NCBI RefSeq assembly: GCF_037042905.1
Contig: NC_087252.1
Coordinates: forward strand, 3,164,001-3,228,000
Source: Lytechinus pictus
Lineage: Eukaryota
Length of the DNA stretch: 64,000 bases
Direction: 5' to 3'
Under the pieces are notes generated by a model. That model ran no database searches, was not told the DNA's origin, and saw only the letters and a list, made by a program, of their open reading frames with translations. Positions 1-64,000 of this stretch are shown here, piece by piece. The first letter of the stretch is position 1. The number at the start of each line of letters is the position of its first letter. Both the position numbers and the translations under genes were made by a program.

Positions 1-800
1 TGGTTCCAAAGCCAGACGGCTCTCAGAGATTTTGCATTGATTACCGAAAGGTAAATGCAGTAACTAAGACTGACTCGTATCCAATTCCTAGGTTAGAAGA
101 TTGTATTGATAGGGTTGGAAAATCTGCCTATATCACAAAGATAGACTTGCTTAAAGGATATTGGCAAGTGCCACTGACTGACCGAGCCAAAGAGATATCA
201 GCCTTTGTTACACCTGAAGGCTTATTTCAATGCAAAGTCGTGCCTTTTGGAATGAAAAATGCACCAGCAACTTTCCAAAGATTAACAAATCAAGTGATTG
301 CTGGGCTTGACAACTGTGTCGTGTACATAGATGACATCCTAGTGTACAGTGATACTGGGAATGGTCATCTAGTCTCTAGATCATTTAAGAGCACTGTTTG
401 ACAGGCTGGATATAGCCAACCTAGTAGTGAATCTGATGAAGAGTGAATTTGCCAAGGCAAAGGTCGCCTATCTTGGTCATTTGGTTGGTCAAGGGCAAGT
501 TCTACCAAGAGAAGCCAAGATACAAGCTATCTTAGACTTCACAATTCCCACAACTAAGAAAGAATTGCTCAGATTCTTAGGTACGAGTGGCTTCTACAGG
601 AAATTTTTTCCAAATTACAGTACAGTGGATAGCCCTCTGACAAACCTGCTGAAGGCAAAAGTGAAGTATGTTTGGTCTGACGAATGTCAGAGATCATTTG
701 AGAAATTAAAGGCCATTTTGGTAAATGAGACTGTTTTGGCAGCTCCAAACTTCACAAAACCGTTCAAAGTAGCTATTGATGCATGTAATGTTGGAGTAGG
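1..800 (+). mobile_element. Ty3/Gypsy LTR retrotransposon pol fragment (RT and start of RNase H), frameshifted and truncated
   Basis: Frame 3 from base 3 reads VPKPDGSQRFCIDYRKVNAVTKTDSYPIPRLEDCIDRVG...DLLKGYWQV...PFGMKNAPATFQR...YIDD. After a frameshift near 360-420 it reads YLGHLVG...LRFLG..GFYRKF...FKVAIDACNVGVG, then stops abruptly at about 800. Confidence 0.93.
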
Positions 801-879
801 GCTCGAACCTCGAACCTCTGCATCAATTTGTAACTTCCCAACATAGCTTGGATTACAGGCGCACGCCACAACGCCCAGT
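798..879 (-). mobile_element. 7SL (SRP RNA Alu-domain)-headed SINE-like fragment with Pol III B box, 3'-truncated
   Basis: Minus strand reads ACTGGGCGTTGTGGCGTGCGCCTGTAATCCAAGCTATGTTGGGAAG...GGTTCGAGGTTCGAGCCC. The first 36 nt match the recalled human 7SL/Alu 5' end at about 28/36 positions by eye, including the UGUNR motif. Confidence 0.7.
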
Positions 880-881
880 TA

Positions 882-3379
882 AGCTGTGGTCACATCCCGT
901 CGTACTTGCACGTGCGCGCAGTCTACGTGCGAAAACGTGGGCAAAAATGGGGAAATTCGTACGTCACGCACGTGGTGAGTACCGACTCGGTACGGATTTG
1001 GCAGTGCGCAGACACGACGCAGAACTTTTAGTGCAGGAGGAACTTTCGCTGCGTGCAGGCTACGTTCGAGCTACGGATTTGCCCCACGTGCGCGCACGCA
1101 CGCCCTCGGTACTGCCAAAGTACGCACAACGCACCGACTCCGTGAGACTTTTTAGATATTCGCCGCGGCCACTTCCTGTACCGAAGGTGCACTTAGCAAG
1201 TGCGCGTTGCCGCACGGATAATTGCGTGGCCCGTGCTTACTCGGCACTTTCCCAATCTAATTATTCAAATGAACGTGAAGAACTCACGTGCTCGTGCGGA
1301 GTAAGCATGTGATCAGCACTTACAACGCACGTTGTGCTAAAATATAAACAAGAAAACACAAAGTCATATTCTATTACCATGTTCCACATAATGACCTTAT
1401 TCTTATTTATTCACACACTATATAATACATGAATTTCATGAACTATGTCCAAAATTTATTATCATGAGTGCTTGAAGAGGTTGTAGAATGTAAAAAATGA
1501 AATCGAATCGTGTATCATGAGTTCAAACAAAGACAGTGGGAAACTGTATTAGTCCGCCAAATAAAATAAAAACAAGAATGAAAAAAAATGATTTTTCATA
1601 GATTTCTATGAAATGAAATAATGCTTATTACGAGTTCCTGCGTTCACACAACGAGATCCTGCCATGGTATTCGTCCGCGCGGGGAACTGTAATAGTTCGC
1701 GAAGTAGTTCCTTAGGGGTTTTCCTTCCCTCACGGCCCGTTGGCCGACCATCTGGTCGGGTTCGGTCATCTGTACATCATTCCTCCAGGCCCCGGGGATT
1801 ACCTTGCCATCCGCATCCTCACGATCCACATTCACGTCAGTTTGTCCGGGCCGGTGCTTTCGAAGCAAATTGTGAAGGATGATACAACCCAACAGGACGC
1901 AAATTCCGTTGTTAGGCTCCATCTGCAAGGTAGTCAAGAGACATCGCCATCGATGAGCCAATATCCCGAAACCGTACGACACGACGAGCCCGAGAGGTCC
2001 GATAGTTCATTACCCTCTCTTTGTGTATCAGGGCATGGCGACAATATGGCTTCATCAGCCACTTTCGAAGGGGAAACGCGTCGTCACCCGCTAGGAAATT
2101 AGGAAAATTCTGGTCGTCACCTGGCAGTGGATCCGGTGGTGGAAATCCAATGGTGGTTCCCTCAAGTGCTCCCGGAATGCTCCCCAAAACGTGGACTGGT
2201 TGAACACGCCTGCATCTGAAGAGGAGCCGTTGGCCCCAATATTGCACCACAAGCATGACAAGAAGGAATAGTTAGAATCCACGATTGCCATGAGCACCAC
2301 AGAGCAGAACCACTTATAAGAGCGATCCACTCGTCCTGGGTAGAGGGCATGGTGCGCATCTATCTCCTTATATTCCTCGTATAGGGCGGTGCAAACTTCC
2401 GATACGAACATGGATATACTATTGTGTGCCACCCGGAAGTCATATGCAAGGGACCTGCTTCCCGTTGCCAAAAAAGCGAAGAGTGATGGCGAGTTTCAGG
2501 CCAGGTTCCAAGGCGCGGCGACTCCTGAAACATTGAAAGTATCTACACCATTGATATATAGTCAATATGTGTAATCACACGTAAAGACAATTCCTCCTTT
2601 TTTCTAAAAGGAAAGGCAACCCCCCTCCCCATAATGGAGAATATAAGTTTTATAATTGGCATTATAATTGCAGTTAGTTTTGCCCAAACCTTTCTAATAG
2701 TACATGGACCTTTTCTATTCAAGAAGGATTGCTTCAAAACTGTCAATATTCTTTATTACAAAATTAAGGAGTTAGAAGTAGCGAATGAAATAATTGTTTA
2801 TAACACGTCAAGTAATATTTGCCGTCCAAGTTATCGATTTTTATAAAGGTGCCACGTCTTGCTCATGCCCTGCCACTTGAAGCTGCTCTTGCAGTATCAG
2901 AAGTATTTGGAGTCTCTGTGGTAGAAGAGGCGGCATTTTAAAGGACGTCAGAAGATCAATCTCTATAAATATACCCCACCACATAGGGGGGGGGGGGGGG
3001 GGGGCTTACGTTCATCGCAAGTGCATGCAGTTGCAACCTGCGCGTAAGTAAGGACGGCGTACGTGAGCAGCACGTGTAAGTACGGCCTCCGTTCCAAAAT
3101 GTGTCGAACGCACGGAGATCGTACGTTGTAAGCAGGTACAACTCACCCCACACGTGCGCGACGTACATTGCACGCAATCGCTCACTGCAAGGCGTGACAC
3201 GCGGGCAGCGCACGCACTACGTACTTACACCTTGCGTAGTCGTACGAGTGACGTGCGTCGATGCACTTGCTCCCTGCGTTCGCCACTTTTCCCTACGTTT
3301 TCAGAAAAACGCAGCGACCGTAGCCTCCCCCAAAAAACGTACGGCCAAAGAAACCGTACGGCGGCTTGTGACCAGGGCT
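882..3379 (-). mobile_element. Decayed PIF/Harbinger DNA transposon
   Basis: Imperfect TIRs AGCTGTGGTCACATCCCGTCGTAC (882) and, in reverse complement, AGCCCTGGTCACAAGCCGCCGTAC (3379). TTA TSD at 879-881 and 3380-3382. Transposase remnants inside. Confidence 0.9.
1644..2530 (-). pseudogene. Harbinger (HARBI1/DDE_Tnp_4-type) transposase remnant, multiple frameshifts
   Basis: Across frames: LAITLRFLATG, SVVLMAIVDSNY, GSSSDAGVF, GDDAFPL...LMKPY, NYRTSRARRVV, FGILAHRWR, GCIILHNLLR. Confidence 0.9.
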
Positions 3380-3384
3380 TTAGT

Positions 3385-4093
3385 AATGAAATATGGTGTA
3401 GTCTTTGTTCCAGCCCCGGATATTTCACAATTGCATATCATAAAGAACACTATTAACAAAGACCCCACTATCTCATTGATGTTGAATAACTTGAAAATAT
3501 AGCGTAGTCTTCCTTCAAGACCCAGTTATTTTAAAATAACAAATCATAGAAAAGATATATAATAATAATAAAACAAAGGCCCCACAGTCTTATTGATGTT
3601 GAATAACATGGAAATATAGCGTAGTATTTCTTCCAGACCCACTTATTTCAAAATTACAAATAATTTTTTAAAGAGTCAACAAGAAACAAAGACCCCGACT
3701 ATAATATTAATGTTAAATAACATGGAAATATAGCGTAGTCTTTCATCCAGACCCAGATCTTTCAAATAACAAATGAATAATAATAATAATAATAATAATA
3801 GATTAATAATAATAAAAAGAAACAAAGACCCACGATCCTTTTCATGTTGAATAACATGGAAATATAGCGTGGGCTTTTCTCCAGACCCAGTTATAAAAAT
3901 CATTAAAAAAACACAACAACAACAACAACAAAACAAATAACCTGCAATCTTATCAACATTGAATAGCATGGACATATGGTGTAGTCTTTGCTCCAGACCC
4001 AGTTATTTCAAAATAGGAAATTATAAGAAACAATAAAACAAACAAACAAACAGTATCAGCAAAGACCCCACAATATCATTGATGTAGAATAAC
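3385..4093 (+). repeat. Degenerate tandem array, ~115-130 bp unit (ATGGAAATATAGCGTAGTCTTT..CCAGACCCAGTTATTTCAAAATAAC...), about 6 copies
   Basis: The core motif recurs near 3390, 3495, 3608, 3722, 3856 and 3968. Confidence 0.85.
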
Positions 4094-4224
4094 AATGTTG
4101 TTGTTGTTATCCTGGATTTTAAGGCGCGTATCATATTAATATTAACGCCTATGATTAATTTGTCGTCTTTGTGGTATACGTTATCACATGATTTTTATAG
4201 CTTGGCTTAATTATTATTTTTAAG

Positions 4225-7200
4225 AGAACTGGCTGTGGGGTAAAGACAACATTCTAAACCCAAGCATTTTAACTGGGTTTAATTTTGAAGATTGGTCTTG
4301 GCCTTGATTTTTTTTTCAATATTTGTTTATCTTTTAAATAACCGGGTCTAGACGAAAGACTAAGCATAATACTCGTGTTATTCCATAGGAATAAGAATAT
4401 GACAAAGTTTTATGTTTTTATGATTGTTTAAATTATTTTTTAAATGACTGGGTCTGGAATAAAGACAACGTTCTAAACATGTGCTTTTCTTCATGGTCTT
4501 AATTTGGAGGATTGTTTGTTCTTAGATTCGTTGTTGGGCATTGGGTTTTTTATTGCTTTTTTATTCTTGAAATAACTGTGTCTGGAGGAAATTCTACAAT
4601 TGATCTTCATGTTATTCCACAGTAATTAGATTATTGGGTATTCGTTTTAGAATATTTGTAAAAACTATTATATTTTTTTTCAAATAATAACCAAGTCTTG
4701 GGAAAAGATTATTGCTTTACCAATGCATTATTACAATGTTTTGTAGGGGTCTTAGTATTATTTAAAAAAAATGGGTGTTGGGTAAAGACATATTTTTTCT
4801 GGGTGTAACTTTTAGAAATTGGTCTTAGATTTGAAGTATTTTTAAATTCATTTTTTAAATAGGAAAGAGTACGTTTTGAATCTCGTCTTATTCCACAAGA
4901 ATACAAATATGATAGGGTCTTACGTTAGAAGATTTTTTTGGTAATTTTTTCAATGATTAGGTCTGGAATAAAGACCACGCTCTTATCCTCTTTTTAAAAC
5001 AGGTTTTTAGGTTGAATGATTGCTTGGTCTTAGATTTGTAGTTTTTTATTATTACTATTTGCGTTATTTTGAAGAAAAAAAATAACTGAGTCTGGCTGAA
5101 AGACTACGCTTTATGTCCATGTTATCCATCATTAACAAGATTATGGGGTCTTTATACTGTTTTTGTTGTATTGTTATTTATAATTTTGGAATAACAGGGT
5201 TTAGAGAAAAGACTAAGCTCAATTTCCATTTTAATTCCACCGGAATATCATTATGGTATCTTAGTTTGGACATATATTATGATTTTTGAAATAGCCGGGT
5301 CTGGAAAAAAGACTTTGGACTTATAGTATAATTTTTTAAACAACCGGGTCTGGAAAAAAGGCTTTGGACTTATATTATAATTTGTTTTACTCAAATGGGT
5401 CTGGAAAAAAGACTTTGACTTATATTATAATTTTTGAATTAACCAGGTCTGGAAAAAAGACTTTACACTTTTGTGCTATATGAACGCATTACTATAGGGT
5501 TTTAGTTTTGAATTTTTAGTAACTGGGTCTGGAGAGAAGACTAAGCTTTATTCTCGATTTACTCTTAGCTCATATATTCTCGATACGCGCCGTACAAGTT
5601 AAAACCACAACAAGACATTAATTCCACAAGTTTAAATTAACTGGGTCTGGAGAAAAGACTAAGCTCGATTCTCATTTTTATTCCACTTGAATATCATAAT
5701 AGTATCTTAGTTTGGACTTATATTATAATTTTTGAAATAACCGGGTCTGGAAAAAAGACTTTGGACTTATATTATAATTTTTTAAACAACCGGGTCTGGA
5801 AAAAAGACTTTGGACTTATTTTATAATTTTTTTAACAACCGGGTCTGGAAAAAAGACCTTGGACTTATTTTATAATTTTTGAAATAACCGGGTCTGGAAA
5901 AAAGACTTTGGACTTATATTAAAAATTTTTAAACAACCGGATCTGGAAAAAAGACTTTGGACTTATTTTATAATTTTTGAAATAACCGGGTCTGGAAAAA
6001 AGACTTCAGACTTATATTATAATTTTTTAAATAACCAGGGGCGGTATTCTGAAAACGTTCTTATCTTAATTTTGTTCTTATCTACGTCACGTTCTCAAAT
6101 TGGTATTCTGAAAACGTTCTTATCTTTTTCTTATCTTTTGTTCTTATCTTTTTCTTATCTTGCTTTCCATCGATGCTGAGCGCGTAAATTTATAATTCGC
6201 GCATATGATACAAAAGCGCGCTAAAAGATAAGAACAAAATAAAGATAAGTGGTATTCTGAAAACGTTCTTATCTTTTTTCTTTCTTATCTCTTTTCGATA
6301 TTTATGATAATATTTAAGATAGCTAGATGGTTATCACATCTTACGCTGTCCGCCTTCTTTCTTGCTAAAAATCGATGGCCACTGGTAGTAATAAGTATTC
6401 CTCCCAACCTTTCTTTCATTCACCCTTTATTTTGCCTGTCTCTTTTTTCTATCCCTTTTTTTTTTCTTTCTTTCTTTTTTTCTTTATTTCTTTCTTTCGT
6501 CCTTCCTTTCGTTCTGTCTTTCTTTATTTCATTTAGGCCTATTTCTTTTCGCTTTTTCTTTTCTATCTGTTTGTCTTTTTTCATTTCTTTCATTCTTCAT
6601 TTTGTTTTATTTTTTTTAATCTTTTAACTTCTTCCTTATTTTTCTTTTGCGTTATTTTATTTATTCTTTCTTTTTCTTTTTTTAATTGAATTTATTTCCG
6701 TTAAAAACCAATAACATAAATACATATGAAATGATACATGTGAATTGATAAATGAAAAACGGGAGGATGGCCTAGCTCAGCAGCATCAATCATGGTGCTG
6801 CTGGTCTACCGAGGGGTCCTTCCTTTTTTATTTTCCCTTTTCGATTTTTTCCTTTTTTTCTTTACTAAGTTTTTTTTTCTTTCCCATTTTCTCTCTTTCT
6901 TTCTGTTTTTCTTTTCCTTTCTTCCTTCACTTTATTTATTTTTTGTACTCTTTTTATTTCTTCATTTTTTAGGGTAAATTATATTTTATTTTTTTCTTTA
7001 TTCTTTCCATTGATCTTTCTTCGTTTTTTTTTCATTCATTCTTCATTTTTCCTGCCTTGTTATTTTCCTTCTTTTTCTTTCCTTCTTTGAATTTACCTTT
7101 CTTTTTATCTTTATTTAGTTTTCAATTTTGCTTTACTTTTCCTTTCATCTTTTATCTTCCCTCTCTTATCTCTTTCTTTCTCTCCCTCTCTTTCTTTATT

Positions 7201-8310
7201 TCTTTGTTTCATTTTCCCCTTTTCTCTCTTCCGTCACTTTTTACATATTTTTATTCCTTCCTTTTTTTGCTTTCTTTCATTCGTTTCTTCTAACTTTTTT
7301 TGGTTCTTTATTCCTTCATTTTATCCTTTTTAATCTTTTTATTTTGTACTTTTTCGTTTTTTCCCTTTAAGTTTTTTTTTTCCTTTTCCTTCTTTATTTT
7401 TCCTTCAATGTTTTATTCCTCTTTTTATCATTGATTATCATTCTATCTATTCCTCCTTTTTCTTACTGTATTCTTTACTTTTTTTTATTTCTTTTCATTT
7501 TTTAAAATTTTCTTTTAAGTTCCTTTTGCTTGCTTTCTTTCGTTTACCTTTTCTTTCTTTCATTGTTTTCTGCATTGATCCTTTTATTTTTTAAATTTCT
7601 ATTTCATTCTGACCCTTTTCTGCCTTCTTACTTACCTACTTACTTTACTTCTTTCTTCCTGTTTTATTCTTATTCGTAACTGCTTTCTTTACCTTTTTTC
7701 TTTAATTTCTTTCTTTCTTTATTTTGTGCACATGTCTCGAAATAATAATCACTCATTGCGTATAAAATGCCTATTTCGCGCAGTGCGCAAGAAACAGTGC
7801 ACGCGCAGCGCCCATGATATTCTCTTCACATAAGGAACGCTTTTATTGGTTAAACTGCCAATATAAAGCGCATTTTGATTGGTAATATCTTAAAAATGGG
7901 CGTGTTGAAGATAAGAAGGAGGCAGTCCTTACAGAGATAAGAACGCGTTAAGAAGATTTTCAGAATACCGATTTGCAATGATTTTAGCGTCTTCTTATCT
8001 CATTGAGATAAGAACAAAGATAAGAACAAAGATAAGAACGTTTTCAGAATACCACCCCAGGTCTTTAAAAAAAAGACTTTAGACTTATATGACAATTTTT
8101 TAATCAAACGGGTCTGGAAAAAAGACTTTGGACTTATATTATAATTTTTGAAACAACCGGGTCAGGAAAAGACTTTGGACTTACATTATAATTTTTTCAA
8201 TTAACCGGGTCTGGAAAAATGACTTTGCACTTTTGTGCTATATCATGAACCTATTACAATAGGTCCATCGCTATATGAACGCATGCATCACTACAGGATT
8301 TTAGTTTCGC
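4225..8310 (-). repeat. Same satellite family in inverted orientation, collapsing into a 48-bp unit (GGACTTATATTATAATTTTTTAAACAACCGGGTCTGGAAAAAAGACTTT); interrupted by a MITE at 6039-8057
   Basis: The TAACTGGGTCTGG..AAAGACT core is the reverse complement of the 3385-4093 core. 48-bp units lie at 5290-5460, 5715-6035 and 8060-8225. Confidence 0.85.
6039..8057. mobile_element. Non-autonomous PIF/Harbinger-type element (~2 kb) with a long pyrimidine-rich low-complexity interior
   Basis: TIR GGGCGGTATTCTGAAAACGTTCTTATCTT / AAGATAAGAACGTTTTCAGAATACCACCC; CAG TSD at 6036-6038 and 8058-8060; subterminal TTCTTATCT repeats; T/C-rich from 6400 to 7720. Confidence 0.85.
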
Positions 8311-8327
8311 CAAAAATCCCTATAAAT

Positions 8328-8525
8328 TTATTACATTTGTGGGTAAAGTCATTATTACATTTGTGGACGATCAAAAATTATTACATTTGTGGGTAAAGTG
8401 CATTATTACATTTGTGGGTAAATTTTAATTACATTTGTGGGCGTTATTACATTTGTGGGTAAAGTGTTATTACATTTGTGGGCGTTATTACTTTTGTGGG
8501 CGTTATTACATTTGTTGGTGCAACA
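8328..8525. repeat. Minisatellite TTATTACATTTGTGGG(TAAAGTG), about 9 copies, ending GGTGCAACA; possibly one end of a TGT...ACA (Ginger-like) element
   Basis: Tandem units are directly visible. The superfamily guess is inference from the ACA terminus only. Confidence 0.7.
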
Positions 8526-10749
8526 GGGGTACACCAAATCTCAGGAGGGAAGGGGCACTGCCCCCCAGGCCCCCCGTAGCTACGCCACTGTGTCCGAGCT
8601 GAAATATATTTTGTATATTGACTTCAAAACTTGATATTTTAAGCTCCATATCAGCATATTGAGCAAGATATAAATATCATCGAACAGGCAGTTCGAGCAC
8701 GAAGCGTGATCGAAAATTTTATTTAGTAACATGATTTTTTTTGCAAGTCTTCCCCCAATATTATCTTATTCATTCGTCCTCCTCTTATTTTCCTCTTCTT
8801 TTTTTCCTTTTGTCTTACCCCTTCTTCCTTTTTTCTTTACTTCTTTCTCCTTTTATTTTTGCTCCGCCAATTTTTTTCAGGGTGGCACCAGAGGGGGGGG
8901 GGGGGCACGCCAAATCTCGGGGGGGGGGGGGATGTGCCCCCAGGTCCCCCGTAGCTACGCCTCTGCGTCTACACCCTTAGGGGCAAGCTAAGGTGCAGAT
9001 GTACACCCCCAAATAGGAGTGGGCTCTGTACACCCATATTCGGGGTGCACGTGCGCAGCGCTAGGAGTACTCGTATAGTACTCGTATAGGGACAAGCCTG
9101 TGCACCCGTAGGCATGCTAGGGGTGTATAATTGACGAACCCGAATTTCTTAGTGTGTAGGATGGGCGACGAGACGACTGTCGCATATCACCCACCCCGGA
9201 TCGCATCCACTGATCGGTATTACTTCACAATAAGGCTACAGCGAAAAATGACTCCTCCAACATCGACGTGACTACGACGAGAGTTATTTTTTATTTATTT
9301 TTGTTGTTTAAGTCCGCGGTAAGTTTATTTATTACCTTTTAACTTATCAAAAAAAAAATTGTATCTACCAGGGTAAAATTTGTTTGTGATTTTATCTGAA
9401 AGGCTATGCTCCTCCTGCTGAAAATGTTCACATAATTTACGAAAAGCATGCACAAAATCCTTCAATTTTACTTGGCAAAAAGCAAAACACGCTTCAATTA
9501 CAAGCTCTGTCGCTTTGCTCCCACGCTTTTGATTTTTTAAAGGTGTTTGCGTGCTGCCACCCAAACGAGAGATGTCTGCGTACGTTTTTTAAGTCAGCTA
9601 ACTTAAATCAGGTCTAAGATCACTGACATGTGTACAAAGGGGACAGTAGTACAGTACAAGAAATTTACATCACTTGAAAGGGTGTAAATGTAATACACTT
9701 TAATCTTACTTAAATGCAAAATGCAATGCGATACTAAAATTCGGTCTCCTGGCTCTCAAAACATATCAGATGTATCCTTAGTAGTGAGGTCTAGCTCAAA
9801 TAATGAAAAGGAAAATTTTAGACACAAAACATTTCAAGCTAGCGAAGAGAGAAAAAAGAAATCCATGCTTACAGCACCCTCCTGCCTAAAAAAAATATTT
9901 ATAAGTTAGGGTAAAAAAAACAAAAAACAAAAAAAACATTTTAATGATTTTTTTTTTTAATTCACATTACATGGGAAGCTTCTCGATTATGACGTCGCAA
10001 ATAAAATCCAAATGAATTATAAAATCTTTATAACTCTTTATTTGATTTTCCTCAAACTTTCGCCTATATTTTTTCTGCTATATTTACAATAAACTTTGGC
10101 GGGGTGAACTTTCCCTTCAATACAATCGGAAAGTACTACAAGCGCGTGCAAAAAGTCGCGTGACTAGACGACGATCGATATTAGCGAGAAAAAAAAGAAG
10201 TTATAACAATTAGTGGGCGAATGTGGGGCGAATTTCATTATAAAAAAAATAAGCCAACCCTCCATATAAATAAAATAATTGGATATGTGAATTACGTTTC
10301 ATTTTGAACGGGGAGGGTGATGGATCGATTTTTTAGGGGGTAGGGCAAATGGGAAATTTTGAGTCTCTTGGGGGTGATATCGGGACCTTTTTTCTTAACT
10401 TTGGAGGGATAAATGATCACACGCACCTCTCACTATCTCCGGCACAGTTTAATATGTGAAAACCAATGTAAAATATCTTATTTCTGGAAAAATATGAATT
10501 GTGAAAAGGGGTGAAAAATTAAGGCAGATTGCTCAAAAGAAAATTAGCCCTTCTTCCTACAATGGTTTGTAGATATATACGTACACAAACACACACACAT
10601 ATATGTATATATATCCTATTCTGTCGTCGCTCCTCTGCTGATATATTTGATATGCCGCTGGCATATGATGGGAATTAAACCGTCAAATATAATTTCATTA
10701 CAGATGTAAATGTTACCATGCTTTCGTGAATGCAGCAGCCAAATATTAA

Positions 10750-11335
10750 AGGAGAATGAAACCCTTGAAACCAGCTGAATCCATATTAAAGAGAAAAATC
10801 AAATAAACATATTGTTGAAAGTTTGAGGAAAATTGAATGAATAATAAGAAAGTTATGAGCATTTGAATATTGAGATCACTAATGCCATGTACATCCTCCC
10901 ATTGGCAATGCGACCAAGATCTGTAATGTCACACACGTAAAACTCCCTCATTACTTTAGTACTTATTTCACTTATATTCTCATTTTTATAGAGTCTATCA
11001 CAAGGTGAGGTGTTCTCTTTATGAGAGGACAAGTACAGAGGTTTCACAACATTATATCATTGATGAATCGTTTGTCATATGATTATAGAATGAGCAAAAA
11101 GAGATGCTTTGGGGTATATTTTCAGTGTCCAAAAGGGAAGAGTTGTTCATCTGTGACATCATAGATCTTGGTCGCATTGCCAATGGGAGGATCTCCATAG
11201 CATTAGTGATCTCGACATTCAAATGCTCATAACTCTTCTATTGCTAGTCCTATTTTACCCAAACTTTTGTTGATCTTATTCTTTGATTTTTCTGCTTTCA
11301 CAAAAGCTAACTTGCTCCAAGAGTTCCATTCTCCT
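10750..11335. mobile_element. MITE with TTAA TSD and AGG...CCT ends (Kolobok-like), long imperfect TIRs
   Basis: TTAA|AGGAGAATGAAACC ... GAGTTCCATTCTCCT|TTAA. Internal inverted match between 10853-10933 and 11152-11233. Confidence 0.85.
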
Positions 11336-12366
11336 TTAATTGATCAATTGGAAGAGAGATAAACATACACAGAATAAAAGCAAAGGAAATGATAAATACG
11401 TGTTATCATTGAGTTACAATGTTTGTCTAATTTAGGTGTATACATTAAGGCCTCCTGTTAATGAAATGTTGTAAATATTAATATTACATCAAATTATAGT
11501 ATGCATTTACATGCCTCATTTTAAACTGTTCAGATGATTATAAATATTCAACTATTCCTTTTACACTTTTATTATTTTTTTTTTAATATGAGACTTTGTT
11601 AAATATGATAACATAAGTTCAAAGCAAGCTACGAAATTTGTTCACTGTCATATAATCTAACAACATATATTTTTGCCATAATTTTTAAATGGGGAAATTT
11701 GTATAAAGTGTAGATAATACTGATCCAGGGCCCGTATTAGTCATTTAAAATGACCCATTACATATTTGTGTGTAAACTGTACATAAAGTAGAATTAATAT
11801 TTTATGTTGTAATAACGTTAACATTGTAACAAATGCAATTGAAATATGCCAAAATCTGTAATGCCTATATTCCACTTCTGTCGGTCGATGTGTTACTGCG
11901 ATACCCTACCCCCCGGTCCAATCCCTTATTATTAATTTTTCCCTGGGTATAAGCTTAAATGGGGCATGCTCTTTGCTTGTTGATGGGTCTTTATATTTGA
12001 TGGGTTGTGTTTGTGAGTCATCTTATTAGGGGAGGGGGGATGAGTGATTGTATGACTGTGTGCGTGTGTGAGGATTTTAGAGGGAGAGGATAACTGAGAG
12101 GTAATGTTAAATCTAATGTACGTCATTTTAAGGGACAGTGTTTTCTGCCCCCCTCCCCTTCTCTCCTCCTATCTCTCTCTAACCGTTCCTCTTCTCCACA
12201 TGTATATCGACACATTCACCAACCCATGCACGTTTTAGGAATGCACCCCTTCCCTCTCCTTTCCCTCCCAAACCTCTCTTTATCTGTCTTTCCGTTACTT
12301 GTTATTGTCTTCTTTTGTCTACGCCTTCTTTTTTCCCCTCTTTCCTTAATACTCCTATTCCTCCTG

Positions 12367-12636
12367 GGGCCCGTCTTACAAAGAGTTGCGATTGATCCGA
12401 TCAATCGCAAGTATGGAAAGCCAGCAAAGTCAACATATAAAATGCATGTTTGCTCAAAAAAATTCTAGATATGAATGTATATCCATAAATTCATTGATTT
12501 CTTGACAATTTGGAGTGCCCCCTTTTGTTTACAAAGGGCATTTTGCAAATTTCCTGTAGAAAAAATTATGACACTGATGAATTTCCATAGAGTTACGATT
12601 GATTGGATCAATCGTAACTCTTTGTGAGACGGGGCC
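12367..12636. mobile_element. PIF/Harbinger-type MITE (270 bp)
   Basis: TIR GGGCCCGTCTTACAAAGAGTTGCGATTGATCC and its inverse; CTG TSD at 12364-12366 and 12637-12639. Confidence 0.88.
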
Positions 12637-14578
12637 CTGGAGTCCTTTTGCCTCTTCTTCACCTTCTTATAATTCATATAATTCTCCTCCGCCCTCGTTC
12701 TTGTTCTCTATATCTTTGAATTTCTTTTGCCATCTTTAGGATTTCAATATATATTTTCATACTCTCTGGCTGAGACTCACAGAAATGGTTGAATGAATGC
12801 CAATGCAATAGTACGAATATGCATTATGGTAAGCATTCAAATGAGTTAAAATGGAATAATTACACTTTCCTTTTCTCAATGGAATAAAAAGAAGCAAATG
12901 CTGTTTGCAACGGAGCGTACAGTTATTATGTACATGGTATGCTCGGAAGTTCATGAATTGATAAAATAAAATAAGATTTTGGATCTTTAAAAGAGGGAGT
13001 TTTTAATACATAATGGTTGGTCTATGTTGAACAATTTAGTGTTTTTGTAGTTTGGATGTAAAGTAGGCCCTTTGCGTTGAAATCTGAATAGATAATGAGA
13101 TACAAAGCAAGGTTGTGCTCATTCGAATTCGGGAGCCAAAAAGTATAAAAAATTCCAGAATGGCTCCTGACCGCCTTTTTTAAATAAATCTGTTTCTGGA
13201 GGCCTAAACAACAGTGATACTGAAAAATGGATTACGGGGGCTTAGACGACAAGTCCATCCCAACAAAAAGCTAACTTGAATAAAATGAGGCAAAATCAAA
13301 CAAGCATAACACTGAAAATTATATTTCCTGGCTTTATCGATAGTTGGCTCGCCCGAGTTTAATCTATACTTTTGTAATTGGTATAACTGACATATTTTTA
13401 AATGATTATTTATACCTCAAGGTACATCATTAGAACGGAACTTTGCACTCTATCGTCAAGGAAAACAATTTAGTGTTACAAATGACCCAACGATCTAACG
13501 AAGTTTCCAATGTGTTTAGCAAAGCATACAGAGATTATATGTTAACGTGCAATTAAGTTGTCGGTCTTTAATAAAAAAAATAATAGAATGATGGTCGTTT
13601 TCACTTTCTTTTTCAAGTGAGAGAGAGAAAAAAACCTGACGCGACCCTTATTTACAAAAAAAAAACATTCGGATATGCATGCCACTTATGAAGAAGCGTA
13701 CAAGAGGCTGATTAATTCATTCTCCATTTCATATTGCTGCAAAAGTGCATGATATAAAAACTTCCCGATATTTTTTTCGCCATGTTGTATAACTATCAAA
13801 GCTGAGCAATGCTACTTTTATTTATGAACAAGAAGCACCGTTTATTATTATTATTTTTGTTAAAGAAGCGAATAGCAGCTATATTTATGCACGTCACTAT
13901 ATAAAGCACCGTATTGTGCATTTGTTTCCATTTCCTAACAGTTTGGTTTCCTGAAAAAAATCCGATAAGACTTTAGTTACTATGTGTGATCATAAATAAT
14001 ATAATATTGAAATTATTTAGGAAGAAAAGTGATCGGCAATTAACCTAAACTTGAATCTTATTTGACTTTAAAAATTATTTCAGGCACCACGGAATATACA
14101 AAACAATATAATTCCTAACACGTTCTAAACATGTTAAAGTCTTCCTTTCTGTAATGTAAGGTTGCAAATTAAATTCGGAAAGCAAGCACTTGCTAAATAT
14201 GCATAATTCTTATTTGTCAGTACATGATCATTATCCAAATAACTATATCCTGAAAACCAGCTCCAGGCATCTTTCTTTTAAAGCGTGTCTCGTCCCAATT
14301 AAAGGAATTTTATCGCATTAGATATTTCTTATTCTTACATTAATCCTATACCTTCCAAAATCAAGTAATATTGTGCTTGCCAATGCCAATTATGATTCAC
14401 ACGCCAGTTGTGTTCATTCTACCAATCGACTCCTGTTATAACGAGATGCCAAGCTCGAACACCATGATCACATATCATTATAATTCTCATAGAATCATCA
14501 ATATATACATATCTTTGGAAATTGTCAATGTCAAGAATGAGAATAATTAAATTGATTTACTTAATACTAGTATTCTGT

Positions 14579-14864
14579 TCAATCATGTTTTTGCTTAGAA
14601 GAAGAGAAACATTTCCGTTTACAGAACCCAATAGTGCGTCGGATGCTATAGAAAGAAACTACTAATATTACTAAGATCACGGCTAGGAGAAAGGCCAAAA
14701 CATCTAGCATATTACGCTGTATAAAGTTGAGTCCAATCAGTGGGCTTCTCATGTAGCCGCCTCCATGCTTCATCACGTGATTTACCCAGAATGCAGCGCG
14801 ATCACCCGGATGCATCGACCTACTTTGCAGACGAGAGGACAGTAGCGTTGTCACCTCCGAGTAA
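14579..14864 (-). CDS. UGT exon 6 (TM helix, dilysine motif, stop)
   Basis: ttcgcag|SYSE...DRAAFWVNHVMKHGG..LDVLAFLLAVILVILVVSF...KQKHD*. Confidence 0.92.
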
Positions 14865-17800
14865 CTGCGAATACGAAACGTAAAACATTCATAATTCGCA
14901 CGATGAAGGCGGGGAAATTTTAAGTTCAAATCTTTGTGAAGGGACAGACCAAAATTCGTGTTGTTTTCAAAGACATAGAATACTATCGGTCAGTTTGGAG
15001 TCACTTCTACGATAGCATGAGTAAAACCAATCTAAAAGAAACGCCTTTTTTTACCAGGGATTTAATAGATGTTTAGGAGAAATCGTGAAATCGAATACAT
15101 TCTTTTGATGATGTGGAAGTATTATTGATAGAGAGGAACAATTAACAGCAGTCTTTAAAATAGGAACTGTTATGAGCGTTCAATAAGGTCATGGATGCAA
15201 TTATATCTTTGTATCCATGGGCGTCAATCAAGGTGGATGGAACAAGGATAAACGTGAAATGATTATAAATTTACAGGCTTGTGTTTCAATAATTGTTTTT
15301 GTTTTCTTCAAAATATATTTAATACAGTATGAAATGTCGATAGGGATTTTTTTAAACATACAATGGTGTAAACTGAATCTGGATTTGACTGTACAGACTA
15401 AAGCCCGATTTCAACCATATCCCTCAAGGTTCTGAAATAGAAATCTACTCCCGTGCAATAACCATGAAAAATATTAAATACCTATTGCTGTTGAAGATTG
15501 TCTTTATTGCATCGTCTAGTACATCAACAGTTACTTTGGTCTTGTCAAGGACTATGCCGAAACCGTGATGAGTCAGTCGAGACCCCTGATCTATGGCATC
15601 CCCTGTGAGTGGTATTAGAATAGCTGGGACACCATGGTACATGGTCTCGGAAAACCCGTTGTTGCCGATATGGAAAATGAATAGACGTGTCTTCGGGTGA
15701 CCTGAAAGACCACACAATTGCAAAGTTTGAATGCGTTAAGATTACCAACGACTTTTGTGAAGATTGCCAACTTCTTTTGTTAGTTGGAGACAATCTTTAG
15801 CATAATCTTCTTCAAAAACAGAACTCTGAGTAACCCTAACCCCAACACTATCCTTACCTAAAATATCATTTTGTGGCAGCCATGGCATCATCTTTACATT
15901 TGACGGTATCTTGAACTTAGGTTCACCGACGAACTGCCACAAAACCTTGTGCTGCGGATACCGACCAAAGACCTCGGCAAATGGTTCAAGGAATTCTTGT
16001 TTGATTTGGGTAACATAAGTACCGAGTGTGAATAAGATGACGCCACCATCGCCAGATGACTGCATAAGGGCCTATAGATCCTGGAAAAATAAAGGAACGG
16101 TTAAGCATCAAAATTGTAGTCCTGTGGTATTTACTCAGAAATTAATACATACATTCATACCGTTGAAATCTGGTGGAAAAAATCATATTTAAAAAAAAAA
16201 CAAGTTCACACCTAGTTACCAATAATACATATAGTATTTCCATTTATTTTATAGCAGGATAAAAGAGCATTGTAGATTAAATGCCTTGCTCACGGACATA
16301 GGTGCCGCGGCCGGGGATCGAACCCGGACTTGTTCATGTATAGCCAGGCGCCTTAGACCACTCGGCCACGGCACCTCCATCGTTTAACAGAGTATATTAA
16401 TCTAGCTCCCTCTTTCCTTTATGTGTATGGTTTTTTTTTCTTTTTTCTGTCTATTTCTCCTGTTTGTTGTTGTTAATGTGTTAGTTTGTTCAGCTTCGGT
16501 GTCTGATTATGCGGGGAGAGGGGAGACTCATGGGGCGGGAGAATGAAAAAAAAATTACACTCAATCATTCAATTTGCTAACGTTATGTGATAATTTCTAA
16601 TTGCTTTAGCTGCATACAGTAGACGTAGAAAATGCTATTTTTTTTATGATTTTGGATTATGTCTCTGTCTTGAAATTATCTGTTATTTTTTATTCATCAT
16701 TTGATTTGTGTATTCACAGCCGCAATTGATTTGTTATGTTATTTTTGTATGATATTATCTAAATTACGTATGCATGAATTTCATTTAAAGTGAATGAATA
16801 ATAAAGATTACTACAAAACAATATTAATTGTTATAAACATACGTTAGAAAATAGATGTATCCCTTACCGGAGGGCAGTGGTGAATTTCTTCCCACATGCG
16901 TCAACAAAAAAAAATGTACACGATTTCAAAATGTGTGGTAATGATTAACGGTACCCCCCCCCCCTTTGAAGGAGGAATATATTTCTTTCACAAACACATC
17001 AAGGGTCCAAAATCAAATCACAGTAGGTAATACTAAATTTGATTTATTTACCCAATGACGGATTACAAACTTGGAGCAAGTTCAATTATGACCAAAAATT
17101 ATTGAGGTCAATAGAACCTTGGGAGGAAAAGGCAGAGCCAGTATTGTTTACAAACCATTCGAACATCGGTGGGAATCACATTGACTTAGATAAACTAATG
17201 ATGAATTCTATGGAGGATTTTCGGGCTAAAATTAATTGAATTCTTCCATGAAAATACAACAGAAAACTATTTTTTTTAAGAAACAAAATATCACCGATAG
17301 AGGGTGCTAGATAAACAATATTTTTATTATTTGAAATTTTCACAGAGAAGTGGCGGTTGGAAGATCTAAACTGTCTTTACACCTCTGTAAGATTGGTATG
17401 TTAGGCAAGACTAGATTATAATTCACATTACTGTCTCTTCACCAAAACCAAAGGCTTGAAAGTTAAGTTGCGTTTGATTGTTGGAGTTGTATTTTATTGA
17501 TAGTCTTCTTGCACCACTGAGCCTCAGGATCCTGTAACACAAGGGTTAGCGATTAATCTTACTCTTGATTTTGTTTACGATTGACTGTATCATTGTACAT
17601 TTTATTCAATGCAATCAAACGTATACAAAAAGGTTATAGGATGATTATTGAGCTTTGTGTTACGAGGCCCAGAGCTTACATCTGGTAATGGTGCTGCCGG
17701 CCTTGCAGTGATTCCTCCTATGGTGATGATATTCGGAAGGAGCGGGAGCGGGTACTCCACCGCAAAATCCATATTGACCAGGAATAGATCGGTGTAGGTC

Positions 17801-20800
17801 CCAATGAGGTCCGAGATAGATCCTGGCAAATCCTGCCTGATCTGATGACGTTCTCTGACTGTATTGAAAGGCCCATGCATGTACTCTAATACCTGGAATA
17901 ATACCTGATTGGCTACTACGTTGTTCACACGCTGTAGATAAAACAAAAAACAATATAAGATTATTTTAAAAGGTGTTTAATTCGGAATTCATCTTTCAGC
18001 GATTGTCATATAAAGGAATGAAGACGTTTGGTGTGCATTTTTTTAAATTATGGTCTAACTCTAAGGATACATAATGTTGTAGCCAACAATGATGTATGTG
18101 GTAAGAGAAGACAAGCAAAATCAGAAGAACTGAAAATGGGAGTTAATATTTGATGGAAATCAAATTTTGAAAATTTATACAAGTTATGCTTCTGATATTA
18201 TTTTTAAGGCATCAATTTAGGCCTTTGATGGCAATAATGAAGTTTGCAATCCAGTATATACAAATGATAATTTCCACGTGTGTAATATAAAGGGATCTAA
18301 GTTGATAAGGTGAGTATTGTTGGCTTTGTCATGCAGTATATCTTGAACATAATTTCTCTGCTACATACGTATCTAAAACTGTATTTTTAAGGGTGAAATT
18401 TATGGGCGCAAAATGCACATACATACACACACAATGTTCTTCCACACACAATATTATTTTACGTAGTAGCCAATGCGCAAAGTGTTTATTTCATCAATTT
18501 CTTCAATTGGTACACAATTGCATTTATCCCAACTTGTTGCATTTGATCTTGAAGGATGCGATTCGGGAAATATATATATTTTTTTAATGAACTGAAACAT
18601 TTTGGGAAGAATATCATTCAAACATGCTTACTTGTAGAAAGGACATTTTATTTGTATAGGCATTCATACAATCTGGAGTGTAAGCCAAATTGACCGGATT
18701 TCGTGCGTACATGGACAGCATCGTCGGCACAGCCATTGGGGAAGACAACACTGCGGTTGTGTTCAGTTTCATGGCCACTATCAGACTGCACAACCAGATC
18801 ATGTCATAGACGACCACGTCGAACTTGCCGTCTTCGAGTTGGTGCATGACGTCGGGGTTTCCGAGGAGGTCTTCGCAGTCGTCCGCCGCACCTTGACGAT
18901 GGGTTTGCATGAGGTTGATGATGTATGTCGCCGTACTTGGTTCAAGTGCATTCTATGAATAGGTGGATGGTGAAGCGACAATAGAGCTTGATTCCAAAAG
19001 GAGCTAAATCCACTTTTGACCAAAATTGATTTTTTTTTTTTTTACAAATATACTGTATGTATCTTAGACGTGGCAATCAAATACAACATATCTCATTTGA
19101 TAAAAAAAGGGAATGGTTGGTAAAAATTGATTGCAAATTTGAGTTTTGTTCCGATAGGAGCTAAATCCAAAACAGTTTTGTTCCAAAAGTAGCTGCGGTT
19201 ACTTTAAATTTGTTATTTTTCCTATCTTAAATGAAGTAAATCATTCAATTTTGTAGATACATGTTGTGGATACAAGTTCACACCATCAGTGCAAATTTTG
19301 CCGAAAATATAAGAATTTTACATTGTTTATGAATATTTTTGGATTTAGCTTTTTTTGGAATTAGATATCGAAACGTCACCGTCGTTAGAAAGATGACAAA
19401 ATATCATGTTTTTTTCTTTTAGTAATTTTCGATGGATAAACATCAGAAAAGATGTGAAATGTACTCTAACATCCATATTTATGAGTTTCGTGTTCAATTT
19501 AAAATATCAAACATGTCTAAATTTGCAAAAACTGACATTTTACTGGGGTTTTGTTCCAAAAAGAGCTAAATCCGTGAAAAATATAATTTCATTTTTTTTA
19601 ATTGATAATAAATGCTAGATTTTTGAAATGATGATTTAATTAATCTAAGACGGTAGTACTATCATCTATATCAAAATAAAACAGCAGTGGCTTAGGTATA
19701 GTGGTGAATAAAAAAAACTCGATTTACAGAAAATACCAAAAATGGATTTAGCTCCTTTTGGAACAAAACTCTTATTGCTCCTGTGACATTTGCTCCGGTT
19801 CCGATATATTAGAGGGCAATATTATAGTTAGAATTAGATTGTAACATTAATTTTGGTTCAGAATAGTATAAAGATAATGATCAGTTTATAGAGTTATGGA
19901 GGTTGAATTGTATGTTTGGCTTAACTTGCAGATTTTCCATCGGTGCAATTGTCGCCGGAGCAAACGTCATGTAAACAAAGAAGTGAAATTTAAATACTCT
20001 TTATATGTATATATATATATTTGACGGAAATGGAACACATGTTGCCCCGTTTGACATAATATGAGATCAAGTTGCATTTTTTCATTAAGCTTTCGTTATA
20101 TTCTAAGGTGGTAACCTTTCTCCGTTCATATTTCAATACATTAACGAGGTGCTTGAATGACACTTTTATATACTTCAGTTGAAAATACATTAGAATGAGA
20201 GATTACAATAAAAAAAAAGTGCACCTACAATCTTAATTAATTCCCTATGGACATTGGCTAATCCTTTTTTAATTACATACATTTTTTTATATCATGATGT
20301 TTGTATCTTTAGGGCTTTATTTAAAATTTAGTTTACTTTATCTATAAGATTGTTTATAAATTTGCATATTAGCAATGAGATAATTAAACAATGACATTAA
20401 TAGAGATGATTTGATTGTTGATAAAATCTAATCATATTTGATAAAATCTGAACAATTTTCGGTCAGGCTTATATTCATTTGCATATCAGCAATGAGAAAA
20501 TTAAACAATGAAATGAATACGGATGATTTAATTGTTGATAAAATCTAATCATATTTTGATAAAATTTGAACAATTTTCGGATGGGCTTATATTATAATCC
20601 TATTTGAATTATACATTTTTTTTCCTACTATGATATTTGTGTCTTTGGGGCTTTATTTAAATTTTTTTTACTTTATTTCTAAGATTGTTTATATGTTTGC
20701 ATATTAGCAATGAGATGATTAAACAATGAAATGAAAACAGATGATTTAATTGCTGATAAAATATAATATTTTGATAAAATTTGAAATTTTTTGGTCGGGC

Positions 20801-21283
20801 TTATATTCACTAAAATGTGAGAAAGGATTATATTAACTAATTGGTCAGTACTCTATCTAATAATAATAATGAACACCTGAGACCATGAGGGATGTAACCT
20901 ACATGAAAATACTACAGATATCACATGTAGGCAACACAAAATGGTTGATCAGTCTTTACCTTTGAGAAGGCCAAATGTCTTTCTTTGACAGACTTAATCT
21001 GCTCAGTCGATTGATGAAACGCAATGAAATTTAACTCCGAGTCGTCAGGATTATCTGCCCGGTGAGCATACGCTTCGCTGACGAGAACCGTCACATTATG
21101 ACCATGTCTAACGAGGTATTTTCCAATCGTCTTCCCGACGAAATAGTGCGATCCTTCGCCAAGGCTTGTGGTGATTAAGACGTTGCCCGCCAGCAGGCTT
21201 GGAGGCAGGATAAGAAGCACCACACAGAAACATATTAATGGGACTGCATTCGATCTTCGCAGAAGAAAAGATGGATTCGCCAT
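14579..21283 (-). CDS. UDP-glucuronosyl/UDP-glycosyltransferase (membrane-bound animal UGT), 6 exons, 541 codons, with an in-frame TAG at the start of exon 4 (null allele/pseudogene, or rescued by an alternative acceptor)
   Basis: Exons 21283-20960, 18952-18632, 17931-17680, 16080-15858, 15701-15482, 14864-14579; all introns GT-AG, phases 0,0,0,1,2. Signal peptide, GSH catalytic His, RHGHNVTVL, FDVVVYD, UGT signature [34 protein letters not shown], C-terminal TM and KQKHD dilysine ER-retrieval motif. Confidence 0.93.
15482..15701 (-). CDS. UGT exon 5 (UDP-sugar binding signature)
   Basis: ctttcag|[16 protein letters not shown]...HGVPAILIPLTGDAIDQ...AG|GTATTT; 220 nt. Confidence 0.92.
15858..16080 (-). 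CDS. UGT exon 4 (contains TAG at 16074-16072)
   Basis: ttttccag|GAT CTA TAG GCC CTT ATG CAG..., then SSGDGGVILFTLG...[15 protein letters not shown]. Confidence 0.88.
16266..16378 (-). mobile_element. tRNA-derived SINE 5' fragment in UGT intron 3
   Basis: Minus strand: GGAGGTGCCG-TGGCCGAGTGG (A box)...GGTTCGATCCC (B box)...TGTCCGTGAGCAAGGCATTTAA (conserved SINE body motif). Confidence 0.82.
17528..17669. mobile_element. Small PIF/Harbinger-type MITE next to the UGT exon 3 donor
   Basis: Ends GATCCTGTAACACAAGG / CTTTGTGTTACGAGGCC; CAG TSD at 17525-17527 and 17670-17672. Confidence 0.7.
17680..17931 (-). CDS. UGT exon 3
   Basis: ctacag|RVNN...EYPLPLLPNIITIGGITARPAAPLPD|GTAAGC; 252 nt. Confidence 0.9.
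18632..18952 (-). CDS. UGT exon 2
   Basis: ttcatag|NALEPSTATYIINLMQ...DGKFDVVVYD...NKMSFLQ|GTAAGC; 321 nt. Confidence 0.88.
18969..19976 (-). mobile_element. Old short relative of the TU-like element family (see 56678-60468), split by a nested MITE
   Basis: Left GGTGAAGCGACAAT[insert]TGCTCC matches GGTGACCCGACAATTGCTCC; right GGAGCAAACGTCATGTAAAC matches GGAGCAATTGTCATGGAACC. TSD not clean. Confidence 0.55.
18984..19771. mobile_element. MITE with GAG...CTC termini (Sola-like), internal copies of the TTCCAAAAGGAGCTAAATCC motif
   Basis: GAGCTTGATTCCAAAAGGAGCTAAATCC versus GGATTTAGCTCCTTTTGGAACAAAACTC; motif repeated near 19141, 19340 and 19550. TSD not clean. Confidence 0.72.
20270..20810. 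repeat. Imperfect local tandem duplication (three copies of a ~115-bp core) in UGT intron 1
   Basis: TTTGCATATTAGCAATGAGA..TTAAACAATGA...GATAAAAT..GGCTTATATT at about 20361, 20478 and 20696. Confidence 0.8.
20960..21283 (-). CDS. UGT exon 1 (signal peptide, catalytic His)
   Basis: MANPSFLL...LGEGSHYF...HGHNVTVLVS...LAFSK|GTAAAG; 324 nt. Confidence 0.88.
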
Positions 21284-24200
21284 TGTCTTGCTTTCTCCCT
21301 GAGCGGACGGTCTCCGTGCTCGAGATGGATGTCTCAAACATCAAATAAGGAGTGTAATCATGATGTTTGTATCAGCCAACACAGTGCCATCATGGGGACT
21401 CTGATAAAAACCGTGCATAATTATTATTCTCATTGAAGTCCGTTGCTTGAAAGCGGATAATGCTTTCCTTCCGTTCGAGCCCTTGGTAAAAAATAAATAT
21501 GAACCTTATACCGTGATTACCGTATATAGCTACGTGATGAGACGAAGCCAATCCTCGTTCTCCCACTGACCAAGTTTGTACTAACCAGCAGTCGTGTTGT
21601 CATTGAAATGATGTGAATTGTCCCTCAATTTTGGAAGGAAGGTCAGTGCTTTATAATAAGTAAATAGGCCGTTGAAGTGATCAGTTGAGCTTAGTCTGCC
21701 TGAACAGACCCTTATTGGTATTTTTAGCGGTGTTCGCAATTTCAGATCATGGCACACATATGGTAGTCGTGTACTGTACATTTCAAAATCTAAGTTTGAC
21801 ATATTTGGTTCGTACTTGGAACTTGCGTATTTCTGTTTGTATGCATCCACATTCGAAAATGACTGTAATTTCAAATTATTTTGAAAATTTTAGGTTTGTG
21901 CTTGTCATTGTCCGAACCCATGATCCCGTCTCGCTCGTTTTTCTTTCTCAAACTATAAAGAATAAAAATATAAATTAAACAGATGCAGTTATTTTTTCGT
22001 CTTACACGAAATTGACAGTTAATTGATTGACGCACGCTGGAGATTGCCTATACCAGAGCATAGATTTATATAGAAAAGGTAAAAGGAGTATTTAAAAGGA
22101 GTTCACTCGTCTGTGAGAATTTTTAAAACGATGTTTAATTTGTATTTTCAAACAGTTCCTATGTTTTTAAGAATTTCATTTAAATGTTAGTCAAATTTCC
22201 TCGAACGGGTAAGCCTTAGTAAATATAAGTATTAATGTAAATCTATATTAAGTTCCTAGTTCCCTTTTGTTCTGACGGCTTTGATCATGGAACATCAAAA
22301 GCGTCAGAACATGTGTGGTTTATTGCTTGTTTCAGAGCCAAAAGATCATTTTAAAGAGCTAAGATTTGTGTCTATATTCATGTAATGAACTCATCACAGC
22401 CGTTTCTTCCAGCGTACACTCTTTTTCACCGAGTGGGGGCGTTATAAATCCAAATAGAGCTCTCAGATTGAGTACATTATTTCTGGTTGAATACTCTTGC
22501 GAATAGAGGGAGAGTAAATGCAAATTAATAGGCCTAAATATGCGTATGATTGGTTTCGATTCCTGGGAATTCTTATATTCCCAATTGTTTAAAGCATCAA
22601 CTGAATTAATCGGAATATAGATACATGCTTTTAAAGCGACAACATTCTAACGGGAATAATTTGCATTTCCGAATAGCATTTTTTTATATATTCAGTTCCA
22701 TGACATACGGGTACTATTGATGGTTGGGATGTATCATGTGCTGGTTAAATCCTGAAACACTTTGTCGATGATACTCACTTCCTAAATTCCTCCAGAGAGA
22801 TTCACTTCAACAATGTAAAAAAATCGGAACAAGCAGACTACACCATTGATAAAAGGAGACACAAAAAACTATTTACCAAAGGTGGCGCTATAATATTTTG
22901 ATGAGGGTGGGGGTGTAGAATTGAGGTGATGTTATTTCTACAAAATAGAATGATATGGTTATTATATATTAACATGGCCCAGATCGATCTCTCATTCTTT
23001 TTTATAAACTAATCGTTTTACCGTTATCCCTCTGTGTTTGCTAATTAAAAAATCATGTGCTCCGCCCCGTGTAGCGCTGCCACCGATGGCCTCTTAAAAA
23101 TAACAGCAATCATCTGTTTTGGAAACATATCCGCCACAAAAATAAATATAAATTTATACTAAATATTAAGAAGATGTATTTCCCAAATTTGTGAATCTTT
23201 TTCTGGCAAACCAGCACAAAACCAACAATAATTCTACAAAAATAAATGTACTCTTCTTCCAGTTTTGAAAATATATCCTAAGCTTTGCAGCTACTTTGAA
23301 ATATTGAGCCCCATCATTTAAAAAACGGGAAGTCCCTCGTTTATTTTCCAGTTTTAAGATAAATCTGAAAAGGTCTGTTTTCTGTAAATCCTTTTCCTTG
23401 TTATAGTCTTATCTGTGTATTATGTAGATGGTGTTTTAATAAACTGAAAATATACCTTTATTTATTATGTTCTTATTTCACTGAGACCCATGTAGCAGAA
23501 TACGCATGAGTTTTGTTCACTATATCAGAGGTTCCTTTAAATTCTTTCCATGATTTCACTAGTGTATATTCAGACTTGTAACACTAAAAGTGTCATCGGT
23601 CGTTAGTAAGTTTGACAACCCTTAAAGTTTACATGGAAAACAAAACACACGCACATACCCATACAACGTACTTGCGAAAACACACCTACGCACACACAGC
23701 GTCGCATGCCATTATAGCCTCCCACGCCCTTGCACACGCACTCACACCCACTCCCACGACCCTTGCACACCCACACACATCCTTACAGACAAATCCCTCT
23801 CTCTATCTCCCTTTGTCTTTTATCTCATTCAATTTTTCTAGTCAGTTTTAATATGCGTTGACATAGTTGGTGCATGTGCAAGCGATTGTGCTGAGCTGCA
23901 GGCGGGAAATTTAATGTACATAATAATAATTTACTATTCCAATATTAATTCTTATAATCTGGTCGCACAAGCATCGGGAAATTTTATTGTTTAAAATTAA
24001 CAAACATAAATATTGCATCGATAATTATGCCGAAGAAACAGTTAACTTTAAATCGTGTTTAAAAAAATAGTTTCACCTGAATACTTAAACATATGCACAA
24101 ATCTTAATTACTCGGCATATGCCTATCGTGACATTATGCGGAGACGCCGTTTCCATTGGTTGTGTAGTTTATCATCATGTGCTTGTAAAGCTGTTTATTT

Positions 24201-24664
24201 ATTCATTCGTGTATTTGTTCGTATGTAACATTAATAGAACTGCGTCAATCAAAATATAGTACAAATACCATAATACATTATATATTTGTACGTCATAAAA
24301 TTAGTACTCTTGGTACAAACCTGTAAAAAATTGTTTATTGGTACTTTGAACAATTGCAGCAGTCTATATACTCTGCATTAAAAAAAAATCAATGCGATCA
24401 GTTTGAAATCTGCTTGAGCCTAAATTACGGCGCCCAGTAAAGATATCACTTTTTTGAAATGTTAAAGAGTTTCCCTTTCCCCTAACTACCTTTAACAAAA
24501 TTAGGAAACATTTGAATTGGGTTTAATTAACATTTTAAAGATCCCAACACAATCAACTCGATGAGATCTGTTGAATATTTGGATCAAACTGATTAGATCA
24601 ACCGAGCACATTTTTGCTTTATCATTATTATATTTTGTTTCCCTTTGTTTGGAAGTGATGATGA

Positions 24665-24813
24665 GATGGGATTAATTCCTTGAATGCACTGAGCGCTGAG
24701 AGGCAGCTCGAGCTAAAGCCGGGGTAATAATGATAAACAATGCGTCTCGGAATATATTATTTCTAGATAGATGGCGCTATATAAATGCCTATTATTAGTA
24801 GTATTATTATTAT
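24665..24813 (+). mobile_element. SINE/L2-type 3' tail fragment
   Basis: Ends ...AGATGGCGCTATATAAATGCCTATTATT...(TAT)n, a typical L2-dependent SINE tail. Confidence 0.6.
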
Positions 24814-25091
24814 GGGGTTGTCCGGTAACCAGGGATGAAATTACATCCATATTTGAAAACAAACTCATAGTTAAAAGCCATCTGCATTGCTCATCATACC
24901 GATTTTCCTAGAATTCCCATCTTTTAGCAATGATTTATTTTGTAAATAATCTATGAGGCGCGTCTCCATCATCAGATCCTACAAAGCATTTCATGGGTCC
25001 AATTGTGTGGGGACATCATGTACAATAGCGAACCTATTACGCTTGTGCATGGGCCCATATATTTCTCTTTCATACTTGATGCTGGATACGA

Positions 25092-27873
25092 TAGTCAAGT
25101 GGAACCCCAACAGAACCGTCAAGCAACTTTTTGCTGGAAATTGTAGTATAGGGTGTCTACTGCAATATTCCGACGGGTGCCACCTGGGCACACTAGGGCA
25201 TTTTGTTTTGATTGACGTCATAGGCCACGCCCACTTATCACATACCTTTAAAAGGGCCTAACCACTGACAAATCATTAGGAAATAGAGTCAATACGAAAT
25301 TTGCAAAAGGTCAAATGACTTGCACAATATGATCCGTCCGTCATGAGCGCCCGTCGGACTAATGCGATAAAAGTTCGGACAGCACAAATTTGACCGAACT
25401 CGTGATGGTTATTTACTTCGGATCATCGCAGTTCCAGTTTCCAACAATCCCAATTCCTAGACTCATAGCAGTTCTCTTGATTGCTAAACCAAAATAAATA
25501 ATCTCTGTGAAGTTACATGTTTCAAAGTGAAAACACACAGTTTACTTCTGGTTTGTTAGTCTACTAACTATTGCTCTCCTATAGACCTCCCAGACATGCC
25601 GGCGTATATTACATAACACCCCAGGCATGCAGCCGAGTGAAAGATCTTACATCCCTTCTCCGTTCTGAGATTAGCCTTGATTTCCCTATGATTTGTCAAT
25701 GAAAGTTTGCTGTAAATATGATTTTCATATATTACGGAATTAACATGTCATGTTTGGTATCAAATTAAAGCTAATAAAAACTGAAATGCAAATTTGAGGA
25801 TACCTGCGCATCTAAATCACGCATAAGTCAGTTAAAATTAATTTAAGGTCATAAAAGGTCAAATTGCCCTACAAATGTAAGTAAGACATATAATGCGGAA
25901 CAAACCATGCTTTAAATACAAGCAAGTTATATGCATTTTTTTGCAAAGGTTAAGTTTGAGAGTGTGCATATTAAGATGCCAGAGCTGTGTTACTTTGTTT
26001 CACACTTGCAGTATGAACTATGAAATATATGATTCGACGGCCGACCAGCAACTGCATTAATCCTTAAAAGTTATAGAACAGGGTGACGCTGACTTGTATC
26101 GACAAGGAAGTTCTTTTAATTCCTTGGTAACAACCACTGTGTCATGAACAAGTACGGGTAGGCCCAGTGACCTGTTCCATGTACTATCAGCTATCTTCTG
26201 AAGATGTAATGACAGTAGAAGCATATACATTTTTTTTCTCCGACGACACTGACATTTCTGTTCTACCAGTTATCTCATTTTTGGTTTATAAGTCATTTGA
26301 ATGCTGATGGAAAAGTAATTGACATTAAAGGTATTGCATTGAAGTTTGTAGAAAAAAGCTAGCTTTGCACAGACAATTCCCTATCAGTTTGTGATACCAC
26401 ATTGTGTCAATTCGGCAAGTTTTCCACTCTAAACTTGCTGTTCGAATAAGATCTTAATCTATAGAGTCCGATGCAGAAGAAGTGGACTGGATCAATTAAA
26501 TGTGTAATACTCATACTTTTCATCTTTAATAACTAATATAACAAATTACGGTCTTTCTAAAATTACTAAGCACTACTTTACATTATTTAGCAAGAAGACA
26601 TATGCTTCAAAGATCATGAGCCTACCCCCAACTGACAAGTCAGCAAAAGAGCATGATTATCAATGGTGCTCTTCCTCAGGAGCTTTATCTGGAGAGTAAC
26701 TGATCCAAATGACTCCCCTGCAACTTGCCTCCCATGTATGGATGGGAAGTATAGGTTGGGAGGGCTCTCCTGTACTCCCAAGGAATTATCAGAACTTGCT
26801 CCATGTGGATTTGAATCGGGATCATGTACCATGCTCTAGGCTAAGCATTTGCCACTTATCATGTATCGAATGTAAAAAGTATAATTCTAAATACAAGGAA
26901 AACTGAACATGCAGTTGAGACTTCAGAGGAGGAAATCAGTCTGGAAGATGAATGAGAGAACAAAATGTAGTGAAGTTAGGATTATGTAAAATGTCAAATT
27001 TTTCTAATTGGATACTTGTCTAAGAATGTGAATTGTGTTGTAGAAGTTATTTTTTTAGGTGTATTGGCTTATGTGAAAAGTGGGCGTGGTTCGTGACGTC
27101 AGAAAATGAAAATTGCCACAGGGTGAGGAGGTAGAACCCGTCACATCCTCAATGTACACACCATCAACCAAACATGAGATATTCCACATTATATGTTGCA
27201 TTAATTACATTTGTGGCACAATTTGACCTTTTCTAACCTTAAATTACCTTTAATTGCCCTGGAAAAAAGTTTTAAATGCCTCTAGTGATGCATGTATGTG
27301 GATTTTATTTTGAATTTGATTTGATTCGATATCAAACATGATAAGGTTATTCCGCTAAATATTTATAAGGAATGTAAGAAAGCTGGTGTGGTTTATGACC
27401 TCACAAAAAAATTACTCTAGATGCCAAAGTACCACCGGTCGGATTCTTGATATGCACACCCTCAGCTTAACCTTTGCCAATAAAATCACATGATATCCAA
27501 CTTCCACATCATATGTATTACTTACATTTGAAAGGAAGTTTGTGCTTTCATGAAATTAAATGACCTTTAAGTGATTTATGCGTGATTCAAATGTCCATTC
27601 ATCCAAAAATTTACATTAGATTTTCTATTAGCTTTAATTTGATACCAAACATGACATGTTTATTCATTAAAATTTGAAATTCATATTTAAGAGGTATGTG
27701 AAAAAGTGGGCGTGGCCTATGACGTCAATAAAAAAGAAATGCCCAAGGGTGCCAAGGTGGCACCCATCGGACTCTTGAATTAGACATCCCCATACCACAA
27801 CTTCTAGCAAAGAAATCGCAGTCATACCCGATTTGACGGTCATGCAATAATTTTGATCATATCTACCCGACTA
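25092..27873 (+). mobile_element. Decayed, internally deleted Academ DNA transposon
   Basis: TAG...CTA termini; 3-bp TSD CGA/TGA (consistent with CpG decay); long imperfect TIRs (25174-25250 vs 27686-27766; 25715-25910 vs 27500-27690). Remnant motifs SDDTDISVL (26239), LSVCDTT (26381), FIWR (26684), LPPMYGWE (26725). Confidence 0.75.
25251..25712. mobile_element. MITE nested in the left Academ TIR (TA-flanked, Tc1/mariner-like)
   Basis: Inverted CACTGACAAATCATTAGGAAAT / ATTTCCCTATGATTTGTCAATG. Removing it restores the match to the right Academ TIR (CACATACCT.TTAAATATG). Confidence 0.65.
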
Positions 27874-28752
27874 TGATCACTATAGTGGGAAATGTATTAT
27901 CCCTGAAACACAAAAATAAACTGAATGAAATTAAACAAACTATATATAACTAACGTAAAAATAAAACAGACCATTGTCAGACTATCTTTTCTCGGGATCC
28001 TTTATTTATTTTGCAATGATTTGTGCTTTCCTGACATATCTTGGGGAACCTTTTGAGTGACTTTGGGTAAGGAGTGGAAAAGGATTTAACACATCAAATG
28101 AAACATTTATACAAACTTCAAAACCTTCAAGGCTATGAATAGTTTTTAGTTTTGCTTTTGTTTTTTAATAATTGATACTTTCAAGCATTATCTATTTCTA
28201 GAAAGTGAAACATGTCACCCCTTCAAGAGGAGATGTAAAGAGGTCAACCAAGCACTTCCTTTAAGTGAAGTGTATATGTTTAAGGCAAGAATCGTCACAA
28301 TGGAACATGTCATATTTTGCTTCAGGGAAATGAATCCCTGAAACTTAATGTTCATCTCAAAGTTCAAGTATGACTTCCACCCCCCATTTTTCGGGGAAGG
28401 GGGGGGGGGGTATTCATGGTATTGGAATGCATGTTAAGTGACATTCATTTTCTCACTTAATTGTGTGCTATGCATTCTGATATAACCTGAGAACACTCAG
28501 ATTCATTACCTCAAATCAAGTTTGTGATCTGTTTGTGAAGTATTAAGAGTGGTGTGCCATATTTTCTTGGAAATGTGAAAAAAAATGTGCAAGTAAATAT
28601 AAACTGAAATTATTGACCCCCTATGGGCCCCTAACTAGAAAAAAATAACAACAAACACATAAACATAATAAAATTAGCACTTCATACAGAGAAATACGAT
28701 TGATTACATTTTGTTTGCATAAAACTGCATCATAACTGTTCATCATTACACA

Positions 28753-29044
28753 CACTGTTAAAAAACCCTGATTTTACATAAAAACAAGATTTTGCGGAAA
28801 GCAATAACACAATCATTCTGTAAATTCATAAAACGTTTTTGTTTACAATTTACCAGAACAGGTCTGTTTAAAAAGGGGAAAATGGAGTTATTTAAGGAAA
28901 TTAGTAAGGTTCCATACACCAAATACCAATTTCCTGTAATTTTACATGATATAATGTAAGATTACGCAATCTGGTAAGATTACAGGAGTTCTCGAGACTG
29001 CTGCAGGAACTTCTTTTATTTTAAGGATACATTTTCTAACAGTG
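28753..29044. mobile_element. CACTG...CAGTG MITE (CMC/EnSpm-like) with 2-bp TSD
   Basis: CA|CACTGTTAAAAA ... TTTCTAACAGTG|CA. Confidence 0.75.
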
Positions 29045-29826
29045 CATAGTATTAGCTGCGTACTAATGCTCTTATCTGTGGAGTGGTATCAGTTTTGTTA
29101 ATATGTGTGAGTCTTACAATTATACTGATGCCTAAGTGTGAAATTGATATACGTTGATATATTACAATACATGTATATACATTGATCGTGGATTTGACTA
29201 GCCCTACATTATATACATAAATCACAATATCATTGCCACATCTGACCCGTTCACCGATGAGAGTATGTTACATTTGGTACTGATTAGTAGATTAATCTTT
29301 CTTTCTTAGGAAATATATTAAATCATGAATTTCTTTTCCGAAGTATCGCAAAACTATTCCACGCAAAAACTCTAATTTGTCCCTCGAATGCAGTAAAAAG
29401 TGTGGTGTGGAGAATGCATTATTTTATATACATTATTAACGCATATACGACTTTTAAACTATTTTTATTAAAAAAAAAATTCTCAATCATCTTGAGACAG
29501 TTTTTTTAAGACAAATGGATTTCATGACCTGGAATCAATCTTGATATTTAAAAAGAGAAACAAATATATAATGTTCATTTTGTCAAGTCCACGTTGACTA
29601 TGTAATAAATCTAGATTACAAATAGATTACCAATTCCTATACAATTTGTATTATGTCATCAGATATATTTGTATTTCTTTAAATGTATGTTCCGAAACAA
29701 TACTAATTCGCTCATTTGGTGATATGTTTACGGTCTATTCTAACTATTTAAACCGCAAACCAGTAATTTTTCTAGCTATGGAATATGACAACTTTTCAAT
29801 TCAATCATTGGAAAAAAGAAAAAAAA

Positions 29827-30168
29827 TCATAAATATGTGGTGATCACCGAATCGATACCTTCTGACGCAATTCCTCTCTTGGGAAATGTTGTATGACCTG
29901 AACAGGATATGTATCCCCCGTCACAGAAATTCAACTTTTGTTGAAGTATGGCATCTAAAGTTGAACCCCCTTGCAGTGATGAAGCACATGCTGATTGTGT
30001 CGTATGTAGAAAAGAAGAGTTACCAGGTTCACTGGTTTGATGATTGGGTGGAATACCAGAGTGAGCTAATGGCATCATCTCCATGTATTCGTGAGAATCC
30101 TGGATGGTTTGCTTAGGAACCACATCACTTCGGGAAACAGCGGGATCTCCACCAACACCAGGTTTGGT
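29827..30168 (-). CDS. IgSF exon 7 (cytoplasmic, YMEM, terminal TTYL)
   Basis: aatgtag|TKPGVGGDPAVSRSDVVPKQTIQDSHEYMEMM...DSVITTYL*; in frame with ORF 29827..30123. Confidence 0.75.
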   Translation of the reverse strand, partial: TKPGVGGDPAVSRSDVVPKQTIQDSHEYMEMMPLAHSGIPPNHQTSEPGNSSFLHTTQSACASSLQGGSTLDAILQQKLNFCDGGYISCSGHTTFPKRGIASEGIDSVITTYL

Positions 30169-33100
30169 CTACATTTAGGAAAAATGTATGAGATAGGAAA
30201 ATTTACTGAGTTACACCTTTAAAAGTTGACCTGGAATTCAAAATAGAAATTTATTATTTCATAACTAATATGCTCTTGCCGATAATTAAGAAACAATCAA
30301 GCTGTTCGCATGGCTGGATAAAATCTAATGGCCCTCTTATCTCCAATGAGTTTCGATTTGCATCAATTTAATCGTTGTAGATGCACAATGTATAAAATAA
30401 TGTCCTAAAGTGATACGATTTTTCCATATATATATACTATTATATTTATTTAAAATGTATAATTAGTAACATGTATATTAAAAAATGGCGTCGAAAATTG
30501 AGCATGATGATGATCAGCATGTGTATATATATTTTTATTATAAGTGTTGCTTTTTTTCGTCAACAATATCCAACGGAATAGTATAGCCATTTCATTTACC
30601 ATTGTACAATCCACATATGATTAAATGTTACAGACCTTACAAGATTATGTGATTTGGTATTGTCGCTAATCTAGAGTGGATACTATTCAAGTATATATTC
30701 TGTTTTATGTAGAAAATAGAGCTTGATCATGATGATTTTACATGCACAATTTACTGAGCAACAGCTTTAATTTGTATTACAATATTCCGCGACCAAAATT
30801 GTCTTGCGATGAATAAAAAAGATCCAGTTGTCAGTACGTCTGTAGATGATGTAGATGGACATCTATCGCCTCAAAAGAGTTTCGATTTGCATCAACTTAA
30901 TAATCGTTTAAGATGTGTCATATATATAAAAAGTCTGTATTTTACATATGATTAAATGTGACACAAAAATAAAACATTACATAATTTCGCATTGGTTTTA
31001 TTCTCGAATAGGTTTTATTGAAATATATTTTTAGTTTTACTTAAAAATTCGGTGTAAAAAATTGATCAAGATCATGATAATTTTATCATTAATATTACAT
31101 GGATTGGTATTGCCAATTATATTTACCATGTTGAAATCCGCATAAAGGGATTCGTAGTTCGAGTCCGTCTGGCATGTCTGGTGGATGGCGGTCACTGACA
31201 CTCCATCGACTATGTCTGCGTCCCCTGCTACATGAAAAGAAAATTTGAAAATGCAAGAAATTTAGGGAGATTTCATTAAAAAACATATTGTATATATGTA
31301 CATAATGTTTTGATTACATGTATTGTCCTCGAAGAAATGTGTAATCAACGTGAACAAATAATTAGAAAGAGAGGCACTTTAATATTCTGATATCATGGTT
31401 AGATATAGCAACTATAGCAAATTATTATTATTTATTATTATTATTATTTTGATTCGGCAATGAAACGTATACTAAATTGGTACAATGAAATAGAAAACAT
31501 AATGAATATAACAGAGTATGGATTGAGCACCCACTGGACTGCCAAGATCAAATAAAGTTAACTGATGTATTAATAGTGAAATAATAAATCTAGACAACAG
31601 ATACGCTGAGAATCACCAGAAGATCGCCAACAAAGAAACAAAAAATCTACATTGACAGAAGAATCGTTTCATCGGGAGCATGCAATGGCAAATAACTAAT
31701 TGGTAATTTCAAAGTCATCTGGCGCAAACAAAACAAAACCAATTTTGTTTCCTTCTAATCTCTCGTTGCAAATTGCGTTAAAGTGCACATGATGTGCATG
31801 TTGAGCTTATCATGCTTATTAACGTTGAATATGAGTCCAAACTGGCTCAATTTTGTTTGAATTGGCCAAAAAGTCAAATGACATTTCTTGTAAATACATT
31901 AAAGTGATTGGTTAACATTGGTTTGACTTTTAAAAAATCTGAGCTAGAAGGTCACACTTGTCACCTGTTTCTGTGATATGTTACAAAAATGAAGCCCAGA
32001 AAAAATTGCGTTCGAAAATAATTATTTAGTGCTTCAAAAACTGAAATATAAAGTGACCGAAAACACCATCTTAATTTCATCCCATACACTTATGTGTACT
32101 ATTTAGGCGTCTATAAGACGCCTATTTACAAAATCGGGGTTTGCCTCATAGTTTTAGCTTTTTATTCTCAATACTGGCTATTTTCAGGGTTTATTAGTTC
32201 TAATACATGCACTTGTACACATGTTTCATCTTGGTTTGAGAATTTTTTAAAACGGCTGCTCACAAAGTTAAACAATACCTTTAATAAAACAGTTGCGATG
32301 AATTATATAAATGGTTATGGTTATAGCTATATAATAGCCTTGTAATCACCATGTTCATATACAATTCCCATAGACATGATAGACTACAGCAAATATCACC
32401 AGCTTTTGTTCCTTAGAAAAGACCAGTTTATGCATACTTTCATAGATTTCAGATTTAAATTTCTGTGTCATTAATAATTAAACAACTTAAACAAATTTGA
32501 TATCACATGGATATTTCTTGATTAAATAATTGAACATAAAAAATCACCTATATCTGTGTTATGTTGTAAACACTTGCGAGAAACCGTTACTGCAATTAGG
32601 CCCAGAATCATTGCACTTAATGATCCTCCCAAGATGTATATAACTATATGAAGCAGAGCACAGTTGTCTAGAGTCAAAACATAAAATTACATGTTATTTC
32701 TTCTGACAATTATAAATATTAAGTTTTCCCAAAATTGCATGCGAGCCAAGCCAAATATATATATGTCTTACCATTTCACCTCTTTCAGTAATGATATAGT
32801 TCAAACGATGTGACAATACAACCAGAATAGTTAGGTGATCAAAAATAATTGTAAAACAACCTATGTCAATTTAGATGTTGTCTGTATAGGATATTAGCAC
32901 TGAAATTCAAATTAACAAAACAGATAACTCTTAAGACACATTGCTTATTAGGTAGCCTTTACGGGAGCATTCATGTAAATGAAATATTGTAAATTAAACT
33001 CTGTGAGCCATTCATTAAAGAATTGATATATATATATTAATCTTCCTTTGGAATGCCTGAAAGTATTAAAGGTTATTCTGGGAACGTATTCTTGTATTCA

Positions 33101-36100
33101 TTTGCGAGTACTCTAAACGAGCAATGTCATGAGATTTTTGTTATGGCATATAATTTCCTCAATCATTATTGATCCGTAAATTAAAATCGGTATCAAAGCA
33201 CGCGATGCCAACAATGAAATAATGATCAATGGAATAATAATAGTAATAATAAAATGACAATTATGGTGATAATACCAATAACAATAACGAATGAATATAA
33301 ATATGCTAAGAATGAAACCTTTAACGAAACAAAATGCCTTGTACTGTAAGTTTGAAAACTGATATTAAATAGTAAGCTTTGACCCATTGGCGAATACCAA
33401 ACATGACGGAACAATTTATTGTTATTCATTATATGGGATGGCAAGTACAATTTCAAACAACTTATCAATAATCATGTTAATCTCATAAAAAAAAATAATA
33501 CTGCGGTCTACAGCCAATGACCTCCATCTACTCATGCGCAATCTGTAATTACGAAATGGCACATTCAGTCATATTTAGCAAACGAAATAAAATAAAAACA
33601 ATATCAACCTTGTGCTTCTTCATCACTTGCCAGACTTGGATTACTTTTCTCAGGAGTTGTCGCAAGATATCTGATTGGGTGACTTGTTCCTACATATTTT
33701 GGGAAACAAAAAGAGTGCTTAATGTTAACATTCAAACTATTATCAACTGTATTAAAAAATACCCTTGATTGCATTCGTCATGTAACGTCATTACTTGTGT
33801 CCAGGATCCTCTAATAATCAAGGGGAACCTATGTATTGCTACATGTATATTGAAAATCGAATAACATAGATATAGCAAAAAATGTCTAATAAAATGAAAT
33901 CCTGACCTGAGATGGAACAGATTGTTTACCATTTGAATTTCGCACTCGTCGCACTCGTTTTAAGAACATAATGTTGGAATTCATTATCATGAAACATCTC
34001 TCTCTAGACAAATTTTTCGAGAGCGAATCACTAGCGGATATTTGATTTTACGCATTTATACCTGTAAATGAGACATCTGCAATTACTAGCTCGTATCAAA
34101 TAAATGCCATAAACGCAAGCGTATATTTTGTATAAACTGACCCCCAAAATAAAGGCAATTTTAGCGATCGTTTGTAACAATTCTTAAAAAAATAATATTC
34201 ATACACTTATAAAACAAATAATACTGGTGCAATATGAATAATGCAAATTCCGTTATCAATCTCTGTCGGTTGTTTACATAAATATAAATAGGAGAAAAAC
34301 TGGGAATGGTTCGAGGAAAAAAAGGAAACAAAAGAAAAAAAAAAATATTTTCATATTAGCAGAGGCGACAATTAGAACAGATTTACCTGTTTACTGTACA
34401 TCTCTTCTGTGAAATATATAATAGAAGGGGAATACCTGTAAAATACATGTAGCTTTCATGTGACCAAGGAAAAAAAATTGGGAGAACGAAGGGAACAAGA
34501 TATTCACTTGTGGTAAATGACAGTACACAATTACAGCAGTAGAATTTCGATATTTGTATCAAATTAAAAGTGGAACAAAAAATAATGTTGTTAATCTTCA
34601 TTGAATTCCACAGTGATTATGTAAAATGAAATAACTACACGTAATCTCTTTAATACAGGGTACAATCTAATTTTCCTGCCAATGCTGAAAACAAATGTTC
34701 ACACATTGCTTTGAAAAAAAAATCACTAATTAAACTCATTGACTGATTACCTTCATTTCTTATGATGACTGATGTTGTTATGTTACGATACGATTCGTTC
34801 GCCACCCTACACACTACCTCAAGCTCATCAGTACCGTTGTATACTGGTGTGAAGACGATAGTTCGTGTAGGCACTGTGAGTCGTCCATCATGGGGAACAT
34901 TCACATTCTCTTGTAAATCATCATATATATTTATTCCATCTGATACATCCCATTCCAAACTGACTGGTGGTTTTACTGATCCATTGGTTTTGCAGACAAA
35001 TGTCCTATTTTCCCCTTCTGCAACCGTGAGTAGACTTTGATTATGTAGAACGGCTTGGTCAACTTTGTCGATTACAATAAGTCCTTTAGGTGGAACTGAA
35101 ATCATTTAAAGATATGCTCTTGAAAGGTAATTATTGTGGTGTTATTATTTTTTATGTGCAACTGATTTAGAAATTTGCTCATCATGCATGTCATGATATT
35201 AAGCCAGTTCACTGTTAGCTGATGACTTTTCTCAAATTACCTTTGCGATTTTTCAGTAGGATGAGCACTAACATTTTCAAATGTAGATGTTGCGTAAGTT
35301 TTCCCGGCAAAGCATTCAAATTCTACGAATGAAAGGCATTGCATACATGGTATAGAGCAGGTGACTAGAATAGTACATCAGGGGTAAAGTTTTTTTTTTA
35401 TCTGCTTGTTTTATTGTCTGCTTCTGGCACATTTTGACTATAGTTTCGGCTACTGTTAAATTCCAGTTATTATAAAGACTTTGTTACTCTTCAGCTTGGA
35501 TGTGATGAAAAAAATATTTTAAAAGTAATACATGAATAATCATCAAATCACAAATGCCTATGTCAGTAAATTTGAAAACCGCCTTCATGGTTCATCGCAA
35601 ATTAACTTTTACTGCTTGTGCGCAGTTTGCAAACGTGAACAGGCTTATAGGAATATGCTGATAGGGAAAGGTTTCTATAACTTCATTATATATGATATCT
35701 TTTATTGTATTATAGCATGTCAGTATTTAATGTTTGGCCTATGATGTTCTTTCCGCAGGTAAAATTTAGAACATAATCATGATTATACAAACGATGATTG
35801 TAATAAAAAAAAAATTGATACAATTATGACAATGAAAAAAAGATTATTTTTAAAGGTAATTGGTGTAATAAAATAACAGGCATTCAATATATCCATAAAC
35901 TTGATATTGCCAAAAAATGATTTAGTGAAATAGATACCATTCACTGTCAGGCTGATGCAACATGTCTTTTTTGCCGGAGCTGTCGCAGTAACAGAAAATA
36001 TATCCTCATCAGCAAATGAAGTGTTTCTTATTGTCAAATTACTGACAAGCCCATGGTTCATTCCAAGCGTATGTACCGCTGTGTTCTTTCGGCATTTTGT

Positions 36101-36937
36101 TTTGGCATACTGGGAGCAAAAATATATTGCCGATCCATCACTCCTTTTCCAAGAAATAAAGTCTATTGAGTCTATATCACCTTCAAAATCGCATAACAGG
36201 TGAACGCTCTCTCCAGCATTTACCTTGAAATACCTGAGTTGATTACCTAAAAGAGCAAAAGAACAAAATATACATGTAATAATCGTATTTGCATTGCATA
36301 GGATGCGACTAAATATATATATATATATATTTTTTTTTTTTCTTCAATATTTTCAAAATAATATTTGGAGTAAGATAAAAGAACTAACTGCATAAAATGC
36401 CTTGTTCATTGGTCGAGCTGGGAACAGAACCTTATGTTTTAATGGTTGTCGGGTACTTTGGACCTCTCAGACACGCCACCTCTGTCCTATTACAAGATGA
36501 TGAGATTATTATTTTTAATTCTATCATGACATTGTATTGAATTTGTATGGGCCTAGAACAGAACGACAAATGTAGGTCAAGCGAAAACTGTTGAAAGATA
36601 GCAAGGCAGTAAAATATGCATTCATACGAATGGATTTGTTATTCCATGGAACTTTTTTAATGAATCGTAAATATAATAAAACGAAAATAAAACAACGAAA
36701 GATAAAAAAGGCATTTAGGTACAATTGTATTATATTACATTTGTACAAACGATATTCAGAGGGATAGCATATTTTTAGGTGCTGGGCAGTGAGACAACAA
36801 AGTAGGCCTAATCTAGAATTAAAGTGAGATAAAAAGCAATGTAGATAAAATAATTATTCACCGTATGCAAAGCCATATTCACTTTCACTGCAAACTCCCA
36901 TTCCATTAATGATAACGAAGAAAAATAACTGACGCAT
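29827..36937 (-). CDS. Type I membrane Ig-superfamily receptor (signal peptide-V-C2-stalk-TM-cytoplasmic tail), 7 coding exons, 457 aa; CTX/nectin/B7-like architecture
   Basis: Exons 36937-36862, 36246-35938, 35095-34751, 33689-33609, 32667-32548, 31227-31127, 30168-29827; all GT-AG, phases 1,1,1,1,1,0; 1374 nt with no internal stop. Ig motifs LLC..ISW..SNLTIRN and FVC..LEW..VVCRV; TM IVIYILGGSLSAMILGLIAVTV. Confidence 0.85.
31127..31227 (-). CDS. IgSF exon 6 (cytoplasmic, SNYESL motif)
   Basis: catgtag|AGDADIVDGVSVTAIHQTCQTDSNYESLYADFNM|GTAAAT. Confidence 0.75.
31903..32280. mobile_element. Kolobok-like MITE (TTAA TSD) in IgSF intron 5
   Basis: TTAA|AGTGATTGGTTAACATTGG ... CACAAAGTTAAACAATACCT|TTAA. 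Confidence 0.7.
32548..32667 (-). CDS. IgSF exon 5 (transmembrane)
   Basis: ctctag|DNCALLHIVIYILGGSLSAMILGLIAVTVSRKCLQHNTDI G|GTGATT; 120 nt. Confidence 0.85.
33609..33689 (-). CDS. IgSF exon 4 (stalk)
   Basis: atgtag|GTSHPIRYLATTPEKSNPSLASDEEAQ G|GTTGAT; 81 nt, phase 1-1. Confidence 0.65.
34751..35095 (-). CDS. IgSF exon 3 (C2-type Ig domain)
   Basis: tttcag|VPPKG...AEGENRTFVCKTNGSVKPPVSLEW...EVVCRVAN...IRNE G|GTAATC. Confidence 0.88.
35938..36246 (-). CDS. IgSF exon 2 (V-type Ig domain)
   Basis: cttttag|GNQLRYFKVNAGESVHLLCDFEGDIDSIDFISWKRSDG...SNLTIRNTSFADEDIFSVTATAPAKKTCCISLTVN G|GTATCT. Confidence 0.85.
36862..36937 (-). CDS. IgSF exon 1 (signal peptide)
   Basis: MRQLFFFVIINGMGVCSESEYGFAY G|GTGAAT. 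An upstream cttcag acceptor suggests there may be a further 5' exon. Confidence 0.65.
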
Positions 36938-37144
36938 GATGAAAGCTGAAGATCGCACATTACCAAGGAAGAAAGACGACACATAATTTACCAAGTGAAT
37001 TGAAATGACGATGTACTCTACAAAAAAAGGAATGTTCTTCCAAAACAGAGAAAACATGAATGGACACTAAATAGTCAAGGTTGGCGCTATTTATGACTAA
37101 CATCAGTGGATCACACGCGTAAAACATTTCCATAAACATGATAA

Positions 37145-37561
37145 AGGTCACTGCACACCTTACGACTGTTCGCGATCCGATTTTGGAACAAATCGCACTT
37201 TCCTCATTTTCAGAAAATGTGAATGGAACATATCATTTTATTTGAGGTTAAAATTACTGGAAAGAATACTTATTTAACCATTTTGAAAGATCACATGCCT
37301 TTATTTTGGAGTAAAGGCCAAATTAGTTTCAAATCGTAGCAAATCGTGCGAATAATATGACGTCATAACGACTAGATGTCAAATTCGCTTTTATTCTAAG
37401 AAGGATGTTAGCATAGTCACATTATTTGAACACAGGTATTCGTACAATGATTTCGTACATTATATAGTAAGATATTCCAAGTGTCAATATTAGCATCAAA
37501 TTCTACTACCTTTTATTCCAAACTTTGGATCGCAAAACATTCGTAATAAGGGCGGTCATCT
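37145..37561. mobile_element. Harbinger-like MITE (TAA TSD) about 200 bp upstream of the IgSF ATG
   Basis: TAA|AGGTCACTGCACACCTTACGACTGTT ... AACATTCGTAATAAGGGCGGTCATCT|TAA. Confidence 0.6.
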
Positions 37562-37564
37562 TAA

Positions 37565-39488
37565 CCCTAAATAGACTGGGCTATTTCGATGCCTAAGAAG
37601 ACTGATGGAGGGGGGCTCCCCTTATGATCTCGGCCGTCGATTGCACGATCGCAACGAAACTTGGCACGCGCGTTAAGCCCCTTTCACAATTGACGTACGA
37701 CCCGTTTACGACCACCTGCAACAGTTTTTTCTTGTTGTTGCACGATCGATCCCTTGGTGTCTTGCGAGCACTCGCAGTCGTTGTAGACGATCGCAAAAAC
37801 TCGAGGTGGTCGGAGGTGATCGTGACTGGTCGCATCTGAACTTTGAACATGTTCAAAATCCAAACGCGATCAAATACGATTGATTCACTCGCAACAGGTC
37901 GTACCATCGGTCGGGCGATCATCGTGTGAGTGTTGATCAACGTTGTACGACTTGGTGCGAGAGGTGGCACAACTAAGTATAGTCGCATTTAGTCGACTGG
38001 AGGTCGTACAACACTTGCACCTGTGCTGGAGACCTACAGAGACCAGTCTTGCGACTGGGTGCGATAATATGAGACTGTTGCAAGACCGATCGAAATTACG
38101 GCTTATAGCATTCCACTACCGTTGCATTCGCATGTATGCGACCGTTCAGCCCCTTTCACAATTGACGTCCGACCAGTTTACGACCGCCTGCAACAGTTTT
38201 TTCTTGTTGTTGCACGATCGATCTCTTGGTGTCTTGCGAGCACTCGCAGTCGTTGTAGACGGTCGCACGAACTCGAGGTGGTCGTGACTGGTCACATCTG
38301 AACTTTGAACATGTTCAAAATCCGAACGCGATCAAATACGATCGATTCACTCGCATCAGGCCGTACCCGGGGTCGTACCATCGGTCGGGCGATCATCGTG
38401 CGAGTGTTGTTCAACGTTGTACGACTTGGTGCGAGAGGTGGCACAACTAAGTAGTCGCATTTACTTGACTGGAGGTCGTGCAACACTTGCCCATGTGCAA
38501 GCGACCTACATATACAGACACCTGTCTTGCGACTGGTTGCGATAATAATATGGGCCATAAGACTGTTGCAAGACCGATCGCAACGGCTTACAACATTGCA
38601 CTACCGTTTCATTCGCATGTATGCGACCGTTCCACTCGCAATCCCTCGTGCAACACTCGCATGTGATCGCACGAGCACAATAAGAGCATATGCGACTTAC
38701 TCGTGCAACGGGGTTTACTGGTTGTTTTTGTTGTACGACAGCTGTTGCAACTGTGAAAGCCTCTGTGCGATCTTATGAGATGACTAGCGATTGATGCCTG
38801 TTGCAGCCTGTCGCACGACCAAAAGGTCGCAAATGGTCGTACGTCAATTGTGAAAGGGGCTTAACCCATGGCATAATCTACAAAACTACAAGATCAAATT
38901 CTGCGAAAAATCTCATTGCTAATTTATTATGCTATTTTATGCGTAAAATCAAAATTTTGCTTTAATTAATTAAATAATGCCCCTAAAATCCTAATTTTTG
39001 GTACACAGCCACTTTATGAATCTGATCAAATGTCCCAAAAAAATTCAAAATCACATTTATTTTCTTATGTATTTTATTGTTTTCTAAATTTCTTGTGCAT
39101 TCCTTTGTTTTTTTACTTTTCAATGGACATTGTCGGGGACTTTATTTGGACCATGAATAAGATGGAATTAATTGATTTCAATTAGTAAAAGGAAAAATAA
39201 TGATACATTTATGATTTTTGGCTAAAAGTCTATTTGCATTGGATTTGTACACAAATTCACGTTTTTTGCAATTTTGGGTCTGCATGCACTTCATGCACTT
39301 ACGAAATGTTACGTAATTTCGGAACTGCGTACCCGGGGGTCGCAAATTTGGTCTCAAGAGTTGCGCGAGACTTGAATGTAAAAGGTCAGTGAGCGACGCG
39401 GTCAAAAAATTTCGCGCGGCGGATTTATCAAGAAAAATGTCGAGGGGGCTGATTCAACGCCAATCCCCCCCCCCCCGTCGTTTTAGGG
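37565..39488. mobile_element. piggyBac-type MITE (TTAA TSD, CCCT...AGGG ends) carrying a nested Harbinger element
   Basis: TTAA|CCCTAAA ... TTTAGGG|TTAA. Confidence 0.85.
37676..38861. mobile_element. Non-autonomous Harbinger element with tandemly duplicated left ~470 bp
   Basis: TIR AGCCCCTTTCACAATTGACGTACGACC / GGTCGTACGTCAATTGTGAAAGGGGCT; flanks TTA/TAA; a second left-end copy starts at 38148. Confidence 0.85.
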
Positions 39489-39630
39489 TTAAGACTCGTG
39501 CGTTAAAGTTGGACTGTTAAAAAAAAATCAATAAAAAGTAAAGTTGAAATCAGAGGGTCGAACATTTACTACCAGTGAATATGATAGATACCTGAAATTA
39601 TATTTCTGACCAGAAAAGGGTACCTTGACT

Positions 39631-40189
39631 CCCGGGGGGGGGGGGGCACTCGACCAAAAAAGTGGTGGGGGTGTGCCGCGGGCGAGACAAAAACGGGGGC
39701 CTTGGAGCGGGCTTATTGTAAAAAGAGGGTCCTCGGAACTACAAATGTTTGTGAAAACGGGGGTCCTTGGAACGGATCGCCAGCGTGTGAGTGCGAATGC
39801 ATCCCTATGTAACGGGTATGCGTGTATGATGCTGCTAGCCCGGCTGCACGGCCGCCGGGTGCGCTCGCGCACCCGGCGGCCGTGCAGCTCGGACAGTGCT
39901 CTGCGGCCAGTGCTCTGCGGCCGCTTTTCACAAAAATTGCAGCTCATTGTAGCGGATCAATGCGACTGGAACGGCGTAACGAAAAATATGCGAAGCTTTG
40001 GAGTGGATTTCTTTCCTCTTTTTTCTCGATAAGAAGAAAATGCTATGCTTTGGAGCGGCTTTCTTTGTTCTTTTACTCAATAAGACAAAAATGCTATGCC
40101 TTGGAACGAAAATATGAGTGTAAAAATACGGGTCCCCTCCGCGGCACACACCCACTATGCAATATATACTGAGTGCCCCCCCCCCCGGG
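39631..40189. mobile_element. GC-rich MITE with CCCGGG(G)n termini and 8-bp TSD (superfamily unassigned)
   Basis: CCTTGACT|CCCGGGGGG..GCACTC ... GAGTGCCCCCCCCGGG|CCTTGACT. Confidence 0.88.
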
Positions 40190-41449
40190 CCTTGACTAGC
40201 TCATTTTAAAATAAATCACCATTTCTGAAGATAACCCCTGAAGGGATCAAGTTCATCACCTGAAGCAGTAAAGTACCCCTAATTTTCCCGCCATAGTCAA
40301 AAGTAGCTCCAAAGACTTTGATATATTTTTGCATTTGTTTTTCATTTAATATGATATCATTTATTGTATTTCAACATGTCGGAATTTAATTTTTTGGCAA
40401 ATAATGATTTTCCGTAGGTTTTTCAGACATGTAAATTGACAATATAATCATAACAATACAAACGGCAATTGCAATATGAATGTTTATACAAATATGGCAA
40501 TAATAGCATGTTATATTTGAAAGTTATTAAATAAAATTACCTTATTTGAATTTTAAATTCTTTATTTTTGTTTTGTGTTGTCTGTCTATCTCTTGCTAAC
40601 CCTCTGAAAATCTTTGCAAGTGTAATGTGATATAATTATACCTACATTAGTTTTTATCTTTCATTTTCTCACTTCCGTTTAATCATAGTATTTACGATTC
40701 ATTGACAATGTTGTATGGTACAATAATTTCGTATTAAATTCAAATAGTGTTGTAGCCAAAATATATGAATGTACCAGTACTTTTCCTTTTACAAATTAAA
40801 ATCAATATTTCATCCTGTTTATGGTCCTGGACAATTTCCATTAGAAAATACAGTCGAAAGCAAAAGAAATACATAAGTAATTTCGAAAACAATAAAACAA
40901 ATGAGAAAATAGCACAATGTTTTTTTTTTAATACATTGGATCGAAGTTTTATAAATTGATCTGATTGATTGATTGATTGAATTTATTTCTTCATTTCAAA
41001 GAAATCAACAAAGTATGTAAGAACAATCAATATATGAATAACATAAATGAAAAAAAAGGAACTAACTGGAAAGCATCGTTTGTTTATGTGAGTTCCCTGA
41101 AATAAATAGCTGAGTAAAATTTATCAAATACAACTAAAAATTGTCAATGTTCGATAGAATAACTGAAAAATACTAATGGGGTCAAGCTTTATATGTGTAT
41201 GCATTATATAGAAATTAATACAATCATGACAATATAATCATACCCCTGTTATACCCCTACAAATATACAAAACAATGATTCAGATAGTGTATATGAAATA
41301 AATTAGATAAGACAAAACGGAATACTAACAGAAGAACACACAGTATACAAAGGAGGACAAGACAAGACAAAACATGACACAGAAACACAAAACACACACA
41401 CAAAAAAACCACATAAAAAAATCCAAAATACCAGAACATCTCATAGTAT

Positions 41450-42271
41450 CGTAAATTATGCCATGGGTAACGCACGTGGACATTTTCGTAGAGATCGCGG
41501 GATCTACGGCGGCTTATTATAATCACTCGCGTCGCGTTCGAAATCATTCGGGTTTTGGATTTTGGGCGATATTTTTTTGTCGGTGCGATTTTTTTTCTAA
41601 CGGTGTCTTCAATGGGACAAACACGCTGGGAAAATAAAATGAAATTGAAATTCGAGTTTCGTTTTAAGCCGGCAAGTGCCTTAAATAAAATGTACTCGAC
41701 AGATTTTCGACACCATAACAATTATAATTTCTTTGTCGGCGTTCAAAGCTGGGGGCCCGGGTTCGATTCCCGGCAGAGACATTTTTTCGGCATCACCAGT
41801 TTTTTCCAAAACGGTAGATAGCTCTGGGGAACCTTGGTTTAAGCTACGCCTACCTTTGTTCTCTTCATCCATTTCTGTCACACAATATATACATGATATG
41901 TATATACAATATAATATGTTCTGCACATTTAACTAACCAAGCCCACAGGTGTTTTCGCCTTGTTGTTGTTGTTGCTTAAAAGAAAAAAATATTAATGTGT
42001 AACCCATCTGTAAGCACAGGTACACTAGCGCCCCCTCGTCTATGCATGGGTGACCTAGGCATTTTTTATGTCCGAAATATCGGCACAATTTACCATGTTG
42101 AGCGGTAAGATTGCATCTTACCGGTCTATCTATAAAAAACCCGAGTAATTTCGAACGCGACGAGACGCGAGCGATTAAAATAAGCCTCTACGGCCGAGGG
42201 CTGAACCAGCCCCCCCCCCCCCGTCTTCTTAGGCCTCAAAGTCAAACGTAAGAAGCCGAGTTTATTTAGGG
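41450..42271 (-). mobile_element. Partial second copy of the piggyBac MITE family (inverted relative to 37565), split by a Merlin-like MITE
   Basis: Ends TATTTAGGG|TTAA at 42271; reverse complement similar to 37565-37675 plus 38865-38885. Confidence 0.7.
41511..42186. mobile_element. MITE with GG...CC ends, ~45-bp TIRs and 8-bp TSD (Merlin-like); carries a tRNA 3'-half-like segment
   Basis: TCTACGGC|GGCTTATTATAATCACTCGCGTCGCGTTCGAAATCATTCGGGTTTT ... AAAACCCGAGTAATTTCGAACGCGAC..GCGAGCGATTAAAATAAGCC|TCTACGGC. Confidence 0.85.
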
Positions 42272-42644
42272 TTAAAATGAACTACTCTCATAGTTAATAG
42301 ATGTTTCTTCTTTTCATAATTAAAAAAAAATGCATTTGTTGCTCCATTTGATTTTTCCCTCCCAACTTCTTCCTTATCTTTATGTAATGATTCATATCAA
42401 GTTCCGAAAGGTCGATATTACACAAAAGACTGGAATGAATAACGGAAATGGTCTTATAAAATATATCTAATGTATTTTACCTCTGAAAAACTCGGATTAT
42501 TATTCCGGCAGCCAGCAGCATCTGCCTATCTGAAAAGTTTAACATTGTACATATTCAAAGCAATATTGTATGTAAGAAATGAAATGCACGTCTGGCTGGT
42601 CGTTGGTGTATCCGGGAGGGTTATAAAAAAGGCCCCAACCGGCT

Positions 42645-45600
42645 GCGAAATTATTTTTCCCACCGAGTTCTGGACCGACATATGAATATTCATGACTTGC
42701 GTCTTCGGATTGAGAGTACGCATGCGCGTGGACTTGGCCTCGACCAGTGCCGATCGTAAGCATTCACGTTGCTCAGAATGAATTAGCATCGTCAAATTAC
42801 CGGTACCCTTACATATAGTTACATAGGCCTTATAGGCTTAGATCTATATATACATCCAATTCTTAAACGCTTATCAAACTAGCTGCCATTATTGGCAAGA
42901 CATGTGCTAGGGTAGGGCTAGCTTAGGCTAGCGCATTAATAACTTTACATCAAATCTGGACCTGTCTAATGCCTAATACTAATAGGAATAGCCAATGCCA
43001 TGGTTAACTTCGAACTTGTTAATTCCGAACTTTACGTTTGATTAGGTTTGGACCAATATTAGCTTATTTACCATGGTTTAATATGTCTAGTCCGTATACA
43101 GAACCAGTCCTAGATCTAAAATAAATATCTTAGTTCTAGTCTAGTCTCTAGATCTAGACTCTGATCTACGCGCTATCAGCATGGAACCACTATAGTGTAC
43201 CAAAGGGGGGGGGGGGGGCAGACTGCCCCCCTGACGAGTCACAACTGATCCAGGGGACGTGCCCCCCCCCCTTGAGAAGCCAAATTAATAATTTGTAATG
43301 TCAAAATGCAACGAAAAAAGACGTATGTCCCCTCTTTTGAACGTGAAGATCTTTTTTTTTCTCTTGTCAAATTTTTTTCAGCTACGAAATCCTTAATTTT
43401 GGGTGAAGACGGGGATCAAGATCACTGACGTTAATTTGTGCCTGACGTTAGAATACGTTCCATGCACGCACTGGTGTACCTAGGATTTTCCAAAAGGGGG
43501 GCAATTACTTTAGAGGATATTTCGTCCGCGAAAAAATGTGACAAGCCCCCCCCCCCAAAAAAAAAAAAAGGGGTCTTCACCCCAAATTATGGATTTCTTA
43601 GCTAAAAAAAAAATTTACAAGCAAAAAAAAAAAAAAAGAAAAGATCTTCACGTTCAAAAAAGGGGACATACGTCTTTTTCATTGCATTTTTACATTACAA
43701 ATTATTAATTTGGCTTCTCAAAGGGGGCACGTCCCCTGAATCAGTTGTGACTCGTCAGAGGGACAGTCTCCCCCCCCCCCCTTGGTACACTAGTGGTTCC
43801 ATGCTGATACAGCGTAGATCAGAGTCTAGATATAGAGACTAGACTAGAACTAAGATATTTTTTTTTTAGATCTAGGACTGGTTTTGTATACGGACTAGAC
43901 ATATTAAACCATGGCAAATAAGCTAATATTTGTCTAAACCTAATTAAACATGAAGTTCGGAATTAACCAGTTCGAAGTTGACCATGGCATTAGTCGGCTA
44001 TTCAGTGTTGTAGTCATGGCTCAAACCTCCAAGGCCAAGGCTTTAATACCCAATGCCAAGGCTTCAATACCAAAGGCCAAGGCCAAGGCATGGAAATCCA
44101 AGGCCAAGGCCTGAAAACCTCAAGGCCAAGGCATTTCAAACTTATGATATACAGAACAATGAACTAACAATACTTAGGCGGCAGACATCGCACATGGTAA
44201 AATGTATGTGAGCGAGGGGACTGAGCGAGAAAAAAATTAACATTTGTACATTTAAAACAAAAATAATTTCATGATATAGAGACATATTACAATAATGATA
44301 TAGTTACCTGTGTACACATAATCCATAATTTTTCTATAGGCGATTTACATTGCAATAATTATTATTACCACGGTCATCTGATCCTGGCATTGTCAACGTA
44401 TGTTTTTCTCCACTCCCTGGGACAGGGGCAGCAGAAAATTATTATGGGGGGGGGGGGGGGTCAACGCCAAAAAGGCACACATTTATCAAAATGAGTTTTT
44501 TGTGCAAACATATACATGTATTTTCAAATTGAGATTATGAACTGCGTGAAGTAATTGTGTGTTTTATAGAAATTAAGCTGAGCAAAGGCTTTCTAAAGTG
44601 ATTTTTAATTATAAGATAGATATTTTGCTTTAGGTTTTACTTCTCAGCGAGAAAGCATAGCGAGCAAGCGGTTTTGAAAAAAAAATCAATTCTGATGTTG
44701 TAAAACTTGATTTATGGTCAATTATGGGGCTAATCATTGTTGAAATTTCCTTGCGCGATGTTGCCAGCGCGAGTCACCAGCTCAAACTTCTTGACATGTC
44801 GTGTAATAAGACATGAAAATTATTTTATTCTGAGCTGGTTTTGTAATCATGAAAAAGATGTGTATCTAACTAAAAAATAACTTTGCGCTCGCTAATTCTT
44901 TTTATATACTGACCAGTAAAGGAAGCAGTTAATTAAGCAGTTAATTACTGCATGAGTGCAGGAAGCGAGCCAAATATTTGTGATATTTCAACCATAAAGC
45001 AATATTCTATACATTTTTGTAACCATTAGCAGTATACTGTATATACTAAACAATAATTGATGCAAGCACCATTCAAAATCTGTGATTTTCGAACCTAAAA
45101 TGTATTATGTTTTATTATTAAAGAAGGTATTTTTTTTTTCAGGGCATATTTCATTTGGAAAAAAAATCCTACAGGGATTTTTTTTTTTTTTTGGGGGGGG
45201 GGGGGCAAGAGAGCACAAAGCGCAAGCTAAAATTTTCAAATGCTTAAACTGAAAATGCGTTATTTTTAGGACTCTTGTCAGTTTTCCTATTTTTTTCTGC
45301 TTACAACCACTTTTATTAAACAGTTAATTAATCATTAATTATTAATACTTATTGATAATATTAATAATTATTAATTATTAAATTATCTTTTGTTAATTAT
45401 TATTTCTTGAAACCATATTGACACAAAAACAAATACGTTGTTTATTTCCTTGAAACTGTAGAGAAATGAGATTCAATGTTGAACGATATATGATTAAAAA
45501 GAAGTAAACATTTTTTCCCCTTTGTTTTGTCAATCTGACCCAAAACAAATATAAAGTTTAGAAGAGAGATAGAGAGAAGAAGAAGTCCCACCACCAAGAA

Positions 45601-46814
45601 TAAACTTAGACAAGGGGGGAAAGGGAAAGGAAAAGATGGAGTAAATGTGATATTATTTTTTAAACAATCTATTGCAAAATTAGCTTTTCTTATAGAAAGA
45701 GGGGACAAATTTTGTTCACTCGCTCGCTTCAATCGCTTTCTTCTTTTTTTGACATAAATTTTGCTCTATATATGCCGTGCTTGGCCCCTCAAAGTTTCTG
45801 GCTCATCATGCCATTGACATAACCCATTTGGATATGACAAAATTGGAGACTGTGTTCAAGTTTACCAAATCTTTTCAGAATATCATTAAGACTTAAAACA
45901 TTCTTGTTGGCCAAAGAAAATAATACAAGGAAATTCCTAATGGAATAAAAATCAACCTTGTTATCGTTCTTTAGAGTTAGCTATGTTTAAAGTATGAAAA
46001 TTGTTGTCAAAATTGCAGTCAGATGTAAAAATTATTATTGTCATCAAAGCACTATTATCTTGATCATGACCATTATTATTTACTGTCATTATCATCATAT
46101 GATTACAACACATTACCAATACATAATGCTATTTTTCATAACTGATGTATTCTTTGTTTGAATTTCTTGATAATAGTGACAATTACAATTGATGACACTG
46201 CTAGTACACTTACTACTGCTGCTGCTACTGTTACTGGTGATTGGTAGTATTGATATTAAATATATATACAAAAAAACAATTGAAACATTTATAATTACTT
46301 ATTTAAAACAAACTTGAAAGTACAAAATACAAAATGCCTTGAAAAAGCCTTGAAAATGCCTTGAAAATGCCTTAAAATTTCAAAAATCCTCAAGGCCAAG
46401 GCTTTGAAAAAGTAGCGAGACATTAAGGCGCCTGAAGGCCAAGGCCGAGCATGCACTACAACACTTAATAGTACTAGGTATCAATTAGACAGGTCCAGAT
46501 TTGAGGTAAAGTTAATGCGCTAGCCTAAGCTAGCCCTACCCTAGCACATGTCTTGCCATTAATGGCAGCTAGTTTATTAAGTGTTTAAGAATTTGATATA
46601 CATATATATATCTATAGATCTAAGCCTATAAGACCTATGTAACTATGTAAGGGTACCGGTAATTTGACGATGCTAATTCATTCTGAGCAACGTGAATGCT
46701 TACGATCGGCACTGGTCGAGGCCAAGTCCACGCGCATGCGTACTCTCAATCCGAAGACGCAAGTCATGAATATTCATATGTCGGTCCAGAACTCGGTGGG
46801 AAAAATAATTTCGC
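42645..46814. mobile_element. Mutator (MULE)/foldback-like palindromic element, ~730-bp arms, 9-bp TSD; right arm split by a 2.5-kb insert
   Basis: CAACCGGCT at 42636-42644 and 46815-46823. 42645-43378 is the reverse complement of 43604-44002 plus 46467-46814. Confidence 0.9.
44003..46466. mobile_element. hAT-like non-autonomous element nested in the MULE arm
   Basis: CAGTGTTGTAGT ... ACTACAACACT(T) ends; subterminal (CAAGGC)n repeats at 44030-44130 and 46390-46447. TSD not clear. Confidence 0.7.
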
Positions 46815-47289
46815 CAACCGGCTAGCCTTGCTGGAAAGATTGCCCCATGCGATATGTGGAACATTGTCTTGCTCTGTGACAGGGTAATTGAAAAAGAAAA
46901 TGACTGATATTTTGGTAATGGGGAGCAGCCGCCAGACCGAAGTAAAGAATATATGAATCTCAAGGTATCTGACTTTGTACACTAGCGTAATGCAAAAGTA
47001 AAAAAAATAAAAATAAATCAGATCCAGCTTCGCGCTCGCATTCTGTTTTATATTGGGATACACAGCCCGGTCCAATTACAGGTGCAGGATCCGAGTTCTA
47101 TAAAAAAAAAAAAAAGTTCACGACATGACATGGGGTCGGGTAACTTTAGGTGTCCTAACTTGAGGTAAACTCTCATGTGTGCATTTATGTTGCTGCATAT
47201 ATATACATATATATAGAATGCGTAGCTTAAATCAAGGTTCCCCCAGAGCTATACGTGTACTGTATCAAAACAATACCTTGATCCAGCTG

Positions 47290-47437
47290 CGACAATAAAT
47301 TAGGACACGGAAGCAACTTTGTAGTTAGGATCAATATTCAATTAACCGTAATCAAGTCTAGAGTCGGACAAACGTGTTTCCGTATAACTGACGCAGATGA
47401 CGCTATACCATTAGATACAAATCAACTGGCGTAATCA
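47290..47437 (-). repeat. 3' LTR (148 bp)
   Basis: Direct repeat with 62473-62538; bounded by the PPT. Confidence 0.8.
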
Positions 47438-48365
47438 CTTTTTCCTTAAATTTAAATGAAAAGAATTTTGCAATTATCCAATGCAAGAAGCTTTGTAAAA
47501 GTATTGTCATATTAAAAAGGAGTTAACTCGCAAACAACTGCAAAGCAAATGCGCAAACATTAACGCGAAGACATACACACTGATGGGACGTCAAACAAAA
47601 CCCAAAATAATAACCAAAAATTTAAATGCGCAGCATAATTTATCACTAGCACAAAAAATTGTATTTTTTTTATTTATTTATTAAAATATCTTTATACAGG
47701 ATAACAGGCTCAGATTAACTGTTTTTCAGCCTGGTCCTGTTAACATAAAATAAAAATATATACATAATATATAAAAGAGTAACTTGGGTAATGTACAGTA
47801 ATGAGTGTATTCAATAACATTTAAAATCAGAATTATCATTAATACAAAATTGTTTAGAGATAAAATACACTACCAGTCACAATTCCCAGACTCAGCACCA
47901 CCTGCCTCAGCCAGAGAACAATAGAATCAGCATGATCAGTGGACCAAATCCATTGCTCTCCGGCCGAAAAAGGCAATAGTGATTCAAAGAATGGTGACTA
48001 GTACTGTATTCATTTTTTTATTTTTATTTTTTTAATTGACGAAATGTGAAAACTATCCTGTAGACAAAACAATAGCTGTGAAATATAAATTAAGATGTAT
48101 GATATCATTGACATAGTAAATACAAAATTCAACTAAATTTATGAAGGAAATTAAGGATATAATTATCATTGAGCATATCATACTAGACTTAAGTATAAAA
48201 TTTTACAAAATAAATATCGCCAAGTTAAGTAATGGAAGCTTATTTACTAAGAGTACGAATTATATTACATAAAAATTATTCGTTCCAACATATTTGATAT
48301 CCCAAATCATTAACACAATTCAAAACGAGAAAAATAAAGTAAAATGGAACAAAAAGCATATAATA

Positions 48366-51160
48366 TTAATTATTGAAATAAAACTTCTTATAATTCAATT
48401 TAAATGTTTCGATAGTTTGTGCATTTTGAATATTATGGGGTATGTCGTTCCATCGTTTGGCACCGGAAAATCTGAAAGCTTGTTTGACAATTGAAAGGTG
48501 AACAACGGGTGCAACTACGTTAAGGCTATCATTATTTATTGTATGGTAATTATGTCGGTCACATACCATTTCAATGTCATTACAAAGTTGGGGAGGGGCT
48601 AATCCATGTATACATTTAAACATTTGTGTGGCAAGAAAGTATTTTTTTCGTTCATCCATATCAGTCCAGGATAGGTTTTTTACAAGTGTTTTAAGAGAAA
48701 TATTTTGATCAAAGTTTCCAGTTATGTAACGTGCAGCTCTTTTTTGCAATCTATAAATTTTGCTTTTGTTTTTATCAGTAGTATTTCCCCAAATAGGTAG
48801 TCCATAATCGATGCAAGGTTGTATTGTAAATTTATAAAGGGTGTTTAATAATGAAGGACTTAAAAATTTTCTTAATTTTCCAAGGGAACGGATCTTGAAT
48901 CCAATGGATTTGCATAAGTTATTGACGTGAATGTCCCATTTAAGATTTTCATGTATTAAAACACCTAAATAACGAATTGACTTAACTTGCTCAATTTCAA
49001 TCCCATCAATAAATATTTTCATTACATCATGGGAGCGTGTTTTTAAAAACATACATTTTGTTTTGTCGACATTTATCTTTAAATGGTTAAGTTTATACCA
49101 GTCATTAAGAGAATCGATATTTGATTGCAATTTTGAAGTTATTGTCTCAGCATCTTTACCAGTCTCAAATATAATAACATCATCAGCATAAATTGCTATA
49201 ACACCAGACTTAATTGATTGTGATATATCATTTATAAACAGCAAGAAAAGCGTGGGAGCAAGAACTCCCCCTTGAGGTACCCCTACAGAAAGTTCTTTCT
49301 TGGCAGAAAGCTTTCCTTGTGAAAAAACAACCTGATTTCTATTTTTAAGGTAACATGTGAACCACTTAAGCATATTTCCTACTATACCATATTGTTGCAT
49401 CTTAAATAGTAGAATCTCATGGTCTACACAATCGAAACATTTCGATATATCAAAAAAAACATGCTCCTATTTTTTCTTTTTCATTAAATGCATCAAGGAA
49501 TTCATCAATGACTCTGTGGAGACACGTAGTCGTTGAGTGGTGTGGTAGGAACGCATGCTGTTCAGTATTGATGAGATTGTGTTTAAGGAGATATCGGAGC
49601 AATTGCTCTTGAATTTCCTTTTCTATTATTTTAGAGATATGACTAAGTACAGATATTGGGCGATAATTTGCTTCTTCATTCCTTGGCCCTTTCCCTTTAT
49701 AGATTGGAGTTGTTCTTGCCAATTTCCAATCTTCTGGTACATCACCACATTTTATACTTAGATTAAAAATTTGGGTTAAGGATTGATGAATATATGGTGC
49801 TGCTATTTGAAGTAATCTTGAATCAAATCCTAGTACATCAATATTACTTGTTTTATCTAAATGAAGTAAATGTTTAAGGATTTTCTCCTCTTTTAAATAT
49901 TCTATTTCAAATTTGTAAATACAGGAGGGATTTTTCCAATTTACACACACATTTTGAGGAAAAGATTGGGATATACTTTTACCAACATTGACAAAATAAT
50001 CATTCATTTTGTCACTATCTATACAGCAGGATGATGAATTATCATTTTTAGACTTGCCTGTAACTTGTTGCATTTCTTTCCATAATTTCTTACCATTATT
50101 ACTATATTTCCTGGAGATATCATTGAAATAAGCACATTTTCTTTCGTTTTGAATTCTGTTTAAGTAATTCTTGCATTTAACAAATTCATAATGATCATCT
50201 TGAGATTTAGTTAAATCGGCTTTACTCTTTAAATGGTCACGCTTATACATGAGCTGGATGATATCCGAAGTAATCCAAGGGCAGTAACGATCTTTTACCC
50301 TTACTTCTTTGAAAGGTGCATATTTATCGCTTATTTTCAAGAATGTTTCTTTCCAAGAGTTCCATAACAATGACAAAGCCTGTGAGCTTTCATTAGGTAA
50401 GTTGAAAATATTACTTGTTTTTATCTCTTCTAAAAATTGATCTTCATCAAAATGTTTGAAATCTCGAAAGCGTTTCGATTTATGAATTTCTTTTGTATTG
50501 TTTAAGTCAATCACAGTATAAATAAGATAATGATCACTCAGTGATATATTCAGTACATCAGTTTGAACATGTTTTTCTGGGATTGAGCTCAAGATGTGAT
50601 CAATACAGGTTGCTGATTTGGTAGTAACTCTCGTTGGCTTAGTGACCAATTGCGTTAACAAGAATATATTCTCTAGACAATGAACAGGATTATCATGAAG
50701 GGATTCATCAAGTGTATAATCTACATTTAAGTCACCAAGAATAAGTAATTCCATATTTGTGTTATTTGCTTTTTCAAAGTTTTCTGTGATTTTCTCAAAA
50801 TAAGCTGCATTTGTGTCTGGAGGTCTATATATACAACAAATTAGTAATTTAGCAAATTTCAGGCCTTGAATTTCTAGCCAGATGGCTTCTAAAGAACTGT
50901 CAGTAAGATCATCTCTTTCAAAGCATGTCAGGGTACTCTTTACATAGATACAAACACCGCCGCCTCGACGGCCATCATCTCTATCACGACGGTAGAGGGA
51001 GTATCCTTGAATTTTCACAATTTCACTAGTAATTTTTTTTTCAACCATGTCTCTGATAGACATAATATATCGATGTCCATAGTTTTCAAATGATAATTAA
51101 TTTCATCTAGTTTATCAAACAAACTTCGAACATTGAGATGCGCTACTTTCAATTTTCGAG
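48366..51160 (-). pseudogene. LINE ORF2 (AP endonuclease + reverse transcriptase), frameshifted near 51050 and 49450
   Basis: AHLNVRSL, RRDR..RGGGVCIY, IYRPP, GDLN, CIDHI, SDHY; NYRPISVL, QHAF, GVPQGGVLAPTLF, YADD, YLGVLI. Confidence 0.93.
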
Positions 51161-51244
51161 TGTTAATTGTTTTTCTTTGTTTAATTTGAAAGTGTTTCTT
51201 CTGCGCATCTTTATCGGCACAGCCTTCCTGGCCAGATTTTTAGT

Positions 51245-52731
51245 TGTAGTTTTTATTCTTGCAGAATTTGCGTTTGTGACCAAGTTCATTACAGAGGTAG
51301 CATCTGATTTTTTTCCCCGTAGCGGCAGTTTTGGTACTTGTGATTTGTTTCTCCGCGGTAAAAGCATCCGGAGTAGTTATGGGAGGATGTAACTTGCGCA
51401 TAACTCATTCTGTGATTCCATAGTTTAGGTTCATTTGATACATCTATTGCAGGTTGCAGATGTGGGTTTTGCATTGTCATTGAGATAGGATGCGGGGAGG
51501 ATGATGATGGTATGGGATGTCTGGAAGCATAGGTGGAAGATAAAGTTCTACGATTCTCATCATGCCTTTGTTGATCATCGTTTGAGATAGGCCTATCTCT
51601 TTCCGAGTTGATGTGGCGGATAAGACTGTCGGCGAATAATTTCACACCTTCAGGACTGAGATGTATGCCATCATTACATAGATGCCGGGTTGACTCAATG
51701 CAGTCGTTGTTGATAAAACCCCATCCATGGGATAAGGCCATTGATTTTAGTTGAGCATTAGTGACATTCAGTTTGTTTAGAAATTCACTTTGATAAGCTC
51801 TTCTTTTGATGATGGAGCTAATCGATATCGTATCTAATGAGGTGCATTCACCTTGGACTTGAAGGGCCAGTGACTCTATTTTCTTTTCAATAGTAATCGA
51901 GTCATTCACTGCCATATTATTTGATCCAACGTGTATGATGACCTCTTTAGGCAGGGTTTTTTCAACCATATTCCTTGTTGGTTCAAACAAATCTTCTACT
52001 TTTGCTCCTGGAAGGGTCTTACATTTAATTATCTTTGTTGAGGACATCGTAGATGGGTTGAGAGGCTTTATCATTGAATCTCCTCTTATAAGAACATCAC
52101 ATTGGAGCTTCCCTTTTTCATTTTCGGCTTTCTTTGCTAGCATGAAGTCACTTTCTTTCTTCTGCCTATAATCTGCCAATTGCTCACAAGAACTCTTTAC
52201 AATGGCGATTGTTTCTTCTACTTCTTCTTCAGTGTTATCAAGCAGTAGAGTATCGTATCTGTTGTTTACTTCGACGTTAGGGACATGGGCCTCCATGGAA
52301 GGAGATGGACTTTCATTCAGTTGAGTATTCATGTTGCTTTGTGTAGGTGAGGTTAATGACTCTACCAATGACGAAATCTGGTCTTCCATCTGAATCAATT
52401 GCTTAGAAACATACTCTCTTACAGCTTGATTGGTTCATTGTGATATTGGTACAGGGCTATTACTAGTAGATATCATATGTCGAAAGCCCATGAAATTGGC
52501 AAAATGATGACAAATATTAGAGTTAAGATGAGGGTAGATCTTGCATAGGCCATCGAAGATATGTCCGTTTTCAGACATTTCATCTTCCGTAAAGTAGGAA
52601 TTTAGAAGATACCCAACTGCCGACAATAAACTAGTTTTAGTTACATATTTGGGCAGTTTATAACGAAAAGAATCATTGCCCGATGACCCAGAGCATTCGT
52701 TCATTTTCAGATTTGACATAATGAAAGTCAC
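51245..52731 (-). pseudogene. LINE ORF1 with SGNH/GDSL esterase and two C-terminal zinc knuckles, disrupted
   Basis: GDSMIK, PGAKVED, IHVGSNN, DGIHLS; CFYRGETNHKYQNC, then after a frameshift CYLCNELGHKRKFC. Confidence 0.85.
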
Positions 52732-53716
52732 TTGATAAAAAGAAGGTTAAATTTGTGTGCTATATTGGTTCCATTTGGTTTCGGCACGTGTAAGTTAAAT
52801 TAGATGTACGATAGATGAGTCAAGAACTTACGTTGTAGATCGTGATCAAGAGTTCGTAGTCCGCCTCTGATAGTATGTGGGACTACAATATTTTGGCGTC
52901 TAGTCGTAGTCCATATATTTCCATGCAGTGAGTTATATATATCCAGCACCTTATGTTTGATTCCTTTTGCTGAATTCAGATTGCTTTATAGTATCCATGT
53001 ATATCCTCTCACTTAAAAACGTAGTTTTATCATTTACTGTATCAGTGAACAGACGAAAATGCAAATTTGAAGTAATATTCCGTGATTTTTCGATGAGAAA
53101 CCGATGACTGGATTAGTTTCTGTGGTTAGGAGTTGAGGAAATGCGCAGCAATTGGTAGTAGGCGAACTAGCTGGAGTGAGAAGAGGTATTTGTTTGGCAA
53201 GGTGTGGATCATGAAAGCAATAAACTATCAAATTAGAATCAAAACATTTAAATCGAGCTGGCTTGTTGTTTTTGCTTGGTTGACCGCTGAAAAAAAAAAG
53301 CCAGACGCATTAAGGAACCCATTATGACACATAACTACACCTAAAAATCTAAAGCGTACAAAAATGCATTAAAAAAACCCAAAAGATATACACGAAAAAA
53401 TAGTGTCCATCAGCGAGAGTCCATCAGTAAAGGGCAAGCTGGACAAGGCACAGGCAATGGGGGGGGGGCATAAATGCAGGCCAAAGTCAATCACAAACGT
53501 AGTCGCTAAAATACGAAGGGGGGATACGACGGCGTAGGGATACCGCCGGCCAATATTGGGGGCAGTGACGTCAAGAGGCCCTGGGGAATCTGACTGACCA
53601 GAAAGTGAAAGGGAAGGACTAACATCAGAGTTCGTGAGGAATATCAAGGGGGTCAGGAGGGGGGGGCAAGGGACATCCGGCACATCAGTAACGTCAGAGG
53701 CATTAGGCAAGCATTG

Positions 53717-56677
53717 TTAGTCATCCGCTGGGGTGGGACTGGAAAACTCCTCATCACGGTCGTCGTCGTCGTCGTCATCAGAAACCCTCGGTCGGGAAGG
53801 ATGAGAGGTAGGAATCCCTGGGGGGACCTTCAAGCAATCCGAGCGCCGGACACGGTATGACGTAGAACGGAGTTGGCTCGCAACAAACTTGCGAATGTTG
53901 CACCAATCGTTGTCGACACTGCAGACAAGGTAGCGAGGTCTGGCCTTGGTCTTAGTCCGGTCCGAGCGCAGGTAGACAAGGTCACCAACGTGAACAAGAG
54001 ACCCTCCCATCCAAGATAGGCGTTTGGGTGCCTTCGATTCCATACTGGGGCCATGGTTGGAGAGCAGTTTCTCATGTTGATTGGTAATAACGTCCATGTC
54101 ACGCAACGGAATCTGTTCACTTGTGAATTGGTCACGCTGGGTCCGAAGTTCACGAGCAGAGAGACCAACGCCACGGATGCGGCTATTAAGACGTGCGGTG
54201 GCCAGAGCAAGCGCAAGTGGAGTAACAGGACCACCACGGGGATCATCACGAAGCAGCTTATCTTCCAGCTCACGGACAGCTTTCTCAGCAACAGGATTCT
54301 TGTTGATGTTCTTGGCACGGCCAATCTCTAAAGTGATGCTCTGACTGCGCAAGGACTCATCGTGTTGGAGAGCAGAAAATCCTGGCGCAGGGTCGGTGCG
54401 GACGACAGATGGAGGGCCATCAAGTGGCCTGAGAGGTGCGCATAGTTGAAGGAGGGCTGTGCGGAGATTCTCCTTGCATTCATCTGCAATCAAAGTGCTT
54501 ACAGTATAAGAAGTGACACTCTCCCTGAGGATGAAAACTAGTTGGCGGGAACGCTTGATGACATCCGCAGCAAAAGACACCCCAATGACACAAGGAGGGC
54601 CACCTGTAGACTGAGGAGTAGCAACACGAGGAACATTCTGGAGGGAGAGACAGCTGTGACAGCCGATAGTCACTTGTTGAATTGCTGCATCAAGATCCAG
54701 GGGGAAAAAAGGGCATAGAAATACCGTGAGACAACCTGCTTGAGTTGGTGTGATGTGGGGTGACCAAGTTAAAGATGAAGGGCAGTAAGAATCCCCTGTA
54801 GCACATTGCTGTGGCAAGATTCCGGTGGACGACCAGTAAGCCATCACGAGCGATAGTGGCAACCTGGAGATATCGCTTCACATCACTGTCAACTTCTTCG
54901 ACGGCGAGTACCCTGAGTAAGGTGGGCATGGGCACGGCGGAGGGCCGGACAATCAGACTGAATGCGTGACGAGATGTGAAAGGGAGGCGTATCTTCCCTG
55001 AGAGGATGTCAGCAACAGAAGTAAGATGGACAACAGAGTCTTCCATCCATGAAATGAAAGTACAGATCTGGCATCGAACATCATGGCATGGGGGAGCATT
55101 CCTACTCGCAAAGTCAGCTGGGACATTAGCGGAGCCCGCCAGGTAGAAACCCGTGGACTGGCAGAAAACTCACCATGACACAATTTCTCATAAGCCTGAA
55201 CACAAGGTTTGCTGTCAGTAAGAATGCAGACAGGGTGGTGAGACTGGATGATGTATGGGCTGAAATGCTTGGTGGCGGCAGCGATGGACAGTGCTTCTAC
55301 TTCACAAGGTAACCATGTGATTTGACGACCACGGAGCTTCGCGCTGAAGAAACCTGCGATGAAAGGTGTCCGGTCTCTTGTGACGTACATGGTAGTGCCG
55401 AGACCATGATTCTTCACGGATCCATCAGTGACAATCCATAGCTGATCAGATGGCCGGGGTATAGTAACCGTACGAGTAGACTTGATGCCGGACTGGGCTT
55501 TGTTGAAGGCATCATGAAGCTCATCCGTCCAGCAGATGCGGTCTTGAGATTTCATACCTGCAATCGATTCATCCAGGGGGCCCAGATAGGATGCGCAATT
55601 TGGGAGAACGCGAGCAAGCATATTTTAGACTCCAATGAAAGACCGCATCCCCTTCACGGTTGAAGGGCATGAGCACGTTGACACAGTTGTTATCCTCTGA
55701 GGACTTGCTTTGAGGTTCCCTTCAGACTAAACCCACCCTAAAATAGTGGTGGTTTTTTGACAAACGGTAGGCTTAGATGTAGAAAGGTGAAGATCATTGG
55801 AGGCTAGTGCATGTAACACCCTGGACCAGTTATGCAAAAGGGCCTGCCAGGTGTCACCACCACAGGACAAGTCGTCTGCAAGCTTGACAACAACACCTTC
55901 AAACAATATATCTCCCAGCACTCGACATATCAACCCCTCCAATGCCGTCTCTGATCTTGGCATACCCATAGCACAGCGGGTGTAAACTCTGATGCCGCGG
56001 AAAGGGGTAGCAACACCACAATACTTCATCGAATCACGAGAGTGAGGTATTTGATAAAAGGCACTTGCAAGGTCAGATGCAATAATGTACTTCCATTGAC
56101 CTATCTTTCTCAGAGTGGAATCAACATCAGGCAAAACTGAGGGCTGTGGCTTAGAGTAGCGCCCAATATCAGCAAAGGCTGTGACAAGACAAGAGCCGTC
56201 ATTCGGCTTCTTCACAAGAAACGACGGGTTGACATATTCAACCGTAACACCACTATCCTCAGGGCGTGCAAAGACGCCGAGTTTCTCAAGGTCATCAAAC
56301 TTTCCCTGCAATTCAACAAGCTTATCTTGGAAATACAAGGGAAGGCGACCCTTGCGTTGTGGGGGCCGCACAGGACTCATGTTCACAACGGCCTTGAATG
56401 GACCAGATGCACCATTGTAGCCCTTTAACGAAGGGCTAAACACACAATCATGTTCTGCATGAATAGACTGAAAATCGCCCCTTGCTTTGGGGGGGGGGGT
56501 GGAGGATATTATCAGGATCCACAATAACAGACTGAGAAGGCTGTGATAAGGTCGGCCCTCCCTGCACCACAGAAGGAAGGGCAGTCTGACTAGGAGGAAT
56601 TTGCGCAACCTGATCGCCATCTGAGATAACCACTGGACAAGCCTGACAAAGATTTTCATTGGGACGGATAACACAAG
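53717..56677 (-). pseudogene. LTR-element pol (RT, RNase H, integrase), frameshifted
   Basis: [28 protein letters not shown]; RNase H WIVTDGS...CEVEAL...ILTDSKP; integrase CHSC, AADVIK, RTDPAPGF, NPVAEKAVRELE. Confidence 0.9.
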
Positions 56678-59600
56678 GGTTCCATGACAATTGCTCCGCC
56701 GACATCTGCTCCGCCGACAATTGCTACGCAAAATACGACAACTGCTCCGCCGACAATTGCTCCGGACAGTTGCTCCACCGACAGTTGCTCCGTCGACAGT
56801 TGCTCCGCCGATATTTGCTCCGTCGACACTTGCTCCGCCGATATTTGCTCCGTCGACATCTGCTCCGCCGATATTTGCTCCGCCGACAATTGCTCCGCCG
56901 ATAATTGCTCCGCCGACATCTGCTCCGATTATACCACAATTGCTCCGCCGATATTTGCTCCGCCAAAATCTGCTCCGCCGATAATTGCTCCGCCGAAAAT
57001 TGCTCCGCCGTCATGTGCTCCGATAATACAATTGCATGAACAAATTGTTTTGTTGTTGTTTTTTTCTTATTATTCGTTAATGTTTTATTTATTTATTTCT
57101 TTCTCCCCTATCATCACAGCTTTCTGCTTAAAAAAAATGTTCTCCCTGCCGCCGCCACTTGACAAATTGTAACGCAGAAGGGGAATGACACCCTCCCCAT
57201 TGAAATTGTGAATCTGGATTTTTGTTCATATATTATTATCATTAGTTTCAATCCGGACTTGAGCGGGGAGAGAATGGGGGGGGGGGGTGGTGCTGGACAC
57301 AATATCTCTTCCATAGGCGGATCCAGGGGAGGGGCCGAGGGGCCCGCCTCCCCCCCAAACTATTGGCGGAGCAAAAAAAAAAGATGGAAAAGAGAAGAGT
57401 AAAAAGAAGAGGAGGAAGACGAGCAAATAAAATAAGATGAGGGAAAGACTTGGAAAATAAAAAGAATCTTTCATATCACTGTATAAAATTGCCTGTTAGG
57501 GGATTTTCATATCTTGTTCAATAATTATGGAGTTCAAATATCAAGTTTGGAAGTCAATATACAAAACATTTTTCACCTCAGGAATCGAACTTTCATTATT
57601 TTGTGTGATTTACAAATTGATTTTTTAAAAGTGCTCTGTAAAAATGTCAGTTTTATGGTCTGATTTTTAATATTTTCTGCTCGCGCTGCGCACTCGCAAA
57701 TTTTGATTTATCAGGTACCTATTATTTTCGTGTATTCCGTAAAGTTGTCAAAATATCCCTTTTCAGGTCTGATTGTCAAAACGTATAAGCTAGCGCTGCA
57801 TTCGCATTTGAATGGAGAGTTATGTATGTCTCAATATTGAATATACAAATAAACTACTTAAAATCCCCATTTAATGACAGTTTATCACAAAATTTGGCTC
57901 GCGATTTGCGCTTGCATTAATGGTTAAAAATATATTAACTGATGCATCCTATTCATGACTACAAAAGTGCTTGAAATGTCCAGTTTTCAGACCATAATAT
58001 CATCAGATTTCGTTCCGTCATTAGGCATTAATGAGTAAGATATTAATTTATAAATTAAATTGTCCCTTTTGTTTTGTCTCGCGCTTAGCAAGAGAAATAG
58101 GAAAATAGTCATCATTTTCATATGATGGCATGTCCTATATGTCAAAACTCAAAGTAATAATAGAACATATCAGCTCTTTATTAAATGCAATCCATATCCA
58201 CCTCACAATTTCCCTACAAAGTGCTTGAAATTGATTCTGTTTTTTAGTCGGAATATCAAAAAGTTTAATCTATTTAAATCATTATCCAGTTTCAGATCAC
58301 AATATCAAAAATTTTCTGCTCGCACTTTGTGCTCGCATTATCAAGTTAGGAAGATCCCATATTACTCATTCTTTTCATGATTTACAAAACATGAATAGAG
58401 TGTCCCGTTTTAGGTCTAAATCTCGATTTTTCCGCTCGCGCTTCGCGCTCGTAATTGGTTAGTTAATAGCCATCCTGTTCACGATTACAAAAATTGATTG
58501 AAATTTTCCATTCTTTATGTAGAAATTTCAAAATGATTCAGCTCGCGCTTCGCGCTCGCATTATTTGATTGTTGAAATATGTATCGTCTTCATGGCTAAG
58601 TGCAAGCAGTCCTTAACAGGTACCTTTTCGATCACATTAAATGTATACATATAAAAATTTTCTGCTTGCGCTTTGGGCTCGCATTATTAATGTAAGGAAG
58701 ATCCCCAATTACTCATCCTTTCCATGATTTACAAAACATAGAGTGTCTCGTTCAGTAGGTCTAAATCTCGCGCTCGCATTATTTGATTTTTAAAGTATTT
58801 AACGTATTCATGGCTAACTGCAAGCAATATTTAACAGGTACCTTTTCCATCAGTTCATTTCTGCTCGCGCTTCGCGTTTGTAGTAATTATTTAGTTGCAT
58901 ACACATCTTTTTCAGGATAACAAACATTGACCAGAATGTAAAAATTTTAGGAAAAATACATAAAATTTCCTTATATGATTAAGGATTATATTATATATTT
59001 ATGTTGATTTATAATAAAGCTAAGAAGTGATTATTAGGACTACCCCTTCAAAGTGACCAAAATCATCATCGAGCGGCCGATCGGGGAAAATATGGTTTAA
59101 ACCCCCCCCCCCCTATTGGCGAAGGCTGGATCCGCCCCTGCTCTTCTGCTTTCCAGCAACTTATACACCATACATTCGCGCACGCCCCTCTCTCTCTCTC
59201 CCTCTTTCTCGTTTTGTTCTTTCACACTATTTATTTTCATTGGTTACCGCTAGATTTATTTCACATTTATCAGCATTATAATTATTAATCTTTTTATCAA
59301 TATTTTTTAATACGTCTTGGGCTTTATCTACCCTTGCACCTTTTTTCATTCAAAAGAAAGCATGATCATCACTGGCGTACAGATAGGGGAGGGGCGTGCT
59401 AGGGGTCACGGATCCCCCCCCCCCATTCTCCCTACCAATAAAAAAAAAAGAATAAAGGAAAGGAAACTAAATGTCATCCTTGTCTGGCCCCCTCCGTTTT
59501 TTTTTTTGGCTCATTACGCTACTGGTGAGTTACTGCAAGACGAGACTTCGGTTGTATTTTATTCTATTCTGTGCAATAGCAACACTATAAATATATTTCA

Positions 59601-60468
59601 ATAAATGAATATATGTATGTATATCTCTCATAACGTATAAACAAATAATGTTGTTTTTAAAAGAAATAATATATATACATACCAGTAATAATATAGTAAC
59701 ATATTCATGAAACCCAATAACGCATCGCACTGAATTTATAATGCGAGCACGAAGCGCGAGCTGTAATCAACCTGGAAATGGGACATTTATACGCATTTTT
59801 TTTTATTGTAAACATGAAGCATACCTATTGAATTTCACCTGGAGCAAATATCTCCAATTCGGAGCATATTTCGCCAGAGCGATTTTGACGCTAAGAAGTT
59901 TTCTTTGTACTGTCATAATAATTACATGAACACGCGTAATTTGGGGCTTCAGCCCCAATTTTTTTCCCAAAACCGTGTACAAAAACGTAAAAATTACCAT
60001 ATGATTGTGATTTTTAGCATGGTCAGCCCCCACTTTGAAAACCGTTCCGCGCCCCCTGTTTATGTCATGTAGTATATCATGCAAGCACAGTTTAAGTTTA
60101 CTTTGCATTGACGTCTTCATCCTGTGCTACAATTGTTACGCGCATGAAAGTACGAATAGATGAATACATAAATGTCGCATTATCGGAGCAATTTACGGCG
60201 GAGCAGAAGTCGGCGGAGCAAATATTGACGGAGCAGATTTTGGCGGAGCAAATATCGGCGGAGCAATTGTCGTATAATCGGAGCAGATGTCGACGGAGCA
60301 AATATCGGCGGAGCAAGTGTCGACGGAGCAAATATCGGCGGAGCAATTGTCGACGGAGCAACTGTCGGCGGAGCAACTGTCCGGAGCAATTGTCGGCGGA
60401 GCAGTTGTCGTATTTTGCGTAGCAATTGTCGGCGGAGCAGATGTCGGCGGAGCAATTGTCGGGTCACC
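56678..60468. mobile_element. TU/foldback-like DNA element: ~330-bp inverted termini made of 15-bp tandem repeats, 8-bp TSD
   Basis: AACACAAG at 56670-56677 and 60469-60476; unit TGCTCCGCCGACAAT on the left (56685-57030) and its inverse on the right (60180-60460). Excision restores the pol frame [14 protein letters not shown]. Confidence 0.9.
57312..59140. mobile_element. hAT-like non-autonomous element with 6-bp TSD, nested in the TU-like element; internal degenerate GCTCGCGCTTCGCGCTCGC repeats
   Basis: CTCTTC|CATAGGCGGATCCAG ... CTGGATCCGCCCCTG|CTCTTC. Confidence 0.8.
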
Positions 60469-62300
60469 AACACAAGGACCGCGAGAGAGGTTTGGTATGC
60501 GGATCCTACCAGCAACACTTGAGACCACACCTGGAGCCGGAAAGAATTCTGTGATCATTGGTGTAGGAGGGGAATCCGAGCGAGGCTCCAAGACAAGTGT
60601 CTCATCAGCAGAAAACTCAGGAGGGAGGGAAAACTCAACGAATTCACCAGGCCAAATGGTGGTAGTTTGAGAAGGGGCACGAAGGACAAATGCGCGACGC
60701 ACTGCATGACCATCCTTAGGCTTACTACAGGAACCGTAACTAAACACAGTACCATCAGCCAAGGAAATATCCCTCCTTGCTGGCCTGATGGCCACATCAT
60801 TCCTTTCCATAAATGGAGTACCAGCCAAAGAGTCAACATCAAGGTTCTCAATGACCAATCCTTCAAAGTGGAACTCATGACTGCCACAACAAACGGTGAA
60901 ACGAGTTTCACCACATACCTGCAGCGGGGAGGACCCATCAGCCTGATGAGCTGACTGGGTGGTGGAGGACACGTTACAACCTAATACTCGGGCCGTAGAA
61001 GCACGCATCATGTTCCCAGTAGCACCACTGTTGAGGGTGATACGAACAGCATGATGAATATAAAATGCGTCGAAATAAGGAGACTGGCGAACTTGGACAT
61101 GCAGTGTGGAAGAAGTACCTCCACGGCCAGGGTCTGGTGACAAACAAGCCTCGTCACATGACTCCTGGGACCTGTTGCATAAAACTTTTTACCTGAGAAA
61201 ACTCTGGTAAAAACTGAAAACTAAGGTTAGTCTGATTTTTGCCATTGACTTTAACACAGGGCAAAAACTCAGGTAAAAACAACCTGAGTTTTCTCAGGTA
61301 AAAAGTTTTATGCAACGGGCTCCTGGGGTCAACATCAACGTCAAAATCATCAGAACCACCATCATCGAAAATCTTGGCAACCTGCATGGCCTTTGCCATG
61401 CACTGCGGATCAGAGTCTAAAAGGTAAGGACAGACACTAAAAAAATGGTCACTAGGACGGCCAGCCTGAACGCAGAGTGGACAACATTTGGAAGGCCTGG
61501 GACGGAACTTCGCCGGGGTTCGAGAATGAGTACGCTGGGGAGCAGTCTGACTACGACCACGAGGCGGAAAGCCGCTGTACGCATTGCCCTGGAACATTCA
61601 ACTGACTCCAATCACTAGTAAGGGCCTGAGAAATTTCAGGTTTGAGGGATGCAAGTGTGCGTGAACGGAGTTCTGTGTCGTACCTTTGCTTCACCACCTG
61701 GGGAAGGTCAGGGTGCAAAAGGCGAAGCCACTGCAGAACGATGAAATTCTCAATTGTAAGCGAAAGTTCTTCATCATCCAGGATGGGATCACCGTGATGG
61801 GTAATACCACCACCAGCCGTCAACAAATTGTCCTCGACAAAGGCAAGTAATCTCTGACATAAATCTTCTGGTCGCTCATCAGATTCCAGCTTTATCTCGC
61901 AAAAATCCAAAAAATGGGCACCTGTTGCCTGGAAGCCATAGTGAAGTCTAGAAGTGGCCCAAATGTCATTCAAAGAAGTGGAATTGCGAACAATAGAATT
62001 TCTAGCAATGACGGGACAAAAATTAGCAATCTGACCGAGCATAAGATCAAGGAGGTTCGCTTTTTGTTGAGCAGTGTTGCGTAGCTCTGAAGGAAGAGAG
62101 GGATTGTCATCTATGAAACCCCTTGTGGGGTTAGCTTTTGTTTTCTTACCCCATGTTACCGACTCAGAAAGGAAGAATGTAAAGTTAGGGTCAATATTCA
62201 AGGTGTACAAAAGATTATGTCTCCATCCTTCAAAGGATGTAATTGATTCGAATTTACCCAAGCATCATTGCTTTGGTACTTTCGGCATACTGCACGCCAT
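60469..62300 (-). pseudogene. LTR-element gag and protease, with stops/frameshifts and a MITE insertion
   Basis: [33 protein letters not shown]...; Cys/His cluster CPLCVQAGRPSDHFFSVC; protease ITLNSGATGNM (D->N) ... LAGTPFM. Confidence 0.8.
61168..61322. mobile_element. PIF/Harbinger-type MITE (155 bp) inserted in gag
   Basis: CTG|GGACCTGTTGCATAAAACTTTTTACCTGAGAAAACTC ... GAGTTTTCTCAGGTAAAAAGTTTTATGCAACGGGCTC|CTG. Confidence 0.9.
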
Positions 62301-62472
62301 TGTAAGGCTGTGGGACCAACACTAATTACGGCTAGATCTAACCAACTACTCGTTCACGGTAAACTTACATTTACGGTGCAACCGGCAAAGTCCAGCAAAG
62401 TCTCAGCAAAGTCCTTCAAATGTGGCCTAAGAAAAACATTCAGGCGTGAGTAAATCCCAATAGCGGCCACCA

Positions 62473-62538
62473 CGACAATAAATTAGGACACGGAAGCAAC
62501 TTTGTAGTTAGGATCAATATTGAATTAACCGTAATCAA
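62473..62538 (-). repeat. 5' LTR remnant, interrupted by a LINE
   Basis: CGACAATAAATTAGGACACGGAAGCAACTTTGTAGTTAGGATCAATATT..ATTAACCGTAATCAA shared with 47290; tRNA-Leu-like PBS adjacent at 62472-62453. Confidence 0.85.
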
Positions 62539-64000
62539 ATCAAGGAGGGCGCTATTTCCACTCTTTCTTGTAAGTTACGACTTCATGAAGCTCTGGAAAT
62601 ATCTCTCTACATCGACAAAATCAAAGGATTATTTGGAATATAAATTACTTGGACTTGAACAATATAGACAAAGGCAGCAGGGATCTGTTGTTTGGACGAA
62701 AATTTGACTGGATTCTGTCAGATTTTGGATATAGTTTATGATACGACTTTGCAATTTTGAAAATGGCGGCTTATAACACGGAAGCCAATGACAGGCAATC
62801 ATACGCAGCTGCAACAGGGATCAAAGACAAACACACCATTACTGGTAAGCCAGTTTTCTTTAAACGTCGGGATGTACCCCATGTTATGGAAAAGGACTTG
62901 GAAAGTCAAGAAGTAAACAAGGCCCTACTAAAGTCTGTACCTACATCTCATATCATGGGCATACAGAAAGTTGGTGGGCTATGGAGGTTATACATTACAC
63001 ATCAGGACTATAGAATTGCACTGATAGCAAACGGTTTGAACATTCGTAATGCATGCGTAGCAGTGTATGATTCTAACCCATTTCTAGCGGGTGGAAATGA
63101 GAACCTTCTTAGACTAACTGTGAAAGACATTCCTTTGTAGACAACTCAGTGATTGTAGATGAACTTGAGAAACGAAAATACAAGGTGTCGGGAAAGGTTA
63201 CGTTCCCAAAGTTGAGGGTAAATGGCCAACTAACAAACTGCCTAATGGGCGACAGAGTCATCTATATAGAAAAACCAGCACAACCTGTTCCGATAATCTT
63301 GTCTTTCGGAAATTTTCGTGGAAAAGTCTTACATGCAAACCAAGTCATCAAAGATCAAATCACATGTTCAAACTGTCTTAAGAAGGGACATCATCGTTCA
63401 ACATGCACAAACCAGATAGGTCGGCTGTGCAAGAGGGAAGGGCACTTACAACGAGATTGTCCGAGCCCCGGATTAACAAGCGAAGAAGGCCGAGAGGAGC
63501 TGATCGGTAAGCAAGGAGCCTTGGATATTCGGGAGCGAAGTCAGAACGACAAAAGGGAGCCGATGCGAGCCGTCGTCAAGACAACCAGCCACATAGCTTA
63601 CATCCAGGCTGGAGTTGAGCTGCCGAAACGGACCTTTACCAAGACAACGAGACGAACAGCTGACAACTAAGAGGCTACCGAATTGCAGACCCTTTCACAA
63701 GATGAAACGTCGGGCAACACACAGTCAAAGATTACGCAATTTATTCGTAGCGAGCGTCTCAAACAAGCAGACCGGGATCGAGTTCACACATAAACCAGCG
63801 CTGACGAATCGAGTGATGGTGATAGTCTAGAAATCGAGACGGATGATTGTCCAGAATCGGAAGTATCAATAGAGTCACTCGAGTTGCCGAAGACCAGATC
63901 TCAACTCGCAGCGAAGAAACCAGCTAAGAAAAGGAGAAGAAATCAAAGAAAAAGTGAGGAAAAATCTTATTGGTGTCTCACCGTAATTTTCTTACATCAT
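62539..64000 (+). mobile_element. 5' part of a Tx1/L1-type LINE (5' UTR plus disrupted ORF1 with CCHC knuckles), running off the window
   Basis: ATG at 62763: MAAYNTEANDRQSYAAA..GIQKVGGLWRLY...LTVKDIPL; then NCLMGDRVIY...CSNCLKKGHHRSTC..RLCKREGHLQRDC. Confidence 0.8.

What the first reader, a model, noticed from the sequence alone, without database searches (positions are those of the whole stretch)
798..879. Alu-like 7SL head fused to a tRNA-type B box in a non-mammalian animal
Seen: the minus strand reads ACTGGGCGTTGTGGCGTGCGCCTGTAATCCAAGCTATGTTGGGAAG. It keeps the SRP Alu-domain fold: GGCG/CGCC helix, UGUAA motif, TCCAA/TTGGGA helix and complementary TGGC/GCTA loops. It then leaves 7SL and runs into GGTTCGA-GGTTCGAGCCC. 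Known: 7SL-derived SINEs are rare and mostly described from primates, rodents and tree shrews, while invertebrate SINEs are usually tRNA-derived. Inference: this is the head of an independently evolved 7SL-derived or 7SL/tRNA chimeric SINE that might recruit SRP9/14 as Alu does. The 3' part is missing, apparently deleted at the junction with the Gypsy pol.
Basis: partly seen in the sequence, partly recalled or inferred. Interest (0 to 1): 0.72.

Follow-up and report, generated by a model that had tools for sequence, protein, structure and literature searches.

The report
Sea urchin SINE with 7SL head
This is the cut-off front end of a repeated jumping-DNA element in a sea urchin whose first 47 bases match the start of signal-recognition-particle (7SL) RNA, the same small piece human Alu needs in order to jump; it likely arose when that piece replaced the front of an ordinary tRNA-type element, an origin that the papers I saw report only for a few vertebrates.

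Summary
Window 833-879 (minus) matches positions 1-47 of the Rfam metazoan SRP model (E 2.5e-6, 33.6 bits, below the cut-off of 70), with helices, U-turn and loop pairs kept; the match ends there. The host is a sea urchin. Reads and contigs from three coded organisms hold the non-7SL part (798-840) and share one continuation that the window lacks; in two of them other copies run on into a 7SL-like head. The continuation resembles the Deu/Nin SINE core. Three metagenome loci carry that body, a hairpin and a CA-type tail behind non-7SL, B-box-bearing heads, with the B box at the same distance. So this is a 3'-truncated copy of a 7SL/tRNA chimeric SINE, likely formed by head swap. Unlike Alu, B1, Urop and hagfish Ebu1-1, it seems to keep only the 5' domain, about the 46-nt unit shown to suffice for Alu jumping. 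RNA reads are 96% on one strand. Copy number, host 7SL gene, partner LINE, SRP9/14 binding and Repbase/Dfam status were not testable. The scan noted this family before on other DNA of the same genome.

The parts
833..879 (-). 7SL-like 5' Alu domain (model positions 1-47): closing helix, helices 3 and 4, U-turn, loop-loop pair
   Evidence: Rfam RF00017 alignment; pairs read by eye; motif definitions from PMC12265939
866..875 (-). Pol III A-box-like stretch inside the 7SL head; 8 of 10 letters equal to the human 7SL A box printed in PMC7245038
   Evidence: by eye
810..832 (-). Linker of unresolved origin; ends in the first of two 7-nt tandem units
   Evidence: no tRNA hit at E<=10; no significant local match to L001-L003 heads; weak semi-global match to L003, 36 of 2000 shuffles
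799..809 (-). B box (GTTCRANNC type), 19 nt before the Deu-like motif as in L001-L003; likely the 3' part of a tRNA-type SINE head
802..815 (-). 7-nt tandem duplication; a minority of copies has one unit only
   Evidence: table 7, rows at place 809: 103 reads in X22, 12 contigs in X4
798..800 (.). Junction: 3 letters shared by SINE and Gypsy; SINE body and tail and the rest of the Gypsy element are missing
   Evidence: SINE records match from 798, Gypsy contigs match through 800
1..800 (+). Gypsy-type pol fragment (RT and RNase H), frameshifted near 373-401, cut at RNase H profile position 42 of 100; neighbour, not part of the SINE
882..3379 (.). Harbinger-like DNA transposon remnant inserted at the SINE's 5' end; inverted ends 16 of 21 alike, TTA on both sides (879-881, 3380-3382); neighbour
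   Evidence: DDE_Tnp_4 E 0.016, below cut-off

Best explanation
Window 798-879 is the 3'-truncated front of a repeated sea urchin SINE whose first 47 bases match the 5' Alu domain of 7SL RNA and which likely arose when that domain replaced the 5' half of a tRNA-headed Deu/Nin-type SINE. Shown: 7SL match over positions 1-47 only; many other copies; a shared continuation with Deu-like core; sister elements with the same body and other heads; RNA almost all on one strand. Inferred: Pol III transcribes it from the 7SL A box and the kept tRNA-type B box; the 47-nt head folds into the Alu pseudoknot, binds SRP9/14 and brings the RNA to ribosomes; a LINE reverse transcriptase recognises a 3' hairpin and CA-type tail (seen only in the sister loci) and inserts new copies; full length about 175-180 nt. 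This copy is dead: a deletion with 3-nt microhomology joined it to a Gypsy pol fragment, and a Harbinger-like transposon landed at its 5' end.
For: (SRP model, 1-47). (host: 5 of 173 candidates, all sea urchin UGTs, best 85%); 1,073 of 8,710,588 records of raw RNA run X22 laid, at most 1 on the Gypsy part; 81 of 799,175 (X2), 581 of 18,470,044 (X4), 1 of 18,652,641 (X14) contigs laid, Gypsy-part records included; one shared continuation before 798 (838 reads, agreement 0.95; 21 contigs X2; 67 contigs X4; 1 diverged contig X14); six listed X2 contigs of 836-4,817 nt hold the piece internally with 4-6 differences; loose ends behind 839 match window 840-869 at 22 of 30 (X4, 51 contigs) and 19 of 30 (X2, 8 contigs) letters by eye; first mates 1,028 on + against 44 on -, i.e. 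RNA in 7SL sense if the library is of the usual stranded kind. Continuation vs BivaMD-SINE1_AsNo: 25 of 28 letters with two gaps by eye; similar motif in hagfish SINE2-7B_EBu. L001-L003: same body (76-84 identical of 88-92 aligned), B box 19 nt before the motif in 3 of 3, no Rfam hit at E<=1, tail hairpin. A 46-nt 5' Alu domain binds SRP9/14 and supports Alu retrotransposition (PMC11760393). Composite 5S + partial-tRNA heads by template switch are a precedent (PMC4824008).
Against: No whole genome, so no copy count, no target-site duplication, no full-length copy and no host 7SL gene seen by me. No run holds more than half of the words of 700-1100, so organisms A-C are not shown to be the window's species. 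The head of other copies is seen only as noisy loose-end lines (agreement 0.46-0.59); in X22 it matches 13 of 24 letters and in the single X14 contig 2 of 9. Rfam finds no tRNA in 770-840 or in the L002 head (only a weak tRNA-like mascRNA hit, E 2.4). Anchored identity of the 37 nt before the junction to sister heads is only 13-15 of 37. Only 30 nt of the family's own body were seen; the tail is borrowed from sister loci of unknown host. In SRP, SRP9 also contacts the 3' helix (PMC4238359), which seems absent. The strand bias comes from one run and could stem from a few abundant mRNAs.
Confidence: 0.8

Rival explanations
1. Same chimeric SINE, but the 7SL piece serves only as an A-box donor or hitch-hiker; SRP9/14 binding plays no part in its spread.
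For: The 7SL 3' helix seems absent; sister SINEs with the same body spread with other heads; tRNA-derived B2 and SINEC_Cf jump without an Alu domain (10.1101/2024.05.03.592410).
Against: The kept piece ends at position 47, the border of the folding domain and about the 46-nt unit that suffices for Alu; an A box needs only the first 14 bases; U-turn and loop-pair bases are intact. In a young family this can reflect lack of time.
Confidence: 0.35
2. The B box descends from 7SL itself, improved by mutation as in Alu, so the head is one diverged 7SL 5' stretch of about 80 nt fused to a Deu body, with no tRNA part.
For: The B box sits at element positions 71-81, near the 76-86 given for human 7SL (PMC7245038); no tRNA hit.
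Against: The SRP model aligns poorly after position 47; B box and the following 8 letters are collinear with three non-7SL sister heads.
Confidence: 0.1
3. A 7SL pseudogene fragment that lies by chance next to a truncated tRNA SINE at this one locus, or a diverged true 7SL gene.
For: One copy in the window; the locus is a nest of broken elements.
Against: Other copies in X4 and X2 run from the B-box part into 7SL-like letters in register; score far below the SRP cut-off, no S domain; the continuation is a Deu-like SINE core.
Confidence: 0.06
4. Human Alu contamination or an assembly chimera.
For: Overlapping weak hit to the primate mir-1268 model (that this family is Alu-derived is recalled).
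Against: The head joins without a seam to a repeat found in public runs whose other copies show the same join; flanks are sea urchin-type transposons and genes.
Confidence: 0.02

Closest known systems
SINE1-1_EBu (Ebu1-1), hagfish (Kojima 2020, PMC7245038; parts 1-3 of 4 read, one supplement passage)
   Same: 7SL-derived head put on an older tRNA-SINE body by chimera formation; microsatellite-type tail; non-L1 partner proposed.
   Different: Ebu1-1 keeps 7SL 5' 96 nt plus the 3' end (whole Alu domain) and an RTE-derived tail; here only positions 1-47 match, the B box seems to come from the tRNA SINE, the body is Deu-like, and the host is an invertebrate.
Alu, B1, Tu (supraprimates) and Urop (shrew mole; PMC13023118, passages)
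   Same: 5' Alu domain with U-turn and loop pairs; A box from 7SL; Tu elements are 7SL/tRNA chimeras.
   Different: All keep both 7SL ends after a central deletion and use L1 through poly(A); here no 7SL 3' end is seen and sister tails are hairpin plus CA repeats.
DeuSINE / Nin-domain SINEs: BivaMD-SINE1, SINE2-7B_EBu, sea urchin SINE2-3_SP (PMC4824008, passages and supplement file 2 passages)
   Same: Core motif right after the head (25 of 28 letters to BivaMD-SINE1_AsNo by eye).
   Different: Their heads are tRNA- or 5S-derived.
Engineered 46-nt minimal Alu domain SA46 (PMC11760393; abstract and passages)
   Same: Same stretch of 7SL (1-46/47).
   Different: SA46 is a construct driven by a CMV promoter with poly(A) and human L1 ORF2p; this would be a natural counterpart with its own promoter and another LINE.

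Membership tests
SINE (SINEBase definition, PMC3531059) | Short (<1 kb) interspersed repeat | tested here: met
   Found inside at least six long contigs with 4-6 differences each; sister loci put the body at about 95 nt.
SINE (SINEBase definition, PMC3531059) | [quoted passage not shown] | tested here: inconclusive
   67 (X4) and 21 (X2) contigs share the continuation, but contigs are not loci; no genome held. Earlier scan notes give 1,200-1,900, not checked.
SINE (SINEBase definition, PMC3531059) | >=60% identity to tRNA, 5S or 7SL over >=60 nt | tested here: not met
   7SL match spans about 47 nt; no tRNA model hit. SINEBase allows exceptions where Pol III transcription is shown; that is not shown here.
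SINE (SINEBase definition, PMC3531059) | Target-site duplication and tail | not testable with these tools
   3' end deleted in this copy; no clear duplication around L001-L003.
SINE1 in the broad sense (7SL-derived head) | 5' end derived from 7SL RNA | tested here: met
   RF00017 positions 1-47, E 2.5e-6; host gene itself not seen.
SINE1 in the broad sense (7SL-derived head) | Not a plain 7SL retrocopy (distinct, shared non-7SL structure) | tested here: met
   Shared non-7SL continuation in three runs' contigs and one run's reads.
Alu/B1/Urop/Ebu1-1 type | Both 7SL ends kept, central deletion | tested here: not met
   No 7SL 3' match in the 82 nt of the window or the 30-nt continuation by eye; no SRP hit in sister bodies. 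The family's own last ~65 nt were not seen.
Alu/B1/Urop/Ebu1-1 type | U-turn triad and loop-loop pairing bases for SRP9/14 | tested here: met
   By eye alignment against the motifs in PMC12265939.
Alu/B1/Urop/Ebu1-1 type | Binds SRP9/14 | not testable with these tools
   Needs a pull-down.
DeuSINE (Nin domain) | Deu/Nin central domain of 70-120 nt | tested here: inconclusive
   28-nt core similar to BivaMD-SINE1 and SINE2-7B_EBu by eye; full domain not aligned; the paper places a Deu part after the Meta part but no domain borders were seen in the supplement passage.
7SL RNA gene (RF00017) | Full-length match at or above 70 bits, with S domain | tested here: not met
   33.6 bits; 199 model positions skipped.

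The most novel reading that the evidence does not exclude
An independently born, Pol III-transcribed invertebrate SINE that uses only the 47-nt 5' Alu domain of 7SL to bind SRP9/14 and reach ribosomes while relying on a hairpin-recognising, non-L1 LINE: a natural version of the engineered minimal Alu domain, and the first 7SL-headed SINE outside vertebrates.
Probability: 0.45. Interest if true: 0.78.

Novelty: new variant of a known kind. Interest (0 to 1): 0.62.

Why it matters
As of 2026, PMC13023118 lists 7SL-derived SINEs only in supraprimates, hagfish and shrew moles, all keeping both 7SL ends. A sea urchin family with the 5' domain alone would show that the central-deletion route is not the only one, and that evolution kept about the same 46-47 nt that cell assays found sufficient for Alu. 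Because sister elements share the body under other heads, head swaps could test directly whether SRP9/14 recruitment helps a SINE outside the L1/poly(A) system.

Tried and rejected
No whole genome held. A 24-nt pattern from the non-7SL part: 0 loci in metagenome, viral and prokaryote genome contigs. Body motif: 0 in the window, prokaryote genomes and viral contigs. Tail motif: 0 in the window; 1 viral locus, L004, a chance match inside a phage head-tail gene cluster. No partner LINE tail in the window (best E 0.05, AT-rich noise). No tRNA gene in the window. Run search: no RNA holder listed on record. The 43-nt non-7SL piece does not fold better than shuffles (46 of 200); whole sister bodies neither (32-130 of 200); the tail hairpin was picked by eye, so its scores (0, 18 and 1 of 200 for L002, L001, L003) are after the fact. 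Reads were laid on 721-840 only, so depth and variants over the 7SL head are unknown. Adapter-like loose ends at 833-838 (adapter identity recalled) were not read as RNA ends. Summed contig depth was not used as copy number. I first guessed a Meta domain; the supplements point to Deu/Nin. Sequence look-ups of earlier findings gave nothing.

Full report
Observation. Rfam gives 2 matches at E<=1 in 1-3000: Metazoa_SRP at 775-879 minus (33.6 bits, E 2.5e-6, cut-off 70) and mir-1268 (32.8 bits, cut-off 83); across the window the SRP match has E 5.4e-5, one of 9 matches at E<=0.5. The alignment is confident for model positions 1-47 (window 879-833) and poor beyond, with 199 positions skipped. By eye: closing helix 3 of 3 pairs, helix 3 6 of 8 standard pairs, helix 4 3 of 3; G4/U23/G24 and the GGC-GCU loop pair named in PMC12265939 (passages) are present. 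An A-box-like stretch (866-875) has 8 of 10 letters of the human 7SL A box printed in PMC7245038. The B box is at 799-809. The element occurs once in the window.

Host and surroundings. A UGT exon at 14582-14944 hits 5 of 173 candidates, all from Lytechinus or Strongylocentrotus, best 85%: a sea urchin, species not determined. No whole genome is held. To the left lies a Gypsy-type pol fragment, RT and RNase H, cut at profile position 42 of 100. To the right, 882-3379 has inverted ends (16 of 21 alike), TTA on both sides and a weak DDE_Tnp_4 remnant (E 0.016), which fits a Harbinger-like insertion whose target includes base 879 (that Harbingers duplicate TTA/TAA is recalled). Whether base 879 belongs to the SINE or to its flank is therefore open.

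Is it a family? 20 of 24 listed runs from four coded organisms hold part of 700-1100, none more than half of the words. I laid 4 of the 24 on 721-840. Laid: 1,073 of 8,710,588 records of raw RNA run X22 (organism A; 726 at 99% or more), 81 of 799,175 contigs of X2 (A), 581 of 18,470,044 of X4 (B), 1 of 18,652,641 of X14 (C); contig counts include Gypsy-part records. Depth jumps at 797-800 in all four. Before 798 all four show one shared continuation: 838 reads (agreement 0.95), 21, 67 and 1 (diverged) contigs. Six listed X2 contigs of 836-4,817 nt hold the piece internally with 4-6 differences; 646 pieces and 44 loose-end rows were not shown. Behind 839 the loose-end lines match window 840-869 at 22 of 30 letters (X4, 51 contigs) and 19 of 30 (X2, 8 contigs) by eye, but only 13 of 24 in X22 and 2 of 9 in X14; the tool leaves out human-like records, so the closest heads may be missing. 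Rows at place 809 (103 reads, 12 contigs) show copies with one 7-nt unit instead of two, so the GGTTCGA doublet marks the majority subfamily.

Expression. In X22 first mates lie 1,028 on + and 44 on - over 813-824, with at most 1 read on the Gypsy part. In the usual stranded library this is RNA in 7SL sense, 96%. Five variant positions are each seen in 60-93 reads from 31-57 starts, so several copies contribute. Passive inclusion in introns and UTRs would be expected on both strands, so this favours own transcription, but it is one run, and abundant mRNAs with sense copies are not excluded.

What follows the head. The continuation resembles BivaMD-SINE1_AsNo (25 of 28 letters, two gaps, by eye; PMC4824008 supplement file 2; file 1 not searchable) and hagfish SINE2-7B_EBu; PMC4824008 describes this part of BivaMD as a partial Deu/Nin domain and lists SINE2-3_SP as a sea urchin DeuSINE. 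A scan of metagenome contigs with a 22-nt body motif gave 3 loci. L001-L003 share a ~95-nt body (84 of 92, 76 of 88, 83 of 88 identical), a hairpin and CA- or CAAC-type tails (L001 ends at its contig edge). None has an Rfam hit at E<=1. In 3 of 3 a B-box-like stretch starts 19 nt before the motif, exactly as in the window family; L002 also has an A-box-like stretch. Further upstream the likeness is weak (local scores reached by 313-1,441 of 2,000 shuffles; semi-global 36 of 2,000 for L003 only), and Rfam sees no tRNA in either head. The hosts of these loci are unknown. The simplest reading is a head swap: 7SL 1-47 replaced the front of a tRNA-type Deu SINE and the B box was kept. Template switching is the route proposed for composite 5S/partial-tRNA heads and for Ebu1-1.

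Mechanism. Shown: structure of the parts, multiple copies, strand-biased RNA. Inferred: Pol III transcription from a hybrid A/B promoter; folding of the Alu 5' pseudoknot; SRP9/14 binding and ribosome docking, by analogy with SA46, which binds SRP9/14 as well as SA86 and supports one round of retrotransposition (PMC11760393); copying by a LINE that reads the 3' hairpin. Against the binding step, SRP9 contacts the 3' helix too (PMC4238359, passages), and that helix seems absent. No partner LINE was found. I put 0.8 on the SINE and head-swap reading and about 0.55 on SRP9/14 mattering.

Known or new. PMC13023118 (passages), PMC10886601 (passages) and PMC11760393 list 7SL SINEs only for supraprimates, hagfish and shrew mole. 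Searches of the held library for 7SL with sea urchin, echinoderm or invertebrate terms and for two sequence motifs (0 papers) showed no echinoderm 7SL SINE in listings or in the passages read (also PMC3531059, PMC11481361, PMC5786205, PMC8615465, PMC12617341). PMC4758252 was seen as a listing only and Nisson 1988 as a reference line only. SINEBase supplements could not be read, and Repbase and Dfam are not searchable here; an entry there could remove the novelty. It works like Alu by prediction, but is not of the Alu/B1/Urop/Ebu1-1 type, since both 7SL ends are not kept, and it misses SINEBase's 60-nt overlap rule.

Earlier notes. The scan has noted this family many times in the same genome (29 notes for one word search), with 1,200-1,900 copies, 170-190 nt, a host 7SL match over 45-47 nt, a tRNA-His half and an I/Nimb partner. 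These are unchecked leads; I could test only the Deu-like core, the tail type and the head-swap idea, and only in part.

Verdict. Real, correctly read, a dead truncated copy of an unusual family: new variant of a known kind, interest 0.62.

Noticed in passing
window 3368-3379 and 798-803: The right end of the Harbinger-like element shares 12 letters with the SINE family's B-box end plus the start of its continuation (by eye). Probably chance; the deletion point lies inside this stretch, not at its edge.
   Followed up: partly
window 882-3379: Decayed Harbinger-like transposon with inverted ends and TTA on both sides, inserted at the SINE's first base.
   Followed up: partly
L001:330-487, L002:330-495, L003:170-375: A non-7SL-headed sister SINE family (B box, Deu-like core, hairpin, CA/CAAC tail) in three metagenome contigs; heads differ strongly while bodies are 86-94% alike.
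   Followed up: partly
window 14579-21340 (minus): Exons of a UDP-glucuronosyltransferase gene, 85% to Lytechinus variegatus.
   Followed up: partly
window 34650-41721 (minus): Immunoglobulin-domain exons (I-set E 1.7e-4 at 35786-36343), perhaps a membrane receptor gene.
   Followed up: no
window 48366-52434 (minus): Near-complete LINE with ORF1-like, endonuclease and RT frames, broken once between endonuclease and RT frames; its 3' flank does not resemble the SINE tail.
   Followed up: partly
window 53717-62264 (minus): Decayed Gypsy-type element interrupted by two inverted arrays of a short repeat at 56686-57035 and 60170-60463.
   Followed up: no
window 62742-63670 (plus): LINE ORF1-like frames with a zinc knuckle, running to the window end.
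   Followed up: no
window 3388-6039, 8069-8263: Minisatellite arrays of about 49 and 100-115 nt in both orientations.
   Followed up: no
window 61132-61355: Long hairpin that hits three plant miRNA models below their cut-offs; likely an inverted repeat.
   Followed up: no
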